A stretch of 62,360 nt of DNA from Pseudomonadota bacterium (GCA_039714155.1 JBDLJX010000004.1:1-62360); one strand, 5' to 3'; shown: positions 1-62,360, numbered from the stretch's first letter. Translations and numbers: made by a program. The notes: a model not told the origin generated them from the letters alone.

Positions 1-98
1 TCGTTACACAGGCCCACTATGCGCCTCGAAATCGTGACCATTTGTTCTCGCTCTCCCACGCGCCTCGCTACGAACCCCTAAGTCCGACAGGCTCCTAG
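1..98. repeat. Probable right end of a MITE or small mobile repeat, truncated by the window edge
   Basis: Ends in AAGTCCGACAGGCTC-CTAG, a TIR-like end with CTAG as in the other MITEs here; non-coding. Confidence 0.35.
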
Positions 99-131
99 CG
101 GGCGAACAATCTTTCCAGGGGAAAAAGAATT

Positions 132-599
132 ATGGCAAAAGTCTCCGTTGGTAAAAAAGTACCGAACTTCACACTCACCGCAACCGGCGACCAGGACATT
201 TCACTGTCCGGCTTCAAGGGCAAGAACGTCGTGCTGTATTTCTATCCCAGGGACAGTACCCCGGGATGCACCACTGAAGGCCAGGACTTTCGCGACAGGA
301 TCAATACCTTCCGGCGCCGCCAGACCGTTATACTCGGCGTCTCGCGAGACAGCCTCAAGTCACACGAGAACTTCAAGGAGAAGCAGCAGTTCCCGTTTGA
401 ACTGCTGTCCGATGCCGATGAAACACTCTGCCAGCAGTTCGACGTCATCAAGGAAAAGAACATGTACGGCCGCAAGGTCATGGGCATTGAACGCAGCACC
501 TTCCTGATCGATGACAAGGGTGTACTGCGCCGGGAATGGCGCAAGGTCAAGGTGCCGGGACATGTGGATGAAGTGCTGGAGGCGATCAAGGAACTGTAA
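132..599 (+). CDS. bcp: Peroxiredoxin Q / bacterioferritin comigratory protein
   Basis: VLYFYPRDSTPGCTTEG peroxidatic motif; GIERSTFLID. Confidence 0.95.
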   Translation: MAKVSVGKKVPNFTLTATGDQDISLSGFKGKNVVLYFYPRDSTPGCTTEGQDFRDRINTFRRRQTVILGVSRDSLKSHENFKEKQQFPFELLSDADETLCQQFDVIKEKNMYGRKVMGIERSTFLIDDKGVLRREWRKVKVPGHVDEVLEAIKEL

Positions 600-624
600 T
601 AGCAGTCTCACGCAGAGGCGGTTG

Positions 625-1707
625 TCAGGCTGACGCCGGTTCTTCCGTGATTTTTTCACCATCATCCCGGCGTGGCCAGGCTTTCAATACTGCCTGCACC
701 AGGGTCGCCAGCGGGATGGCGAAGAACACCCCCCAGAAACCCCACAGCCCGCCGAACACCAGCACGGCGATTATGATCGCCACCGGGTGCAGGTTCACAA
801 CCTCGGAAAAAAGCAAAGGGACCAGCAGGTTACCATCCAGCGCCTGGATCACGCCGTAGGCCACCACAATCCAGGCAAAGTCCGCGCTCCAGCCCCACTG
901 GAACCAGGCAATCACGGCCACTGGTACAGTCACCACCGCGGCACCAATATAGGGAATGATTACCGACAGGCCGACGACAGTGGCAAGCAACAGGGCATAC
1001 TGCAAACCCATTATCGAGAACGTCGCATAGGTCACCGCACCAACAATGACAATTTCCCAGACCTTGCCACGCACATAGTTGGAGACCTGCTGATTGACGT
1101 CATGCCAGACCTTGTCCGCCAGGTGGCGTTCGGCCGGCATGCGTATGCTGAACCATGCCAGTATCCGTTCCTTGTCCTTGAGGAAGAAGAACGCCAGCAC
1201 CGGCACCAGGATGATATAGACAATCAGGGTGATCAGCCCCACCACCGATGCAAACGACATCGACAATACCCGTTGTGTCATTTCGGCAATCTGGTGCCGG
1301 ATAGCATCAATCAGCTCGATCACCTGGATCTCGGTGAACAGGGTCGGATATTTCTCCGGCAGGCGCAGCAAGGCCTCCTGCCCCTGCCCCAGCATGACCG
1401 GCAATTGCTGCACCAGCTGCGTCACCTGGAACGACAGGCGCGGCATCATCCAGAACAGGGCAAACACCAGGAAGGTCATAAAGAGAATGAAAACCAGCAC
1501 GACAGCCGAGGTGCGCGGTGCACCCAGTCGCGTACACTTCTCGACTACACCATCCAGCAGGTAGGCAATGATGATACCCGCCAGTACCGGGGCAAGCATC
1601 TCACCGAAGTATATTGCCACCACAAAACCGGCCAGCAGCAGCAGGCCGAGAATGATCACCTGCGGGTCGGTGAAATGGCGTTCATACCAGACACGCAGGA
1701 TGTTCAT
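625..1707 (-). CDS. perM: AI-2E family transporter (PerM-like)
   Basis: Multi-pass hydrophobic protein with IPYIGA, IQALDGNLLVP and LHPVAII motifs; next to bcp. Confidence 0.85.
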   Translation of the reverse strand: MNILRVWYERHFTDPQVIILGLLLLAGFVVAIYFGEMLAPVLAGIIIAYLLDGVVEKCTRLGAPRTSAVVLVFILFMTFLVFALFWMMPRLSFQVTQLVQQLPVMLGQGQEALLRLPEKYPTLFTEIQVIELIDAIRHQIAEMTQRVLSMSFASVVGLITLIVYIILVPVLAFFFLKDKERILAWFSIRMPAERHLADKVWHDVNQQVSNYVRGKVWEIVIVGAVTYATFSIMGLQYALLLATVVGLSVIIPYIGAAVVTVPVAVIAWFQWGWSADFAWIVVAYGVIQALDGNLLVPLLFSEVVNLHPVAIIIAVLVFGGLWGFWGVFFAIPLATLVQAVLKAWPRRDDGEKITEEPASA

Positions 1708-2090
1708 GCCGAATCCCCGCCTTCCTTGAGCTGCTGATAGTGCTCCCGGAATACACCCTCGAGAGCATTGATGGCTTCAACCGCATCGCTACCCTGCAGG
1801 ATATGCTGGGCGACCAGGTCAGAGGTCGCATTCAGCATTTGGCTTTTATCGAGCATTGGATAGGTCTTTGACAGACGCTTCAGCGCCGCAACGACCGACT
1901 CTCCGGCCGGGCGCTCGATATTTTCAGGTTCAGGAATCACGGCCGGTGCTGGCGCCGTCGGTGTTACCGCAACATCAACAGCGGTATGGGTACGCTGCGA
2001 CAGGAACTCGGCAAACGCCAGCAGGGTGGCCTGCTCAGCCACACCCAGCTGCTGAAAATAATTGATCAGCTGCTGCTCGGTTGCATCCAT
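1704..2090 (-). CDS. Conserved hypothetical protein
   Basis: ORF from ATG 2090 (MDATEQQ...); overlaps perM start by 4 nt; the longer N-terminal extension runs through a REP element. Confidence 0.7.
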   Translation of the reverse strand: MDATEQQLINYFQQLGVAEQATLLAFAEFLSQRTHTAVDVAVTPTAPAPAVIPEPENIERPAGESVVAALKRLSKTYPMLDKSQMLNATSDLVAQHILQGSDAVEAINALEGVFREHYQQLKEGGDSA

Positions 2091-2100
2091 TCTATGTAAT

Positions 2101-2133
2101 GTAGCCCGGATGGAGCGTAGCGGAATCCGGGGC
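2101..2133 (+). repeat. GTAG-type REP element
   Basis: GTAG-CCCGGAT GGAGCGTAGCGGA ATCCGGG: GTAG tetranucleotide followed by a palindrome, intergenic. Confidence 0.75.
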
Positions 2134-2146
2134 AACGACTGCGATA

Positions 2147-3052
2147 TCAATCATCCCGGTGAAATTGACAATAGGCGCGCGCAAAGCTGAGTAACTCGTC
2201 CATGGCACGCTGACGGAATTTCTGTTTCTGGTGTACAAAGGAGAACGGTCGTTCGATCGACGGATCCAGCTCCAGCGCCACCAGTGTGCCGAGTTGCAAT
2301 TCCTTGTGAATCGTCACCTCGGACACAATCGCCACACCCATACCGGCCTCGACGGCACCCTTGATGGCCTCCGGACTGCCAAGCTCCATGGAAATATGCA
2401 CATCACTGGTCTGCATGCCGAGGCCGGCAAGATAATCCTGGATAACCTCACGCGTACCGGAACCCTCTTCGCGGGCAATATAGGCATTCTCCAGCAGGTC
2501 TCTCATCTTCACAGTCTGCTGAGAGGCCAATCCATGCTGCGGCGGAACAATCGCCACCAGCCGGTCCTTGCGACATTCCTCCACCACCAGGTTCTTGTTC
2601 ATGACCGGTGCTTCGACGACACCAAGATCAATATCATTGTTCTCGACCATCGACACAATGCCGTCCGAGTTGGATACCTTCAGATGCACATTGATGTCGG
2701 GATACTTCTTTTTGAAATCACCCAGCAACGACGGCAGCATGTACTCGGCAATCGTGGTGCTCGCGCCGATGACCAGCATGCCGCTGATCTCGCCGGTCAT
2801 ATCGCGCACGGCATTATCCATCTCGGCATAGAGCTCGAAAATACGGTCCGCAAACTCATACACGCGCTGGCCGGCCTCGGTCAGGCTGATGCGGTTATGG
2901 GTACGGTCAAACAGGCGGGTGTTGAACTGTTCCTCGAGCTGGCGCACCTGGAAGGTCACTGCCGGCTGGGTCATGTGCAGACTCTCCGCCGCCTTGGTAA
3001 AACTCAGCAGGCGGGCGACGGTGTGAAAAACCTGTAGTCTGCGGTCGGACAT
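2147..3052 (-). CDS. LysR family transcriptional regulator (CysL-like)
   Basis: N-terminal HTH SFTKAAESLHMTQPAVTFQVRQLE; IGASTTIAEY; REEGSGTR. Confidence 0.92.
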   Translation of the reverse strand: MSDRRLQVFHTVARLLSFTKAAESLHMTQPAVTFQVRQLEEQFNTRLFDRTHNRISLTEAGQRVYEFADRIFELYAEMDNAVRDMTGEISGMLVIGASTTIAEYMLPSLLGDFKKKYPDINVHLKVSNSDGIVSMVENNDIDLGVVEAPVMNKNLVVEECRKDRLVAIVPPQHGLASQQTVKMRDLLENAYIAREEGSGTREVIQDYLAGLGMQTSDVHISMELGSPEAIKGAVEAGMGVAIVSEVTIHKELQLGTLVALELDPSIERPFSFVHQKQKFRQRAMDELLSFARAYCQFHRDD

Positions 3053-3377
3053 AACCTTCTCGAAGAGAAACCCGTATTGGAAAACAGGCTCATTAATAAA
3101 CTGGTGAGACTATAAAATATTTTTGGGCAGGACTCCATCTATACAAGTCCTGTTTATGACACTTCAGGTGTAGTGTAACTGCAAACAAGAGAATCGTTGA
3201 ACATGTAACATGTTGTTTTATATATATTATGGTAACAATGACGGTATTTGCCGATCGGCTCAAATGCAGCTTGTTGATCTGGATAGATTATCCTTGAGAA
3301 CCCGCATTGATCGGTACACTTGATGAATAGTTGTATTGATTCTGGAATGCACCGCTGGTGAGGTTCTGGCTCAGTCT

Positions 3378-3474
3378 TGTGGGAGCGCCGTCGCCTACAG
3401 GGATGTAGGTGAGGGGCGTGAGCAGGACGCGGAAGCTTCCCCGGCGCGAATCGCGGCGAGACGCCGCTCTTACA
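3378..3474. repeat. REP doublet interrupted by a second small hairpin repeat
   Basis: Outer arms TGTGGGAGCGCCGTC / GACGCCGCTCTTACA; inner GCCTACAGGGATGTAGGT...CAGGACGC unit. Confidence 0.55.
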
Positions 3475-3614
3475 GTAAGAGTTTTTGAATGATTGGGTAA
3501 AATTCACATTCCAGAAACGTGGGTTCTTACTTCTTGTTTCAAATTAATTTCTTGAAACACCGAGTGTCACTCTGGTGAAGTCCAGGGCAGTCAGGAACTG
3601 CGACATATTACTGC

Positions 3615-3631
3615 TGCGACAATCTGTCGCA
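3615..3631. promoter_or_regulatory. Putative RegA/PrrA-type binding box
   Basis: TGCGACA ATC TGTCGCA palindrome plus an extra TGCGAC half-site at 3599; matches the GCG(A/G)C-N5-GTCGC style RegA/RegR box; regAB-like genes lie just downstream. Confidence 0.55.
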
Positions 3632-3702
3632 TTGTTGCAAATGGCTGACAGACAGTAACATCCTGCTGGCAGATTGCATGACAAAAACAAGGGTCAAACA
3701 GG

Positions 3703-4734
3703 ATGAAAAAGTCTACGCTTGCCGCCATCACGGCAACATTATCCCTGTCCATCAGTGCTACCGGTGCAGCCATTGCCGGTCATGACCATCATTCAGGACA
3801 TGTTCATGAGGATCTTGCACCAATCGGTGTCATGGGAGCGCACACCCACGAGTCAGGCGACTGGATGTTCTCCTACCGCTACATGCACATGGACATGCAA
3901 GGTAACCGCGAAGGCACCAGTGGCATCAGTGATTCCGATGTTTTGAAGAAATACGCCGTCACACCGACTGACATGAGCATGGACATGCACATGTTCGGTG
4001 TCATGTATGCCCCCACCGATCAGCTGACCCTGATGGCCATGCTGCCCTACCTCGACAAGAGCATGGACCACCGTACCCGCATGGGGGTCAAGTTCAATAC
4101 CGGATCGAATGGCATCGGCGACCTGAAGCTGAGCGGTATCTATAACGCAAAACGCTGGGGCCGCAACGAACTGCTACTGAACCTGGGTATCAGCCTACCG
4201 ACCGGTTCCACCGACGAGGAAGACAGTACACCCATCGGTAAAGTCCGCCTGCCCTACCCGATGCAGCTGGGTTCCGGCACGTATGACCTGATGCCGGGCG
4301 TAACTTACAATGGCCAGAACGACGTATACTCCTGGGGCGGCCAGACCACGGCAACGCTGCGCATGAACCGGAATAACGGGTACCGCCACGGCCATCGCAT
4401 CGAGGCCACCGGCTGGGGTACAAAGAAGCTGTCTGACTGGTGGAGCATATCGGCGCGGGTAAAAGGCTCGGCATGGGGTGATATCCACGGCACCGACAGC
4501 CGCATTGCACAAACCAGTCCGATGGGTGTGCCGCTGGTGCCAACCGCGGACCCCGATACTCGTGGCGGCAAGAGCATTGACGGCCTGCTGGGGGTGAATT
4601 TCTACGCCCGCTCCGGCATGTTCAAGGGTCATCGCCTTGCGGTTGAACTCAGTAAGCCGGTGTACCAGGACCTGGATGGCCCTGCGCTCGAAACCAACTG
4701 GGCCATCATCGCCGGCTGGCAGCTGGTTATCTAG
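3703..4734 (+). CDS. Exported His/Met-rich outer-membrane beta-barrel-like protein (transporter / MetA-pathway family), putative metal uptake
   Basis: Signal peptide; GHDHHSGHVH; APIGVMGAHTH; MSMDMHMFGVMYAP; LPYPMQLGSGT; aromatic C-terminal strand. Confidence 0.7.
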   Translation: MKKSTLAAITATLSLSISATGAAIAGHDHHSGHVHEDLAPIGVMGAHTHESGDWMFSYRYMHMDMQGNREGTSGISDSDVLKKYAVTPTDMSMDMHMFGVMYAPTDQLTLMAMLPYLDKSMDHRTRMGVKFNTGSNGIGDLKLSGIYNAKRWGRNELLLNLGISLPTGSTDEEDSTPIGKVRLPYPMQLGSGTYDLMPGVTYNGQNDVYSWGGQTTATLRMNRNNGYRHGHRIEATGWGTKKLSDWWSISARVKGSAWGDIHGTDSRIAQTSPMGVPLVPTADPDTRGGKSIDGLLGVNFYARSGMFKGHRLAVELSKPVYQDLDGPALETNWAIIAGWQLVI

Positions 4735-4884
4735 TACTCTTTCAACCTGAAAAAGACAGAATATTATTGCCACGGAATCCACGGAAAAACACGGAAGAAT
4801 AAAAACCTTAAAAACATTTTTCCGTGTCCTTTCGTGGATTCCGTGGCTATTCTATCCGTTATTATCAGGTTGAAGGAATACTAG
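4731..4884. mobile_element. MITE with 20-bp TIRs and CTAG ends, carrying an internal palindrome
   Basis: CTAGTACTCTTTCAACCTGA ... TCAGGTTGAAGGAATACTAG (18/20 match); inner GCCACGGAATCCACGGAA / TTCGTGGATTCCGTGGC at 4769-4847. Confidence 0.7.
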
Positions 4885-4948
4885 TGTCTATCCAGAACAC
4901 TACGCAATATCCCAATACTGACACTCAGTTGCCGAAGTGTCACATTGA

Positions 4949-6280
4949 ATGCATCATGACCGCATCATGGCTACGCCAGACGCTACCCGAGAAGACACCT
5001 CACGCCGGAACGCCTCCCGGCTGATCCTGCTCCGCAATGTTGAAATTCTGGGCATTGCCGCCGGCATTGCCATTGCGGTCGGTTATTTCGGCATGGTGTT
5101 GCCCTTGCAACCATTGTTCATCATCCTGGCACTGATCGTGACGCTGAATATAGTTGCCTGGCAGCGTCTGCGCAGCGGCGCCCGGATCGGCGATACCGGG
5201 ATATTCATTCAGATGCTGCTGGATGTGGCCGGGCTGACCGGCATCTTCTTCTATACCGGCGGCGCCTCGAATCCGTTTGTGTGGTTCTACCTGCTGCCGC
5301 TTATGATCGCGGCAACCATCCTGCCCCGTGCCCATACGTGGATCATGGCGGTGATCACTGTTATTTGTTACTCCAGCCTGTTCCTGATCGATGCACCGCT
5401 CGATTCCGGAAATGCACATCATGACCCGGCCAGTGGTTTCCAGATGCATGTCTTCGGTATGTGGCTGGGTTTTGTCATGAGCGCCGGCTTTGTGGCCGTC
5501 ATTATTGTCGGCATGGCACATACCCTGCGACAACGTGACCGGCGGCTTGCCGAGGCCCGCGAACAGGCCCTGCAGAACGAACGCCTGGTGGCGCTGGGCA
5601 CACTGGCAGCGGGTGCGGCTCATGAGCTCGGCACACCGCTTGGTACCATGGCCATCCTGACTTCCGAGCTGGAACAGGAATACCTGGAATCCTCGCACAG
5701 TGACCTGCATGGCAAGCTTGCCATCCTGCGCGAACAGGTCGATCGCTGCAAGGATGCGCTGTCGGTGATCTCGGCCGATGCCGGCGCCGACCGGGCGGAA
5801 TCCGGGCACAGCCTGCCGGTCAGGGCCTACCTGTCAGAAGTGATCAATGAATGGCAGTCACAGCGTCCGGGCGCGTCTCTCGACGTTCATATTGATGAAC
5901 ATGCGCCGGATGCCGACATTCTGGCCGAGCGAATGCTGACCCAGGCACTGATCAATATTCTGAACAACGCAGAAGATGCCTCGCCGGATGATGTCCGGCT
6001 GGAGTCGAGCTGGACCCTGTCAGAACTGTCGCTGACGATCGCCGATCGCGGCACAGGTATAGATGCTGACATCCAGAACCAGTTGGGTAAAACGCCGGTA
6101 TCGACCAAGAATGGCGGCCTCGGTGTGGGGCTGTACCTTGCGCATGCCACCCTGCAACGACTCGGTGGTAATGTTACGGTTCAGAACCGGCATGATGGCG
6201 GCACCCTTACGCACATCACCCTGCCCTTGTTACCCGGCAAGGGAAAACCTGTAGCTAGACCTGCTGGACATACACATTGA
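4949..6280 (+). CDS. regB: RegB/PrrB-like sensor histidine kinase
   Basis: TM segments with TGGASNPF; H-box AAHELGTPL; QVDRCK; G-boxes DRGTG and GLGVGL. Confidence 0.85.
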   Translation: MHHDRIMATPDATREDTSRRNASRLILLRNVEILGIAAGIAIAVGYFGMVLPLQPLFIILALIVTLNIVAWQRLRSGARIGDTGIFIQMLLDVAGLTGIFFYTGGASNPFVWFYLLPLMIAATILPRAHTWIMAVITVICYSSLFLIDAPLDSGNAHHDPASGFQMHVFGMWLGFVMSAGFVAVIIVGMAHTLRQRDRRLAEAREQALQNERLVALGTLAAGAAHELGTPLGTMAILTSELEQEYLESSHSDLHGKLAILREQVDRCKDALSVISADAGADRAESGHSLPVRAYLSEVINEWQSQRPGASLDVHIDEHAPDADILAERMLTQALINILNNAEDASPDDVRLESSWTLSELSLTIADRGTGIDADIQNQLGKTPVSTKNGGLGVGLYLAHATLQRLGGNVTVQNRHDGGTLTHITLPLLPGKGKPVARPAGHTH

Positions 6281-6828
6281 ATTCAGAAGCACATACTGAC
6301 AACCCTACCCTGCTGCTCGTCGATGACGACGAGGTTTATTGCAGCGTCCTTGGTGACGCGCTGAAAAAACGCAATTACGACGTATACATCGCCAATGACC
6401 TGGCCAGTGCATTGTCACTGGCAAAAACACAGGAGCCTGAATACGCCATAATCGACCTGCGTATCGGCACGGAGTCCGGACTGGAACTGGTCAAGCAACT
6501 CGCCGACCTGGATGAAAACACCCGCATCGTTATGCTGACCGGTTATGCCAGTGTCGCCACGGCCGTTGAGGCCATCAAGCTTGGCGCCGTGCATTACCTC
6601 ACCAAGCCGGCCAATGCCGATGAAGTGGTCGCCGCCCTGCAGCGCACCGAGGGTGATGCCTCGGTAACACCTGCCGGGCTACCGTTGTCCGTCAAGCGCC
6701 TTGAATGGGAGCACCTGCAAAAGGTGCTGTCGGAACATGACGGCAATATTTCCGCGGCCGCGCGTGCCCTGAAAATGCACCGTCGCACCCTGCAACGCAA
6801 ACTGGCCAAACGGCCGGTGAAGGAATAA
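6277..6828 (+). CDS. regA: RegA/PrrA-like response regulator (REC-Fis HTH)
   Basis: LTGYASVATAVEAIKLGA; LEWEHLQKVL; NISAAARALKMHRRTLQRKLAKRP. Confidence 0.9.
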   Translation: MNSEAHTDNPTLLLVDDDEVYCSVLGDALKKRNYDVYIANDLASALSLAKTQEPEYAIIDLRIGTESGLELVKQLADLDENTRIVMLTGYASVATAVEAIKLGAVHYLTKPANADEVVAALQRTEGDASVTPAGLPLSVKRLEWEHLQKVLSEHDGNISAAARALKMHRRTLQRKLAKRPVKE

Positions 6829-7031
6829 CAGCACACCCTATTGTTGCCTTTCAGCTACACTTCTCTCCAGTAAATATATTAAACATTTCAACTGTATCGT
6901 CGAAATAGCACATCGACTGTTGTTATTTCACGTCATGTGTTGTAGGTTCCATGAAACAGTGAGGGGCACTGTTGTACTGCCAATTATGCGGGACCGGCAC
7001 ATACCAAACTGAAATGAGCGAGGAGACAACC

Positions 7032-8399
7032 ATGGTCAAACGCCATTTGCCATTACACTCAGTGGTCAAATCCAGTTTCCCGGCACTACTGTTACTGACC
7101 AGCACAGCCGTACAGGCCAGCGGCTTTGCCCTGATAGAGCAAAGCGTCAGCAGCATGGGTACCGCCTATGCCAATGGCGCATCCGGCATGGATGATGCCA
7201 GCACGATTTATTTCAATCCGGCCAGCATGACACGTTTGGAAGGCAGAAACGCCTCCGGCGGGATACATGTGCTCCATTCCAGGACCGATTTCGACGGCAA
7301 GGGTTTCTACGACCCGTCCCTCCCGTTCATCGGCGGGGTCCCAACCGGCAATAACGGCAAGGATGACATCAGCCTGACCGCGGCCGTACCGCATGGCGGC
7401 TATTCCCATCAGTTAAGTGACCAGATCTGGGCCGGCCTTAGCATCAATGCGCCGTTCGGGTTGAAAACAAAATACGATAATGACTGGGTGGGCCGTTACC
7501 ACGCCATCAAGTCCGACCTCAAGACGGTCAATATCAATCCATCCCTTGCCTTCGAGATCAATGACAAGGCCTCCGTTGGCGCAGGCGTAAGCGCCCTGTA
7601 TGCAGACGGGGAACTGACCAATGCCGTTGACGGTGGACTCTCAACTCTGCTAATTGGCGGCATAGCACCAGGCGATCCACCATTCTTCTGGGTTCCGGGA
7701 TCAGACAGCCTGGACAGTTTTGCCAAGCTGACCGGAGATGACTGGGGCTATGGATGGAATGTCGGCGTGATGCTGAAACCGACACCGGATACGCGCGTTG
7801 GGCTGCATTACCGTTCCAGGGTGGATCTGACACTCAAGGGTGATGTAAGAGTCAACGGGCCATTAGTCAACTTACACACAAATGCCAAGCTGGATGTCAC
7901 GCTACCGGCCAGTGCCTCGCTCAGCGGATTGCATACCATCGATCCCAAGTGGACTGTCATGGCGGACGTGACCTGGACGAAATGGGATGAACTCGATGAA
8001 CTGCGGGTAGAAATCGATAATGGCAGTGAGAGCGTCACCCCTTTGGACTGGGACAACGCCATCCGCGTAGCCGTCGGTGCCAGTTATAAATATAATGAGA
8101 CCTGGCTGCTCCGTAGCGGTGTTGCCTATGACAAGACACCGGTACCCAAGGACAGCCTGCGTACACCACGCGTACCGGATGCCGACCGCATCTGGTTGAC
8201 CTTCGGCGCAAATTATCACTATTCCAAGGCACTGTCCTTTGACCTCGGTTACGCGCACCTGTTCGTCGATGACCCGAAAGTCAACACTAATGATGCATTT
8301 GACCCGACCACCGGACAAACATCAGGTTTCCACAAGGTAAAGGGTGACTATGACGCGGCTGTCGATATTCTCAGCGCACAGGTAAACTGGAAATTCTGA
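7032..8399 (+). CDS. OmpP1/FadL/TodX family outer-membrane transporter
   Basis: Signal peptide then ASGFALIEQS; FNPASM; APFGLKT; PDADRIW; C-terminal Phe; AGGAG RBS before ATG 7032. Confidence 0.92.
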   Translation: MVKRHLPLHSVVKSSFPALLLLTSTAVQASGFALIEQSVSSMGTAYANGASGMDDASTIYFNPASMTRLEGRNASGGIHVLHSRTDFDGKGFYDPSLPFIGGVPTGNNGKDDISLTAAVPHGGYSHQLSDQIWAGLSINAPFGLKTKYDNDWVGRYHAIKSDLKTVNINPSLAFEINDKASVGAGVSALYADGELTNAVDGGLSTLLIGGIAPGDPPFFWVPGSDSLDSFAKLTGDDWGYGWNVGVMLKPTPDTRVGLHYRSRVDLTLKGDVRVNGPLVNLHTNAKLDVTLPASASLSGLHTIDPKWTVMADVTWTKWDELDELRVEIDNGSESVTPLDWDNAIRVAVGASYKYNETWLLRSGVAYDKTPVPKDSLRTPRVPDADRIWLTFGANYHYSKALSFDLGYAHLFVDDPKVNTNDAFDPTTGQTSGFHKVKGDYDAAVDILSAQVNWKF

Positions 8400-8425
8400 G
8401 CTGCCACGAAAAGGATGCCGGCAAT

Positions 8426-8457
8426 AAAAAACCCCGGTCAAATGACCGGGGTTTTTT
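8426..8457. terminator. Bidirectional rho-independent terminator
   Basis: AAAAAACCCCGGTCA AA TGACCGGGGTTTTTT between convergent genes. Confidence 0.9.
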
Positions 8458-8490
8458 AATCAAATCTTGAACCAGAATCGAATTGCCGAT

Positions 8491-8721
8491 TCAGCCCTTC
8501 TTCATCAGGAACATGAATTTGCCGCCTTCCTCGGTAGATTCCATCAATTCATTACCGGTCTGCTTGGCAAACGCCTCGAAGTCCTTGACGGAACCCGGGT
8601 CAGTTGCAATGATGCGCAGCACCTTGCCGCTATCCATACCATTCAGTGCCTTTTTCGCACGCAGGATCGGCAGCGGACAGTTCAGACCCGAGGCATCAAG
8701 TTCTTCATCAAAATCGGCCAT
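8491..8721 (-). CDS. tusA: Sulfur carrier protein, TusA family
   Basis: LDASGLNCPLPIL; ATDPGSVKDF. Confidence 0.92.
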   Translation of the reverse strand: MADFDEELDASGLNCPLPILRAKKALNGMDSGKVLRIIATDPGSVKDFEAFAKQTGNELMESTEEGGKFMFLMKKG

Positions 8722-8909
8722 TTTCTTTTCTCCTGATTATCGTGTTGACAACATACCACAAGATCCGGCCCTGCGGATCGCATCTGTATTAGAAATCAGG
8801 TGGATGAAGTTATGATAATACATCAAGGAACGCAAGGCCTTATATATCCATAACCAGGTTGCAATTGGCCAGAACCATGGCCGAAAAACCTTGTCAGACA
8901 GAGCAATCC

Positions 8910-10391
8910 ATGGAAATTAGACTAAAACCACACCTTATTGTACTCACGGCACTTGCGGCGCTGATTGCGTTGCCCCCCGGCATCAGCCGTTCCGAAAATC
9001 TGTATGCCGACCTGCCCAGCATCGGTGATTCGGCCGGTTCGGTCATTTCACCGGTCGAGGAACGCAAGCTCGGTGCCGCGTTCATGCGAAGCATCCGACA
9101 AGCCGGTATCGTCCTCGATGATCTGGAAATTACCGGCTACCTGAAATCACTTGGCCGGCGTCTTGCCACCAACAGCGACACCCCGGCCCAGCCATTTACC
9201 TTCTTTGTCGTCAACGAACCGTCGATCAACGCCTTCGCCGGACCCGGCGGATACATCGGCGTCCATACCGGCCTGTTCATTGCCTCTGAAACCGAAAGTG
9301 AGCTGGCCGGCGTGCTCGCCCACGAAATCGCGCACGTCACCCAGCGCCATCTGGCACGTGCCTTCGAGGCCGCGGACAACCTGAGTATCCCTTCCATGGC
9401 TGCGTTGATCGCCGCGATCCTCATCGGCACCCAAAACCCGGAAGCCGGCGTCGCCACGGCTGTCGCTGCCCAGGCCGGCAGCATGCAATACCAGATCAAT
9501 TTTACCCGCGCGAACGAGTATGAAGCCGACCGGGTCGGCATCCAGACCCTCGCCAACGCCGGACTGGACCCGTATGGCATGCCCATGTTCTTTGAACGCC
9601 TGCAAAAGAACTCACGTCTGTATGGCAGTCGCCCACCCGAGTTCCTGAGCACTCACCCGGTCACCACCAATCGTATCTCCGAGGCCACTTCGAGGGCCGA
9701 GAAGTACCCGGCCGGCGAGAAGGACAGCCTCGATTTCCAGCTGATACGCGCGAAGCTGCAGGTCCTCATTTACGATGACCCGAATCAGGTGATCGATGAC
9801 TACCGTCAGTACCGCAAACGCGGCGAAAAGGCCCAACCCTACCGTCAATACGAATACGCCCTGCTGTTATCGGCGACCAATAACAACAGGGAGGCCCTGA
9901 AGATACTGAAGTCGCTGCATAACAAGGACCCGGACCGGATTGCCTACCGGCTGGCCCTGGCGGACATCTATAACAAGGCTGACGAACCGGGGCAGGCGAT
10001 CACCCTGTATGAAGACAGCCTGGAACTGTACCCGGGCAGCCTGGAGCTGGTGGTTCCATATGCCAGAACGTTGCTTGCCACTGGCCAGGCCAGCAAGGCC
10101 TACATAATGCTGCGTGACTCCTACACAATCAGCGACATTAGTAATGAGAAATATAATGATCCTCATATATACAAACTGCTGGCACAGGCGGCCGAGGCCA
10201 CTGACCGCGAGGCACAAATGCATGGCGCCATGTCACAGTATTACTTCCTGAACGGCTTTACCCGACAGGCTGTACAGCAACTGCAACTGGCCAGCCGTGA
10301 ACCCGGTCTGAGTAATTACGAGAGCGCCCGCATCCAGGCACGATTGAAGGAATTGAAGGCGCTTTTGGCCGAGGAAGAAAAACAAAAATAA
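8910..10391 (+). CDS. bepA: M48 metalloprotease with TPR repeats (BepA/YfgC)
   Basis: INAFAGPGG; HEIAH; EYEADRVG; PEFLSTHP; TPR-like C-terminus; start uncertain (8859/8877/8910). Confidence 0.9.
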   Translation: MEIRLKPHLIVLTALAALIALPPGISRSENLYADLPSIGDSAGSVISPVEERKLGAAFMRSIRQAGIVLDDLEITGYLKSLGRRLATNSDTPAQPFTFFVVNEPSINAFAGPGGYIGVHTGLFIASETESELAGVLAHEIAHVTQRHLARAFEAADNLSIPSMAALIAAILIGTQNPEAGVATAVAAQAGSMQYQINFTRANEYEADRVGIQTLANAGLDPYGMPMFFERLQKNSRLYGSRPPEFLSTHPVTTNRISEATSRAEKYPAGEKDSLDFQLIRAKLQVLIYDDPNQVIDDYRQYRKRGEKAQPYRQYEYALLLSATNNNREALKILKSLHNKDPDRIAYRLALADIYNKADEPGQAITLYEDSLELYPGSLELVVPYARTLLATGQASKAYIMLRDSYTISDISNEKYNDPHIYKLLAQAAEATDREAQMHGAMSQYYFLNGFTRQAVQQLQLASREPGLSNYESARIQARLKELKALLAEEEKQK

Positions 10392-10516
10392 ATTAATAGC
10401 CTTAATAATTTTATTGTTGACACTTCACAAAGTGCAGTGTTAAGTTTTGCCAACATATAAGAATAAGGTATTCAGTGTAATCTCCTACCAATCAACGACA
10501 ATCTGGAGTGGAATCG

Positions 10517-10861
10517 ATGAAGAAACACCTATCTGCCAAGTTATTGGCGATCGCACTGCTTTCCGTTGGCATCAGCGCCGGTTGCGCTGACCAGCAAAAG
10601 AAGGAAGCCGCTGCTGAACCCGCATCCAAAGCCAGTCCTGAAGCCACTGCCGCCATCACCAATGCAGGTGATGCCATTAAAATGGCCAAGACCAATGACT
10701 GGATCTGGCGAGACACTGAAAAATTCCTGCAACAAGCCCAGGCTGCTGCCGACAAGGGCGACAACGCTGCTGCCATCAAGCTGGCCAACAAGGCCAAGTT
10801 CCAGGCAGAAGCCGCGGTCATCCAGTACAACCACGAGAAGAACAACCCGCGCGGACTGTAA
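10517..10861 (+). CDS. soxK: SoxAX-binding protein SoxK-like lipoprotein
   Basis: Lipobox SAGC; WIWRDTEKFLQQA...AIKLA..AKFQAE motif; directly upstream of soxX. Confidence 0.7.
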   Translation: MKKHLSAKLLAIALLSVGISAGCADQQKKEAAAEPASKASPEATAAITNAGDAIKMAKTNDWIWRDTEKFLQQAQAAADKGDNAAAIKLANKAKFQAEAAVIQYNHEKNNPRGL

Positions 10862-10916
10862 CCAATAGTCGCGTTACTCGTATACCAAACGACAGCATAA
10901 CTGAGGAGAACTGATC

Positions 10917-11294
10917 ATGCGGAACACCGCGAATTTTTTCAAAACCGCTTTAACACTTGTCGCCCTGCTGGGCACATTGCTGTTGGGCGCAATCTCTCCG
11001 GCGAATGCCGAGGGCGCCAAGTCGGCCGCAGAGAAAGGCAAGGAAGTTGCCTTCAACCGTAAAACAGGCAACTGCCTGGCATGTCACGCAATGGATGACG
11101 GCAGCCTGCCGGGTAATATCGGACCACCACTGGTCAGCATGAAACTGCGTTTCCCTGACAAGGCAATACTGCGCGCCCAGATCTGGGACGCCACTGTCAA
11201 GAATCCGAATACCATCATGCCTCCGTTTGGCCGGCACCAGATGCTGTCTGAAGAGGAAGTCGACTGGATTACCGAATACGTTTACAGCCTGTAA
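10917..11294 (+). CDS. soxX: Sulfur oxidation c-type cytochrome SoxX
   Basis: GNCLACH heme motif; GNIGPPL; TIMPPFG. Confidence 0.95.
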   Translation: MRNTANFFKTALTLVALLGTLLLGAISPANAEGAKSAAEKGKEVAFNRKTGNCLACHAMDDGSLPGNIGPPLVSMKLRFPDKAILRAQIWDATVKNPNTIMPPFGRHQMLSEEEVDWITEYVYSL

Positions 11295-11332
11295 TGCCAT
11301 TACAGCACAAACACACATCAGGAGAAGCACAC

Positions 11333-11803
11333 GTGACTAGCATGAAACGCAGAACATTTTTGAAAGGCTCCGTTGCAACCAGCGCCATTGGTATGGCTGT
11401 CAGCGCTGGCCTGCTGACACCGCGCATGGTGCTGGCTGCCTGGCCGAAAGCCGCCTTTGAAGCCAGCACTGTCGATGACGCACTCAGCGGCCTCTTTGGC
11501 AGCACTACCCTCACCGGCAGCGACAAGATCAAGATCAAGGCCCCGGACATCGCCGAGAACGGCGCCGTGGTACCGGTTTCTGTCACCACCGATCTTGCTG
11601 CTGAATCCATCAGCATCATTGCCGAGAAAAATACCAGCCCGCTGGCTGCCTCCTTTATCCTTGGTTCCGGCACTGAAGGTTATGTCTCCACCCGTATCAA
11701 GATGGGCAAGACCGCCAGTGTGATCGCCGTGGTCAAATCCGGCGGCAAGCTCTACAGCACCGGTAAAGAGGTCAAGGTCACCATCGGTGGTTGCGGCGGT
11801 TAA
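11333..11803 (+). CDS. soxY: Thiosulfate carrier SoxY
   Basis: Tat signal KRRTFLK; APDIAENGAVVPV; C-terminal VKVTIGGCGG; GTG start after AGGAGA. Confidence 0.97.
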   Translation: MTSMKRRTFLKGSVATSAIGMAVSAGLLTPRMVLAAWPKAAFEASTVDDALSGLFGSTTLTGSDKIKIKAPDIAENGAVVPVSVTTDLAAESISIIAEKNTSPLAASFILGSGTEGYVSTRIKMGKTASVIAVVKSGGKLYSTGKEVKVTIGGCGG

Positions 11804-11858
11804 TCTGCCAAAACCCTATCTGACAGACATACAGAATCAAGCATAGAGAGGAATTATC

Positions 11859-12170
11859 ATGGCAAGTATCAAAATGCGTGCAAAGGCCAGTGGCGGCGTA
11901 ACCACCATCAAGGCCCTGATCAGTCACCCGATGGAAACGGGTACCCGCAAGGACAAGAAGACCGGCAAGAAGATCCCCGCCCATTTCATCCAGGAAGTTG
12001 TCTGCGCACATGGCGACAAGACGGTATTGACTGCTAACTGGGGTGCAGCCATCTCCAAGAACCCGTATCTGTCCTTCCGCTTCAAGGGCGGCAATGCCGG
12101 TGACATGGTCAAGCTGAGCTGGACGGATAACAAGGGCAACAGCGATTCGGCCGAAGTTGCTATCAAGTAA
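11859..12170 (+). CDS. soxZ: SoxZ
   Basis: HPMETGTRKD; IPAHFI; SKNPY; WTDNKG. Confidence 0.97.
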   Translation: MASIKMRAKASGGVTTIKALISHPMETGTRKDKKTGKKIPAHFIQEVVCAHGDKTVLTANWGAAISKNPYLSFRFKGGNAGDMVKLSWTDNKGNSDSAEVAIK

Positions 12171-12226
12171 TTGCGTCTTTCACTAAAAGATAAAGCTGTT
12201 TAATTTACCTGGAGGAGAATAACCCA

Positions 12227-13066
12227 ATGAAAAAACTCCTGACCGCAAGCCTGGTGATTGGCCTGTTCAGCAGCGCCTTCTCACTGCCGGCAGTGGCAAC
12301 TCCGCAGCAGGATCTGGATAAGTTCCGCGCCTACTTCTACAAGCGGTTCCCCAATACGCCCAAGGATGACTACATCAACGGTGTTTATTCCATAGATGCA
12401 GCATCACGTGAACAGTGGGAGGAAATCGAGGAATTCCCGCCATACGAGTTGAGCATTGAAAGAGGCAAGGAGCTGTATAACACCCCGTTCAAGAACGGCA
12501 AGACCTACGCCAGCTGCTTCGAGAACGACGGTATGGGCATTGCCCACAAGTATCCATTCTTTGATACAAAGTCCGGTCGTGTTGTTACGCTGGAACTGTC
12601 CATCAACGAGTGCCGCAAGGCCAATGGCGAACAGCCACTGAAGTACAGCAAGGGCGCCATTGCCGACATTTCAGCCTACATGCACTACACGTCTCGTGGT
12701 GAAACGATCAATATCATCATCCCGAAAGACCCGCGTGCACTGGAAGCCTATGAGCGAGGCAAGAACCACTACTATGCCAAGCGTGGCCAGATGAACATGG
12801 CCTGTGCCGATTGCCACGTCTACCAAGCCGGCAACAAGTTGCGTGCGGACCTCCTCGGCCCGGGACTGGGGCAAACGACCCACTTCCCGGTCTATCGCTC
12901 CAAGTGGGGTAGCATGGGCACTATCCACCGTCGTTACGGTGGCTGTAACAAGCAGGTCCGTGCCAAACCGTACAAGGCCCAGAGTGACGAGTACCGGGCA
13001 CTGGAGTATTTCCATACCTACATGAGTAACGGTCTGAAATCCAACGGCCCGGGTGCCCGCAAATAA
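12227..13066 (+). CDS. soxA: SoxA, monoheme (type III-like)
   Basis: Single CADCH; first heme site degenerate (YASCFE); FPVYRSKW; GCNKQVRA; GPGARK. Confidence 0.95.
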   Translation: MKKLLTASLVIGLFSSAFSLPAVATPQQDLDKFRAYFYKRFPNTPKDDYINGVYSIDAASREQWEEIEEFPPYELSIERGKELYNTPFKNGKTYASCFENDGMGIAHKYPFFDTKSGRVVTLELSINECRKANGEQPLKYSKGAIADISAYMHYTSRGETINIIIPKDPRALEAYERGKNHYYAKRGQMNMACADCHVYQAGNKLRADLLGPGLGQTTHFPVYRSKWGSMGTIHRRYGGCNKQVRAKPYKAQSDEYRALEYFHTYMSNGLKSNGPGARK

Positions 13067-13089
13067 GTTTTAATTCAATCCGCGCACTC

Positions 13090-13121
13090 AAAGCCCGACT
13101 TGTTTCAAGTCGGGCTTTTTT
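13090..13121 (+). terminator. Rho-independent terminator of the sox operon
   Basis: AAAGCCCGACTTG TTT CAAGTCGGGCTTTTTT. Confidence 0.9.
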
Positions 13122-13236
13122 ATTCCTTCAAAGGGGACAGATTTATTTTCCGCGCACCTGGAAAACAATTCTGCCCCCAGCCGACACCGAAACTCCGTGC
13201 GCATGTCCCGGGATTCCGTCCGGCCCGGTAAACAGC

Positions 13237-13998
13237 CTACTGCCTCAACCGATAGCCAGTCTTGAACATCCACCACACGACCAGCAGGCAAGCGGCCAGG
13301 AACGCCAGAACCATGGACAGGCTCAACCCCACGCTCACGTCGGAGACTTCGAAAAAACTCCAGCGAAAGCCGCTGATCAGGTAAACCACCGGGTTGAGCA
13401 GCGTAACGGTCTGCCAGGCGGGCGGCAGCATGCTGACCGAGTAAAAGCTGCCGCCCAGAAACACCAGCGGCGTGATTACCAGCAGCGGGATGAGCTGCAG
13501 TTTCTCAAAATTGTCCGCCCACAGCCCGATGATGAACCCGAACAGGCTGAAAGAAATGCAGGTCAGGATCAGGAACCCCGTCATCCACACTGGATGGGCG
13601 ATCTCCAGGGGCACAAAGAACCCGGCTGTCGCCAGGATGATCAGGCCGATGATCAGGGACTTGGTAGCGGCGGCCCCCACATAGCCCAGCAGGATCTCGA
13701 GGAAGGATACCGGCGCGGACATGACTTCGTAGATGGTGCCGGTGAACTTGGGAAAGTAAATACCAAAGGCGGCGTTGGAAATACTCTGGGTCAGCAGCGC
13801 CAGCATCATCAGCCCGGGCACGATGAATAATCCATAGGGCACACCCTCGACCTGTTCGATGCGCGAGCCAATGGCCGAGCCAAACACCACAAAGTACAGC
13901 GAGGTGGACAGCACCGGTGAGGCGAAACTCTGCAGCAGGGTCTCCCAGGCACGCAGCATTTCGTACTTGTAGATCACTTTGACGGCGGTCGCATTCAT
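13237..13998 (-). CDS. ABC-2 type transporter permease (YadH-like)
   Basis: [10 protein letters not shown]; FIVPGL; [11 protein letters not shown]; [11 protein letters not shown]. Confidence 0.9.
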
Positions 13999-14921
13999 GA
14001 CCTGGCCTTCACCAGGTTGACGAATATTTCTTCCAGAGAGCTTTGTGTGGTTTTTAAGTCTTTCAGCAACAGGCCTGCTTCCCTGATCACCTGCAGCAAG
14101 CCGCTGATACCGGTGTGTATATTGTGGGGGTCATAAGTATAGGTGAGCCGACTGCCATTGGCCGACAGATCCAGCGCCCAGGGGGCCAGCACATCGGGCA
14201 CGGCGCTCACGGCCTCCTCGAGATCAACGATCAGTTGCCTTTTGCCAAGTTTATGCATTAATGCCAGCTTGTCATCCACCAGCAACAGTTCACCGTCGTT
14301 GATGATGCCCACACGGTCGGCGATTGCCTCGGCCTCTTCTATATAGTGGGTGGTCAGAATGATGGTGACTCCGGATTCGCGCAGGCGCCGTACCAGCATC
14401 CACATGTCCTTGCGTAATTCCACGTCCACGCCCGCCGTGGGCTCGTCCAGGAACAGGACCGAGGGCTCGTGCGACAGGGCCTTGCCGATCAGCACCCGCC
14501 GCTTCATACCGCCCGACAGCGCCATCAACTCGCTGTCTTTCTTCTCCCACAGCGACAGGTCCTTGAGCAGCCGCTCGAGGTAGGTCGGGTTGGACTTTTT
14601 GCCGAACAGGCCGCGACTGAAACACAGCGTGTTCCATACCGTATCGAAGGCGCCGAGCGTGAGCTCCTGCGGTACCAGACCGATCATGCTGCGCGTGGCA
14701 CGATAGCCTGCGACGATGTCATGGCCCCCCACCGTAACCGAGCCCGAACTTGCATTGACTATCCCGCAGATAATCGAGATCAGCGTGGTCTTGCCGGCGC
14801 CGTTAGGACCAAGCAGTGCCAGGATTTCACCGGCCGCAATGTCCAGGGTCACGTCCTTCAGGGCATGGTGGCCGCTGGCGTAAGTCTTGGACAGGTTCGT
14901 TATGGAGACTATGGACTGCAT
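13995..14921 (-). CDS. ABC transporter ATP-binding protein (YadG-like)
   Basis: Walker A GPNGAGKT; LSGGMKRR; LDEPTAGVD; TTHY. Confidence 0.93.
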
Positions 14922-14961
14922 TTTGAATTCCCGTGAAATTCGCCATGCACAGGCTGATTGT

Positions 14962-15459
14962 TCAGATATCCCTGATAATCTTCAACATGTCCAGGGCAGT
15001 GACAATACCGGTCAATTTGCTGTCACGGGTAACAAAAACGCGGTGTATTCTTCCCTTCAGCATGGTATCCGCCACTTCCTGCACACTGGTGTCTTCACTC
15101 ACGCTGAATATCATGGGGGTCATGATGTCACGCACCTGTACGGGTGTTTCGTACTGGATATGCAATTCACGCAGTTCATCCCTGTCCATACGCCGGTCCA
15201 GCTCATACAGGTAGAAATCATGTGTATCATCCCTGCCCGGGTTATGGTCCTGCAATCGGGTCTGGCGCACGATATCCGTGAGGGAGACAACGCCGATCAA
15301 CTCGCCGTCCTCTGCAGTGACGGGGGCCCCGGATATGCTGTTGTCGACCAAAAAATCGGCCAGTTGATCCGGTGACCAGCCGGCCTCCACGGCCAGTACT
15401 TCATGTTGCATCACAGTGCTAACCGTCATTTCCCTGACTGATTCCAGAGTATCACTCAT
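14962..15459 (-). CDS. CBS domain pair protein
   Basis: ISGAPV...LIGVVSLTD; VRDIMT; IHRVFV...GIVTALD; AGGAG RBS. Confidence 0.88.
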
Positions 15460-15588
15460 CATGTTCTCCTGATTTATATATTGATGGATCGAATGAGGAA
15501 AAGGCCGGCATTGTAGCATGGTGATTCTGCGGGCAACTCGAGACTTGCCCTCCACGCTTCCAGGAAAGGAAGTGCATCCGCGGAACCA

Positions 15589-15652
15589 GGGGGTCAGAGC
15601 ACTTGAACAACCATGCTACTCGCAGTATCCGCCTTTCAGGTATCTGACCCCT
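15589..15652. repeat. REP-like inverted repeat
   Basis: GGGGTCAGAGCACTTGAA ... TTCAGGTATCTGACCCC. Confidence 0.5.
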
Positions 15653-15679
15653 CGTTTTGGAAAAGGCACGCCTTGTCCA

Positions 15680-17833
15680 TTATGCGTCGCGTGCGGCAAT
15701 GTTCACCCGGAACTCCGCGCCGGGTTCGCGGTTGACAACATCTACCTGACTACCCATGGCCCGGGCAAGCTGATGCACCAGCGCCAGGCCCATACCGGTG
15801 CCAACGGTCTCGCGGGTAAGTTCGTTTTCCGAACGGTAGAATAATTTGAAAATCTTTTTCATCTGGTCCCCGGGTACGCCAGGGCCGTAATCCCGCACGC
15901 TGAACTGCACACTGCCGTCACGCAATCGCTGACAGCCGATGTCGACGACTTTCTGTTCCGCGCTGGCGGAGAACTTGATGGCGTTGTCCACCAGGTTAAT
16001 GAAGATCTGGATAAACCAGTCCGGATCAGCCTGGATGATGGCCTGACCTGCTTCCGGTTCGCAACTCATGTTCAGTTCAAAACCCGCGCGTTCAATCTGC
16101 GAGGAAACCCTCGAGCGGATGCCGTCCATCAGCTCGGCCACGGTCAGGGGTTTTGTGTCAACCTGCAGGTTATTGCGGGTCATGCGCGCCAGTTGCAGTA
16201 CATTGGCGATCAGGCGAGACAGGCGCTCGCTTTCATCGAAAATATAATCGTAGTAGACCTTCTTCTTTTCGTCGGAGGCCCAGCCCTCGCGCAGCATCTC
16301 GCCGTACATGCGAATCGAGGTAAGCGGGGTTTTCAGTTCGTGACTGACGGCGGAGACGAAATCCTGTTGCTGGCGCGTGAGGTCGATTTGCCCCGCCCCC
16401 AGCCGGTACATCAGGTAAAAGCCACCGCACAGCACCAGCAGCAGGATCGCTGCAAGCCAGCTGATTACCCTGCCACCGGCACCCGCCGGCAACCGGTTGA
16501 TGCTCAGGATCAGTTCCACGTCACCCAGCGGTGCTGACAGGCGGCTCTGATAAAGCAGCGTACCGTGCAATGTCTCGGCACTGGACAGATATTCCTGCGC
16601 CGCCCGCCCGCTGAAGGCCGAGAACACATCACCCCGATACGCAACCAGCAAGTCACTCATGTTTGACAACGCGGTGTCGAGGAACATCGTTTCGATCAAG
16701 CCCTGCACAAATGGCTGCTGTTCAATCAATGCACCCTGTATGTAACGCTGTCCGTCACGCCAGACTTTGCGGAACAGCACAAAATGGCCACTGTCGAGCA
16801 GACTGAATTCGAACGGATCGATCTCGCTCTCGAAGGTTCGGATGCGGATTTCGGATTGAATCCGTGACGGATCCGTCGCCGGGGTGTCGGCCTCGCGCGC
16901 GCCCGAAAAAAACGCGGTGCCGGTTTCATCCGCCGGTTCCGGCAAGATACTGCGCTCCTTGCGCGCACGTTTGGCGGCGACGGGAGCCCCACTCGTGATC
17001 TGGCGCTGGATTTCATCGGCCGATTCGGACTGATAGCGGTAATCCAGTTTCAGGTCCTCGACCCGGCCGAGGGTGCTGGCGGCCTGCTGTTTCTTCTCCT
17101 GCTCGCGGGGGGTGGCGGCCTTGTTGAGTCGGTCAAAGGCGGCCTGACCCGGCACCTGTTCTGCCGCGATTTCCGCCCTCGCCGACACGGCACGATCATT
17201 CAGGGCCCGCTGCTCCAGCGCGTCCTTGTCCCCGGCAACCAAAGGGGCAGTCAGATCGATTTGCCTGTCACGGCGTGCTTCATTTGCATGCAATGCATCC
17301 GCGACGGCTTCCCCGCTTGTCACCGTACCGGCCTTGCTGTCCTGCACCAGCCGGTTGCGGCTTAGAATCTGCTCAATTTGCTGCTGCAGGGCCAGCCGCT
17401 GTTCCAGTTCCACGGCAGAAATACCGTAGGTCGACGCCACGGTCCCCGCTGGCGGCACCAGCGGTGTAGTGAATTCACCGTGGATGTCGATCTGAAAGTA
17501 ACCGATCAGGCCGGGAATGGGTGACGCGTGCGGATAGGCCGACAGCGGCGAGCGCTGCAGGAAGTTGGCTGCCGGATCGCCGGCAACATTCAGAAATGCA
17601 TAATCGGCAAACGAGCGCGCTTCTTCGGTATTGATCAGCTGAACGATACGAGCATCAATGCGCACAGCCAGTTCTTCTGCCAGTATCCGGTGCTGGTGAA
17701 ACGCCTCCCACTTCAACTGGCTGTAAGCCTGGTAGACAAGAATCCCGGTCGGGATGGCCAGGGCAAGAAAGAACACCGACAACCACCACCGCAGTCTTAT
17801 CCGGTCAAGTCCTGTGAGTGAGTTGCGCCACAT
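15680..17833 (-). CDS. Sensor histidine kinase with a large extracytoplasmic domain
   Basis: Two TM helices; VSHELKTPLTSIR; NLVDNAIKF; DYGPG; GTGMGL. Confidence 0.92.
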   Translation of the reverse strand: MWRNSLTGLDRIRLRWWLSVFFLALAIPTGILVYQAYSQLKWEAFHQHRILAEELAVRIDARIVQLINTEEARSFADYAFLNVAGDPAANFLQRSPLSAYPHASPIPGLIGYFQIDIHGEFTTPLVPPAGTVASTYGISAVELEQRLALQQQIEQILSRNRLVQDSKAGTVTSGEAVADALHANEARRDRQIDLTAPLVAGDKDALEQRALNDRAVSARAEIAAEQVPGQAAFDRLNKAATPREQEKKQQAASTLGRVEDLKLDYRYQSESADEIQRQITSGAPVAAKRARKERSILPEPADETGTAFFSGAREADTPATDPSRIQSEIRIRTFESEIDPFEFSLLDSGHFVLFRKVWRDGQRYIQGALIEQQPFVQGLIETMFLDTALSNMSDLLVAYRGDVFSAFSGRAAQEYLSSAETLHGTLLYQSRLSAPLGDVELILSINRLPAGAGGRVISWLAAILLLVLCGGFYLMYRLGAGQIDLTRQQQDFVSAVSHELKTPLTSIRMYGEMLREGWASDEKKKVYYDYIFDESERLSRLIANVLQLARMTRNNLQVDTKPLTVAELMDGIRSRVSSQIERAGFELNMSCEPEAGQAIIQADPDWFIQIFINLVDNAIKFSASAEQKVVDIGCQRLRDGSVQFSVRDYGPGVPGDQMKKIFKLFYRSENELTRETVGTGMGLALVHQLARAMGSQVDVVNREPGAEFRVNIAARDA

Positions 17834-17857
17834 AGTTGGTCTAACTATTGATGCAGG

Positions 17858-18559
17858 TCATTCTGCCAGCAGGCGATAGCCGGCACCGCGTACCGTGACA
17901 AGGTAACGCGGTTGTGCCGGGTCCGGTTCAATCTTGCGCCGCAGCTTCGCAATATGAATATCGACGGTCCGGGTTTCAATATCGAGATTCCTTGCATAAC
18001 CCCAGACCTTTGCCAGCAACTCATCCCGGGAGACCGGCCGGTCGGAATTCAGCCGCAGATACTGCAGCATCTCCACCTCGCGGCGGGTAAATGACAATGC
18101 CACATCACCCCGTTGGCCCTGGAGATTCCGGCAATCGACCTCGACGTCCTCACCCAGCCTGAGTGTGGCGTCCAGTTCAGCGCCGATACGTGACCGACGC
18201 AGCACGGCCTGCACCCGCAGCACCAGTTGCGCAACCGAGAACGGCTTGGCCACATAATCGTCGGCGCCCAGCGACAGGCCCTGGATGATGTCCTCATCCG
18301 TGCCCTTGGCCGTCAGCATGATGACCGGCTGGTCGCGATCTTGCGCACGAATGCGGTTACAGATTTCGAAGCCGTCCATGCCCGGCAGCATGACGTCCAG
18401 CAGGATCAGGTCGAAGCGTCCGCTCAGGGCCTTGTCCAGACCCTCCGGTCCGTCGGCCGCGAACTCCACGTCGTAACCATGGTAGACAAGGACATCCATC
18501 AGCCCGGTACGGATGGCCTCTTCGTCTTCAACGATCAGGAGTCGGATCTTGCGTTGCAT
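17858..18559 (-). CDS. OmpR family response regulator
   Basis: LLDVMLPGMDG; GADDYVAKPF; TRTVDIHIAKLRRK; TVRGAGY. Confidence 0.95.
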   Translation of the reverse strand: MQRKIRLLIVEDEEAIRTGLMDVLVYHGYDVEFAADGPEGLDKALSGRFDLILLDVMLPGMDGFEICNRIRAQDRDQPVIMLTAKGTDEDIIQGLSLGADDYVAKPFSVAQLVLRVQAVLRRSRIGAELDATLRLGEDVEVDCRNLQGQRGDVALSFTRREVEMLQYLRLNSDRPVSRDELLAKVWGYARNLDIETRTVDIHIAKLRRKIEPDPAQPRYLVTVRGAGYRLLAE

Positions 18560-18675
18560 GCGTTGTTTGCCCCGGCCAGCCCTTGTCTGGCTACCAATGA
18601 TTAATCACCTCTCACCCGCTACGCCGGTTCGACCATTACTGTTAGAAAGCCTACCAGTTCACTTGCTCCCCGGCA

Positions 18676-18693
18676 TGTAAATCTTTTGTAAAT
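18676..18693. promoter_or_regulatory. OmpR/CpxR-type tandem direct repeat
   Basis: TGTAAAT CTTT TGTAAAT with 11-bp period in the divergent intergenic region between the regulator and the pspA-like gene. Confidence 0.55.
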
Positions 18694-18790
18694 CCCCCGC
18701 CACAGGTTTTACCAAAGCCTGTCTACAACCTCGCCGCCCGCTCGCTCAAACTGGATTCACATTCAGATCAACCCGCAAGAGGTAACAGCC

Positions 18791-19327
18791 ATGGCACTTA
18801 TCACACGCGTCTCGCGACTGTTCCAGGCCGATTTCCACGCCGTGCTCGACCGCATCGAGGAACCCGAGGTGCTGCTCCGGCAGGCGGTCCGCGAGATGGA
18901 AGAGGAACTCGCCCGCGACGAGCAGCGCAGCAAGGTTTTGCAGCATGAACATGGGCAGCTCAGTACCCGCGAAACCGACCTTAAACAGTCACTGCATGAA
19001 ATTGAAGAGGAACTCGATACCTGTTTTGAAGCCGGCAATGACGACCTGGCCCGCGCCTGCATCAAGCGCAAGCTGGAAGCACAACGCTTTGGCAAAAACC
19101 TTTCCCGCAAACGCGGGGCACTCACGAAAACGCTTGATGAGCTCAACACCCGGCTCCGGGAGAACCGGGCGCGCCTGGAAAGCATGCGGCAGAAGGCCGA
19201 ACTGCTGGCCGAGGAAAGCGCCCACGCCCGGCCCGCAGACAACTGGACCATCCCCGATGTCAGCGTACGCGACGAGGACGTGGAAGTGGCCTTTCTGCGT
19301 GAAAAACAGCACAGGAGCCGGTCATGA
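18791..19327 (+). CDS. PspA/IM30 family protein
   Basis: MALITRVSRLFQADFHAVLDRIEEPEVLLRQAVREME; AGNDDLAR; coiled coil. Confidence 0.88.
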   Translation: MALITRVSRLFQADFHAVLDRIEEPEVLLRQAVREMEEELARDEQRSKVLQHEHGQLSTRETDLKQSLHEIEEELDTCFEAGNDDLARACIKRKLEAQRFGKNLSRKRGALTKTLDELNTRLRENRARLESMRQKAELLAEESAHARPADNWTIPDVSVRDEDVEVAFLREKQHRSRS

Positions 19328-19893
19328 AACAGCCCACATTCCTTGAAGGCGTCGGCGTCGCGATTGCCATCAGCCTTGCCGGTGGTGTGTTGTACACCGC
19401 CATGGACGCGGTGTTTCCCGGCGCCCCGGTACTGCGCCTGCTGATCGCCGGCATCGGCCTCGCCTATGTTGTCTATCTGCTGAGCCGCAGCCCCGAGCGT
19501 GTTGGCCGGATCACAGCCACCGCGGCCTGGCTACTGGTCGCGGGCGTGCTCTGGTTCACGCAACTACCCCTGCTGCTCTACGTGTGCGTGCATCTGGGCG
19601 CCATCTGGCTGATCCGCTCGCTGTACTTCTATTCCAGCGCGCTGTCGGCGCTCGCCGACCTGGGACTGAACGGCCTGGGCCTGGCCGCAGCCATCTGGGC
19701 AGTCACACGGACCGGCAGCGTGTTTCTCGGCATCTGGTGCTTTTTCCTGGTGCAGGCACTGTTTGTCGTCATCCCGAAGCGCGTCAACCGCAAGCCCGGC
19801 GCAGGTCAGGCCGGTTACGAAAGCGAAGACCGCTTTCAACACGCGTACCGTGTCGCAGAAGCCGCGGTACGCAAACTCTCATCCAACCCTTAA
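19324..19893 (+). CDS. Hypothetical integral membrane protein
   Basis: About 6 hydrophobic helices; ATGA overlap with the pspA-like gene. Confidence 0.8.
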   Translation: MKQPTFLEGVGVAIAISLAGGVLYTAMDAVFPGAPVLRLLIAGIGLAYVVYLLSRSPERVGRITATAAWLLVAGVLWFTQLPLLLYVCVHLGAIWLIRSLYFYSSALSALADLGLNGLGLAAAIWAVTRTGSVFLGIWCFFLVQALFVVIPKRVNRKPGAGQAGYESEDRFQHAYRVAEAAVRKLSSNP

Positions 19894-19949
19894 CCCGCAT
19901 TTCTCACCACGATGAGAAGTGCGGGTTAAACCATCAAGGAGATACTCAA

Positions 19950-21149
19950 ATGAAATCGAAACTCATTGCACTGGCATTGTTTGCCTTTACCGCAACCACG
20001 GTTGCATTGTTACCGGCCTACCAGAGCGCAGGGGGTATTACCCCCGCCGACCCGCCCATTGTCAATCCAGTGGCCAATGAGCAGTCCCGCATTGACGTGG
20101 TATTCGTACTGGATACCACCGGCAGCATGGGGGGGTTGATCCAGGCCGCCAGGGAAAAGATCTGGTCCATCGCCACCACCATGGCCTCGGCGCAATCCGC
20201 ACCCGAGATCAGGATGGGGCTGGTCGCCTACCGCGACCGGGGTGATACCTATGTCACCCGGGTGGTGGATCTGTCCAGTGACCTGGATTCCATGTACGCC
20301 ACCCTGATGGATTTTCAGGCCAGCGGCGGTGGTGACGGACCGGAAAGCGTGAACCAGGCGCTGCATGACGCAGTCAACAAGATATCCTGGAGCCAGGATA
20401 CCGGGACCTACAAGGTGGTGTTCCTGGTCGGTGACGCCCCGCCGCATATGGATTACCAGAACGACGTCAAATACCCGGTCACTCTCAGTGCGGCAACAGA
20501 GAAAGGGATCGTGGTCAATGCCATCCAGTGCGGCCGGGCAAGCGGCACCACCCCCGCCTGGCAACAGATTGCCCGACTGGGTGATGGCCATTACTTCCAG
20601 GTGGAACAGGCCGGCGGCGCCGTGGCGATCGCCACCCCGTTTGACGATAAAATCGCGAAGTTGTCTGCAAAGCTGGATGACACACGCCTGTACTACGGCA
20701 CAGTGGAGGAGAAGGAAAAACAACAACGCAAGCTGGCAGCAACCGACAAGCTGCATGCGGCCGCATCGGTCGAGTCCCGTGCCCGACGGGCGGCGTTCAA
20801 TAGTTCGAAAAGCGGTGCAGCCAACTTCCTCGGTGATGGCGAGCTGGTAGATGCTGTGACCAGCGGCCGCGTTGATCTCTCCAGCATCGACAAGGACAAG
20901 TTGCCGGAACCCATGCAGGCCATGAGCCCGGAAGAGCAGGAGGTAATCATCAGCGAGACGGCTGAGCGCCGTAACGAACTCAAGCGCCAGATCAGTGAAC
21001 TGACCGGGGAACGCTCGGCTTACCTGGATAAGAAAGTAGACGAAGCCGGTGGTGCCAGGGACTCCCTGGATGACAAGATCTACCGCGCCGTACGCGAGCA
21101 GGCCGGAATACTGGGCATGACCTACGAAGCCGACGTGCCAGCTTACTGA
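19950..21149 (+). CDS. Exported von Willebrand factor A domain protein
   Basis: Signal peptide; MIDAS DTTGSM; GLVAYRD; GGGDGPE; LVGDAPPH; AAGGAG RBS. Confidence 0.88.
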   Translation: MKSKLIALALFAFTATTVALLPAYQSAGGITPADPPIVNPVANEQSRIDVVFVLDTTGSMGGLIQAAREKIWSIATTMASAQSAPEIRMGLVAYRDRGDTYVTRVVDLSSDLDSMYATLMDFQASGGGDGPESVNQALHDAVNKISWSQDTGTYKVVFLVGDAPPHMDYQNDVKYPVTLSAATEKGIVVNAIQCGRASGTTPAWQQIARLGDGHYFQVEQAGGAVAIATPFDDKIAKLSAKLDDTRLYYGTVEEKEKQQRKLAATDKLHAAASVESRARRAAFNSSKSGAANFLGDGELVDAVTSGRVDLSSIDKDKLPEPMQAMSPEEQEVIISETAERRNELKRQISELTGERSAYLDKKVDEAGGARDSLDDKIYRAVREQAGILGMTYEADVPAY

Positions 21150-21159
21150 GCCGCTGCAA

Positions 21160-21189
21160 ACACGGCCCGGTAGCAATACCGGGTCGTGT
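21160..21189 (+). terminator. Hairpin / probable terminator after the vWA gene
   Basis: ACACGGCCCGGTA GCAA TACCGGGTCGTGT followed by CTTT. Confidence 0.55.
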
Positions 21190-21262
21190 CTTTAACATCG
21201 AGTTGCTCCGCAAAGACCCGGGCAATGTACTAATGAGTTCATTAGTCAGGCGACATGGTTAT

Positions 21263-21330
21263 CCGTGAGTGTCGGCAGCAGGGACGCTGCCGTCAAGCCT
21301 ACAGGGACGTATTTACGGTGTCCCACGGAT
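21263..21330. repeat. Small hairpin repeat of the CAGGGACG family
   Basis: GGCAGCAGGGACGCTGCC and CCTACAGGGACGTA hairpins; related to units at 3393 and about 22215-22245. Confidence 0.5.
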
Positions 21331-21637
21331 GAGCATGTCGGCTTACTTACGTTCTCCTTGGTATATTGGCACATAGTGCCGGCATCTGGATCATGTCCTC
21401 AGTTAATTAATTCAACATTAGAAAGAAATGCACCCTGACACTCTCTATTCGCGTGAAACTTGATTGCCATATCGGGATGACTGGAAAATGGTACTCGTGT
21501 AGTGTCTTTATCGCCTATAATTACCAGGCATCTTTGCTGTGCGCCTGTTTGAGCAGGGGCCACAATAGATGTTTATTTTCAGAGGATATCAGCAACGAAG
21601 TCTGTTACTGGTAACTGTTAGCAAGGAGGATTTAACA

Positions 21638-22192
21638 ATGAATTTACTCGGATTGTTGCTGGATGCGCAGGAATCGCCGGCCCTGAAACAGCTAGCCTCA
21701 AATTTTGGTATCAGCGAGACGGATGCCAGGCAGGCGGTATCGGAGATGACACCGGCCCTGTCGCGGGGTTTGCAGCGCAACATCTCAGAGCAGAGCGGGC
21801 TTGAAAGTTTGCTGGGTGCCTTGAAATCAGGTAATCACCAGCAATATTCCGAACACCCGGAGACACTTGCCGAGGAATCCACAATCTCGGAAGGCAATGC
21901 CATTCTGGGCCATATCCTGGGCGACAAGGATGTCAGCCGGCGCGTCGCCAGCCATGCAGCATCGGAAACCGGACTGGACTCCGGCATGCTCAAGAAAATG
22001 TTGCCGGTGATCGCCACCATGGTGATGGGTTTAATGAGCAAGCAAGCCGCATCGAGCGACCTGCTGGGTAGCCTTGGCGGGTCCTCACAGGCAAGCAGTG
22101 CTGCCGGGCTGATTACACAGTTTCTGGATGCCGACAAGGATGGTTCCGTGATGGATGATCTGCTTGGCATGGCCGGACGCTTGATGCGCTGA
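21638..22192 (+). CDS. DUF937 family protein
   Basis: EGNAILGHILG; LKKMLPVIA; C-terminal LDADKDGSVMDD; AGGAGG RBS. Confidence 0.8.
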   Translation: MNLLGLLLDAQESPALKQLASNFGISETDARQAVSEMTPALSRGLQRNISEQSGLESLLGALKSGNHQQYSEHPETLAEESTISEGNAILGHILGDKDVSRRVASHAASETGLDSGMLKKMLPVIATMVMGLMSKQAASSDLLGSLGGSSQASSAAGLITQFLDADKDGSVMDDLLGMAGRLMR

Positions 22193-22326
22193 TTAAGGTC
22201 GTCTTCGGGGCCACAGCACGGATGTGCACAACACAGGATGTAGGGGTGATGAGCCAGCGAGATTGTATTTCGCAGATCTATGAAAGTACAGGTGTCATTT
22301 AATCAAACAGTAAAAGGAGAATAACC

Positions 22327-22530
22327 ATGTCAGTTGCAAGAGTTACTGAAATTTCCGCATCCTCAACCGAGAGTTTCGAGGATGCCGTGCGCAGCGGCAT
22401 CAAACGGGCCGGCAAAACCCTGGACAACATCAAGGCTGCCTGGATTCAGGAACAAAGTGTCGTCGTTGATGGCGACAAGGTGAGCGAATATCGGGTCAAT
22501 ATGAAGGTGTCTTTTGTCCTGAAAGACTGA
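22327..22530 (+). CDS. Dodecin family protein
   Basis: 67 aa; EISASSTESFEDAV; EYRVNMKVSF. Confidence 0.9.
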   Translation: MSVARVTEISASSTESFEDAVRSGIKRAGKTLDNIKAAWIQEQSVVVDGDKVSEYRVNMKVSFVLKD

Positions 22531-22673
22531 TAGAGGAAAATGGTGTCGGGGTACAATTAATTCCAATATTGGATAGAAATGTGCTCTGACACTTTTAACA
22601 TTATTAAAACGCATACATAGCATTTACATAAATTTGTAGACGCTGCATACAAGCTGGTAACTTATTGATTTAA

Positions 22674-22722
22674 TGGTGGGTCGTATAGGATTCGAACCTA
22701 TGATCATCGGATTAAAAGTCCG
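22674..22722 (-). pseudogene. 3' half of tRNA-Lys(UUU), att-site-like remnant
   Basis: Minus strand reads CGGA CTTTTAA TCCG ATGATC ATAGG TTCGAAT CCTAT ACGACCC A CCA; no D-arm or 5' acceptor strand upstream. Confidence 0.8.
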
Positions 22723-22825
22723 GAAAGTGCGGCCTGTCTAATTGTCTTTAAAGCAAATACCAGGATGCCCGTTGCGGGACTTTGCATAGCTGTGCACAAC
22801 TAATCCCCGCAAAACTCCCGCAGTC

Positions 22826-22890
22826 TAATTTGCGCCACACGGGCTCTATCAGCTTCCCGCACCGGCTTGACGATCAATTCGCCATGCACA
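22826..22890. mobile_element. Juxtaposed IS-end remnants of two families
   Basis: TTTGCGCCACACGGG (like 35567/61613) followed by CTCTATCAGCTTCCCGC...AATTCGCCATGCACA, matching 40540-40589. Confidence 0.65.
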
Positions 22891-22967
22891 CGATCTGTCA
22901 TCCAGATGCAGTCATGATTACCCGAGTGAATTCGGCCCTACAACGATAATCTGCCCACTCGACCAGG

Positions 22968-24659
22968 TCATGCCTCCGCCTGCATGGTGATATAGCCCGA
23001 CGGGCATTCGTGTGCACACAGTCCACAACCCTTGCAGTAGTCGTAGTCAAACACATAAGGTGCTTCACCGGCTGGTGCCTCGCTGCGCTTGAGTACGGCC
23101 ATATCCGGACACAATGTCCAGCAGTTGTCGCAGGCCAGGCAACTGCCGCATGACAGGCAGCGTTGTCCCTCGCCGTGTACCTGCTGTTGTTCCAGTCCAC
23201 CCTGGACCTCGGCGGATGCCGAGCGTTGTTCAACCGGCAGTACCGGCACCTCCGGGCGGGGTGCGTATTCATAGTAGTTGAGGTTAAGTTGTTCCAGCAC
23301 TATGGGCTTGTCTTCGCGTGCTTCCGGGTCAGCTTGCTGCTGCAGCATGCGCGCAATCTGTGCCGCTGCACGGCGGCCATCGCCAATCGCTTCGCTAACG
23401 GTGCCGCGGTCACCGCGCGCATCGCCGCCCGTCAGTACCTGCGGGTGTCCGGGGATCCGGCCATGGTTGTCGGCTGCGAGAAATTCACCGTGGTTCAGCA
23501 ATGACCCCAGCCCTTCCGGGTCCACGACCTGGCCGATTGCCGGGATGACCTGATCAACATCCAGAATCGACTCGGTACCTTCAAAGGTTACTGTTTTGGC
23601 ACCATCCTGGCTGTCCGGCACTTCCTTCATGTGTACCAGTTCAACACCGACCACCTGTTCACCGCGCAGCACCAGCCGCTGTACGCCACGGTGCTCGTGT
23701 ATCGTCACGCCTTCCTCGAGTGCCTGGTCGATTTCCCGTGCAATCGCCGGCATCCTGTCCGGCAGCTGCTCACCGGATTGCGGCAGGGACTGAAAGGTAA
23801 CCACGTGAACCGATTCCACGCCGGCATGCTTCAATACACGGGCAAGATCGATGGCCGTGTTGCCGCCACCGATGACGGCAACACTCGACCAGTGCTTTAT
23901 GGTGCCAATGCTGGTCCATTGCTTCAGCAGGTCCAGCCCGACATGCAGGTCACTGGGGGTGGCGCCACCACTGTCCCATGAACGGCTGCGCTGGGTTCCC
24001 GGTGCAAGAAATATGGCCGGATAATCAGCCTGTAACTCGTCCAGTGACATGTCCCGGCCAAGGCGTTTTCCGGGCAAAAACCCGATGCCGGTGTGCAGCA
24101 GACGCTCCAGTTCTGCCTGCATAATATCCCGCGGCAGCCGGTAGGGAGGCAGGGCGCTGTGCAGCAAACCACCAGCCATCGGCAACGCTTCGAACAGGTC
24201 AACACGATAACCCTGGCGGACCAGGTGCCAGGCGGCGGAGCAACCGGCCGGCCCACTGCCGACCACCGCCACCACTAGTGCCTGTTCGGGAGGCGTGCTT
24301 ACCGGGTAGTCCCAGCCTTCCTTGATGGCCCGGTCACCGAGGAAGCGTTCCACGTGGTGAATGGCAATCGATTCGTCATACTGTCCGCGATTGCAGGCAG
24401 ATTCGCAGGGATGATGGCAGACGCGTCCGGTGATGGCCGGCAGCGGGTTTGCGCGGACAATGTTTTCCCAAGCCAGCTGATAGCGCCCCTCTTCCACCAG
24501 TGCCAGGTATTGCTGGGCATCCTCACCGGCCGGGCAAGCCGTGTGGCAGGGTGCCGACCGGTGATGATATTCCGGTTGCTGCGTACGCCAGCTACCGGTC
24601 TTGTATTCGAGCGAAGTGCCGGGTCGGGCAAAGGCGCCGCGCGTCATCTTTATGCCCAT
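22968..24659 (-). CDS. PorD (delta subunit) ferredoxin fused with a GltD/DsrL-like FAD/NAD(P) oxidoreductase
   Basis: N-term PGTSLEYKTGSWR; PCHTACP; GRVCHHPCESAC; GSGPAG; GGGNTA; C-term CLACDNCWTLCP and DYDYCKGCGLCAHECP. Confidence 0.85.
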   Translation of the reverse strand: MGIKMTRGAFARPGTSLEYKTGSWRTQQPEYHHRSAPCHTACPAGEDAQQYLALVEEGRYQLAWENIVRANPLPAITGRVCHHPCESACNRGQYDESIAIHHVERFLGDRAIKEGWDYPVSTPPEQALVVAVVGSGPAGCSAAWHLVRQGYRVDLFEALPMAGGLLHSALPPYRLPRDIMQAELERLLHTGIGFLPGKRLGRDMSLDELQADYPAIFLAPGTQRSRSWDSGGATPSDLHVGLDLLKQWTSIGTIKHWSSVAVIGGGNTAIDLARVLKHAGVESVHVVTFQSLPQSGEQLPDRMPAIAREIDQALEEGVTIHEHRGVQRLVLRGEQVVGVELVHMKEVPDSQDGAKTVTFEGTESILDVDQVIPAIGQVVDPEGLGSLLNHGEFLAADNHGRIPGHPQVLTGGDARGDRGTVSEAIGDGRRAAAQIARMLQQQADPEAREDKPIVLEQLNLNYYEYAPRPEVPVLPVEQRSASAEVQGGLEQQQVHGEGQRCLSCGSCLACDNCWTLCPDMAVLKRSEAPAGEAPYVFDYDYCKGCGLCAHECPSGYITMQAEA

Positions 24660-25645
24660 TGCATGCCTCCCCGCTGCACGGTATTGGCGCCCTCGGAGTC
24701 CAGTGCATCCGCCTTTTCGCCACGCAGTCCATAGACCTCGATGTTGTGGTCGGCCAGCGCCTGCAGGTGCTCCAGTTCCACCCGGGCCTGGTCATCATCG
24801 GCAAACAGGTGGCGGAAACGGTTCTGTATGGACAGGTAATCGGTGACCGGACGAACCCGGCGGATCGGCATGACACTGACCACACTACCACGTTCCAGTT
24901 CAATGACCGGGAACAGTCCAGTCTGTACCGCGAGCCGCGCAACCTCGATGCTGAGGGCCCCGTCATGCCCCCAGCCCAGCGGGCAGGTGCTGTGGATATG
25001 CAGGAACGTTGGTCCATCGATTGCCATGGCGCGGCGCACCTTCTTGCGGATGTCCGACGGGTAGGCTACCGAAGACGTAGCCGCGTAGGGAATGTGGTGC
25101 GCGGCCACGATCGAAACAATATCCTTTTTCAGGTGCCGCTTACCCATGCGTGCCTCGCCGGATGGCGAAGTCGTGGTGCTGGCAGCATGTGGCGTCGAAC
25201 TGGAGCGCTGTACACCGGTATTCATGTAGGCCTCGTTGTCGAAACACACGTACAGCACGTTGTGGCCGCGTTCGAGCATACCGGACAGGGCCTGAAAGCC
25301 GATGTCGAACGTGCCGCCGTCACCGGCCAATGCGATCACTTTGGTTGCCTTGCCCTGGCGTTTCAGGGCGGCCTCCATACCGGCGGCGATGGCAGCGGCG
25401 TTTTCAAACAGCGAGTGCATCCAGCCCACCCGCCAGGCTGATTCCGGCCAGGCAGTGGTAAAAACTTCCAGGCAGCCGGTGGCGTTGGCATAGATGACAT
25501 CCGGGCCGGCCGCCTCGGTGACCAGGCGCGCCGCCAGGGCCTCGCCGCAGCCCAGACAGGCACGGTGGCCGGACTCGATGCCGGTGAATCGCGGCTGCTC
25601 ATTTCGCAGTGCGCTGATATCAACGCTGGTATCGTTATCATTCAT
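24650..25645 (-). CDS. porB: 2-oxoacid (pyruvate):ferredoxin oxidoreductase beta subunit
   Basis: GHRACLGCG; ATGCLEV; TPP motif GDGGTFDIG...DNEAYMNTG; CPLGW. Confidence 0.9.
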   Translation of the reverse strand: MNDNDTSVDISALRNEQPRFTGIESGHRACLGCGEALAARLVTEAAGPDVIYANATGCLEVFTTAWPESAWRVGWMHSLFENAAAIAAGMEAALKRQGKATKVIALAGDGGTFDIGFQALSGMLERGHNVLYVCFDNEAYMNTGVQRSSSTPHAASTTTSPSGEARMGKRHLKKDIVSIVAAHHIPYAATSSVAYPSDIRKKVRRAMAIDGPTFLHIHSTCPLGWGHDGALSIEVARLAVQTGLFPVIELERGSVVSVMPIRRVRPVTDYLSIQNRFRHLFADDDQARVELEHLQALADHNIEVYGLRGEKADALDSEGANTVQRGGMQWA

Positions 25646-25654
25646 GGCTGGTCC

Positions 25655-26827
25655 TCAGCAGGCAGCCTCGGGCAACTTGTCCGGTTCCAGGTCAAGGATG
25701 GCAAATGGCAGCCCGCGGCCATCGCGGATCGCCTGGTGCAAATGCGGATAGATCTCCAGTGGCACATCACGCCCACCGAGGCCGACTGTGAAATTGTGGA
25801 CCCGCGGCGCATCCTGTATCTCGCTGAAGGCGGCGCGGACCTCTGCACCGACAATGCCGCCGCTGCCGGGAGACAGCGCCCGTTCCAGCACGACCAGATC
25901 GGTCAGGCCCTGGCAGGCCTGGCGAATGGCGGCAGCCGGGAAGGGCCGGAAGGTGCGTAATGTGAGCAGCCGGGTGGCAGGATTATCAGTGTACCGGTCC
26001 ATCGCGGCTGCCAGGGTGCCGGCAATGGAGCCCAGGGTCAGGATGCCGATGCGGGCATCCGCCGGGCCACTCGTGTTCAGCAGGGCGTCGCAGTTGCGTT
26101 CGGCAAGCTGCCCCCATTCCTGTTGCACGTCAACAATCGTTTGCAGGGCATTTTCCAGCGCCTGGTGGTGGCTCTGGCGTGCCTCGGTGAAATAATCCGG
26201 TGACACCAGGGTGCCGATACTGATGGGATTGGCCGGGTCCAGTCGGCGCTCGAAACTGAAGGCCGGCAGGAAGTCATCCACCTGTTGCTGCTCCGGCAGG
26301 TCGATGACTTCCAGTGTATGTGTCAGGGTAAAACCGTCGACGCATACCATCACCGGCAGTTCGCATTGCTCGGCAATCCGAAAGGCCTGGATGGTGGTAT
26401 CAACGGCTTCCTGGTTGTCCGCGCAATACAGCTGGATCCAGCCGGCATCGCGCACTGCCATGGAGTCCTGCTGATCATTCCAGATCGACAGCGGCCCCGA
26501 CACGGCGCGGTTGGCACAGGTCAGTACCAGCGGCATGCGCAGGCCGGCGATGTTGTAGAGCACCTCGGCCATCAGCAGGATGCCCTGCGAGGAACTGGCC
26601 GTATAGGCGCGTGAACCGGCGGCGACGGCGCCAAGTGCCACCGAGGCAGCGGAGAATTCACTCTCGACACTGACCAGTTCACAATCGAGTGTGCCGTCGG
26701 CGACCAGCCTCGACAGGTTCTCGACGATATGCGTCTGCGGCGTGATCGGGTAGGCGGCAATAACCTGCGGACGGCACAGGGCCACGGTGCGGGCCAGTGC
26801 CTGTGAGCCTTCAAGCGCTTGCAGCAT
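25655..26827 (-). CDS. porA: 2-oxoacid (pyruvate):ferredoxin oxidoreductase alpha subunit
   Basis: AYPITPQT; VESEFSA; TASSSQG; NRAVSGP; GLGGRD. Confidence 0.9.
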   Translation of the reverse strand: MLQALEGSQALARTVALCRPQVIAAYPITPQTHIVENLSRLVADGTLDCELVSVESEFSAASVALGAVAAGSRAYTASSSQGILLMAEVLYNIAGLRMPLVLTCANRAVSGPLSIWNDQQDSMAVRDAGWIQLYCADNQEAVDTTIQAFRIAEQCELPVMVCVDGFTLTHTLEVIDLPEQQQVDDFLPAFSFERRLDPANPISIGTLVSPDYFTEARQSHHQALENALQTIVDVQQEWGQLAERNCDALLNTSGPADARIGILTLGSIAGTLAAAMDRYTDNPATRLLTLRTFRPFPAAAIRQACQGLTDLVVLERALSPGSGGIVGAEVRAAFSEIQDAPRVHNFTVGLGGRDVPLEIYPHLHQAIRDGRGLPFAILDLEPDKLPEAAC

Positions 26828-27386
26828 GGATGTCCTCCTGCCAGGCGCCGGCAGTTACCTGCGCCGCGGCCTGTTCGACCAGTTGGCGGTTATTTTCGAG
26901 TACCTTGCCCTGAAAGCGCTGGCCAAGCGCTTGTATCAGCGCCGATTGCGGCAGCAGGCCGGTTAGCGCCAGGAAGGCCGACAACAGTGCGGTGTTGGGC
27001 AACGGCCGGCCAAGGATTTCCTGTGCCAACGCGCTTGCCGGCAGCGCCACGACCGGATGTTCGAGTTTGGCGCCGAGCACATCGCCGTCCTCGCTGGAAT
27101 TGACCAGTATCGAGCCATTGGCCTGCAAGCCATCGGTGATACCCGGGACATGCAGAAGGGACGCGTCCTGGATGATCAGGAAGGCCGGTTCACGCACCTG
27201 GCAGCGGCGACGTATGGGGCGGTCGGCAATTCGTACAAACGCGGTCACCGGCGCACCCCGGCGTTCGGCGCCGAAATTAGGAAAGGCCTGTGCATACCGG
27301 TCTTCCTCAAATGCAGCAATGGCGAGCAGATAGGCGGCAACCACATTGCCCTGTCCACCCCGGCCATGTATCCGGATTTCAATCAT
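26811..27386 (-). CDS. porC: 2-oxoacid (pyruvate):ferredoxin oxidoreductase gamma subunit
   Basis: IRIHGRGGQG; FPNFGAERRGAPV; PNTALL. Confidence 0.9.
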   Translation of the reverse strand: MIEIRIHGRGGQGNVVAAYLLAIAAFEEDRYAQAFPNFGAERRGAPVTAFVRIADRPIRRRCQVREPAFLIIQDASLLHVPGITDGLQANGSILVNSSEDGDVLGAKLEHPVVALPASALAQEILGRPLPNTALLSAFLALTGLLPQSALIQALGQRFQGKVLENNRQLVEQAAAQVTAGAWQEDIHAASA

Positions 27387-27702
27387 GTGCTTGCATGCAC
27401 TGCTGTCCGGTTAAGTTCTCAAACAAATCCAATTGCCTGGCCATAACACACTCTTTGGTTTTGCGATCACAGTCACAGTTTACAAGCACCCGTTCCAAGG
27501 GAACTTTCTCGTAAAGTGCGAGACTCAAAATCGGTAGCATTGTGTAGAGATCCGTGCCGGGTTTGCATTGCTTTTTGATGATGGCGACCAGTATACATAG
27601 ATGGAGATGGCAATCCATATCTGAGTCTTCACCGCTTTCCCGGAAGTACCTGAAAAAAGGTTTGATGCGAAGGGTTATTGGAGCAGGATACCGGGAACCG
27701 GT

Positions 27703-28518
27703 TCAGTCGGTGTCGCAGAAGATCCCGTAGTGGTAGGCACCTTCGATGACGCCGCTGGTGTAGAAACCGTTCAGACCCTTGAAGCCACCTTGCGCAAAGT
27801 AGACCCTGAGATCGGGGTTCGCATCGGCCGCCTTCCTGACTTCGGCGACGAGCTGGTCGTCCGCGTTGCGCACGAGGACACCGGAAAAGCCCGCTGTGAG
27901 CGGGAAGACATCGTTGCCACTGTCGCCACAGAAGACGACATCTGATTTGTTGACGCCAAGTTCGTCTGCAATGTATTCGAGCGCGGTCTGTTTGGTGGCA
28001 CTTTGCGGGAGAAAGTCGAGCAGGCCCTTGCCGGACCGGGAGTCGAAGCTGTAGACGATGACCTCGTCGAACTTGCCTTTGACCCGTTCGTCGACTGCCT
28101 TCAGCACGGCCTCGTTCCTGTCATGGTCAATGTAGTAGCTTTGCTTGAACGGGCCACAATGCTCGCGCTCCTGCTCGGTCAGGCCGTCCACCCCGGCGAC
28201 GGCTATACGTACCGCGTCCGCATCCCATCCGGGGCTGGTCTGCTTCACATGCTTGTCCCAGCCGGCGTTGGGCTCCCAGCCGCCCTGCTGGTACTTTCGA
28301 ATCGATGTGCCGACGTCGCCGATGAGCACATGAGGATGCCGAATGCCGTACTCCTCGATCGCATTCTCGGCCAGATTCAGGTTCCTTCCGGTCACATAGA
28401 CAACCAGCACGTCATGCTTTTCCGTGAGTTCATTGAACAGCTCGATGGCGCCGGGGTCCGGCGGCCAGCTACCGTTCGGCAGTAATGTCCGGTCCAGATC
28501 GGTCGCAAGGATTCTCAT
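27703..28518 (-). CDS. HAD-IIB sugar-phosphate phosphatase (sucrose-phosphate-phosphatase-like)
   Basis: ATDLDRTL; VTGR; DVGT; LDFLP...K; GDSGND. Confidence 0.88.
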   Translation of the reverse strand: MRILATDLDRTLLPNGSWPPDPGAIELFNELTEKHDVLVVYVTGRNLNLAENAIEEYGIRHPHVLIGDVGTSIRKYQQGGWEPNAGWDKHVKQTSPGWDADAVRIAVAGVDGLTEQEREHCGPFKQSYYIDHDRNEAVLKAVDERVKGKFDEVIVYSFDSRSGKGLLDFLPQSATKQTALEYIADELGVNKSDVVFCGDSGNDVFPLTAGFSGVLVRNADDQLVAEVRKAADANPDLRVYFAQGGFKGLNGFYTSGVIEGAYHYGIFCDTD

Positions 28519-28574
28519 GTTCGTGCTCCGTCGTGGTTACTGTCGAAAATCGACCCGGGCAGATCGCCAAGGGT

Positions 28575-30350
28575 CTAAGACTCGAAGGATATCAGGACCT
28601 CTTCGTCGCTGGCATTGCCCTGGTAGACCGTGAAGCTGTGCTTGCGCAGATCGGCCTTCAACGTTGCGGTGGCTTCCGGGTGCTGCCAGCAGATATGCAG
28701 CAGGTGGGGCTCGGTCTCGATGATCTCCATCTCGCCCTCGAATGCCGCTGAGGTGTTGCGCAACCGGATCAGCTCAAGCTGGTCCAGCACGACGGGGCGT
28801 TCAAGCCCTGCCTCGATGTCGGTCAATGTCAGAGTGGTGCGGTTGATCTCCTTGTGTTTCGCGGTATCCCCCTTGTCTGCCGCTGCGTAGTCGTTCTTGC
28901 CGGCAAACAGGTCCAGGTACCACACCTGCGGGACACCGGGGATGAACATCTGAATGGCGCGGGCCAGGCGCAGCTTTTGCTCATCCTCTCCCAGGGCGCT
29001 GAAGAAGGTCGCGTTGATCTGATAGTAGTCGATCTTCTTGCCGTCGGCACCGTACAGGTTCTTGGTCCGACCGCCCCGGTCGAGAATACGTTCCATGGCG
29101 GCTTCGATCTGTTCATCGTCCAGCAGGCCCGGTCGGTAGGTGCCGTCGACCTGCTTGCCCCTGAGGTCGAGCATCGGGATCCCGTCATGGCTGCCGAGCA
29201 TGTTGATGGTCTGCAGACCCCTGGCCTGGATATCAGCAGCCCAGCGCAACAGGGCCTCGTTGCTGCCCCGGTCCAGGGCGTCGATCACGAGTCCGGGAAA
29301 GAAGAAATCATAGATGGGGTAGCCTTCCTGTGCGATCTCTTCGTGGATGCCGGCGCCGTATTCGGCATGTATCTCGGGGAAGATGATCAGCTCATACTTC
29401 TTCGCGATCCCCCGCAAACGTTCCAGATACTCCCAGGTGCCCGGCCGATTGAAGAAGTTCGGCTGGCCAGGCTCCTTGTGCAGGTACGCGAATGCGTCGA
29501 GGCGAACAATCCTGGCGCCGTACTCACCGAGTTTTTTCAGTGTCTCGTCGTAGAACTCCCAGACCAGTTCGGAACAGGCGTTGATATCCATCTGCCCCAG
29601 GTAATCACGCTTGCGACAGACGGCCTCGATTACCTCGGCCTTGAGATGGCCAATATCTTCACGCTCGGCAAGGTCTTCCAGGTACTTTGGTTTCAGGCAG
29701 TCCTTGTCCTTGATGAGAATCTTGACGTGGTGCGCAAGGGTTGCTGCCACTTGTGAATCGATCCCTTCGATGTCCGCGAAATCCCGGACCGTTATCTCAT
29801 CGAAGTCCACTTTCTGATAAAAGGTGTTCCAGTACGTCTTGAGAGCGCCATCCGGAAAGCGCACCTTCAGTACCGGCAGACCTGGCTTTCTCATGAAGAG
29901 CTTATCCAGATGCTCTTTGTCCGGTACCAGCGTGCCGTCCTCTCCCAGGGTGCCGTGCCCGTCCCAGAACTCGTTCCAGTCGATGAAGAAATCCCGGTGG
30001 GGCGAATCATCACCGTGTAACAACATATCCTGGAATTGCGGCGAGCGCACGGACAGGTGATTGAGTACCATGTCGAACTTGATCATGATGCCAAGCTCGT
30101 TCAGTTCGTCCAGGTCCCGGGGGCTAACGAGCGCTTCGTTGATGTTGTAATCGATGATGGAAAAGCCGCGATCCAGGTCGCTGTTGAAAAAGGTGGGAAG
30201 GATGTAGAACAGCGAAAAGACATCCCTGAATTCGGGCCTTTTGAGTAATTCCACCGTGTCTGCCAGTCTTTCGCCAATGCTGTCAGGGTAGGCGTTCAGC
30301 ATAACCCCTCTGGGCAGGATTTGTGCGATGGAGCCTGGATCTTTGTTCAT
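28575..30350 (-). CDS. GH13_18 sucrose-phosphorylase-family glycoside phosphorylase
   Basis: LNAYPDSIG; DRGF; nucleophile RLDAFAY; acid/base PEIH; SHDGI; YYQINATFFSAL; INR. Confidence 0.88.
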   Translation of the reverse strand: MNKDPGSIAQILPRGVMLNAYPDSIGERLADTVELLKRPEFRDVFSLFYILPTFFNSDLDRGFSIIDYNINEALVSPRDLDELNELGIMIKFDMVLNHLSVRSPQFQDMLLHGDDSPHRDFFIDWNEFWDGHGTLGEDGTLVPDKEHLDKLFMRKPGLPVLKVRFPDGALKTYWNTFYQKVDFDEITVRDFADIEGIDSQVAATLAHHVKILIKDKDCLKPKYLEDLAEREDIGHLKAEVIEAVCRKRDYLGQMDINACSELVWEFYDETLKKLGEYGARIVRLDAFAYLHKEPGQPNFFNRPGTWEYLERLRGIAKKYELIIFPEIHAEYGAGIHEEIAQEGYPIYDFFFPGLVIDALDRGSNEALLRWAADIQARGLQTINMLGSHDGIPMLDLRGKQVDGTYRPGLLDDEQIEAAMERILDRGGRTKNLYGADGKKIDYYQINATFFSALGEDEQKLRLARAIQMFIPGVPQVWYLDLFAGKNDYAAADKGDTAKHKEINRTTLTLTDIEAGLERPVVLDQLELIRLRNTSAAFEGEMEIIETEPHLLHICWQHPEATATLKADLRKHSFTVYQGNASDEEVLISFES

Positions 30351-30775
30351 GACGTATCCTTCTTGCTGTTCCAAGCGCATCCGCCAGCCTCGTGTGGGTA
30401 AGCGAACGACGCAGAGAGGAGATTCTCAATACAATACAGCCTGATGCCCAAGCAGTCCAAGCTGAAATCATCGTCAAACGGAACGAACGGCGTCCCAAGG
30501 TTTCACATATAGCACACAAGGCCATTTATTCGCCTTTTTCGTTCACCCTCATACCCTACTCGCTGACTTGTCTATATTGCTAATCTCCACATTGCGCGGA
30601 TCAGTTTCTCAACACTGTCATCGGATTAGGTACTTGGTAAGGACTCCCTGAAACGAAGGAGACGTGTTGGATGAAAAACATAATTGAGTAAACATGTTGT
30701 AATATCACGTCAGGTTCCCTCCGAGTCTGGAAACCAGGATCACGATGCAGGAGCAATTCACAAGAGATACCTGAA

Positions 30776-31546
30776 ATGAGATATGTGCCTTATTGTTTTT
30801 ATCTGGCCATGCTGTTTCTTTCACTCACTTCCGTGGCATCCAGTAACGAGACAGTTACCTTTCCATCCGAAGATGGGTTGTTGATAACTGCGGATATCCA
30901 TGCGCCATATAAAAACGGTGAGGCCCCGATAATCGTGCTGTTTCACCAGGCCGGCGGGAGCCGGGGTGAATACGTGGAAATCGTCCCCTGGCTGAATACG
31001 CTGGGCTATAACTGCATGGCAGTCGATCAGCGCTCTGGTGACTATGTCAGGGGGATTGAAAATGAGACCGCGTCGAGGGCGGCACAGGAAAACAGGCTGA
31101 CGGGCTATATTGATGCCTTGCCCGACATTAATGCCGCACTGGCCTATGCACGCCGGCATTACGGGAAAGACGGTGTCATTGCCTGGGGAAGTTCGTATTC
31201 TGCTGCGCTTGTCCTGAAGGTTGCCGGCGATTCCTCCGGACTGGTTGATGGTGTGCTGGCATTCTCTCCGGGCGAATATTTCGAGCGTGCAGGGGAATCA
31301 GAAATCTGGATACAGACATCAGCTCAACACATCACCGTCCCTGTCTTTATCACCTCGTCCCGCAACGAAGCAGATAAGTGGGCCGCTATCTTCGCGGCTA
31401 TCGAATCCGGTAACAAGACATCATTTATTCCGGTAACAGATGGGCGGCACGGTTCCCGTGCCTTGTGGAAAAAATACCCGGACAGTGATGCCTACCTGGA
31501 TGCGGTACAGGTCTTTCTTGAACGGTATTTCCCGGTCAGCAAGTAA
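30776..31546 (+). CDS. Exported alpha/beta hydrolase (dienelactone-hydrolase-like)
   Basis: Signal peptide; LFHQAG; VDQRSG; WGSSYS nucleophile elbow; HGSRALW. Confidence 0.82.
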   Translation: MRYVPYCFYLAMLFLSLTSVASSNETVTFPSEDGLLITADIHAPYKNGEAPIIVLFHQAGGSRGEYVEIVPWLNTLGYNCMAVDQRSGDYVRGIENETASRAAQENRLTGYIDALPDINAALAYARRHYGKDGVIAWGSSYSAALVLKVAGDSSGLVDGVLAFSPGEYFERAGESEIWIQTSAQHITVPVFITSSRNEADKWAAIFAAIESGNKTSFIPVTDGRHGSRALWKKYPDSDAYLDAVQVFLERYFPVSK

Positions 31547-31563
31547 TCATTCACTCAGGCCAA

Positions 31564-31595
31564 CAAAAAGGGCCGGAGATCCCGGCCCTTTTTTG
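31564..31595 (+). terminator. Rho-independent terminator
   Basis: CAAAAAGGGCCGG AGATC CCGGCCCTTTTTTG. Confidence 0.85.
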
Positions 31596-31750
31596 AAGTA
31601 GGAATATAAGCTCAATCATGCAACATGGAATAACAAAGCCAATATGGTTTTGCATCTCTACTCTCTTTATTTCGATATATCCTGGTGGTTGCTTTCCACT
31701 GCCCGTAGATAGCGACCAACCAGAATATTCAATCCAACCAGCACTAGACG

Positions 31751-31792
31751 TGGTAGGGTCGAGAGCTGGCGCGGTAGCTCTCGACCCTACCA
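31751..31792. repeat. Perfect 17-bp stem hairpin, GTAG REP-like
   Basis: TGGTAGGGTCGAGAGCT ... AGCTCTCGACCCTACCA. Confidence 0.65.
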
Positions 31793-31858
31793 CCATTAAA
31801 TAACTACAAATCCCGAGGTGGCTTTCCTGCCCTGGCAGTTCCACACGAAGTACTTGAT

Positions 31859-31878
31859 TATACCGAACGTTCGGTATA
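31859..31878. promoter_or_regulatory. Putative TetR operator 1
   Basis: Perfect palindrome TATACCGAACGTTCGGTATA, 30 bp upstream of the TetR gene. Confidence 0.75.
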
Positions 31879-31908
31879 TACTATATCCAAGCCATCAGGA
31901 ATACCACG

Positions 31909-32478
31909 ATGCCCCTGAATAAAGTAAGCGACCAACACCTGTTAGACCAGTTACTGGAGGTCTTCCGCGTCCACGGCTACGAAGGGGCCAGTCTCAGCCT
32001 GATGTCGGAAGCAACCGGACTCAAGCGCGCCAGCCTCTACCACCGCTTCCCCGGGGGCAAGGAAGAAATGGCCAGGTCGATACTCGAGCATGCGGATGAA
32101 TTGTTTGCCAGTGAAATCCTGGCGCCGTTGAATGCGTCCGGTGACCCGAAAGCGCGCATTCGTTCCATGGCAAAACGCCTTGATGAGTTTTACCAGGGTG
32201 GCCGGGGCTCCTGCCTGCTGGACACCCTGTCCCTCGGCGACTCGAACCCGGGACTCCTGACGGGAATTCAAGCCTCCATAGAAGCCTGGACGGATGCGAT
32301 GGCTGGCATCGCCCGCGAGGCAGGGCTGTCCTCCACCAAGGCACGGCGGCGTGCCGAAGATTCCCTGGTGCAGATTCAGGGATCACTGGTGGTCGCCCGA
32401 ATCACGGGTGACCCGGCGCCGTTTACCCGCACGCTCAAGGCGCTTCCTGCACTACTCACGGATCCCAACTCCCACTGA
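31909..32478 (+). CDS. TetR/AcrR family regulator
   Basis: FRVHGYEGASL...ATGLKRASLYHRFPGGKEE HTH. Confidence 0.93.
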   Translation: MPLNKVSDQHLLDQLLEVFRVHGYEGASLSLMSEATGLKRASLYHRFPGGKEEMARSILEHADELFASEILAPLNASGDPKARIRSMAKRLDEFYQGGRGSCLLDTLSLGDSNPGLLTGIQASIEAWTDAMAGIAREAGLSSTKARRRAEDSLVQIQGSLVVARITGDPAPFTRTLKALPALLTDPNSH

Positions 32479-32525
32479 CTGGATAGAACGATGAAACCAA
32501 CCGCTACATTCTTTGTCCCAAGCAG

Positions 32526-32545
32526 TGTACCGGACGTTCGGTACA
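32526..32545. promoter_or_regulatory. Putative TetR operator 2
   Basis: TGTACCGGACGTTCGGTACA, a near copy of operator 1, upstream of the DsrE-like gene. Confidence 0.72.
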
Positions 32546-32578
32546 TTTTCCAACGTTTCCCCACAGGAGGAACACGCC

Positions 32579-32953
32579 ATGAAAGCAGCAATTGTAATAT
32601 TATCAGACCCGAAGTCCGGTTCCGAGGAAGCCCTCGGCCGGGTATTTAATGCCCTGGCCGTCGCTTATGACTACCAGCAAAACGGAGATGAAGTTACCAT
32701 CCAGTTCCAGGGTGCCGGTTCACGCTGGATCGCCGAGCTCACCCAGCCAGATCACCCTGCCCATGGGTTGTTCGACGCGGTCAAAGATCAGGTCAGGGGC
32801 GTGTCCTGTGGTTGCGCCGATGTCTTTGGTGCCACCGAGGAGGTCGAAAATGCAGGGTTCGAACTGATTAAGGATAATCCTGTGCCGGATACCACGGGAC
32901 TTGCGAGCCTGCGCAGCCTGGTTAATGATGGTTACACCGTGCTGTCCTTTTGA
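32579..32953 (+). CDS. DsrE-like small protein
   Basis: GRVFNALA; VTIQFQGAG; SCGCADVFG; LVNDGYTVLSF; AGGAGG RBS. Confidence 0.75.
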   Translation: MKAAIVILSDPKSGSEEALGRVFNALAVAYDYQQNGDEVTIQFQGAGSRWIAELTQPDHPAHGLFDAVKDQVRGVSCGCADVFGATEEVENAGFELIKDNPVPDTTGLASLRSLVNDGYTVLSF

Positions 32954-33031
32954 ACGGTTCAGGCACAAGCGGCCGGAGGTGCTTGCAAGCGCCTCCGGTA
33001 CCCTGGCTTCCCATGATACTGGAGGCAACCG

Positions 33032-33961
33032 ATGAAGATCCAGGAGCCCTTTCACGAAGGTGAACTGGAGGTACAGAAACGTCTGGGCCTCCACACCGAA
33101 GCCAAACAGAATTCAGGCGTCATTACGGACTCGATCGTAAAAGGCGCCTTTCGATTCATCGAACAACAGCGCATGGCTGTCCTGGGTAGTATCGATCAGA
33201 ATGAAAATGTCTGGGCCTCGGTCCTTGTCGGACAGGACGGGTTCATGCAAGCCGCAACCGAGCAGTTGCTCACGTTCGACCTGTCGAAAATAACCGGCAA
33301 CGAACACGACCCGTTCTGGAAGAATATTAAAAGTCAGCCCCAGGTCGGGATGCTCGTCATTGAGCTTGCCACTCGCCGGCGGCTACGTGTGAACGGAAGC
33401 ATCCGGCGTAGCGGCGAACAGCAATTGGAGTTCGAGGTTCTGGAATCCTATCCGAACTGTCCAAAATATATTCAAAGACGCGAGGCCACAATAACGCCGG
33501 CCGGAGGCCGTATTGCAACGTCGCAGGTACTTAAAGGAGATGCGCTCGGCGCCCCGCAACAAGCCATTATCAACCAGGCTGACACGCTTTTTGTCGCAAG
33601 CGCCCACCCCGAGCGAGGTGTGGACGCCTCGCATAGAGGCGGTAACCCGGGATTTGTCCGTATCGTGGACGGCCGTACGCTACGCATCCCCGACTACACG
33701 GGTAATTGCATGTTCAATACCTTGGGAAACTTTATCTCGAACCCCCGTGCGGGCCTTGTGTTTGTCAACTTCGAGAATGGCACCACCCTGCAACTCACTG
33801 GTCGCGCAAAAATCCTGTGGGACGAGGAAGACCCGGAGGACGAAACCGGCGGCACGAAGCGCTTTTGGGAATTTCACATCGACCGTTGGTTGGAAATCGA
33901 AAACGGCCATGCACTGGAATGGTCTTTTCAGGACTATTCGCCGTACAACCCTGGTAAGTGA
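33032..33961 (+). CDS. Pyridoxamine 5'-phosphate oxidase family flavin-binding protein (tandem domains)
   Basis: FHEGE; RRRLRVNG; NCPKYIQ; DASHRGG.PGF; PDYTGN.MFNTLGN. Confidence 0.88.
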   Translation: MKIQEPFHEGELEVQKRLGLHTEAKQNSGVITDSIVKGAFRFIEQQRMAVLGSIDQNENVWASVLVGQDGFMQAATEQLLTFDLSKITGNEHDPFWKNIKSQPQVGMLVIELATRRRLRVNGSIRRSGEQQLEFEVLESYPNCPKYIQRREATITPAGGRIATSQVLKGDALGAPQQAIINQADTLFVASAHPERGVDASHRGGNPGFVRIVDGRTLRIPDYTGNCMFNTLGNFISNPRAGLVFVNFENGTTLQLTGRAKILWDEEDPEDETGGTKRFWEFHIDRWLEIENGHALEWSFQDYSPYNPGK

Positions 33962-33991
33962 TGTGAGTGCGTGTCAAGCCATGGAAGCATC

Positions 33992-34945
33992 ATGGAACTG
34001 AAGGTAACCCGTATTCATAACGAAACACCGTCGATCAAGGCCTTCGAGCTGGCAGCACCGGATGGCAGCGAACTTCCATCCTTTACGGCCGGTGCGCATA
34101 TTGATGTGGATGTTGACCTGCCCGACGGGTCGCGTGGCAGACGTTCCTATTCCCTGGCCAGTGACCCGGCTGACCCGTCCCGCTATGAGATCGCAGTGCT
34201 GCATTTGCCTGATGGAAACGGGGGCTCCGCCTACATGCACAGTCAGGTGTCCGAGGGCCAGGTGCTTTCGTGTTCGCAACCTGTTAATGAATTCGCGATC
34301 AGCAAAAGTGCTGATGAACATATACTTATCGCCGGCGGCGTCGGCATTACACCGATACTGGCCATGACGTATGCACTGCGATCCAGGGGCGCTGACTTCC
34401 AACTGCATTATGCCGCACGCACCGAAGACCATATGGCCTTTCGGGAACTGGCCCGGCAGCTGGCCGGTAACGGTTTCCATGCCTATTTCAGTCAATCCCC
34501 GAATCCGAATCCGATGGACCTGGCGAATCTCCTTGGTGAGCCGCGGCCCGGTCGGCACACGTATGTCTGTGGACCGGGGAGATTGATGCAAGCGGTAATC
34601 GCTACCGCACAACAACTCGGCTGGTCCGATGACCGGTTGCACAGAGAAAGTTTCGGGGCGCGGTCTGAGCCATCAGACAGGACGATCGAGGTGGAACTGT
34701 CACTGTCCGGAATGATCGTACGAGTTGAGCCAGGAACGACAATCCTGGACGCGCTGATTGATGCCGGCGCCTTCGTGGCCTACGAGTGCAAGCGTGGCGA
34801 GTGTGGAACATGCCAGTCACGCGTTCTCGAAGGCGATCCGATTCACCGCGATGTCTCGCTTACCGAACGCCAGCGTAACGAAGAAAAATTGATGTGTACC
34901 TGTGTCTCGTGGGCGCGCACAGAGCGTCTCGTCCTGGAGGCCTGA
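33992..34945 (+). CDS. PDR/VanB family oxidoreductase (FMN, NAD, 2Fe-2S)
   Basis: RSYSL; GGSAYMH; AGGVGITP; YVCGP; CKRGECGTC...CTCVS. Confidence 0.92.
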   Translation: MELKVTRIHNETPSIKAFELAAPDGSELPSFTAGAHIDVDVDLPDGSRGRRSYSLASDPADPSRYEIAVLHLPDGNGGSAYMHSQVSEGQVLSCSQPVNEFAISKSADEHILIAGGVGITPILAMTYALRSRGADFQLHYAARTEDHMAFRELARQLAGNGFHAYFSQSPNPNPMDLANLLGEPRPGRHTYVCGPGRLMQAVIATAQQLGWSDDRLHRESFGARSEPSDRTIEVELSLSGMIVRVEPGTTILDALIDAGAFVAYECKRGECGTCQSRVLEGDPIHRDVSLTERQRNEEKLMCTCVSWARTERLVLEA

Positions 34946-35003
34946 CAATGTGCCTCTCCAGATTGAATTTCCGCTATGCACATGGTCTCCAGGTGCTAAG
35001 CAT

Positions 35004-35369
35004 ATGAGAAATCCGTTTGGATTCTTTGTTGAACTAATGAAACAGCCGGTATGGATACCCGTCTGGGTGTTCTACCTGATGCTCATAAACATTGCGAGTG
35101 TGATTTATTGGTCTGAGCCGTTGGCAAAACTCATCCTTATTACATTTATGGTTTCAGCGATGCTGATGATGGGCCTGTATTCCAGGTTTGGATTTGAAAA
35201 AGTTCTTGGCCTGGGCCACATATTCTGGGTTCCGTTGCTGGCTTATATTCTGATAAAGCTTCCGACTTTTGGATCCTCGTTTAAGAGCTACCTGGTAGTT
35301 TTTTCCATCTCAATAGCCATCTCATTGGTGTTCGATATTGCTGATGTATGGAAATACCTGAAAAAATAA
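35004..35369 (+). CDS. Hypothetical membrane protein
   Basis: About 4 TM helices; LGLGHIFWVPL. Confidence 0.7.
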   Translation: MRNPFGFFVELMKQPVWIPVWVFYLMLINIASVIYWSEPLAKLILITFMVSAMLMMGLYSRFGFEKVLGLGHIFWVPLLAYILIKLPTFGSSFKSYLVVFSISIAISLVFDIADVWKYLKK

Positions 35370-35464
35370 CTCCAAACAACGCATTAGTGGTCGGCCGGAG
35401 TGATTTAACACGCTTATGGCGTTATTCGCGAATTAGTAGCCTTCACCTCGAGCGAAACAACCAG

Positions 35465-35567
35465 AGCGGAAGGATCGTAGGATATGGGTCATTGCACGAT
35501 CAAATTTTCCGTAATATTGTCTGATAACAATCACATACGGTTCGTTTGAATAATTGCACCATACGGG
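35465..35567 (-). mobile_element. IS end remnant (family 2)
   Basis: About 100 bp similar to 61510-61613, ending TGCACCATACGGG. Confidence 0.7.
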
Positions 35568-35636
35568 TTTTAACCGGGGCGGTGTTTCGCGATAATGCCC
35601 ACTCCGATAACACGAGCACTAGAGGCAGGTGTTGCC

Positions 35637-36245
35637 ATGGCGATGCAGGATGAGATGACTAACTGGAAAGGGAAACTGGCCTCCTACCGTAGTGAGGTAT
35701 TGATGGTGTTGGTCGTTATCCTTACCGCCATCGCCATTTGGATGGTGCCGGCTGACAAGGAAGAGGCGCCGCCGTCCCTGCCTCAGCTACCTGCACTCCG
35801 GCCGGAGGTGGAGCGCCCGCCGTCAGCTGCGGAGGTCGAAGGCGCCGCAGCGCTCCGGGGAGGCGACCGGGCGCGGGTCTTCATTGCCAGATTGCGTGCC
35901 GACAGCGCTGAGCCCGATGCGGGCGTGGTGTTTGCCGAGGCCGAACGACTGCAGAGCGAAGGTAATCTGGATGATGCCTACCTGCTGTATCGTTTCGCCG
36001 CACGCCAGGGCCATGCACAAGCTGCCCTGATCGTCGGGACGCTGGCCGATCCGGCCTACCACACTGCTACCCGTAGTTACTTGCCAGAGCCGAAACCCGA
36101 GCAGGCCTACAAGTGGTATAGCGTGGCGGCCGCTGCCGGCAACGAGGAGGCTGAGCTGCGTCTGCATAATCTGCGCAATCAAGTACAGCAGGCTGCCACG
36201 GCCGGAGACGAGCAGGCCCAGCGTCTGATGCTTCAATGGCGATAA
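35637..36245 (+). CDS. Membrane-anchored Sel1-like repeat protein
   Basis: N-terminal TM, Pro-rich linker, AARQGHAQAA and AYKWYSVAAAAGNEEA repeats; start uncertain (35595 or 35637). Confidence 0.78.
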   Translation: MAMQDEMTNWKGKLASYRSEVLMVLVVILTAIAIWMVPADKEEAPPSLPQLPALRPEVERPPSAAEVEGAAALRGGDRARVFIARLRADSAEPDAGVVFAEAERLQSEGNLDDAYLLYRFAARQGHAQAALIVGTLADPAYHTATRSYLPEPKPEQAYKWYSVAAAAGNEEAELRLHNLRNQVQQAATAGDEQAQRLMLQWR

Positions 36246-36265
36246 ACATACAGGAGATTGAGATT

Positions 36266-38224
36266 ATGAAAAATATTTTGCTTGCGTTGATCATCATCTT
36301 GATGTCTGGGCCGGGGATGGCTGCCGCACCGGCCAGCGGAAGTGACAAGCCGCTGCTGATGGAGGGCAAACGCAGTCTTTACCAGCGTGTGCTGACAGTG
36401 CCCGGTGCCCGGCTCTTCACCAAGCCCGGTGCGCAAGGGCGCGCAGCGGTGGAGCCCTTTACGGCCTTCTACGTCTATACACGCCGCGCGCATGGTGGCA
36501 GTGACTGGGTCGAGGTCGGAACGGATCGTCACGGTACCCGTGCAGGCTGGTTGCCCGTTGCCGATGCCATCGAGTGGAACCACGGGCTCACAGCGGCCTT
36601 CCGTGACCCGGCAAATCACGACCGGGTGCTCCTCTTCGAGGACAGCGATTCCCTGCACCAGCTCGCACAGCAGCATGATCTTGAGGTGTATGAGCGGCTC
36701 TACGGCGAGGCGGTGCACGGTCAGCTTTCTGCAGACTCGCCAGTGGTCGCTATTCAGCCGCCCGGTTACATCGACATCCGGGAGGATTTCTATCTGGTTC
36801 CAATTCATCGGTACGAGGATGTTTATCTGGGGAGCGAGAAGGCGCGTCTGTTGCAGGTATCGAGCGTTCCGATGACCCGCGGGCAGGACGCGGCCGGCAC
36901 GGGCCTTGTCCGCATGCAGGACTACACGGCCGGGCTGGTGTTTGTCATCGACTCCACCCTGTCGATGGAGCCCTACATCGACCGAACCCGGCAAGCGGTG
37001 AGGACGATCTACGACACCCTGGACGATGCCGACCTGCTTGGTCAGGTGAACTTCGGGCTGGTCACCTATCGCGATAACGTGGCCGCGGCACCCGGACTGG
37101 GCTACCTCGTGCGCACCCACGTCAATCTGGATGAGGGCCGCGATGCGGCCGGCTTCCTCTCCCGGGTGAAATCGCTGCAAGAGGCCCGGGTCTCGAGCCG
37201 GGACTTCACCGAGGACGCCTATGCCGGTGTTAGACAGGCTATCGAGGATGTGAACTGGTCGGATCACGAGGCCCGCTATATCGTGCTGGTAACCGATGCC
37301 GGGGCGCGCGAGGCAGATGACCCGCTTGCCAGCACCGGCATGGGTGCCGATACCCTGCGGCAGTTGGCCCAGAGCAAGGGTATCGCCATCTTCGTGCTGC
37401 ATTTGTTAACAGCGGCCACCATGCCGGACCATGAAACGGACGCCGAACAATATCGCGCCCTTGCGGATTTCCCGGGCATCGGTAGCCTGTACTACGGTGT
37501 CCCAACCGGCAATGTCCAGGAGTTCGGCAAGGTACTCGATGCACTGGCCGGTCAGATCACCGAGCAGGTACGGCTGGCTGCCGCAAACCATGATCTGCCG
37601 GCACCTGTGCCCGCAAGTGATGATGCGCAGCTGGCCGAACTGCAGGCCAAGGTGGCGAAGCTGGGCTATGCGCTGCGTATGCGTTACCTGCAGAAGACCG
37701 AGGGCGGTCAGGTTCCCAGAGTGTTCAATGCCTGGATCTTGGACCATGATTTCCGCAATCCCGAACGTACCACCCTGGATGTAAGAGTGCTGCTCACCCG
37801 CGACCAGTTGTCGGACCTGAACGACGTGCTTACGCAGGTGCTCAACACGGCAGAGGAGGGTCTGCTGTCACCACAGAACTTCCTTAACGAGTTGAAGAGT
37901 CTCGCGGCGACTGTATCCCGTGACCCCGGGCAGCTGGGAACCACGACGGCCACCACCGCGGGGCAGGGCAACAGTCTGGCAGATCTGGGCTTCATGCGGG
38001 AGTACATCGAGGATCTTCCCTATACCGGAGAGGTGATGAAGCTGTCGCTGGATGACTGGCAGAGCTGGTCTACAAAACGGCAAGTTGCATTCCTCAACCG
38101 CCTGGAAGAAAAGGTCAGCTACTATCGTGCACTGCACGATCATACCGATCTCTGGGTGAGCCTGGATGGCGGAGCGGTCAGCGGTGACTCGGTCTTCCCC
38201 GTGCCGCTCGAACTCTTGCCGTGA
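36266..38224 (+). CDS. Exported vWA protein resembling the periplasmic C-terminal region of PpkA; no kinase domain
   Basis: Signal peptide; PLLMEGKRSLYQRVLT; FVIDSTLSMEPYI; GLVTYRD; VLLTRDQLSDL; C-terminal VPLELLP. Confidence 0.8.
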   Translation: MKNILLALIIILMSGPGMAAAPASGSDKPLLMEGKRSLYQRVLTVPGARLFTKPGAQGRAAVEPFTAFYVYTRRAHGGSDWVEVGTDRHGTRAGWLPVADAIEWNHGLTAAFRDPANHDRVLLFEDSDSLHQLAQQHDLEVYERLYGEAVHGQLSADSPVVAIQPPGYIDIREDFYLVPIHRYEDVYLGSEKARLLQVSSVPMTRGQDAAGTGLVRMQDYTAGLVFVIDSTLSMEPYIDRTRQAVRTIYDTLDDADLLGQVNFGLVTYRDNVAAAPGLGYLVRTHVNLDEGRDAAGFLSRVKSLQEARVSSRDFTEDAYAGVRQAIEDVNWSDHEARYIVLVTDAGAREADDPLASTGMGADTLRQLAQSKGIAIFVLHLLTAATMPDHETDAEQYRALADFPGIGSLYYGVPTGNVQEFGKVLDALAGQITEQVRLAAANHDLPAPVPASDDAQLAELQAKVAKLGYALRMRYLQKTEGGQVPRVFNAWILDHDFRNPERTTLDVRVLLTRDQLSDLNDVLTQVLNTAEEGLLSPQNFLNELKSLAATVSRDPGQLGTTTATTAGQGNSLADLGFMREYIEDLPYTGEVMKLSLDDWQSWSTKRQVAFLNRLEEKVSYYRALHDHTDLWVSLDGGAVSGDSVFPVPLELLP

Positions 38225-38246
38225 TACCGGCCGCCCACTGGACGAC

Positions 38247-39011
38247 GTGAGTGCTGAGTCCGCTGCGGCGCCGGAGTTCGGACAGTCGCTCATCTATCTC
38301 CTGCATGATGTGGTCAAGACCCGTCAGGCCGAGGGCGTTGCCTTCCGTCTCCGGGTGCCAAATCTGCGCATTGACAGGGGCGAGAAGATCGCGTTGATCG
38401 GCGAGTCGGGCTGCGGCAAGTCGACCCTGCTGGATATGCTGGCCTTCATCCTGCAGCCTTCATCCGCCGGTGCCTTCCGCTTCCGCCCTAATGGCGATGG
38501 GGAACCGGTGGACGTGAACGCTTACTGGAAGCGCGACAAGATCAACAAGCTGGGCGATATGCGCAAGCGACATATCGGTTACGTGATGCAGACTGGCGGC
38601 CTACTACCCTACCTGACGGTGCGCGACAACATGAATCTCTGCCGCAGTGTGCTCGGCATGAAGCGGGACGGGACGGTCGAGCACCTGGCCGAGGAACTCG
38701 GTATTGCCAGCCACTTGGGCAAGTTACCGGATGCCCTGTCCACGGGCGAGCGCCAGCGGGTAGCCATCGGCCGGGCGCTTGCCCACCGCCCCGCCATCGT
38801 GATTGCGGACGAGCCCACTGCCGCGCTTGATCCGTATGCGGCGCAGAAGGCCATGTCCCTGTTTATCAGGCTGGCGGAAGAATCCAACAGCACGGTGATC
38901 CTGGCCAGCCACGCCTGGCGCCACATCAAGGAGCTCGGCTTGCGGCGGCTGTCCCACAGAACCAGACGTTCCAAGGACCGCAAACTGACCGAGACCGTGG
39001 TGCGAGGTTGA
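38247..39011 (+). CDS. ABC ATP-binding protein (TagT/LolD-like)
   Basis: GESGCGKST; GYVMQTGGLLPYL; LSTGERQR; ADEPTAALD; start uncertain. Confidence 0.88.
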   Translation: MSAESAAAPEFGQSLIYLLHDVVKTRQAEGVAFRLRVPNLRIDRGEKIALIGESGCGKSTLLDMLAFILQPSSAGAFRFRPNGDGEPVDVNAYWKRDKINKLGDMRKRHIGYVMQTGGLLPYLTVRDNMNLCRSVLGMKRDGTVEHLAEELGIASHLGKLPDALSTGERQRVAIGRALAHRPAIVIADEPTAALDPYAAQKAMSLFIRLAEESNSTVILASHAWRHIKELGLRRLSHRTRRSKDRKLTETVVRG

Positions 39012-40225
39012 GCATGGTCGCCGCATTGCGCAAGGTCTTTGGCCTGGCAAGTCGCGATTATGTCCACGAGTGGCAGATGTCGGGTTGTTTCGTGCTCGCG
39101 CTGGCGGCGGTGCTCGGACCCATGATGGTGCTGTTCGGACTCAAGTTCGGCATCGTCGGCGCCATGATGGAACAGCTGATCGAGGATCCCCGCAACCGCG
39201 AGATTGTCCCCGTCGGCAGTGGCCGTTACGACGGTGCCTGGTTGGAGGGCGTACGCGCGCAGCCGGAGGTGGCCTTCCTGGTGCCGCGTACCCGCAGTAT
39301 CGCCGCGACCATCGAGCTTGGCAGTCAGCGCTCGTCACGCATCGTGCCAGTGGAACTCATTGCCTCGGATCACGGCGACCCGCTGCTCTCACCGCATGAT
39401 GCACTTCCGGAAGGTCTCACCCGGGTGGTGCTATCACGGAGTAGCGCTGAAAAACTGGATGTCGGGCCCGGAGACACACTGGACGGCAGCCTTGCCCGGC
39501 GCTTTCGTGGCCGCCAGGAACGGGTGCACCTGCCCCTGACCGTTGCGGCGCTCGCCCCGGAGCGGGCGTTCTCGCGTGACGGCGCCTTTGTCTCGGTGCA
39601 GTTGCTCGAGGCGCTGGAGAATTTTCGCGACGGGCGCGCGGTGCCCGAGCTCGCCTGGGACGGGGTGCCGCCGGATGCTGAGCGTACCTACCCGGGATTC
39701 CGGCTGTATGCGCATTCGATCTATGACGTGGCGGGTCTGCGCGATGCGTTCGCCGGGCTCGGTATCGATGTGCGCACCCGGGTTGCCGAGATCGAGCTGG
39801 TACGGCGCATGAACCGCAATCTCACCGCTATCTACTGGGCGATTGCCGTAATTGGCATGGTGGGATTCTCGCTCTCGCTGGGGGCGAGCCTGTGGGCCAA
39901 TGTCGATCGCAAACGTAAACAGTTGTCGGTGTTGCGCCTGGTGGGATTCCGCACCATGGACATCGTCTGGTTTCCAATGGTGCAAGCGCTGTTCACCGCC
40001 ATCCTGGGCTGGGCACTGGCCGTATCCATCTACTATGTGACTGCCTGGATGATCAATGACATGATGGCCGCGCAGGTGGAGGCGGGACAACAGGTGTGCC
40101 GGTTGTTGCCGTTGCACTATGCTATCGCCCTGGCACTGACCTGCGGCGCCGCCGTGGTTGCTGCGGGTCTGGCGGGACTGCGCTCGGCGCGTATCGAGCC
40201 GTCCGAAGGCTTGCGCGAGCTGTGA
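39008..40225 (+). CDS. FtsX-like ABC permease (TagS-like)
   Basis: LALAAVLGPMMVLFGLKFG; FRLYA; NVDRKRKQLSVLRLVG; IEPSEGLRE. Confidence 0.85.
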   Translation: MSMVAALRKVFGLASRDYVHEWQMSGCFVLALAAVLGPMMVLFGLKFGIVGAMMEQLIEDPRNREIVPVGSGRYDGAWLEGVRAQPEVAFLVPRTRSIAATIELGSQRSSRIVPVELIASDHGDPLLSPHDALPEGLTRVVLSRSSAEKLDVGPGDTLDGSLARRFRGRQERVHLPLTVAALAPERAFSRDGAFVSVQLLEALENFRDGRAVPELAWDGVPPDAERTYPGFRLYAHSIYDVAGLRDAFAGLGIDVRTRVAEIELVRRMNRNLTAIYWAIAVIGMVGFSLSLGASLWANVDRKRKQLSVLRLVGFRTMDIVWFPMVQALFTAILGWALAVSIYYVTAWMINDMMAAQVEAGQQVCRLLPLHYAIALALTCGAAVVAAGLAGLRSARIEPSEGLREL

Positions 40226-40262
40226 CCGGCCCGGCAGCAACGGCGGCCGTCGCGTTGTTGCC

Positions 40263-40589
40263 TGTGGGTGGCGAATTCGTAAACTATCGCTTTAATACGG
40301 ACACTTAACCAGTCTTGTTCCCGACGGCAACCTTCCCTACTCTACCCTGTCATGAAGGACCTGCTGGTGTTACTCGCCCATCTTTTGACAACACTCGCCA
40401 AACTCCTGGGACCCGGAGGTGCGAGGACCATCGTCGCCCCCATAACTCACTCGGTGGTGACACGCCGGCTGAAATTTCCGGAGATGCTCTCAATTTGCAG
40501 ACAACGTTGAAAAACTTCCGTTGGCGAACTCACTGCCGAGGGCTCTATCAGCTTCCCGCCACAGCTTAACTATCAATTCGCCAGGCACA
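40263..40589 (+). mobile_element. Internally deleted copy of the rve-integrase IS (family 1)
   Basis: TIRs TGTGGGTGGCGAATT / AATTCGCCAGGCACA; retains the MKDLLVLLAHLL start fused to the C-terminal ...HCRGLYQLP. Confidence 0.8.
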
Positions 40590-40620
40590 GCCAACGCATT
40601 CACGAAGGCCACCGCAAAAC

Positions 40621-41154
40621 TCATTTAGCAAGAATCAGTTTTAACTGGTAGGGTTTTGTGTAGACATTCGTGTCTACAATCGGGATTGCCGGGTAAACAT
40701 CAATAGGGGGGGGAGTAGTAAAATAATCACAATTGGTTTTTCCATCAAGCTCTTCCCACACCGATACTATAGTGACTGTTTGCGGGACATCACTATCCGT
40801 TGTATAAAATATACCGTCGCGTAACGCTTCCAGGGGTACAAAACTATTTCTAACTTGTGGCTTTCCAACATAAGCATTGCCGGTGCAGCCAAGTCCATCA
40901 TAATATAAATAAAAACCATAAAACCACTCGTCCTCTAACTGTGCATAGTAGTGCTTCTCATTAACTTCAAAGTAAACTTTGGCGATCTCTGCGCTCACAT
41001 TGGCTTGCGTATCACCTATCATCGTCCCGTTAGCATCAACAAGGACTACATGCCCAGGTTGCGGTGTTTGCCTTGCACCGTCCAGCTTCTTTGCGAATGA
41101 TGTGCCGGGAAGAAGTGCAATTGATAACAAGGCCAGTAATAATTTGTTCTTCAC
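40621..41154 (-). CDS. Hypothetical exported protein
   Basis: Signal peptide; GTG start after GGAG; lower GC than flanks. Confidence 0.65.
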   Translation of the reverse strand: MKNKLLLALLSIALLPGTSFAKKLDGARQTPQPGHVVLVDANGTMIGDTQANVSAEIAKVYFEVNEKHYYAQLEDEWFYGFYLYYDGLGCTGNAYVGKPQVRNSFVPLEALRDGIFYTTDSDVPQTVTIVSVWEELDGKTNCDYFTTPPPIDVYPAIPIVDTNVYTKPYQLKLILAK

Positions 41155-41364
41155 AAATCACTCCCTAAGTTAATAGAAAGTCCTGTACGGGGGGGTCTAC
41201 AGAGCGCCAGTCATTTGCCACCAGTTTCTTATCCCCAAACGGCAAAGGCCATCCCGAAGGTTGGTCAGTGCGTGTCCTTGCTTCCCGGTACGGGGTGCGG
41301 CGGACAGAGACAGTAGTGCTTAATCCGGGGCAGGTGTCTGCAGAATGATTGATTATCATGCAAG

Positions 41365-41835
41365 CTATGGATGCTTCTCAATCCACTCCCTGGCGAGCGT
41401 TTGCGCCGCAGCGACTTGGGCGGGGGTCATTTCCCGGGCCACAAAATCACGATAACTGATTGGTACAGTCTCACCGGCCACGCCAGCGATGTTGTACCAC
41501 ATATGCGCCTGTACATAGTCCTGCGGGACACCGTAGCCATTGTCGTACATGAGACCGAGGTTGTATTGCGCACGGGCATTACCCTGATCAGCCGCCCTGC
41601 GATACCACTTTATCGCCTCCTCGTAGTCCTGCAAAACACCGTAGCCATTGACGTACATGAAGCCCAGGTTAAGTTGCGCCACAGCATTGCCCTGTTCGGC
41701 CAGCGGCCGCCACTCCTGCAGTGCAGCGTCATAATCGCCCCGATTATAGGCCGCATCCCCCCCGTTAATCCCGCCCGACGCCAGCCCGTGCACTGCCAGC
41801 AAGAGCGGCAAAACCATTATCCTGACTATATTCAT
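41365..41835 (-). CDS. Sel1 repeat protein
   Basis: AEQGNAVAQLNLGFMY..G.GV.QDY repeats; signal peptide. Confidence 0.9.
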   Translation of the reverse strand: MNIVRIMVLPLLLAVHGLASGGINGGDAAYNRGDYDAALQEWRPLAEQGNAVAQLNLGFMYVNGYGVLQDYEEAIKWYRRAADQGNARAQYNLGLMYDNGYGVPQDYVQAHMWYNIAGVAGETVPISYRDFVAREMTPAQVAAAQTLAREWIEKHP

Positions 41836-41942
41836 ACGTATCCCCCTGAAAATATGGTGTCGAGTCTGACCCCATTGAATCAGCCTGCATCGGTTGTGTT
41901 AGCACAGGCCAGCCACCAGCAGCGGTTCCCTCGCATGAGCGA

Positions 41943-42209
41943 CTATATCGGACCGACCAATCTGGCTTCCAGATTCAATGAGTTGAAGCTTTTCAATACA
42001 TCCTGCGACGAGAAAATATCCTTGTCATATTTCGCCAGCACAAGATGGTTACGCGATGGACAAAATTCTGCCCCTATGATTTCATCCGTTTTTTCCAGTG
42101 CGGACACCACGAGATTTCGTTGTTCATCCCCAAGGTCTTTTCTTATATATACAACAATTTCAACAGCACACTTTTCCTCATTAGGTAAATGTTGTGCTAC
42201 CTGATTCAT
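41943..42209 (-). CDS. Small hypothetical protein, HMA/ferredoxin-fold-like
   Basis: 88 aa; EIVVYI...HLVLAKYD...EARLVG pattern; GGGGG RBS. Confidence 0.55.
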   Translation of the reverse strand: MNQVAQHLPNEEKCAVEIVVYIRKDLGDEQRNLVVSALEKTDEIIGAEFCPSRNHLVLAKYDKDIFSSQDVLKSFNSLNLEARLVGPI

Positions 42210-43104
42210 AGAACCCCCCCCGTGTGAATGTATTAGCCCCATCTGCCCCCAGATGACACCTAACAGTCAATATTTTGTCATTGACTGACAGCAAAAACGT
42301 ACGCTCAAAAGATATATATCACAATATGTGGGAATTCAAAAGGTATGTATAGCAATATGTAGTAATACTTACTCATATGGGATTAGAGCTGGTTTCGTAA
42401 AAGTCTCAAAGGGGGGCTCCGGTCCTTTAGTATTTTCTTATACACATATCAGAGAAGTCTTACAGACACCTACCTGTGCCTCGCGAATTATTGATATTGC
42501 ACGAATCAGACGCTCGGCCAGTCTTGCTCCTGATGGTGATCTCCTTCGATCTATGCTGCCATGAAGGCCAGACTTCCGGGGCCTGGCGGTGCAAAGGCCA
42601 TAGTCACTGAGCACCTCATTGTGAAGTAACAGCACCTGGAAGTTATTAGCGTTGCAATAACCTTCCTTTTTAACAAATGCTCGCAGAACCGTATGTGAAC
42701 GTCTCCGCTCATACGGCTCCCATCATTCAGCCGGGATGTTAGAGTTATGACACCTCACTAACCTACTTTCTTGTTCGGTGCCTCGTGGCACACATACTGT
42801 AAGCGGTCATTCAATGACAGCTATTAATCCATAGCGACCCGGATCAAAAACACGAGTGGGGGAAACAGGCCGTAGTAGCGGGTCAGGTTCATCCGGGTAC
42901 GCGATTGCTGATCGCGGATGAAATCCGCGCCTTCGGTCGCCCCGGCTGTTTGCACACATCGTACAAACACAGCCCGCAGAATGGGTAAGGGAGCGTAGCG
43001 ACGTACCCACCAAAAGAGCTATAACTACGATATAGTCGCTGACATGTTCGCCTGTTACTCCATATAATATGCAAAAATCCCGTCAGCCTCCTGGTCGTTG
43101 TGCC

Positions 43105-44721
43105 ATGCCACAGAAACGCTTTATCCGAGCACCCGATTATCTGATCTATGTGCTGATCATCCTGCTGATGATTGGTGCCTTGTTGTCCTGGCAGGCCTGG
43201 AGTCACACAGAAAACTTCGAACACTTCCACCAGCAACTGGCTATCACATCGGTCAAGGGCGCTGCAGACGAACTCGAGGTCCTGTTCAGTGAATTGCAAC
43301 GCTCAATGCGACTGTTTGCCGACGACAAGCAAGCGCTATTCGGGAAGATCGCAACTGCACAAGAGGATAATGTCTTGTGGGAGCAACTCGAGGTTGCAGT
43401 CCAGAAGCATTTCCCGGAATTCTTCGGCATGACACTCACAGACACCACGGGCAATGTCCTGCGACCGGATTTTGACAACCGGGTCGTTGAAATCTGCCAG
43501 CAGGACATCTATACGTTCATCGAGCTGGAATACCGGCAACAGGGTTATATCCACCCGAACCCGCTGGGTTATCATTTCGACATCATGGTCCCCTGGGGTG
43601 GACTGGAAGCGCCGAGCGGTGTTTTCTTCCTGAGTTTTCGTCCCGCCATGCTGGCGCGCATCCTCCAGCGGTTGCAGTCACCCGGGCATGAGCTCCTGCT
43701 GCTGCAAAAAAACACGCCGGGGCTTATCGAGATTACCGGGCAGGGCTCGCGCGATACCCTGCAACGGGAGTTCTTCCTTGATGCCGACGAGCTGGAGCGC
43801 ATCGCCTATTCCTTCCCCGTAGCCGACAGCCGCTGGGATCTCATCGACCTGCCGGCAGATGGCCTTTTTTACCGGGAAGCTGCCCGTAACTGGGCATACG
43901 CCGCCATCCTGTTCAGCGTGTTTGTCAGCGTCACTCTGCTAATGCTGCACCAGCTCCGCCGCAAGGAGAGGCACCGCATTCAGGCGGAAGAACAGGCACT
44001 CCGGCACCAGAGTGACCTCGCACATGTCGACCGGCTAAATATCCTGGGTGAGATGGCCTCGGGTATCGCCCATGAACTAAATCAGCCACTGTCTGCCATA
44101 TCCACCTATTGCCAGTCAGGACTGCGGATCATCGATACTTTCGCAGAAAGGCCTGAGAAGCTCGTTCATATCCTCAAAGAGTCCTCGCAGCAGGCAAAAC
44201 GCGCCGGCAATATAATCCACCGCATGAGGCAGTTCGCTGCCAAGGGAAAGGTTCAGCGTGCAGCAATGGATCTCAACCGGATGATCGGGGATGCAACAAG
44301 TTTTATCGAGCCCGAACTGGATAAACAGAGGATTACACTGCGACTTGACCTGGCACGTGATTTGCCGTCCGTCATAGCAGACAGCATCCAAATCGAACAG
44401 GTGATCCTGAATCTGATGCATAACGCCATCGAGGCCATGAACGAAGAGGGCATTGGGGCAGGCGAACTGGTGGTTTCCAGCAGGCATGCGGAAGAAGGCC
44501 AACTCGAGGTTATGGTTCGCGACACCGGGCCCGGGCTGGATCCCGGTACGGTTGACAGGCTGTTTGATACCTTCTTTTCAACGAAAGAAGACGGAATGGG
44601 ACTCGGACTGGCAATCAGCCGGTCCATTGTCGAAGCCCACGGTGGGCAGCTGTGGGCGGATTCAGAACCGGGCGCAGGTGCAACCTTTTACTTCAGTCTT
44701 CCGGTGACCGGGATACGATGA
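43105..44721 (+). CDS. Sensor histidine kinase, FixL/TtrS-like transmitter with a periplasmic domain
   Basis: GEMASGIAHELNQPL; IEQVILNLMHNA; DTGPG; FFSTKEDGMGLGL. Confidence 0.92.
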   Translation: MPQKRFIRAPDYLIYVLIILLMIGALLSWQAWSHTENFEHFHQQLAITSVKGAADELEVLFSELQRSMRLFADDKQALFGKIATAQEDNVLWEQLEVAVQKHFPEFFGMTLTDTTGNVLRPDFDNRVVEICQQDIYTFIELEYRQQGYIHPNPLGYHFDIMVPWGGLEAPSGVFFLSFRPAMLARILQRLQSPGHELLLLQKNTPGLIEITGQGSRDTLQREFFLDADELERIAYSFPVADSRWDLIDLPADGLFYREAARNWAYAAILFSVFVSVTLLMLHQLRRKERHRIQAEEQALRHQSDLAHVDRLNILGEMASGIAHELNQPLSAISTYCQSGLRIIDTFAERPEKLVHILKESSQQAKRAGNIIHRMRQFAAKGKVQRAAMDLNRMIGDATSFIEPELDKQRITLRLDLARDLPSVIADSIQIEQVILNLMHNAIEAMNEEGIGAGELVVSSRHAEEGQLEVMVRDTGPGLDPGTVDRLFDTFFSTKEDGMGLGLAISRSIVEAHGGQLWADSEPGAGATFYFSLPVTGIR

Positions 44722-44722
44722 A

Positions 44723-45346
44723 GTGATGGCAATGGAACCCACGGTTTTCCTGGTAGATGACGATCAAGCCGTTCGTGACGCGCTCGAGTTGCTGTTGGAA
44801 ACGGCACAGCTCAGAACTGAATCCTTCGATACGGCAGAAGCCTTTCTTGACGCCTGTGATCCGGACCGGCCGGGTTGTCTGGTGCTGGATATTCGCATGC
44901 CCGGGATGAGCGGTATAAAACTGCAGGGAGCACTTGTGGCAAGGGGCATTATCACCCCTGTCATCTTTCTGACAGGGCATGGCAATGTTTCCATGTCCGC
45001 ACAGGCATTCCGCAGTGGTGCAGTCGACTTCATGGAGAAACCATTCGAAGAAGGTATGCTGCTTGAAAGAATTCATGAGGCAATCCGGCTTGACCAGTCA
45101 AACCGGGAAGCCCTGGCCAAACAGGCGAATGCAAATGCCCTACTGGCATCCCTGACGCCAAGGGAACGAGAAGTCATGGGGCTGGTTGTCGCCGGCAAGG
45201 CAAATAAGGAGATCGCCAAGGAACTGGATTTGAGCCATCGAACCGTAGAAACGCACCGCAGGTGGATAATGACAAAAACCGGCGCTCGTTCACTGGCTGA
45301 CCTGATTGAGCTTACCCGAGCAAGCAGAGGCTCCGAACCGAATTGA
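44723..45346 (+). CDS. FixJ/TtrR family response regulator
   Basis: LDIRMPGMSG; FLTGHG; LTPREREV...NKEIA...TVETHR. Confidence 0.93.
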   Translation: MMAMEPTVFLVDDDQAVRDALELLLETAQLRTESFDTAEAFLDACDPDRPGCLVLDIRMPGMSGIKLQGALVARGIITPVIFLTGHGNVSMSAQAFRSGAVDFMEKPFEEGMLLERIHEAIRLDQSNREALAKQANANALLASLTPREREVMGLVVAGKANKEIAKELDLSHRTVETHRRWIMTKTGARSLADLIELTRASRGSEPN

Positions 45347-45357
45347 CACCACACTAT

Positions 45358-45382
45358 GGGTAATTACACGTAAGTAATACCC
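45358..45382. promoter_or_regulatory. Imperfect inverted repeat, candidate FixJ/NarL-family site
   Basis: GGGTAATTAC ACGTAA GTAATACCC between the regulator and the next ORF. Confidence 0.4.
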
Positions 45383-45415
45383 CGCATTTCCCTCGCCCCG
45401 ACAATCACCTAGTCT

Positions 45416-45796
45416 GTGGGCATGGAACAATCAATCAGCGTCCCATTACTCCCGTTAGAAACCCCGGCAACCCATCCTCAAAAGACCCCGGACCCGGCGG
45501 GACTCGGTGACTCGCGAATCCTGGTCGGAACAGATATCAGGATATACCAGGGCGGGCTGCTGATAGCCCGTTGCAGGGCGCGTGGTATTGCTCCAGCCAG
45601 ACTCTTTGCCAGAACCGACCCTCTCCCCTATCCGGTAAATACCCAGCTGGAAATCGAGTTCGTTTCAGACGGAAACAGGGTGACCAGTATATCCCGGCTA
45701 CCTGCCACCGTTATGCACCGCTCCACCAGCGGGATTGAACTCAGGGTCAGTCCCGGCCTTGCAAGTGCTACACGCACCGGAGATGACGCCTGGTGA
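45416..45796 (+). CDS. PilZ-like barrel hypothetical protein, possibly degenerate
   Basis: CRARGIAPARLFA...LEIEF...LPATVMHRSTSGIEL resembles the PilZ barrel; c-di-GMP motifs not intact. Confidence 0.45.
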   Translation: MGMEQSISVPLLPLETPATHPQKTPDPAGLGDSRILVGTDIRIYQGGLLIARCRARGIAPARLFARTDPLPYPVNTQLEIEFVSDGNRVTSISRLPATVMHRSTSGIELRVSPGLASATRTGDDAW

Positions 45797-46300
45797 AACA
45801 CTCTCCATCCACCCTTCACGAAGCTGATGATCGACCGGGGCACGTAATTATACGTGCGTAGTATCCCGCTATATACATATAGCATTTGGTCACGTATAAA
45901 ATGTTGTGTGCACTAATGGCATTCTTACCTTCCCCTATATGCTCCCAAAGAAATAGAGGCAGGTGAGTGCTGTAGAGCACCAACCGATTAGGAATAAATG
46001 CAACATTTGATGGTTGATCCTTTACGGCTAGAATAATAATTGGCAACAAGAGGTAGGCGTCATGACTCAAAAAACTTCCAGATTCGGCATGGGTTTGCTG
46101 ATGGTTCTATCCGCTGCACTTTCCCTGGCTTTGATATTCTTTCTCGAAATGACTGCATAAGTTGCCAGGAATAGACCTTCTTTGAAGGTGTTGCAGGCAA
46201 CCCAATTGGTTCGTCAGTCGTAATTCCTTCAGGCTTGGAAGCAGTTATAGGTTCAGCTCTTGGGGACGTTACCTTTGCTACAGCTCAGTCGGTACCTGTC

Positions 46301-47495
46301 TGTGCTGTGGCGAATTCGTAATTGTGACCTGAAAACGCTAACTTAGACAGTCTTGTTCCTGAAAGCAATCGCCCCTACCCTGCTCTGCCATGAAGGATCT
46401 GCTGGTACTCCTCGCCCATCTATTAACCACGATCGCCAAGCTCCTGGGACCCGGTGGCGCGAGGGCCATCGTCGCTGACAGTCTCATATTGAAGCAACAA
46501 CTCCTGGTCATCAATCGCTCTCGGCGACGCGCGCCCAATCTCTCGGCACTTGATCGATTCCTATTCGGCTTCTGGTCGCTATTTCAACCCACGCCACATT
46601 AAGCGGGCTGCCGTGATTATTCGGCCTTCTACGCTATTGAAATTTCACGACCTGCTCAAGAAACGAAAGTACCGACTGCTGTATTCATCTGGCAGTAAAG
46701 GAAAACCCGGTCCCAAGGGACCATCGCGGGAACTCATCCAGGCCATCGTTGAACTGGAACGACGCAATCCACGGTTCGGATGCCCACGGATCGCACAGCA
46801 GATCAACAAAACGTTCGGAATCGACATCGATAAAGATGTGGTGCGGCGTGTCCTCGCCGCACATTACCGACCTGGTTCCGGTGACGATGGGCCCTCATGG
46901 CTAACATTCCTCGGGCACACAAAGGACAGCCTCTGGAGTATTGATCTGTTTCGGCGTGAATCCATTCTGTTGAAGAGCCACCGGGTGCTCGTCATCATGG
47001 ATCAGTTCACTCGGCGCGTTATCGGCTTTGGCGTCCACTCTGGAGATGTTGATGGTGTCGCCTTGTGTCGAATGTTCAACAAGGCTCTCACATATCAGGG
47101 TATTCCACACTATCTCAGCTCTGACAATGACCCACTATTCCAATATCACCGATGGCAGGCAAATCTTCGCATCCTGGATATCAAAGAGATTAAGTCCGTT
47201 CCCTGCATACCGTTATCGCATCCGTTCATCGAACGACTGATCGGGACTATTCGCCGCGAATACCTTAACCATGCACTCTTCTGGAACGCCCGCGACCTGG
47301 AGAGAAAACTGGAAGAATTTCGACAGTATTACAACGCTTATCGTGTGCACACTTCGCTCAACGGCGATACACCCTCAGAAATCACCGGCGAAACCATCAT
47401 CCACCTTGCTGACCTCAACCAATTCCGATGGAAATCTTATTGCCACGGACTATACCACTTACCCGTAGCGGCCTAAGCATCAATTCGCCACACAC
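46301..47495 (+). mobile_element. Near full-length IS (family 1) with an rve integrase-core transposase
   Basis: TIRs TGTGCTGTGGCGAATT / AATTCGCCACACAC; about 1.2 kb. Confidence 0.85.
46390..47476 (+). pseudogene. Frameshifted integrase-core transposase
   Basis: ORF 46390-46602 continues in another frame (NPRHIKRAA...) near 46585; DDE-like WSIDLF, SSDND, FIERLIGTIRRE, YYN. Confidence 0.8.
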
Positions 47496-47549
47496 TAAAA
47501 GAGGTTACCCATTAGCCAGACTCGGGGATCGCCACTTCCTGGTCATACC

Positions 47550-49073
47550 CTATTCCGGACTTGTTCCGACATCGAACAGATTGATCTGGGTTCCCAGGCG
47601 CGTTTGCACGGCACCGCCGGCCAGGCCCTTGGAAAACAGCAAGATGTTCAGCGATCCGCCGTACAGGAAGTTGCCGAGGCGAGTGTAGCCTCTTTTCACC
47701 ACTTTTCCGGGGACGATGTCCTTGTCCAGCACCACCGACCCTATGGTATTCAATCCCACAGGGACGGATGCGACGTAGCCAGTCAGTGCCGTTCCATCCA
47801 GGTCGGTGTACTTGACCTCGATGATGATCACGCCCCGCTGGAAAACCTGGAACTGGCTGAAGTCGCTGCCGGGTCGCCCTGCATCGCCGCTCGTCGGGGC
47901 CCAATTCGGGAAATCGAAATAACCATAGGTGCCGTCGGATACCACCGCGGCGTGGACGATCCTACCGTTGACCGGGGAATGAAAGTGATGATAGGTGTTC
48001 GGCATCAGCACACAGGAGAGCCCGGAGCCACCCACAAAGCGGCTCCTGTACTTGTCGTCCACGCCCTTCAGGAGCTCGTCCAGGCTGATAGGAATGCCCT
48101 TCACATCGAGCACCGTATTGAGCTGCAGCGGGTTGTCAATCAGCTTTCTGGACACCCTCCGCCCCTCATTCAGGACCTGAACGAGGGGGTTCATGATGCA
48201 ATCCGTGGGCGATACCACGATGTAGTCGCGTTTAGGGTACTCCTTCAACGGCATGGTGGCAGGCCGGCTGGGAATGGTTCGGCTCTCGTGGTCGACGATG
48301 ATCTCGCGGGCGAAAAACTCGTTCCAGGACTTGTAGTCTCCTGCCCTGTACTTCTGATAATCCTCGATCTCGATTCGAGGATCGCTGACCCACTCCTCGA
48401 TGAAGTTCGTAGACACGGGACTATCCATGAACATACCCCGTTGCTTGCTGAAGTCCTGGGTGAACTTCAGGCCCGTGAGTAGTGGCTCGGCGGGATCGAG
48501 CGGGTTTCTCCCCTGGACGAATGCCTGGCCGGCCTCGTTGTGGTAGTAGAACCAGGCGAAATCCTGAATGTACTCAAGTCCGTTGTCGTGCGTACCGTTA
48601 ATGCGCGGGAGAAAGGTGCACCAATCGGCGAAGAAGGGCACCATCAGCCCCAGCAACTGTCTCCCGTCCTCAGCGGCTTCCCAGGGATTGGGCATCGAAT
48701 ACGCGGGAGGAAGATCCTGCATCCCCGCCGCCGCCGCATCCAGCGCCTTGGGCACTACCGGGTTCGTGTAGAACTGATCCAGGAGGAACGCTAGAGAGTC
48801 GCTGCATGGGGAGGCCGCGACAACCGAGATCATATGGATATCCAACAGCCCCTGGCCAAAGTAGCGCCCACGTAAATTGTCTAACGATGTTCGAACGCGC
48901 TCGTACCGCTCGCTGGTAACCAGGCTTCTCAGGTGCTCCGGCACGTGTTGCTCATATTCTGATACCATTGCTGAGCCGGTCGAATTCGGGGTTCCCGCCA
49001 AAGACGGTAATGCGAATGAAAGGCAGCCGGCCAATACCAAAACGGCGAGCGTCGATGCGGACAGGGTCCTCAT
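47550..49073 (-). CDS. Exported phosphatidylserine-decarboxylase-family (pyruvoyl, PsiD-like) decarboxylase
   Basis: SWNEFFAR; SPTD; YHHFHSPVNG; GNFLYGGS self-cleavage motif; hydrophobic N-terminal signal (LVLAGC...SLAG). Confidence 0.85.
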   Translation of the reverse strand: MRTLSASTLAVLVLAGCLSFALPSLAGTPNSTGSAMVSEYEQHVPEHLRSLVTSERYERVRTSLDNLRGRYFGQGLLDIHMISVVAASPCSDSLAFLLDQFYTNPVVPKALDAAAAGMQDLPPAYSMPNPWEAAEDGRQLLGLMVPFFADWCTFLPRINGTHDNGLEYIQDFAWFYYHNEAGQAFVQGRNPLDPAEPLLTGLKFTQDFSKQRGMFMDSPVSTNFIEEWVSDPRIEIEDYQKYRAGDYKSWNEFFAREIIVDHESRTIPSRPATMPLKEYPKRDYIVVSPTDCIMNPLVQVLNEGRRVSRKLIDNPLQLNTVLDVKGIPISLDELLKGVDDKYRSRFVGGSGLSCVLMPNTYHHFHSPVNGRIVHAAVVSDGTYGYFDFPNWAPTSGDAGRPGSDFSQFQVFQRGVIIIEVKYTDLDGTALTGYVASVPVGLNTIGSVVLDKDIVPGKVVKRGYTRLGNFLYGGSLNILLFSKGLAGGAVQTRLGTQINLFDVGTSPE

Positions 49074-49238
49074 AACAGATCATCCTTGCGAAAAATCGGA
49101 GACAGCGAACAAATGCTCCGGACATGAAAAGAATTGGCCTCTGTGGCCGATATTTAGAAGCCTAGCACATCTGCACAGCCTGATCCTGAGGCCTGAGGGC
49201 TCCGACCACAGCACCAAGAACCCAGGGCTCAGCTCTTT

Positions 49239-49350
49239 TCACCCAGCACTGGGGATGTCCTTGGCCTTCTTGCCGTTGAGGATTGCCAAGGCCATCGCGG
49301 CCGTGAGCCACTCCATCCTCCACCACGCCGCAGAGGAAGCCGTCGGCCGT
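49239..49350 (-). pseudogene. Fragment resembling the C-terminus of an ABC_sub_bind (PF04392-like) substrate-binding protein
   Basis: Minus-strand frames read DGFLCGVVEDG..HG, then AAMALAILNGKKAKDIP after a frame change. Confidence 0.4.
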
Positions 49351-49590
49351 GCTTTATGCCTACATTTTGCACGTTATGGAAATTTAATAAATCAAGAAAA
49401 GACGAAACGAACAATTGTTGGGGAACGACTACTTTGGGTGGCGAGTTCAACCGGTGAGGGGATTGCGACGGTTCCTTCCTTCGCATAGTCTCGGAGAGAA
49501 AACCGCTATCTGTGGAGAGAACACCATGGACATATCAGGCTGCTCCTATCTTGTTTACGTTGTCACGGGAAACACTGAGCGCACTCCAGC

Positions 49591-51939
49591 ATGAGGCTGC
49601 GCACCCGCCTCCTAGCCACACAGGTTCCAGCCATGCTGTTGCTGTTTCTGGCATTGTTCGCGCTCGCCTTCAACACCAGCAGGAGTATCCTGGCAGAGCA
49701 GATCCAGCGTGAAAGCAGAGCACTGGCACGAGCCCATGCCGGCGAATTCGATCTGCTGTTCCAGACCGCGCAAACTGTGGCCCAAGGCCTCGCACTAGCC
49801 GTAGCTAATGACTCGGAGCTGGACCCGGTCCGTATCGAGAAACGCATCCGCAACACCTTGGAGCAGTACCGCTTTATCTATGGCTCAACCGTCGCCCTTA
49901 TCCCCGAAGCCACCGAGCTGAGAAGTTTCGCGCCCTACCTGTACCGCGAGCCGGAAGGAATCCGTTCCACCTCGCTGGCCACGGCGGACTACGATTATCC
50001 GCACTGGGACTGGTTCCGCACCCCACTGGAACAGAATAGTGCGACCTGGGGCGAGCCCTATTTCGACAAGGGCGGCGGTAATATCCTGATGGTTACCCAC
50101 TCCGCACCCATCCGCCGTCAGGGGCAAATCCTGGGGGTGGCCACAGTAGATATCTCTATCGCCGAGCTGGTGGATCAAATCCGGGCTCTGCGGGTGGCCG
50201 ACAGTGGTTACGCATTCCTGCTCACGGCAAGTGGTCGCCTGATTGCCCATCCCCGGCAGGGCCTGCTGTCGGAGCAGGACCTGAAGACAATGATCAAGGC
50301 TTCTGACGACGGTAATCTGAGGATGCTGGAAAGGCTAACGGCCGACAGCGGTGATGAGCTTGCGATGTTCACTGATCCGTTTTTAGGCCAGCCAAGCTGG
50401 GTAGTAAGCAGTCGCATAGAGGCCACCGGCGCCACCCTGCTTATCGTCCTGCCGCTGCAGGAGATCATGCGTCCCGTGACCCGGCTCAAACAAAAGATGT
50501 TACTGGCTGCGGTGCTGATTATAGCGATTACCCTGACAATCATCCTGGCCCTGTCTGCCAACATCACGGCACCCCTGACCCGGCTGGTGGGACAAGCGGA
50601 GCATTTCGCCGCGGGACGCCTGGACCGGCGTTTGCCCGAGGATACAGGCCCAGTGGAGACTCGCCACCTGGCACATGCTTTCAATAACATGGGCGCAGCT
50701 ATACAGCGGAACATCGAGGAAGTGCGTAGCGCCACCGCAGAAAAAGAGCGCTATCACAAAGAGCTTCAAATCGCCGCCGAGATTCAGAAGGGGATCCTGC
50801 CGCATCGTTTTCCCCCGTTCGCCGACCTGGAGGCCCGACTGGATCTTGCGGGCCTCACACGGCCGGCCCGTGAGGTGGGGGGCGATTACTACGATTTTTT
50901 CCGTTTGTCCCGCGACCGTATCGGCATTGTGGTCGCCGATGTCTCCGATAAGGGTGCTGCGGCCGCCCTGTTCATGGCCATTACCCACACCCTGGTGCGC
51001 GAGGTGGCCCAACGCCGGGTTCCCCCGGCCGAGGTGCTGAGGCGCATCAATCGTACATTGGCCAACGAAAATCCCTCCGCCATGTTTGTCACCCTGGTGT
51101 ATGGCGAATACCACTCGGATACAGGCCATCTGCGACTTGTCAATGCTGGCCACAATCCGCCCCTGCTACTCCGCGCCGACGGTGGCATGCAGATCGTGAT
51201 GGCCAAGCCCAGACTGCCGCTGGGCGCCATGCCGGACACCCGCTATGAAACCCTGGAACTGCGGTTGGAACCCGGCGACAGCATCCTGCTGTACTCGGAC
51301 GGTATTACCGAGGCCTGCAATTCGGAGCAGGAAGAGTGGGGCCTCGGCCGGTTGCAGAAAGTTCTGGGAAAGCTTCAGGGAGATATGCGGACGGTTGCCC
51401 ATGAATTACTGGCACGGGTCGATGCCTTTCGCGGTAACGCCGAGCAGCACGACGACATCACCCTGTTATTGCTGCAACGCCAGCCTGCAGACTCGCCGGC
51501 CGCCGACAAGGCCGAGCATGTCCGCAGCGTACGCATGGAGTGGCCGGCCCGCACTGAAATACTGGCTAAGGTGGCCGCCTTGGTCGAAGCCATGGCCCGG
51601 GACGCTGGCTTCGACGAGCGGGAGGCAGGCCGTCTGGTGCTGGCCGTCGACGAGGTGGTCAGTAATGTGATCCGACACGGCGATGGGAAGGAAAACCGTT
51701 TCGCCATGGAGCTTACCCCGCTAGATGGGGGGCTGGAGGTCACAGTAATCGACTGGGGCGAGCCGTTCGACTTCGAGGCCAAGTCCCATACATACAGCGG
51801 GACGGTGTCATTGGATCATGAGCCCGGCGGCATCGGCCTGTATCTCGCGTGCCAGTCGGTGGATGAGGTTCGCTATACCCCGAACGCCTTGGATGGCAAC
51901 CATCTTACGCTAGTGAAGTACCTAAGTGCCTTATCCTGA
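49591..51939 (+). CDS. dCache-HAMP-SpoIIE (PP2C) phosphatase fused to an RsbW-like HATPase kinase
   Basis: TM-dCache (WDWF, WGEPYFD, MVT, TVD)-TM-HAMP; EVGGDYYD, ADVSDKG, NAGHNPP, YSDGITEA, QHDDIT; AVDEVVSNVIRHG, DWGEPFD, GGIGLYL. Confidence 0.92.
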   Translation: MRLRTRLLATQVPAMLLLFLALFALAFNTSRSILAEQIQRESRALARAHAGEFDLLFQTAQTVAQGLALAVANDSELDPVRIEKRIRNTLEQYRFIYGSTVALIPEATELRSFAPYLYREPEGIRSTSLATADYDYPHWDWFRTPLEQNSATWGEPYFDKGGGNILMVTHSAPIRRQGQILGVATVDISIAELVDQIRALRVADSGYAFLLTASGRLIAHPRQGLLSEQDLKTMIKASDDGNLRMLERLTADSGDELAMFTDPFLGQPSWVVSSRIEATGATLLIVLPLQEIMRPVTRLKQKMLLAAVLIIAITLTIILALSANITAPLTRLVGQAEHFAAGRLDRRLPEDTGPVETRHLAHAFNNMGAAIQRNIEEVRSATAEKERYHKELQIAAEIQKGILPHRFPPFADLEARLDLAGLTRPAREVGGDYYDFFRLSRDRIGIVVADVSDKGAAAALFMAITHTLVREVAQRRVPPAEVLRRINRTLANENPSAMFVTLVYGEYHSDTGHLRLVNAGHNPPLLLRADGGMQIVMAKPRLPLGAMPDTRYETLELRLEPGDSILLYSDGITEACNSEQEEWGLGRLQKVLGKLQGDMRTVAHELLARVDAFRGNAEQHDDITLLLLQRQPADSPAADKAEHVRSVRMEWPARTEILAKVAALVEAMARDAGFDEREAGRLVLAVDEVVSNVIRHGDGKENRFAMELTPLDGGLEVTVIDWGEPFDFEAKSHTYSGTVSLDHEPGGIGLYLACQSVDEVRYTPNALDGNHLTLVKYLSALS

Positions 51940-52098
51940 ATCCGGTATAGTAGCCCCGCTGAAATCTGTAAGGTTCCAGATGCGACTGGTTAGACAGGGA
52001 GTTGAGTTGCCAAACTTTAAACAGGCAACTGACTTTCTCGTACCTTTAATTAGTGCCCGGCGTTTGGTGTAAACGCCGTAAATTAAGAGGAAAGTAAC

Positions 52099-52953
52099 AT
52101 GACTGCCATAACCAACGGCACTGTTTCCATTGCACCCTCCTTGAGCGACCGCGAATATGCCGAGTGTTTCGATACGTTTAGGCAGATCTCAACCGAATGG
52201 AAATCGACACAGAAGTGGCTGAGTGACGATCTCCTTCCCCAGCGTGCCTGGTCAGATCCTCTGAACATTCTGAGTATCGGCAGTGGCACCGGAGATTTCG
52301 ATTTGCAGCTTATGAAGCTCATCCTGAAGCGCTGGCGTATCGGGTCCTATATCGCAATCGATCCCAATCCCGATCATAATCAAATATTCACAACCAGATT
52401 CCGGGAGAGCGGCCTGACGGTTTCCAATTTCGAAATACTCTCTCAGACCTTCCCAGTCCAGCATCTCGATATGAAATTTGATCTTGTCCATATGACGCAT
52501 TGTCTTTACTACATACCGGACCGGCTCAAGGCCATTCAAGCTGCCCTCGATATCCTGAACAATCAGGGTCTTATTTTAGTCTTTCACCAGACCCCTTTGG
52601 GCATCAACGAAATTCAACGGCGATTTTTAAAACGTGCCAAGGGCAACGAAAGTGAAATGTATTCTTCCAAGGACATCTATCGGTTGCTGGAATCACTTCC
52701 TGCCACTTTTGCATTTGACATTATTGATGGAATACTGGATGTGTCGGATTTAGTCGCACCGCAGTCTCTTCGGGGAAAGCAGCTTCTGAACTTTTTTCTG
52801 GAATGCCGTGCAGATTTGTTACCACCGGAATTCAAGGAAGAGGTTGTAGATTTCATCAAAGGGTTAGCGTTTACTGAAAACAACCGCCAAGTCATATTCC
52901 ACCCTGTCGGGGTTTTCTGTATATCGCGCAATCCCAACCAAGCTGCGATATAG
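52099..52953 (+). CDS. Class I SAM methyltransferase, histamine-N-methyltransferase-like
   Basis: ILSIGSGTGDFD; AIDPN; FDLVHMTHCLYY, resembling HNMT LSIGGGAGEID and DFIHMIQMLYY. Confidence 0.8.
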   Translation: MTAITNGTVSIAPSLSDREYAECFDTFRQISTEWKSTQKWLSDDLLPQRAWSDPLNILSIGSGTGDFDLQLMKLILKRWRIGSYIAIDPNPDHNQIFTTRFRESGLTVSNFEILSQTFPVQHLDMKFDLVHMTHCLYYIPDRLKAIQAALDILNNQGLILVFHQTPLGINEIQRRFLKRAKGNESEMYSSKDIYRLLESLPATFAFDIIDGILDVSDLVAPQSLRGKQLLNFFLECRADLLPPEFKEEVVDFIKGLAFTENNRQVIFHPVGVFCISRNPNQAAI

Positions 52954-53019
52954 ATAACAGATCCCCAAAGCGATGGAACTGAATTCCCATTAACAACTAA
53001 TGTCTCCTGCGTGATGGTC

Positions 53020-53637
53020 TTACGCTGGTTTGCTTACCGTAATCCACAGGAACACCTCGCCACTAATATTCCGATAGTCCCGGGCTTCAATGTCAAAGCC
53101 CAGCCGTTCCAAATCAATATATAGTTTTTCCGGGCTTTTATGGCTGTAATACAGCTCCTGCCCCAAGAATTCCTTATACCCATCGAATTCCAGCTTGCCC
53201 GTGTACTCCTGGGTTGCATAGGTGAATAATACTTTTCCATTCGGCCGCAACCAGTCGAATATTTTCCTGAACAAGGCTGCATGATCATCTCGGGGGACAT
53301 GGAACAGGGCATAGATCATGGTGACCGCATCAAATTGGCCCGGTTCGAATTCGATATCGCGCATATCGGCATAGATGGTATCCATGTTCGGAACGTATCT
53401 GGCCGCCAAATCGAGCATCCGTTGCGAAAAATCTATGCCCGTGACCGACCAGCCCCGATTTATGAAGGTAGCAGCAAACGGTTCGCCTGCCCCGCAACCC
53501 AGGTCGAGCACTCTTCCCTTTATTATGTCGAAACGCTGGTAAAAAGCGTTAAACACCTCCGTCATATCGAAGATACCGCGGCTCTCCTCATAGGTGTCAG
53601 CAAATTCATCATAGATGCGGGCAAGGGATTTTTTCAT
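53020..53637 (-). CDS. Class I SAM-dependent methyltransferase
   Basis: VLDLGCGAG; GIDFS; FDAV...ALFHVPR; LRPNG. Confidence 0.9.
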   Translation of the reverse strand: MKKSLARIYDEFADTYEESRGIFDMTEVFNAFYQRFDIIKGRVLDLGCGAGEPFAATFINRGWSVTGIDFSQRMLDLAARYVPNMDTIYADMRDIEFEPGQFDAVTMIYALFHVPRDDHAALFRKIFDWLRPNGKVLFTYATQEYTGKLEFDGYKEFLGQELYYSHKSPEKLYIDLERLGFDIEARDYRNISGEVFLWITVSKPA

Positions 53638-53860
53638 GGATGAGTGAACATTTAACTGATTATAAGTTGCTGGAAAGCATCCTGTTCAGAGACTCCTTGC
53701 CTAAGTGGCCACCGGAAAGATCGACCGGAAGCGGTTGAAGGTTTGGTAATCATTCGTTAACCTTTCCCTTTCACGGTCTTCCGTCTGACTATGCCGCAGC
53801 GCATACAGACAAACTCGGCCCCTCACGGTTGCCGATCCCGGTCTGCCCCTGTCCGGATGG

Positions 53861-54178
53861 CTATGCCGGTTCGTCGCTAACAATGGTGAACAGATCCGAG
53901 AATCCCGAAAGATCCAATACTTCTTTCACGTTCTCCTGCGGAGAGCGCAATCGCATGTCGCCCGCCTTGGCCCGCACTTCCTTCAGGATTATCAGCAGTA
54001 CCCTCAGACCAGCGCTGCTCAGATACTGAATCCCGTGCATATCCAGGTCCAGCCACACGGTACCTTGAGCGAGTTGCTGCCGGAAAGCGGCATCCAGTTC
54101 CGGTGCAGTATGGCTATCCACACGACCCGCCACGCTGAGGATGGTCCATTTTCCTTCTGTCCTGTCATGAATCTGCAT
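53861..54178 (-). CDS. STAS-domain anti-sigma-factor antagonist (RsbV/SpoIIAA-like)
   Basis: GRVDSHTAPEL; YLSSAGLRVL phosphoacceptor motif; VKEVLDLSGF; GGAG RBS. Confidence 0.9.
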   Translation of the reverse strand: MQIHDRTEGKWTILSVAGRVDSHTAPELDAAFRQQLAQGTVWLDLDMHGIQYLSSAGLRVLLIILKEVRAKAGDMRLRSPQENVKEVLDLSGFSDLFTIVSDEPA

Positions 54179-54263
54179 ATGTCTACTCCGACGGTTGAAA
54201 TCTTGCAATACCCACGAAATTATACTGCCACCTTCTACAGCCGGGAAAGAGTTGCGCACGCTG

Positions 54264-54440
54264 CTATGGCTCATACAGTCCGGCACCGACGATCATTTCT
54301 TCGCCGTCCACCTGAACTCTCCGAATGTAGGCCAGCTTCCGCACCTGGTCGGCGTATCCCGGCCTGGCCCAGTAGTATTCTACCCAGGCACTCTGGCCAT
54401 TTTGCGTCTTACAGAAGGCCCATGATAGATGTACTGCCTC
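54264..54440 (-). pseudogene. C-terminal fragment of a Cache_2 domain protein
   Basis: Minus strand reads GQSAWVEYYWARPG...RKLAYIRRVQVDGEEMIVGAGLYEP*; no in-frame start; not in the ORF track. Confidence 0.65.
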
Positions 54441-54647
54441 AATGGCTTGCTTAAGGTGGAAGATAATTCAAAAACCAAAAACGCATCAGCAAGATTTTGG
54501 TGATTGATAATAGTTATTATTTGTCACTGTTCTTGCCTCTATAATATAATTCCAGAGTGCAATTGTTTCTGTTATCGTAATCCAAACCAGGCACTGACTT
54601 AAGTGTCTTTAAATGGTTAACAAACAATCTCTTTGTCCCCATTAATT

Positions 54648-55829
54648 ATGACTTTTATTACTGATATCGTTTCCACAAACGTTCACGAAGCCCACATCTC
54701 AGCTATCAAAGGCATGGCCATATTAAGCGCCAGGGTAGAGGGGGCCGCATCGCTCACCTGGGGGCTACCGTCTTTTCGTACACCGGAATATATTCGCCGG
54801 GGTGTCAAACAGTATCTTGATGAAGATCTCGATGCTGGCAAATATACCTTACCCGACGGTCTGCCTGAACTACGTGAACTGGTCGTGGCAAAACACAAAG
54901 CAAAGACTGGTATTGATGTTGACGCGGATGAGAATGTGATGATCAGTGCCGGCAATATGCAAGGTTTGAACACACTGTTTCATACCATGCTTGATCCGAG
55001 CGATGAGATCATCCTGACCGACCCGTGTTTTGCATCACACATCCAGCAGATTAATTTATTCTCGGGTAAGCCGATTTACTGGCCGCTGGATGAAAACAAT
55101 AACTGGTCTCTGGATATAGATTTATTGCCAGATTTAATTACTGACAAAACGCAGGCCATAGTTCTTGTTAGTCCATCAAACCCTACGGGAAAAATATTTT
55201 CCGAAGATGAACTGATCCGTGTCGGTGAGATCGCCAAGCGACACAATATACTGATTATTATCGATGACCCGTATAGTGTCTTCGTTTACGACAACAGGAA
55301 TAAATATTTTAATCTCGCCAGCGTTGAGGAATTTAAAGAGCACATTGTTTATTTGTATTCATTTTCAAAATCTTATGCCATGAGCGGTTGGCGATTGGCC
55401 TATATGGTAATGCCTGCCGAATTGAAACGTGAAGCGCTCAAAGTACACGATGCAACAATGATTTGTGCGCCGCGCATTTCCCAGTTGGCGGGTATTGTTG
55501 CATTGAGTCAGCCCTCTGATCATAAACAGGAATTTGAAACAATTCTGAATAGTCGCAGAGAACTAATCTGCCAAAGACTCGACGATATACCGCATGTTTT
55601 TGCCAATCAAAAACCTGAAGGGGCGTATTATATTTTTCCAAAAATAATTGCAGCCCACACAAATTCGGAAAAATTTGCAATAGATTTACTAAACAATGCC
55701 AGAGTTACGGTCACACCAGGCAGTGCTTTTGGACCTTCAGGTGAACATCATGTGAGGATGGCATACTGCGTTGATGAAGATACGATCAATCTGGCGTTTG
55801 ACCGAATCGAAAAACATTTCAAAGGCTGA
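54648..55829 (+). CDS. PLP-dependent class I/II aminotransferase
   Basis: YTLPDGLPELRE; SPSNPTG; DDPY; SFSKSYAMSGWRLAY; TPGSAFG; visibly AT-richer. Confidence 0.92.
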   Translation: MTFITDIVSTNVHEAHISAIKGMAILSARVEGAASLTWGLPSFRTPEYIRRGVKQYLDEDLDAGKYTLPDGLPELRELVVAKHKAKTGIDVDADENVMISAGNMQGLNTLFHTMLDPSDEIILTDPCFASHIQQINLFSGKPIYWPLDENNNWSLDIDLLPDLITDKTQAIVLVSPSNPTGKIFSEDELIRVGEIAKRHNILIIIDDPYSVFVYDNRNKYFNLASVEEFKEHIVYLYSFSKSYAMSGWRLAYMVMPAELKREALKVHDATMICAPRISQLAGIVALSQPSDHKQEFETILNSRRELICQRLDDIPHVFANQKPEGAYYIFPKIIAAHTNSEKFAIDLLNNARVTVTPGSAFGPSGEHHVRMAYCVDEDTINLAFDRIEKHFKG

Positions 55830-56044
55830 TTGCTAGAAAATTATATGAGCAATCTATAAGTCTGCTCCGACCCGACCCAGAAGTTCAGCGCCTTGGATCG
55901 AATGTCTGGAAGGCAGCACCAGAGCGCGAACCCGGCAAGGCAGGTAAGGATGGCGGCAGCGACTTAACTAACCAGAGGCACATCCAGGAGATGTCTTCAG
56001 AGCAGGCGCCATGCCCGCAACATTCACTTACCAGGAGAGCAACA

Positions 56045-56266
56045 ATGACCAATCGGCATCACCAACGCGCAGACAAAGTGGTAGCGGAGTTCAAGAATAT
56101 TATTGGCGAATCGATATGTAACCAGATCCAAAGCGCTCACTTTCAGGACCTTACCCTGCTGGTACGCGACTTGATTACCGACGACCTGCTTGTCGCGGCT
56201 GAACTGATCGATAAGGTGGCCCAGCAGCTACGGAGTGAGTCCGATTTACACGAAATGGAACTCTAG
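56045..56266 (+). CDS. Small hypothetical protein
   Basis: AGGAG RBS, 73 aa, helical pattern. Confidence 0.55.
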   Translation: MTNRHHQRADKVVAEFKNIIGESICNQIQSAHFQDLTLLVRDLITDDLLVAAELIDKVAQQLRSESDLHEMEL

Positions 56267-56462
56267 CTTCCGAAGGGCTCAGGCCTGATTGGCTTGATTG
56301 GTATAGCTAGACGCAAGAAAGCGGCGTAATCATTAAATCAGCAGCAACAGAGTCGGCAGCTTAGGTCGCCGTCTTGTGTTTTCGTGAATTGCTACTACGG
56401 CCGAAAGTACGCGTTTAGCTGACAGAACTGGCCAGGCCGTGTCGAACGCGTGCAATCGACCC

Positions 56463-56865
56463 TGTGGGTGGCGAATTCATAATTATTAACTGAAAACGAT
56501 AACCTAGACAGTCTTGTTCCTGAAAGCAACCGCCCCTACCCTTCTCTGCCATGAAGTATCTGCTGGTACTCCTCGTACATCTACTTACCACAGTCGCCAA
56601 ACTCCTGGGGCCCGGCGGTGCGAGAGCTGTCGTCGCTGACAGCCTCTGGAGCATTTATCTGTTTCGCTATGAATCCATTCTGCTGAAGACCCACTGGGTA
56701 CTCATCATCATGGATCAGTTTACTCGGCGCATCATCGGCTTTGGCGTCCATGCTGGCGATACCGATGGTATCGCCCTGTGCCACATGTTCAACAAAGCCA
56801 TTTCTACCCAATGTGTTCCATACTACCTCAGTTCTGACAATGACCCGCTATTCCGGTACCACTCT
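56463..56865 (+). mobile_element. Truncated, internally deleted IS family 1 copy
   Basis: Left TIR TGTGGGTGGCGAATT; N-terminus MKYLLVLL fused directly at ADSLWSI to the integrase core; stops at DPLFRYH. Confidence 0.82.
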
Positions 56866-56962
56866 ATGCGTGACTCGTGAGTCGACTTATCGTGTTGACC
56901 ACCAGTCTCCTGCCGTGACACACTAATGACTCAACCGACCGACCATCAACTGCGCGAACTCG

Positions 56963-58162
56963 ATGTCTCTATACGACGAAGTGTATGGGCGAGAGCCCAG
57001 CCAACCCGTATCCTCGAGCCAGCGCGGTGCTGGCCTCGGCCTGTCGGGTGGTGGATTCCGCGCCATGTTGTTCCACGTGGGAGCACTCCGGCGCCTGTTC
57101 GAGGCCGACGCACTGCGCGACCTCTCGCGCATCACCAGTGTGTCGGGCGGGTCGATCACGGCCGCGCAGTTGGCCCTGCACTGGGATACACTGACCGCGC
57201 ACCCGGGAGATCTCACGCGCTGGAAGGCCCTCGTCGAAGCGCCGCTGTTCGAGTTCGCGGGCAAGCGGCTCGACGCCCTGGCGATCGGCGCCGGGTGGGT
57301 CCGGCCACGGCGCGGCGCCGCGGACGGCGTTGCGGATGCCTACGACAAGCTATTCGGTGGCGCTACGCTCCAGAGCCTCCCTACGGATCCGCGCTTCGTC
57401 ATCCTCGCCACCAACCTCGGCACCGGCTCGCTCGTACGCTTCGCCGCGAAGTACACTGCCGATCAGCGGGTCGGGCGAAACCAGGGACTGGACATCCGAC
57501 TCGCTGATGCGGTGGCCGCGTCCTCCGCCTTCCCACCGATACTCTCTCCGAAAGTGATCCGTCTCGCAGACCAGGAGGCGTTGACGGATTCCTTCCCGGG
57601 CGACCAGCCACCCCTGCAGCGCAAGCCCTGGACCCACCGCCTCGAGCTCACCGACGGCGGCGTCTACGATAACCTCGGCCTCCAGCCTCTCGAGAAGTAC
57701 CACACTATTCTGGCGAGCGACGGCGGCGGCCCCTTCGCGTTCAAGGAGCGCGTTGCGAAGAACTACCTCCAGCACATGATTCGCGCCTGGGTGGTCACCG
57801 ACAACCAGGTCCGTAGCCTGAGGCGCTCCAACCTCGTCTCCGAATACCGGGTCGATACCCGCCTCGGCACCTACTGGGGCATCAATACGCAGATCGCGAA
57901 GTACTCGAAGCAACGCATCGACGTCGACCCGAGCTGGATCGAGGAGCTCTCATCGGTTCCGACCCGCCTCTGGCACATGCCGGAACGCGTGCGCAGACGC
58001 CTGATCAACTGGGGCTACGCAGTCTGCGACGCGGCGTTTCGAAGCTACGTGGATAGCAACCTGCCCGACCCAGCCGGGCTGCCATACCCGGGCGACCCTC
58101 TGTCGGCACCGGTTCCAGAGCAATCGCTGTGGCGGCGGATCTTGAGACTGGATCCCGCATGA
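56963..58162 (+). CDS. Patatin-like phospholipase
   Basis: LSGGGFRAMLFHVG; nucleophile SVSGGS; AASSAFPP; TDGGVYDNLG. Confidence 0.92.
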   Translation: MSLYDEVYGREPSQPVSSSQRGAGLGLSGGGFRAMLFHVGALRRLFEADALRDLSRITSVSGGSITAAQLALHWDTLTAHPGDLTRWKALVEAPLFEFAGKRLDALAIGAGWVRPRRGAADGVADAYDKLFGGATLQSLPTDPRFVILATNLGTGSLVRFAAKYTADQRVGRNQGLDIRLADAVAASSAFPPILSPKVIRLADQEALTDSFPGDQPPLQRKPWTHRLELTDGGVYDNLGLQPLEKYHTILASDGGGPFAFKERVAKNYLQHMIRAWVVTDNQVRSLRRSNLVSEYRVDTRLGTYWGINTQIAKYSKQRIDVDPSWIEELSSVPTRLWHMPERVRRRLINWGYAVCDAAFRSYVDSNLPDPAGLPYPGDPLSAPVPEQSLWRRILRLDPA

Positions 58163-58199
58163 CACCTCCCAACACGGGTGAGGAAACGAGGGAGAAATC

Positions 58200-60005
58200 A
58201 TGAAGCGAGCAACCTTCGACGAGGTGTTCTTCGGAGAAATCGACGAGGTATTCTTCGGCCGCGACCGGCAGCTTCGCTTCGCGGTCGAGTGCCCGGTCAA
58301 GTACGAGGTCTGGCTCGCCTACGCGCAAGGGGAGACCGATCGCCTCGACCTGATCTTCGAGTCCAGCGAGGATACGGAGCCCAAGGAGGTCGCGGCGAAG
58401 TTCGTCGAGCTGCTCACGCAGGCGGAATTCAATGTTGCCGACGCCAAGATCGCGGTCACGGGCGACTTCGTCGCCACCGAGATCGACTTCAAAGAACTCG
58501 TCGCCTGTGTGCTGCCCCTGACCTCCATGCGTGAGATCGTCCACATCGCGGCCGACATGTCCATCGACGCCCTGCGCTCGCTCATCCAGGGCGAACGAAT
58601 CCCGGACCAGGACTACCTGCCGGAATCCACGCCGCGGCAGCGAAGGCGCGAGGTCGCCGATCGACTGGTGTGGTTCGTACGCCTGCTGGCAGCCGTGAGC
58701 GATAAGGCGGCGAACACTGGTCGCGACCAGGTACAAGTCGACACGGTCGCAGAACACCTGATCAACATCCTGCATCGGGTCCAGAGACCAATGACGACCA
58801 CAAGCCAAACCGTCTGGCAACAGAAGAGCTACAACGCCGAGCCACCGCCGATCGAGGCCGACGAGCCGATGCGGCTCATCGAACGGGTGACCAAGAACCG
58901 AGAAGCGTCGGTGGCCGTCACTCGGTCTCGAACCACGATCAAGGCCGACGCGGTGCAGCGCCTGTTCGAATCGAGCTGTAAGAACATCGCCTGGGCGATC
59001 GTCGACAGCGGCATCGACGCGACACACCCTGCCTTCCAGGAGCCACCCGGTCCGCCGGCCCTTCCTGAGGCGAGTCAGTCACGTATCCGCGCGACCTACG
59101 ACTTCACTCGGGTGAGGGAAGCGCTCTCATTGGTCACGGGAGGGGAGCTGGACGGGCGCGTCAGCTCCGGGGGCGAGGTCAACTGGTCGAAGATCATCGA
59201 GGAGGGCATCCGCGTCGAACACAACGCCAGTTATCGAAAGCCGAAGTCCGACCACGGCACCCACGTCGCCGGCATTCTCGGCGCCAAATGGCCCGAGCGC
59301 GACCTGCAGGGCATTTGCCCCGATATCGGGCTCTATGACTTCCGTGTGCTCGGAGACAACGGTCGCGGAGACGAGTTCTCGATCGTGGCTGCCCTCCAGT
59401 TCATCCGCTGGATCAACGAGCGTGCGCGCCGCACCGTCATCGCAGGGGTGAACCTGAGCTTCTCCATCCCCCACGACGTCGCCAACTACTCGTGCGGGTG
59501 GACCCCCGTCTGTGCGGAAGCCGATCGACTGGTCCGCTCGGGCGTCGTCGTCGTCGCGGCCGCTGGCAACAGCGGCTACATGGGAGCCGCCCATGCGACG
59601 GGAACCGAGTACCACAACATCAGCGTGACGGATCCCGGTAACACGGACCGTGTGATCACCGTCGGCTCGACCCATCGCACCGACCCCCACCGCCACGGAG
59701 TGAGCTTCTTCTCGGGGCGCGGCCCCACGGCCGACGGCCGCCTCAAGCCCGACCTGGTGGCGCCGGGCGAAGCGATCGACGGGCCGATTCCCGGGGAGGA
59801 GATCCGCACCATGGACGGCACGAGCCAGGCGGCACCCCACGTGAGCGGCGCCGCAGCCCTACTGATGGCTCGCTATCGAGAGCTCATCGGTGCACCAGAG
59901 CGCGTCAAGGAGCTACTGGTCAGCTCCGCGACCGACTTGGCCCGCGACCCGACCTTCCAGGGCTCCGGTGTCGTCGACGTGCTAAGGGCAATGCAATCAC
60001 TATAA
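58200..60005 (+). CDS. Cytoplasmic S8 (subtilisin-like) serine protease with an uncharacterised N-terminal domain of about 250 aa
   Basis: IVDSGID (Asp), HGTHVAG (His), AAGNSG (oxyanion Asn), GTSQAAPHVSG (Ser); no signal peptide. Confidence 0.93.
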   Translation: MKRATFDEVFFGEIDEVFFGRDRQLRFAVECPVKYEVWLAYAQGETDRLDLIFESSEDTEPKEVAAKFVELLTQAEFNVADAKIAVTGDFVATEIDFKELVACVLPLTSMREIVHIAADMSIDALRSLIQGERIPDQDYLPESTPRQRRREVADRLVWFVRLLAAVSDKAANTGRDQVQVDTVAEHLINILHRVQRPMTTTSQTVWQQKSYNAEPPPIEADEPMRLIERVTKNREASVAVTRSRTTIKADAVQRLFESSCKNIAWAIVDSGIDATHPAFQEPPGPPALPEASQSRIRATYDFTRVREALSLVTGGELDGRVSSGGEVNWSKIIEEGIRVEHNASYRKPKSDHGTHVAGILGAKWPERDLQGICPDIGLYDFRVLGDNGRGDEFSIVAALQFIRWINERARRTVIAGVNLSFSIPHDVANYSCGWTPVCAEADRLVRSGVVVVAAAGNSGYMGAAHATGTEYHNISVTDPGNTDRVITVGSTHRTDPHRHGVSFFSGRGPTADGRLKPDLVAPGEAIDGPIPGEEIRTMDGTSQAAPHVSGAAALLMARYRELIGAPERVKELLVSSATDLARDPTFQGSGVVDVLRAMQSL

Positions 60006-60017
60006 AGGGAGAGCGCC

Positions 60018-61115
60018 ATGCCTGAGTTCATCCTCGACGCTGTAGAAGCACGCTTCGGTGACTGCATTCTGATCCGCTGGGGCGACGACCTGAGCAAGAT
60101 CATGCTCATCGACGGCGGACCGAGCAGCGTCTACGAGGACCGGCTCGAGCCAGTGATCGACGAGATCCGCGGGGAACTCGGCGTCTCTGCGGACGCCTCC
60201 CTGGACCTCGAGCTCGCCGCGGTGAGCCATATCGACGGTGATCACGTGCTCGGAATCGAGCAGCTACTGAAGGCCATCAAGGACGCGCGCAACGATCAGC
60301 TCGCCGAGAAGGTCCGAATCAAGAAGTTCTGGCTCAACAACTTCGACGACATCCTCACGGGCGGAGGAGCAACGCCCTCTGCGGTGCTCGCGTCGTTGGG
60401 GACCCACGCACCGCCCACACTCGTGGGCGAGGTGGCGGCAGTGCTCGCGAGTGTTCCCCAGGGCCGCCGCACCCGCGATCTCGCGCGCGGCTTGCAGCTG
60501 CCCGGGAACATGGCGGCCGGGCAGCTTGTCAAGAGCGGCGATACGCTGGCCCTGCCCGACGACATGGACATCACGGTCGTCGCACCCGCGAGTGACGAGC
60601 TGGACGCCCTCCAGGATCTCTGGGTCAACACCCCGGTCGCCGATCGGGCGACTATCGCTGCAAACATCGATCCGTCGATCCCGAATCTGTCGAGCATCGT
60701 GATGCTCCTGAATCGCAACGGCGCTACCGCGCTACTCACGGGCGACGCACGCGGAGATCTGATCCGGAAGGCACTAGCCAGTGCAGGCCTTCTCGATGCG
60801 GAGGGAAAGCTCCACGTGAACGTGCTCAAGCTGCAGCACCACGGCAGCAAGAACAACATGATCCCCGAGTTCTTCGAGAAGATCACCGCCGACCACTACG
60901 TCATCTCAGCGAACGGCCACCACCACCACCCGTCGACGGATACCCTCCAGGCGATCGTCGATGCGCGGGGGAACAACGCGTACGCGATTCATCTTACGAA
61001 CGACGTGCCCCACGCTACGACGCTCCTGAACGACGCAGCCGCACAGCTGGGTCGGAACTTCACCGTCCATATACGCGCCACCAACGACCACAAGATCCGA
61101 ATCGCAGTCGGTTAG
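60018..61115 (+). CDS. MBL-fold metallo-hydrolase (ComEC/Avs1a-like)
   Basis: FGDCILI; LIDGG; SHIDGDHVLG; NLSSIV; LLTGDA; KLQHHGS; ISANG..HHP. Confidence 0.88.
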   Translation: MPEFILDAVEARFGDCILIRWGDDLSKIMLIDGGPSSVYEDRLEPVIDEIRGELGVSADASLDLELAAVSHIDGDHVLGIEQLLKAIKDARNDQLAEKVRIKKFWLNNFDDILTGGGATPSAVLASLGTHAPPTLVGEVAAVLASVPQGRRTRDLARGLQLPGNMAAGQLVKSGDTLALPDDMDITVVAPASDELDALQDLWVNTPVADRATIAANIDPSIPNLSSIVMLLNRNGATALLTGDARGDLIRKALASAGLLDAEGKLHVNVLKLQHHGSKNNMIPEFFEKITADHYVISANGHHHHPSTDTLQAIVDARGNNAYAIHLTNDVPHATTLLNDAAAQLGRNFTVHIRATNDHKIRIAVG

Positions 61116-61202
61116 CGGGTGTAGGTTACACATAATTTACCGCTATGTAGTAACGCCATGCTCGATTTTGACTGGGCTTGGCCTTTGCGCCTGGCGGTAC
61201 AA

Positions 61203-61613
61203 TCATTTGATGCAAACCTGAGTGGAAATTGGCATACTGCGGATATCTTCTTCCCCATAGGTCCACTTCTTCGCGATGAGCTTACGGTGCCAGGCAAGCA
61301 AGGTATCCGGAGTAACAAGCGTTTCGAGTTCATCAAGCAACCGGCGACCAAGGACTTTGGCTTTCACGGCCAGTCGTATCCGCTGTTCGTCGGTGAACCG
61401 AAGCCACTGCCCTTCGAGCTGATCCTTGAGAACACGGTTCTCTTCTATAAGATAGTCGATGACCCCCTGTTGGTGGCGGTTAAGCCAGCCGGCCAGGGCA
61501 ATTATGAGGAGGTGGAAGGGTTGTATGACAGGGGCCATTGCGCGAACAGATTATCCGTAATATTGCCTGATAACAATATCATACGGTTCGTTCGAATATT
61601 TGCACCATACGGG
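61203..61613 (-). mobile_element. IS family 2 remnant: terminal sequence plus truncated transposase N-terminus
   Basis: ORF 61203-61538 (AGWLNRHQQ..IDYLIEENRVL...VTPDTLLAWHRKL) is the N-terminus of an integrase-type transposase; end matches 35465-35567. Confidence 0.78.
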
Positions 61614-61908
61614 CTCTGTTTTATCGAGCAAGAGAACGAAGCTAACAAGGAAAATCCAGCCACCGCCTAAAGGCCCCGCATAATCCTTCCTCTGCTTATT
61701 GCTGCCGATGACTCTGTGATTGGGTAGTTACGCAGAATTATTTACAGATTCTGACCTGTTATGGCTCCTCGACACCGGGACATTGCTACTTTGATGACAC
61801 GCAGTGTTATGTGCTTCATCTTTCATGATGTGTCTCCACAAGAAACACTGCCAGTGTCGATGCAGCCCATCAACGATGGGCTCCAACAGAGTCCGGGCTG
61901 AACAGTTA

Positions 61909-62178
61909 CTAGTGTGGTGTAACGAATAACGTGCACATATCAGAGGCCCACAAATGACCCAAGACAAGGCGCAGCCTGCAGTTAATGGCTATTCCCTTAA
62001 CAAAGGCTGCAACGCAGTATTGGGTCATTTGTGGGCCTCCCTCCGGGCGAGACGAGAAGCCGTCATCTGCGGTGTTGCGTCTCTTGTAAAGGGCACGCCA
62101 TTCCCTGCGAGACGCGCCTTGCAGCTAACGGCTTCTCGTCTCGCTGATACGTACACGTTATTCGTTACACCACACTAG
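61909..62178. mobile_element. MITE with about 35-bp TIRs, CTAG ends and two internal hairpins
   Basis: CTAGTGTGGTGTAACGAATAACGTGCACATATCAG / CTGATACGTACACGTTATTCGTTACACCACACTAG; inner stems GAGGCCCACAAATGACCCAA and GCGAGACGAGAAGCCG. Confidence 0.8.
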
Positions 62179-62360
62179 CTATCCTCTCAGGATTAAGTTT
62201 CCCTCAGCATCCCTCCTCCGGCTCGGAATAACGTGTCTATCGAGATCGCCATTAATGGTAGAATACATATCCTTGGCGAAAGCCTTGTCTCCTATATGCC
62301 AAGAGTGACTCTTTGTACCTATAGCCTTTATCTTTTTCTCATTAGCTGAGTAATACTCTC

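Follow-up and report, generated by a model that had tools for sequence, protein, structure and literature searches.

The core of the locus described here could well be a partner-switching module, in which a dCache domain would set the balance between a PP2C phosphatase and a kinase on the serine of a STAS protein, and the STAS protein would control an amine-type N-methyltransferase; we propose this from sequence. The locus lies within 62,360 nucleotides of DNA from a Pseudomonadota bacterium (GCA_039714155.1 JBDLJX010000004.1:1-62360), a stretch that we refer to throughout as ‘the window’. The membrane sensor and the methyltransferase, which resembles histamine N-methyltransferase (HNMT), and probably the STAS protein, look like parts of one system, and the likely output of the module is an enzyme, not a sigma factor. 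An earlier, sequence-only reading of this DNA had proposed a different logic, in which a decarboxylase makes an amine that is then N-methylated and sensed. Every gene in that reading was found in its place with Pfam and NCBIfam. The features, with positions counted from the first letter of the window, are:

46307-47476, plus strand: IS481/IS3-like IS element, left copy, with a transposase ORF at 46550-47476 (308 aa)
47550-49073, minus strand: pyruvoyl-type decarboxylase, 507 aa; PS_Dcarbxylase (PF02666), 62 bits against a cut-off of 22
49074-49590, no strand: divergent intergenic region between decarboxylase and sensor, 517 bp, from ORF coordinates
49591-51939, plus strand: membrane sensor, 782 aa; dCache, HAMP, SpoIIE/PP2C and HATPase_c_2 (Pfam)
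52099-52953, plus strand: HNMT-like SAM-dependent class I methyltransferase, 284 aa, 160 bp 3' of the sensor
53020-53637, minus strand: second class I methyltransferase (MT2), 205 aa; Methyltransf_25/11
53861-54178, minus strand: single-domain STAS protein of the SpoIIAA/RsbV type, 105 aa; TIGR00377; the open ORF reaches 54286
54267-54467, minus strand: C-terminal remnant of a Cache_2-type domain, directly upstream of the STAS gene on the same strand
54633-55829, plus strand: class I/II PLP aminotransferase, 398 aa; E 3e-56
56468-56862, plus strand: IS fragment, right copy, degraded, of the same family as the left; two repeat blocks against the left copy

The sensor begins with a transmembrane segment (TM1, residues ~7-27), followed by a periplasmic dCache domain (~28-300), TM2 and a HAMP domain (321-372). 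After these come a phosphatase of the PP2C/SpoIIE type (441-630) and, at 652-776, a serine kinase that is RsbW-like and of the HATPase_c_2 family. The Pfam matches are strong throughout (MCP-like_PDC_1, E 2e-31; dCache_1, 2e-13; HAMP, 3e-11; SpoIIE/PP2C, 2e-55; HATPase_c_2, 1.4e-19), and the RsbW/RsbA-type kinase models of NCBIfam also match, below their cut-offs. With a STAS gene nearby that encodes a candidate phospho-acceptor serine, all the components of an RsbU/RsbW/RsbV-type partner switch are present, and the sequence-only reading was right to see such machinery here.

The same reading called the dCache domain ‘amine-type’, and this holds in part. The pocket residues that it picked out are all there (Y116, W139/W141/F142, E155-P-Y157-F-D159, M167/T169 and D187), and among the nearest solved structures, by sequence and by fold, are the amine binders 3LIB, PacA, PctD and McpX; the best match by sequence is 3LIC, a structure to which this analysis assigned no ligand. 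In a HMMER alignment to 6D8V (chain-to-residue offset 37, verified on six residues named in PMC10589655), Y116 aligns with McpX Y139, the equivalent of PctD W155, which makes a cation-pi contact; Y116 is invariant in 22 aligned sequences. W141/F142 fall at PctD F188/Y189, and D187 at D235; of these, W141 and D187 do not vary in the alignment and F142 hardly does. In the portion of the PctD description that was available, M167 fits the position of M215, and T169 replaces the serine at S217. The domain resembles the dCache_1AM amine sensors (Cerna-Vargas et al. 2023) in residue type at six pocket positions. Unlike them, it has no lid insertion, the helical element with the R103-D133 pair: there are 14 residues of gaps against McpX, a 14-residue gap against 3LI8 falls exactly at the insertion site, and in the sensor model (pLDDT 89.6) an 11-residue loop with no helix joins strands 69-76 and 88-93. 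Since the insertion is missing, ‘amine-type’ here means resemblance, not membership of the class. Nor does the domain fit the whole motif of the dCache_1AA amino-acid sensors. Five of the six residues of that motif (Y121, R126, W128, Y129, Y144 and D173, PctA numbering) fit by spacing, the sensor having Y134, W139, W141, F142, Y157 and D187 at these positions, but the carboxylate-binding arginine, the Arg of RxWY, is absent, as the sequence-only reading had noticed, with W139 in its place. This position varies among relatives, a difference from dCache_1AM, and is Arg in 2 of 21 (P0127 and P0139). Known dCache_1AM amine sensors include a Ser/Thr-phosphatase receptor from Desulfovibrio inopinatus (which binds ethanolamine at 2.3 uM), and SpoIIE outputs are among the published architectures of the class (PMC10589655).

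The description of the adjacent methyltransferase as HNMT-like is borne out. Among solved structures human HNMT is its closest match (E 8.7e-10, residues 18-259), and in the atlas it lies next to clusters of HNMT and of carnosine N-methyltransferase 2. Four active-site residues of HNMT (E28, F19, Y147 and Q143) are named in the part of PMC9867436 available to us. E28 aligns with E33, F19 with F24, Y146/Y147 with Y137/Y138, and Q143 with H134; the positions aligned with the four named residues are invariant, or nearly so, across the methyltransferase family. The enzyme therefore has E28, F19, Y146/Y147 and the GxGxG SAM loop in common with human HNMT (PDB 1JQD/1JQE), and differs from it in having His for Q143 and in its C-terminal part, where N283 of HNMT lies outside the alignment. 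The family also differs in being prokaryotic and in including fusions to STAS, to PAS and to a further methyltransferase in tandem. No signal peptide was found in the methyltransferase, and no CheR-like domain with Pfam or NCBIfam.

The sensor and the methyltransferase seem to belong together. By exact longest-contig size and source label, three sensor homologues (out of 21) pair with three methyltransferase homologues (out of 87), namely P0125/P0145 (9832), P0126/P0152 (8721) and P0133/P0158 (9041), against ~0.08 such matches expected by chance (Poisson P ~7e-5); this co-occurrence is read from matching contig sizes only, and not from gene order. The closest relative of the sensor is 95% identical and that of the methyltransferase 90%; for the decarboxylase the figure is 75%.

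The STAS protein scores 74.5 bits against TIGR00377, the anti-sigma-antagonist superfamily (cut-off 53.45), and its best PDB matches are SpoIIAA-type proteins. Translation probably starts at the ATG at 54178, giving 105 aa, in an ORF that is open to a GTG at 54286. The motif Y52-L-S54-S55-A-G57-L contains what we take, by eye from SpoIIAA/RsbV, to be the phospho-acceptor site, Ser54/Ser55; Y52, S54, S55 and G57 are invariant in an alignment with STAS domains that are fused to methyltransferases. Such fusions are natural members of the methyltransferase family. Four of the 87 homologues (P0184, P0187, P0217 and P0219; 43-50% identity) carry an N-terminal STAS domain, and among 1.84 billion representatives the second-best 50%-identity cluster, after the methyltransferase's own, is P0233, a 379-aa STAS-methyltransferase fusion (E 3.7e-77). 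The fusions suggest that the methyltransferase is regulated by the switch; they give no hint that it makes the ligand for the dCache domain. In the literature that we searched, judged by title and abstract, neither STAS-methyltransferase fusions nor partner switches with a methyltransferase output were described. The free STAS protein of the window is 30-34% identical to the fused domains and 36% identical to the STAS protein that a Thiodictyon plasmid encodes in an unrelated cassette for partner switching. As it is no closer to the former than to the latter, its assignment to this methyltransferase rests on proximity; the gene lies 0.9 kb beyond the methyltransferase gene, on the opposite strand, beside the broken Cache_2 gene and MT2.

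In the mechanism that we propose, a ligand at the periplasmic dCache domain would shift the kinase/phosphatase balance on the STAS serine. Unphosphorylated (or phosphorylated) STAS protein would then bind the methyltransferase and turn its activity on or off, and the enzyme, acting in the cytoplasm, would N-methylate a small amine-like cation. With periplasmic input and cytoplasmic methyl transfer, such a circuit would sense outside and methylate inside. If so, a periplasmic amine-like cue could be answered by immediate amine methylation in the cytoplasm with transcription unchanged, and the methylation could serve inactivation, detoxification, or the synthesis of an osmolyte or signal. Perhaps, and we put this more tentatively, STAS-switched HNMT-like N-methyltransferases, fused or free, form a new class of phospho-regulated enzyme in which STAS phosphorylation is set by a dCache-gated PP2C/kinase.

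Partner switching is known mostly as a means of freeing sigma factors, and controls enzymes directly in few cases. Bifunctional regulators that combine PP2C and an RsbW-like kinase and act on a STAS protein include HsbR/HsbA (Pseudomonas), CrsR/CrsA (Shewanella) and SypE/SypA (Vibrio fischeri). Like HsbR, CrsR and SypE, our sensor holds PP2C and HATPase_c_2 in one protein and has a separate, single-domain STAS partner with a conserved serine. Unlike them, it takes its input through a periplasmic dCache-HAMP unit instead of a receiver, and has no sigma or anti-sigma target nearby, the candidate target being the methyltransferase. The SiaABCD system of Pseudomonas aeruginosa uses a small partner protein to activate a diguanylate cyclase, and this partner is controlled by a PP2C phosphatase together with a kinase. 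The membrane HAMP-PP2C sensor is similar there, and so is the proposed logic, a phospho-switched partner that regulates an enzyme; the differences are that here kinase and phosphatase are fused in one protein, a classical STAS protein acts as partner and the candidate enzyme is an HNMT-like methyltransferase. The sensor is not a SiaA orthologue, since the NCBIfam SiaA model matches residues 172-627 at 76 bits, far under its cut-off of 700. Were the proposed module real, small-molecule methylation would join the outputs of partner switching, and methyl transfer would offer an assayable read-out for a class of receptors whose ligands are hard to find.

The decarboxylase is divergent from the sensor, as the sequence-only reading described, and in the 517 bp between them promoter-like signal was not above shuffled background. 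It has the motifs SPTD291C and YH362HFH365SP and the self-cleavage motif G472-G473-S474, the last of which is invariant, with H362 and H365, across 28 aligned sequences. Its N-terminus is a predicted signal peptide with a lipobox-like LAGC (Cys17). A canonical phosphatidylserine decarboxylase (PSD) was rejected: the best NCBIfam model, NF001941, reaches 65 bits where 371 are required, and the E. coli PSD matches with E 0.007 by sequence and over ~300 columns by fold. The best solved relatives by sequence are Ao-ADC1 (E 6e-11), the pyruvoyl arginine decarboxylase of Aspergillus oryzae (PDB 9JER), and PsiD, the tryptophan decarboxylase of Psilocybe; the fold matches both, with E 9e-11 and 5.5e-10 over 413-437 columns, at ~17-18% identity in structural alignment. 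All three have an N-terminal helical region, a PSD-type catalytic domain (here PF02666), the GGS motif and the YHxxH histidines, and the available part of one report describes Ao-ADC1 as lacking PSD activity (PMC12904898). The idea of an amino-acid decarboxylase is upheld to this extent, that sequence and fold relatives place the enzyme in the amino-acid-decarboxylating branch of the PSD superfamily. It departs from Ao-ADC1 and PsiD in being bacterial and in having a signal peptide and, in part, a lipobox.

For a pathway from amino acid to amine to N-methyl amine to sensor, the decarboxylase would have to travel with the remaining genes, and it does not. Co-occurrence elsewhere was the check that the sequence-only reading had named for itself, and for this enzyme it comes out negative. 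We surveyed 80 decarboxylase loci in genomes other than this one; for 63 the upstream sequence extends to 3 kb or more. By tblastn, none of the 80 contained the HNMT-like methyltransferase, MT2 or the STAS protein, and one matched the sensor, in its PP2C part only. Profile HMMs found a dCache domain of this sensor's type in 0/80, PP2C in 2/80 and STAS in 1/80, and Pfam found no Cache, SpoIIE, STAS or Methyltransf_23 among 149 of the 151 immediate neighbours. The largest neighbour cluster clear of the decarboxylase gene occurs at 7/80 loci. No decarboxylase homologue shares its longest-contig size with a sensor homologue. Two size coincidences with methyltransferase homologues we regard as chance: one contig (1684 bp) could not accommodate the two genes together; the other (3378 bp), taken as locus L013 because size and NCBI source agree, has no methyltransferase. 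The decarboxylase, then, is without a conserved neighbour; it appears to be unrelated to the module, and adjacent by happenstance. The locus carries a caution: a make-modify-sense story, attractive when only adjacency is considered, breaks down at its first enzyme once synteny is tested. Of the sequence-only reading as a whole, the amino-acid-branch decarboxylase, the HNMT-like methyltransferase, the closeness of the dCache domain to amine sensors, the partner switch and the suspicion of a partial mosaic stand; the pathway that joined them finds no support.

That suspicion was based on GC content and mixed orientations, and third-position GC (GC3) bears it out. The decarboxylase (0.75) and the sensor (0.71) are close to 30 other genes of the window (0.70 +/- 0.06); the methyltransferase is at 0.54, MT2 at 0.59, the STAS gene at 0.62 and the aminotransferase at 0.43. 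Two genes stand apart in composition, the methyltransferase and, most strongly, the aminotransferase. A methyltransferase at 0.54 beside a sensor at 0.71 is unexpected for an old gene pair.

This break in composition also suits a rival account, possible if rather doubtful, in which sensor and STAS protein form an ordinary partner switch on an unlinked target—an anti-sigma/sigma pair or some other enzyme—and the methyltransferase is a conserved neighbour with a metabolic role of its own, outside STAS control in this organism. The generic character of the STAS protein agrees with this, as does the fact that methyltransferase relatives of more than 57% identity, among the 87 homologues, are all unfused, and that the closest plasmid-borne relative of the sensor (32% identity) has a STAS protein and no methyltransferase. 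Against it are the fusions within the same family, the three contig-size matches, and the 62-kb window itself, which has no sigma or anti-sigma gene apart from the sensor's own kinase domain. If the methyltransferase instead modified one of the pathway's own proteins, sensor or STAS, for adaptation of the kind that CheR gives chemoreceptors, this would fit with a gene directly 3' of a dCache-HAMP receptor and with relatives fused to a signalling domain. We consider this very improbable: HNMT, the nearest solved structure, N-methylates a small molecule, and its pocket residues, so far as the available source names them, are conserved; the atlas neighbours also speak against it, and there is no CheR-like domain.

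The make-and-sense loop, with an exported decarboxylase supplying an amine, the methyltransferase N-methylating it, the dCache domain reading amine or methyl-amine, and the partner switch as read-out, has the branch of the decarboxylase on its side, together with the lack of PSD activity given for Ao-ADC1, a signal peptide that would place the enzyme in the same compartment as the dCache domain, the amine binders nearest that domain and the HNMT-like methyltransferase. It is nonetheless improbable, given the neighbourhood survey, in which the methyltransferase and this dCache type were absent from all 80 loci, the contig-size comparisons, the more distant best relative of the decarboxylase and the IS element that abuts its gene; moreover, the decarboxylase is exported and the methyltransferase has no signal peptide. 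At the other extreme, no genes here might cooperate at all, IS rearrangement and horizontal transfer having brought them together and the contig sizes being misleading. An IS element at one end and an IS remnant at the other, a broken Cache_2 gene, mixed orientations and four GC3 levels inside 8 kb are what such a mosaic would leave. We nevertheless find it hard to credit, in view of three exact size matches with shared source labels and of fusions that join STAS and methyltransferase independently of the window.

Nothing found here ties the decarboxylase, MT2, the aminotransferase, the remnant of the Cache_2 domain or those of the IS elements to the proposed module, and we treat them as neighbours. 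MT2 has little in common with the HNMT-like methyltransferase except the SAM-dependent fold. The Cache_2 remnant corresponds, weakly, to the C-terminal ~45 residues of the domain (dCache_2, E 0.0035; 17 bits, which is below the cut-off; positions 252-294 in a profile of 298). A composite transposon was rejected, because the right IS copy is a deleted fragment of ~395 bp, 81-87% identical to the left, and 44000-58000 contained no pair of inverted repeats. Of the two IS copies first reported, the left carries a transposase ORF, and the right is a fragment with an internal deletion. The left copy matches rve_3, rve and HTH_32 in Pfam, and IS481 in NCBIfam at 99 bits, below the cut-off of 224; the blocks of the right copy, which has a weak rve match, correspond to 46307-46485 (87% identity) and 46925-47149 (81%).

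The interest of the locus at 47550-55829 lies in a probable module of sensor, STAS protein and methyltransferase, a variant of partner switching, and not in the loop from decarboxylase to sensor that the sequence-only reading had proposed. The main new result is what ties the methyltransferase to signalling. All of the genes named in that reading were recovered by ORF listing and by Pfam and NCBIfam scans, and its observations stand; its interpretation is upheld in part, the loop being set aside on the synteny of 80 decarboxylase loci.

Genes of the locus (window coordinates, strand, product)
47550-49073, minus: PSD-superfamily protein, 507 aa (the decarboxylase)
49591-51939, plus: dCache-HAMP-PP2C(SpoIIE)-HATPase_c_2 protein, 782 aa (the sensor)
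52099-52953, plus: class I methyltransferase, 284 aa, with human HNMT as best solved relative (E 8.7e-10)
53020-53637, minus: second methyltransferase, MT2, 205 aa
53861-54286, minus: STAS protein ORF
54267-54467, minus: Cache_2-type domain, C-terminal remnant, weak match
54633-55829, plus: class I/II aminotransferase

A link between sensor and methyltransferase that does not depend on gene fusions is seen in database homologues. Among 21 homologues of the sensor and 87 of the methyltransferase, three from each set pair up by an identical longest-contig size and a shared source label. The chance expectation of such matches is 0.077 by a local-density estimate (Poisson P ~7e-5); the co-occurrence is statistical, resting on equal contig size and source label.

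Matched contigs (size; sensor homologue and methyltransferase homologue, each with its identity)
9832: sensor P0125, 79% (sensor part); methyltransferase P0145, 85%
8721: sensor P0126, 78% (sensor part); methyltransferase P0152, 78%
9041: sensor P0133, 45% (sensor part); methyltransferase P0158, 73%

The same test took in 119 of the 120 listed decarboxylase contig sizes, at least one of which was entered wrongly (P0056, without effect on the matches). It paired no decarboxylase homologue with a sensor homologue, and paired decarboxylase with methyltransferase homologues twice (0.62 expected). Both of these pairings can be shown to be due to chance: one contig, of 1684 bp, is too small for both genes, and the other, of 3378 bp, is taken from its agreeing size and NCBI source to be decarboxylase locus L013, which has no methyltransferase. 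The closest database relatives of the three proteins stand at 95% (sensor), 90% (methyltransferase) and 75% (decarboxylase).

The link between STAS and methyltransferase comes from gene fusions. Four of the 87 methyltransferase homologues (P0184, P0187, P0217 and P0219; 374-387 aa) carry an N-terminal STAS domain, and the source name of one is ‘anti-anti-sigma factor’. An exhaustive comparison with 1.84 billion representatives returned 604 proteins at E <= 0.001 and 22 at 1e-30, and the second-best cluster, after that of the methyltransferase itself, is P0233, a 379-aa STAS-methyltransferase fusion (Pfam STAS 4-99, Methyltransf_23 142-302). The Y-x-S-S-x-G motif is kept in the fused STAS domains and in the STAS protein of the window. 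The latter is of a generic kind, with 30-34% identity to the fused domains and 36% to the STAS protein of an unrelated Thiodictyon cassette, for which reason a specific relationship to the fusions was rejected. Its gene lies on the strand opposite the methyltransferase, behind MT2 and adjoining the broken Cache_2 gene, and probably starts at the ATG at 54178. Complex prediction from methyltransferase and STAS alignments, run without controls, scored 0.60, 0.16 and 0.14, with a median below the mark of 0.32, and speaks neither for nor against binding.

The end of the Cache_2-type gene immediately precedes STAS, in the same orientation, and reaches into the stretch of the STAS ORF that lies ahead of this start (54179-54286). 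It may be a relic of an older sensor-STAS arrangement, since destroyed. The ‘two IS copies’ said to enclose the block are unequal. The left one (46307-47476) is an IS with a 308-aa transposase ORF; the right one (56468-56862) is a fragment with a deletion that has diverged to 81-87% identity with the left, and the block is therefore not a composite transposon. The warning that mixed GC might betray a mosaic was well placed, as the block is split by composition, with GC3 running from 0.43 to 0.75 across its genes. The decarboxylase (0.75) and sensor (0.71) are in line with 30 other window genes (0.70 +/- 0.06), and the break sits in the 160-bp spacer 3' of the sensor gene. Beyond it come the HNMT-like gene (0.54), MT2 (0.59), STAS (0.62) and the aminotransferase (0.43), of which the first and last are outliers against the window mean. 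At 2.8 standard deviations below that mean, the HNMT-like gene does not square with a long-standing pairing of sensor and methyltransferase, barring a recent replacement of the methyltransferase or of both genes together. Promoter and terminator signals in 47400-56000 were no more numerous than in shuffled sequence. MT2 was rejected as a paralogue of the HNMT-like enzyme, since the two match over just 85 residues, at 27%. Plasmid searches (tblastn) with the methyltransferase found only a Calothrix gene, 25% identical and in an unrelated context. The best plasmid match to the sensor, 32% identical, lies on Thiodictyon pTs417 in a typical cassette (STAS, then a substrate-binding protein, SpoIIE and an ATP-binding fragment), which is uninformative about the methyltransferase.

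What the sensor binds was approached through its periplasmic part, ~270 residues between two hydrophobic segments. A sequence search of the PDB with this part ranked 3LIC (a Shewanella sensor, E 4e-23; no ligand was found for it in the literature), 6D8V (McpX, which binds proline betaine, E 1e-15), 9HVJ (a Roseburia uracil chemoreceptor, E 1e-14), 3LI8 (mmHK1S-Z2, E 6e-14) and 3LIB (mmHK1S-Z3, E 7e-13) ahead of PctC and PctA. The folds nearest to the dCache model (pLDDT 89.6) are 3LI9/3LI8, 3LIB, 3LIC, MkcA, PacA, PctD, the 9HVJ uracil receptor and McpX, all ahead of amino-acid sensors. The amine-binding class dCache_1AM includes 3LIB, PacA, PctD and McpX, according to PMC10589655. We mapped its motif through the McpX alignment, with a chain offset of 37 checked on six residues that the paper names. 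So mapped, sensor Y116 falls at the W155/Y139 position, W141/F142 at F188/Y189, Y157 at A204/Y177, M167 and T169 at M215 and S217, and D187 at D235. Across 22 aligned sensor relatives, most of these pocket residues vary little or not at all. The insertion that defines the class, with its R103-D133 pair, is missing from the sensor: gaps at the site total 14 residues against McpX and form one 14-residue gap against 3LI8, and the dCache model has no helix there. The description ‘amine-type’ therefore marks a resemblance to amine sensors, seen in the nearest folds and most of the pocket; because the class-defining insertion is absent we do not assign the domain to dCache_1AM.

The sensor also fits the amino-acid dCache motif at five of six positions, Trp139 (codon at 50005-50007) replacing the carboxylate-binding Arg. 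At this position P0139 and P0127, the latter a relative of 76% identity, have Arg, and others have Gln or Leu; the ligand class may differ within one close sensor family. The same dCache subtype (window 49591-50520), with the same invariant pocket, is joined to HD-GYP phosphodiesterase outputs in P0135, P0137 and P0138 (36-41% identity), and one ligand would therefore feed both partner switching and c-di-GMP signalling.

The label ‘HNMT-like’ for the methyltransferase proved sound, human HNMT being its best solved relative. Against the active-site residues named in PMC9867436, HNMT E28 corresponds to E33, F19 to F24, Y147 to Y138, Q143 to H134 and M144 to C135, with N283 outside the alignment; all of these window residues are invariant, or nearly so, in 43 family members. 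In a language-model atlas the protein sits beside the HNMT and carnosine N-methyltransferase 2 clusters. These residues and neighbours make it plausible that the substrate is small and cationic, resembling an amine or an imidazole. More distant relatives (P0234, P0248, P0250, P0251 and P0319) are built as two or three methyltransferases in tandem, as a PAS-methyltransferase fusion, and as a 1330-aa methyltransferase-Rieske protein, whose Rieske oxygenase part is weakly like glycine betaine monooxygenase (at 77 bits, well short of the 670-bit cut-off). Such architectures hint that the wider family may carry out multi-step N-methyl chemistry.

The proposed loop would have the decarboxylase supply the amine that is methylated and sensed, and predicts that these genes keep company elsewhere. 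Relatives of the decarboxylase are widespread: of 8000 candidates scored, 553 proteins reach E <= 0.001, and the closest is 75% identical. A scan of one genome per species confirmed 141 relatives, and the best 80 loci were kept (1.2 Mb); 63 of them extend 3 kb or more beyond the decarboxylase on its upstream side, and 48 do so on both sides. Searched with the window proteins (tblastn, E <= 1e-5), the 80 loci contain no HNMT-like methyltransferase, MT2 or STAS, one weak aminotransferase, and one sensor match, confined to the PP2C part (L019). Profile HMMs from our own alignments found no dCache of the window type, PP2C in two loci (L019 and L051), STAS in one (L019) and a weak, generic SAM-core match in L029. 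All-against-all clustering of 3351 ORFs gave a largest neighbour cluster, among those without decarboxylase overlap, of only seven loci. Pfam found no Cache, SpoIIE, STAS or Methyltransf_23 domain among 149 of the 151 immediate neighbours, all but two giant ORFs. In these 80 loci, then, the decarboxylase does not travel with the rest of the locus, an outcome that the sequence-only reading had itself named as refuting its proposal.

By sequence, the solved proteins nearest to the decarboxylase are 9JER (E 6e-11) and PsiD (E ~1e-3), with E. coli PSD no better than E 0.007. The first of these, Ao-ADC1 from Aspergillus oryzae, is described in PMC12904898 as a pyruvoyl-dependent arginine decarboxylase that lacks PSD activity and joins a helical N-terminal region to a catalytic domain of the PSD type. 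The AlphaFold model (mean pLDDT 77.7) aligns with PsiD (E 9e-11) and with 9JER (E 5.5e-10) along 413-437 columns, and with E. coli PSD along ~300. The self-cleavage machinery is intact: D291, H362, H365 and G472-G473-S474 are invariant across 28 aligned homologues, the PsiD counterparts being GGSS and His296 (PMC11929908). Every canonical PSD model of NCBIfam is missed (65 bits; cut-off 371). Given these relatives, the motif and the missed cut-off, ‘pyruvoyl amino-acid decarboxylase’ is a fair name. Most of the 28 sequences have, by eye, a signal-like hydrophobic N-terminal segment, for which reason the enzyme is probably exported; three, including that of the window (LAGC), have a lipobox-like motif. 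Some homologues lie beside arginine or polyamine genes (L020:9003-9908, L021:1446-2351, L008:8143-9690 and L075:11774-12445): an arginase-family gene directly upstream in two loci, a spermidine-synthase-domain protein in one and a PvlArgDC-type arginine decarboxylase in one. These neighbours, and Ao-ADC1 as best solved relative by sequence, hint that the family acts on arginine or on a compound related to it. In four of the 80 loci a tandem paralogous PS_Dcarbxylase-domain gene lies directly beside the homologue (L012:8149-9795, L055:8252-9424, L075:8414-9733 and L076:11176-12480).

We return to the probable sensor-STAS-methyltransferase module. What has been observed of it comprises its set of domains, the serine motif of STAS, the gene fusions and a statistical co-occurrence. 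In the mechanism that we propose, the dCache ligand would set the balance of kinase and phosphatase, the phosphorylation state of STAS would decide whether the methyltransferase is engaged, and the methyltransferase would modify a cytoplasmic amine. Partner switches with enzyme outputs are exemplified by SiaABCD and HsbR/HsbA, which act with diguanylate cyclases. The logic proposed here is the same; the input and the output are new.

Elsewhere in the window, genes for SoxY and a SoxA-type cytochrome and a four-gene cluster like 2-oxoacid:ferredoxin oxidoreductase (11294-13066 and 22968-27386) suggest a proteobacterium that oxidises sulfur and may be microaerophilic or anaerobic. There are also several two-component systems; a histidine kinase and LuxR-type response regulator just upstream of the left IS (43069-45346) have no evident link to the locus. 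Directly 3' of the IS remnant (56963-60005), GC rises to 62-69% (GC3 0.81-0.82) across a patatin-like phospholipase and a 601-aa subtilase, another compositionally distinct block.

Follow-up and report, generated by a model that had tools for sequence, protein, structure and literature searches.

The window, a 62,360-nucleotide stretch from a Pseudomonadota bacterium (GCA_039714155.1 JBDLJX010000004.1:1-62360), is a whole contig, and a block of three genes encoding a patatin, an S8 subtilase and an MBL-fold hydrolase lies near its right end, which is reached 1.2 kb past the MBL gene (Table 1). The first-pass annotation had described three co-oriented genes with gaps of 37 and 12 nt and with GGGAGA ribosome-binding sites. 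The ORF coordinates and both gaps were exact, and all three genes are on the plus strand. The claim of GGGAGA sites was true for two of the three genes, because sequence inspection located such sites ending 4 to 5 nt ahead of the S8 and MBL start codons but found neither a promoter nor a GGGAGA-like site upstream of the patatin ATG. The further claims that the catalytic motifs were intact and that signal peptides were absent were borne out: key residues of all three proteins fell on invariant or nearly invariant alignment columns, and none of the proteins had a signal-peptide-like or TM-like hydrophobic stretch as judged by Kyte-Doolittle hydropathy only (maxima of the 19-residue mean across the three proteins, 1.07 to 1.50).

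The block had also been described as richer in GC than its neighbours and as bracketed by IS remnants. Its GC content was 0.647 compared to 0.555 for the remaining contig (GC3 of the block genes, 0.81 to 0.82), and it is the GC maximum of the contig, with 4.15-kb windows elsewhere never above 0.627. The bracketing was confirmed upstream, where two segments of a degenerate element were 81 to 88% identical to parts of an intact IS (46307-47149); the segments are contiguous at the locus and separated by ∼440 bp in the intact IS, and the remnant ORF (56551-56880) gave a weak rve match (E 0.01). This rve-type IS is intact at 46307-47476 and has many further copies in the genome. Downstream the bracketing was only approximate and consisted of a repeated-element fragment, 89% identical to G000:C20:15145-15377 and partly matching window positions 35468-35567, and a MITE-like element with 94% complementary inverted repeats, which is present in three full copies (98% identity) and in many partial ones located at contig ends. 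An ORF overlapping the repeat fragment (61203-61538, minus strand) had no significant family in the family search. The GC content and IS sequences are signs of recent horizontal acquisition of the three-gene block.

Table 1. Features of the three-gene block and its flanks (window coordinates)
Feature	Coordinates	Strand	Basis
Degenerate rve-family IS copy, internally deleted, left boundary of GC-rich block	56460..56862	+	DNA identity
Patatin gene	56963..58162	+	ORF, 399 aa
Shine-Dalgarno-like GGGAGA before S8 gene	58190..58195	+	Sequence inspection
S8 protease gene	58200..60005	+	ORF, 601 aa
S8 N-terminal region, residues 1-225	58200..58874	+	Predicted structure, structural alignments
S8 catalytic domain	58875..60005	+	PF00082, 4e-43 over residues 263-585
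Shine-Dalgarno-like GGGAGA before MBL gene	60007..60012	+	Sequence inspection
MBL hydrolase gene	60018..61115	+	ORF, 365 aa
MBL insertion 1, candidate gating loop, residues ∼111-145	60348..60452	+	Low pLDDT, variable length
MBL insertion 2, candidate gating loop, residues ∼201-225	60618..60692	+	Low pLDDT, conserved motif
Repeated-element fragment, right flank	61380..61612		DNA identity
MITE-like element, 270 bp, 35-nt terminal inverted repeats	61909..62178		Repeats and copies

The S8 protein matched the PADLOC model 'subtilase' (4e-40), and its catalytic triad and Asn residues (D269, H352, N457 and S542) were on invariant columns across 23 homologues. The N-terminal region had zero Pfam matches even at E ≤ 10, and no recognisable sensor domain was present in the protease or in the module. 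In the predicted structure this region comprised a prodomain-like alpha/beta part (residues ∼30-115), a helical insert (∼120-195) and a disordered linker (198-222). Residues 31-170 had a pLDDT of 81 to 93, in a model that was of moderate quality as a whole (pLDDT, 67.8) and in which stretch 455-523 of the catalytic domain was poorly modelled. Structural alignments to subtilase pro-forms (pro-subtilisin E, 3whi_B, Z 26.9; Tk-SP; PCSK9; EpiP; CspA/CspC; and fervidolysin) started at model residues 19-50, whereas alignments to mature-only subtilases started at 235-257. Because it aligns with the pro-forms, the N-terminal region suggests a self-inhibitory prodomain, a reading based on alignment ranges and not on a separately folded domain. 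Thus, the protease, which stands alone without a fused sensor and has a prodomain-like inhibitor, may be a zymogen in its own right. A partial match to the NCBIfam model CspBA was also obtained. The clostridial Csp germination proteases and the intracellular pro-subtilisins are similar to the S8 protein in being subtilases that retain the prodomain, and CspB activates another zymogen, pro-SleC. However, Csp proteases serve spore germination rather than defence, and the S8 protein differs from both groups in a ∼110-residue stretch with the helical insert that parts the prodomain-like region from the catalytic domain.

The match of the MBL protein to Pfam Lactamase_B (1.5e-4; 22.2 bits) was slightly below the 22.7 cut-off. 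Motif residues H71, D73, D75, H76, D243, H274 and H275 were on invariant columns, with the metal-binding residues kept. Among PADLOC models, the MBL protein matched LmuA (PDLC03854) over its full length at 1.7e-45, Avs1a at 2e-30 and RTasMBL at 1.4e-29; NCBIfam Avs1a gave 1e-39 with a score of 136.3 versus a cut-off of 420. The top PDB match of the MBL model (pLDDT, 88.6) in Foldseek was the ComEC beta-lactamase-like domain 9ic4 (E 1.8e-13). The model points to a ComEC-like nuclease fold and a putative gated pro-nuclease.

Approximately 80 additional residues are present between two ComEC-alignable blocks of the MBL protein. Mean pLDDT in insertion 1, taken by tens over residues 111-150, was 65, 52, 57 and 78, with the remaining model otherwise above 90; the insertion varies in length among homologues and has a semi-conserved L-[SA]-A-[SA] at 120-123. 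The corresponding values for insertion 2 (residues 201-230) were 71, 54 and 80. In 76 of 89 sequences, position 216 of its conserved motif, A214-A215-[F/Y]216-x-D218, is F or Y; the aromatic is replaced by Asn in the protein here, a point against the mechanism proposed below. The conserved motifs of the two insertions are ∼95 residues apart, and mapped MBL cleavage sites are ∼100 apart in VcMBL (I133/I233), HamM (I118/I218) and EpiAvs1a (I134/I234) (Tuck 2025; Evans 2025). By analogy, the two extra loops sit where trypsin-like or caspase proteases cut related MBL zymogens and are candidate gates.

Many database records name homologues of the MBL protein ComEC/Rec2 competence protein. The protein at this locus is not one: it has the MBL domain only, in 365 aa, with no TM stretch, and its score with the ComEC/Rec2 equivalog TIGR00361 was 28.3 versus a cut-off of 190.

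The patatin gene product matched PF01734 (8e-19). G29-G31/R33 of the GGG(F/Y)R motif were nearly invariant, and S61 (SVSGGS) and D231 (DGG) were on invariant or nearly invariant columns; no PADLOC or NCBIfam model matched at E ≤ 0.01.

Across related loci the S8-MBL pair is a conserved core. The MBL gene lay immediately 3' of the S8 gene in 59 of the 61 assessable loci of a pooled non-redundant set and in 51/52 assessable metagenome loci, which were chosen by S8 sequence alone, and an S8 gene was immediately upstream of MBL in all six plasmid records inspected. The patatin, in contrast, is accessory and has been repeatedly gained or lost. Of 86 loci, 31 had a lipase gene within 400 nt of the pair (patatin, 27; Tle1-like/DUF2235, 4), on one side or the other and for the most part in the same orientation. 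Of the 33 loci that could be read on both flanks, 23 had no patatin, and the loci that have one were scattered over the MBL tree without clustering (16 changes for 17 rows); the core function can therefore do without the patatin. Conservation of the trio thus held for the pair but not for the patatin.

Several relatives are surrounded by defence genes. Locus L006 has TIR, ThsB-TIR, HEPN and Tle1-like genes nearby, L010 an IetAS-like pair, CHAT, a transposase and a relaxase, and L011 TIR-NACHT-TPR; other related loci have SIR2, FRG, deaminase and Vsr genes. There are also conjugative plasmids on which the module has cyclase-E2-TIR or SIR2/NERD neighbours. The expectation of a defence-island setting was thus supported by relatives beside TIR, SIR2 and IetAS-like genes but not by the block itself, since a family scan of the flanking ORFs detected no defence genes among its immediate neighbours in this genome.

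The first-pass annotation had noted that cyclase, AAA/STAND ATPase and gasdermin were absent, and none had a family match in the neighbouring ORFs; small unannotated ORFs (55991-56266 and 61158-61670) are present on the flanks, where the gasdermin family had no match. The comparisons that it had drawn with IetAS and CBASS CapV did not hold up. No AAA ATPase is adjacent, NCBIfam IetS (listed IteS) scored 19.8, far under the cut-off of 900, and PADLOC IetS gave only partial matches (1.6e-10); there is no cyclase in the window neighbourhood for CBASS, and the patatin is without a PADLOC match. The block is also not AVAST type 1 (Avs1), with no NTPase or trypsin domain in neighbouring ORFs and an Avs1a score below the cut-off. 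An SMC-like gene (as LmuB of Lamassu would be) was not seen in the family scans of neighbours here, where the contig ends 1.2 kb downstream, or in related loci.

The view that the block matches no named system has to be revised, since MBLs associated with S8 subtilisin-like proteases already appear as 'clade 3' among the protease-associated MBLs (Evans 2025; bioRxiv 10.1101/2025.11.14.688446). In the accessible portion of that report, clade 3 is named only, and the experiments cover clade 1. The likeness is a ComEC-like MBL adjoining a separate S8 gene, two MBL insertions, and a wide, sparse spread that includes actinomycetes; at this locus the MBL gene is 12 nt from the protease gene and its partner is an S8 with an intact triad. 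The locus differs in the attached patatin and, among relatives, in a recurring, interchangeable lipase slot; neither lipase partners nor a prodomain of the S8 proteases come up in the main text, as far as accessible.

Cleavage activates those MBL zymogens whose partner is a trypsin-like or a caspase protease (Tuck 2025, PMC12799240; Evans 2025). The trypsin-MBL modules of Avs1/Avs2/Avs4, Hachiman (HamMAB), Lamassu and DRT have a two-loop MBL pro-nuclease with loops ∼100 residues apart and a protease partner, and they end in abortive infection. Their trypsin-like protease is fused to a sensor (STAND, HamA, LmuA or RT), the nuclease gene is upstream and cleavage is after Ile, whereas the locus here has a stand-alone S8 with a prodomain-like N terminus, a downstream nuclease gene and no sensor domain. 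Canu (CanABC) of Klebsiella aerogenes resembles the block in having a stand-alone protease gene followed by MBL and a variable third of three genes. However, its protease is a caspase-family member with an Ig-like domain, and CanB, which is not a lipase, is in a soluble complex with the caspase (PMC12799240); with an S8 rather than a caspase partner, the block is not Canu. LcHydrolase-LcCaspase is a precedent for a lipase-like hydrolase as a protease-licensed death effector, but LcHydrolase is an alpha/beta-hydrolase with a fold unlike patatin, a caspase partner and no MBL in its operon (Evans 2025). The earlier idea that the protease frees a latent MBL nuclease and that the S8 N terminus is autoinhibitory fits the 2025 MBL zymogens, the synteny and the fold, and is supported in part.

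A protease together with a predicted latent DNA-cutting enzyme and a membrane-attacking lipase is therefore most likely a suicide-type anti-virus system, of a class recognised only recently. By analogy, the block is probably a cytoplasmic abortive-infection defence of the protease-associated MBL kind, in an S8 version with an optional phospholipase. Judging from its fold, the S8 protein would be made with its own prodomain-like N-terminal region and be held inactive until an infection-linked signal lifts the inhibition. Active S8 would then cut the two inserted MBL loops, converting the zymogen to a metal-dependent DNase, and the freed DNase would destroy cellular and phage DNA, aborting the infection, as in the trypsin- and caspase-paired MBLs. 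Attributing cleavage, nuclease activity and phage defence to S8-MBL pairs is an extrapolation from these other protease classes. The least certain step is that of the patatin, which could be a second, plug-in executioner on membrane lipids, either licensed by the protease or acting alongside it; that it is an S8 substrate is purely conjectural.

A less likely, though plausible, reading is that the S8-MBL pair works as proposed and that the patatin is not a protease substrate but an independent companion effector or a co-transferred defence-island neighbour. The many losses and gains described above favour this possibility, as do the lack of a ribosome-binding site like those of the S8 and MBL genes and the fact that in L195, whose MBL is closest on the tree, the patatin is only 26% identical and in another position. 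The patatin family is also much larger than the S8-MBL family (7,994 of 8,000 scored candidates were significant), and most of its members therefore act in other contexts; in addition, the accessible main text of Tuck 2025 (PMC12799240) and of Evans 2025 contains no patatin or phospholipase. However, in 25 of the 27 patatin-bearing loci the patatin gene is ≤400 nt away and on the same strand, and it is found on either side of the pair. The slot is filled in 4 loci by a non-homologous lipase (Tle1-like catalytic domain, PF09994), and Sinorhizobium meliloti M270 plasmid accessoryB has the identical gene order with gaps down to 4-12 nt. Taken together, strand, distance, slot swap and small gaps make mere neighbourhood hard to accept.

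Homologues are often found in bacteria that are multicellular or have a complex development (Streptomyces, Micromonospora and Dactylosporangium), and stress responses have been raised for another protease-effector module (Evans 2025), which could indicate that the module is not antiviral but a self-destruction, stress or developmental autolysis cassette of protease, DNase and lipase, or an intracellular turnover system. This seems unlikely given the sparse, patchy spread (0/60 relatives of the source genome and 3/401 Actinomycetota genomes), the carriage on conjugative plasmids and beside TIR, SIR2 and IetAS-like genes, and the anti-phage activity of every tested MBL-protease relative in the accessible portions of Tuck 2025 and Evans 2025. 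Protease, lipase and nuclease are also typical attack enzymes. Tle1-like lipases are T6SS effectors, and the Tle1-like domain in the lipase slot would suit exported degradative enzymes or interbacterial toxins, such as type VI secretion cargo. Such a role is very improbable: the three proteins are without signal-peptide-like or TM stretches, the neighbourhood scans turned up no VgrG, PAAR, Hcp or immunity-like genes, and the MBL protein matches MBL models of defence systems and not secreted nucleases.

The preferred reading of an S8-type abortive-infection module can be extended, tentatively, to a death cascade with two executioners, in which a pro-subtilase held by its prodomain and a helical 'bait' insert would license both a DNase and a phospholipase, with an exchangeable lipase socket occupied by patatin, DUF2235/Tle1-like proteins, or possibly TIR or FRG. 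If true, the cascade would be the prokaryotic equivalent of a caspase that switches on both CAD and a membrane-killing effector, and the patatin would be the first shown to be under proteolytic rather than nucleotide-signal control. Questions that become testable are what triggers a module without a sensor, which features of the gating loops an S8 recognises, and whether a single protease arms two chemically different killers. That bacterial immunity widely uses proteolysis to license death effectors was recognised in 2025, and this locus and its relatives give the subtilisin branch a concrete, compact anatomy of a stand-alone S8, a candidate gated nuclease and, in about one-third of loci, a swappable phospholipase.

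The patatin, S8 protease, and MBL-fold protein genes were called at the coordinates claimed in the first-pass annotation, all on the forward strand, with intergenic gaps of 37 nt (patatin/S8) and 12 nt (S8/MBL). The GGGAGA ribosome-binding sites claimed for the block were found for S8 and MBL; the patatin gene has no GGGAGA. Pfam identified Patatin (8e-19) and Peptidase_S8 (4e-43) domains, and the Lactamase_B match of the MBL protein was borderline (22.2 bits versus a cut-off of 22.7). At E ≤ 10, Pfam gave no match for the C-terminal part of the patatin or the N-terminal region of the S8 protein. In homolog alignments of all three proteins, the catalytic residues named earlier fell at invariant or nearly invariant columns. 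The absence of signal peptides was likewise borne out, as none of the three proteins has a hydrophobic stretch fitting a signal peptide or membrane helix. Secreted enzymes were considered and rejected because export signals were not found in these proteins.

Features of the block and of the surrounding contig
Feature	Coordinates	Strand	Remark
Rve-family IS, intact	46307-47476		308-aa transposase ORF
Cache-HAMP-SpoIIE(PP2C)-HATPase_c_2 gene	49591-51939		large fusion protein
Low-GC stretch	52000-56000		GC 0.41-0.50
STAS-domain gene	53861-54286
Rve-type IS copy, truncated	56460-56862		upstream of patatin; ~440 bp lost internally
Patatin ORF	56963-58162	+	ORF call
GGGAGA of S8	58190-58195
S8 ORF	58200-60005	+	ORF call
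GGGAGA of MBL	60007-60012
MBL ORF	60018-61115	+	ORF call
MITE-like element	61909-62178		270 bp; 35-nt terminal inverted repeats, two internal hairpins

The block is GC-richer than its neighbors, as had been noticed (0.647 versus 0.555 for the remaining contig); all other 4.15-kb windows of the contig have a GC content of ≤0.627, and GC3 within the block is 0.81 to 0.82. Bracketing by IS remnants held on the upstream side, where a degenerate copy of the rve-type IS is present, one of many diverged copies genome-wide (74 to 90% identity), and approximately on the downstream side, where the repeat debris comprises the MITE-like element and a piece of a different repeated element. Three full copies of the MITE-like element (98% identity) are present in the genome, and contig ends carry dozens of partial ones; the element is therefore probably the cause of much of the assembly fragmentation. 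The window is itself an entire contig, which ends 1.2 kb past the MBL gene. A survey of 60 relatives of this genome (4 from its genus, 32 from its family, and 24 from its class) turned up no MBL gene, and among 401 sampled Actinomycetota genomes 3 had one. In combination, this distribution, the GC shift, and the repeat debris indicate recent horizontal acquisition of the block.

The neighbors of the block in this contig (methyltransferases, a STAS protein, an aminotransferase, and a SpoIIE-type phosphatase) are not defense genes. The low-GC stretch may be another foreign insert; it separates the block from the GC-richer SpoIIE/HAMP/Cache phosphatase gene and contains two SAM-methyltransferase genes, a class I/II aminotransferase gene, and the gene for the STAS-domain protein. 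The Cache-HAMP-SpoIIE fusion and the nearby STAS protein look like parts of a partner-switching signaling module.

The first-pass annotation had asked whether the trio is conserved across genomes; what is conserved is the S8-MBL pair. Full-length S8 homologs in metagenomes were 86, 83, and 61% identical, and many further homologs (44 to 53%) came mostly from Streptomyces, Dactylosporangium, Micromonospora, and Actinoplanes. Among 80 loci listed from species-representative genomes, a scan that was filled by generic S8 motifs and had no Streptomyces-type homologs among the matches listed, an MBL homolog was present at 10, always directly downstream of S8. These accounted for 10 of the 11 best S8 matches among those listed (L002 to L012; the exception was L004), and the other 69 loci matched in the S8 catalytic domain only, without MBL or patatin. 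A metagenome scan seeded on the S8 junction region only returned 80 loci, with MBL directly downstream in 51 of the 52 that could be assessed. The pooled set comprised 94 loci (the window, L002 to L012, L114 to L193, L195, and L196; the S8 paralogs L013 to L081 were excluded), and merging at ≥95% identity left 86 nonredundant loci, with the window not counted. Of the 61 of these that could be assessed, 59 had MBL next after S8; L004 and L137 did not. MBL homologs were also present in seven records of a plasmid collection, with S8 immediately upstream in all six inspected, and were absent from a phage collection at E ≤ 1e-10.

Matches in 8 of 151 Micromonosporaceae genomes were considered as further copies of the module and rejected, because all represent a different S8 subfamily (8/8 matched in the S8 catalytic domain only, with no MBL and no patatin); eight candidates were scored per genome, and the count is uninformative on the S8-MBL module. 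One locus (L197, G463:C15, 5774-8068) has an MBL homolog and a nearby distant patatin-like gene, and no S8 was found there with the S8 protein of the block (P0002) as the query; this MBL may have a protease of another class as its partner.

The patatin is optional. Of the 86 loci, 31 had a phospholipase gene within 400 nt of the pair. Patatin was upstream on the same strand in 20 loci, downstream of MBL on the same strand in 5, and on the opposite strand in 2; a Tle1-like/DUF2235 (PF09994) gene was downstream on the same strand in 3 loci and divergent upstream in 1. Of the 33 loci with ≥1 kb of readable sequence to each side, 10 had a lipase and 23 had none. The lipase label was scattered over a tree of 53 MBL proteins, on which patatin required 16 changes for 17 rows and showed no clustering relative to shuffled labels; of these changes, no fewer than 8 are imposed by branches with good support. 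Sister pairs on this tree differed in having patatin versus none or patatin versus a Tle1-like gene, and the nearest MBL relative of the window (L195) has a patatin that is 26% identical and downstream. Patatin appears to be missing from the pair's closest relative (S8, 86%; MBL, 88%; both matched to one 10,999-bp contig), and matches of a second relative (S8, 83%; patatin, 88%; both to one 4,644-bp contig) suggest that patatin is present, the co-location of the genes in these two relatives being deduced from matching record sizes only. Patatin is closely linked to the pair on the same strand, on one side or the other, and in some loci a nonhomologous lipase takes its slot; both points argue that it is a working part, and its frequent absence makes it optional. 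Patatin is thus an accessory gene in a lipase slot beside the pair. In one locus (L174, 3669-6364), a patatin gene downstream of the pair is apparently split by an rve-family transposase gene, with patatin fragments on both sides.

Among the plasmid records, the order patatin-S8-MBL was found between transposases on Sinorhizobium meliloti M270 plasmid accessoryB, patatin-hypothetical-S8-MBL on Paroceanicella profunda pD4M1C, and S8-MBL-DUF2235 in Miltoncostaea oceani. FRG-domain genes also recurred beside S8-MBL pairs and may likewise fill the accessory slot. They are upstream on the same strand in two Rhizobium plasmids (R. phaseoli pRphaR630c, L201, 2821-3924; R. leguminosarum p_2, L203, 2873-3973, with a hypothetical ORF between the FRG gene and S8); a further FRG match, in L155 (7924-9714), was weak (E 4.8e-6) and lies on the other strand. 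An adenylate/guanylate cyclase gene was located just upstream of S8-MBL in two unrelated loci (L198, Methylorubrum extorquens CM4 pCMU01, 1561-4807; L009, 4324-5592). On pCMU01, E2-domain and TIR-domain genes come next after the cyclase; these may constitute a separate nucleotide-signaling defense system or be an additional partner of the module. Immediately upstream of the pair in L010 (1925-7735) are an IetAS-like pair (AAA ATPase and a 759-aa S8), a CHAT-domain fragment, and a DUF1353 gene, and downstream are a transposase and a relaxase; this region looks like a protease-rich defense island on a mobile element.

The MBL protein matched the PADLOC profiles LmuA (1.7e-45, full length), Avs1a (2e-30), and RT-associated MBL (1.4e-29), and the NCBIfam Avs1a model at 1e-39, which is under the model cut-off. 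Its AlphaFold model (pLDDT, 88.6; pTM, 0.90) was confident except at residues ~111 to 145 and 201 to 225. The top PDB match of this model in Foldseek was the ComEC beta-lactamase-like domain (9ic4; E, 1.8e-13), and the ComEC profile aligned at its own positions 9 to 88 and 236 to 326, with ~80 extra residues between. A competence function, suggested by the database name ComEC/Rec2, was rejected because the protein lacks the competence domain and scored far under the cut-off. Across 89 MBL homologs, the two insertions, which are candidate gating loops, carry a semiconserved L-[SA]-A-[SA] at 120 to 123 (loop 1) and A-A-[F/Y]-x-D at 214 to 218 (loop 2), ~95 residues apart; the MBL of the window has Asn at the aromatic position of the latter.

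According to the main text of Tuck et al. (PMC12799240), the MBL pro-nucleases of Hachiman and AVAST have two gating loops at which fused trypsin-like proteases cleave them (HamM, I118/I218; EpiAvs1a, I134/I234), the Canu caspase likewise cuts its MBL pro-nuclease, and nuclease homologs occur with "other diverse" protease families that are not named there. In their main text, Evans et al. (bioRxiv 10.1101/2025.11.14.688446) divide protease-associated MBLs into three clades, trypsin, caspase, and S8 subtilisin-like, and report tests of clade 1 only, in which VcMBL cut at I133/I233 became a Zn-dependent dsDNase; they also show that a caspase activates a lipase-like alpha/beta-hydrolase zymogen. 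Neither "patatin" nor "phospholipase" is used there, and the words "patatin," "subtilisin," and "subtilase" are absent from the main text of Tuck et al.; the supplements or figures of either paper may already show S8-clade neighborhoods. Two modularity-screen papers, in the portions available, mention neither the trio nor subtilases.

The S8 protein matched a PADLOC profile called "subtilase" (PDLC03014; 4e-40). The model of the S8 protein was of middling confidence (67.8), with residues 31 to 170 well modeled. A structure search with the whole model was dominated by the catalytic domain. Alignments to pro-forms (unprocessed pro-subtilisin E [Z, 26.9], ProN-Tk-SP, PCSK9, EpiP, CspA/CspC, fervidolysin, and PfSUB1) started at residues 19 to 50 and spanned 296 to 328 residues, whereas those to mature-only subtilases started at 235 to 257 and spanned 206 to 259. 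An ESM Atlas search with residues 1 to 225 gave weak leads only (best, 0.87; CspB prodomain, 0.84). The difference in alignment starts points to a putative subtilisin-type prodomain at ~30 to 115, followed by a predicted helical insert, a disordered linker, and the catalytic domain.

The best-supported reading is that the genes form an abortive-infection module. Gene linkage, folds, loop insertions, the integrity of the active sites, and a context of mobile and defense genes are observations, while every biochemical step is one that we infer: an infection cue would free the pro-subtilase from self-inhibition, the freed S8 would cut both loops of the MBL zymogen, and the cut MBL would act as a DNase that destroys DNA. 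The interpretation in the first-pass annotation was right in outline and overstated in novelty, as the trio belongs to a clade already listed by Evans et al., of which it is a three-gene variant. We found no description in the literature of the patatin-S8-MBL trio or of the recurring, exchangeable lipase partner that the S8-MBL pair has.
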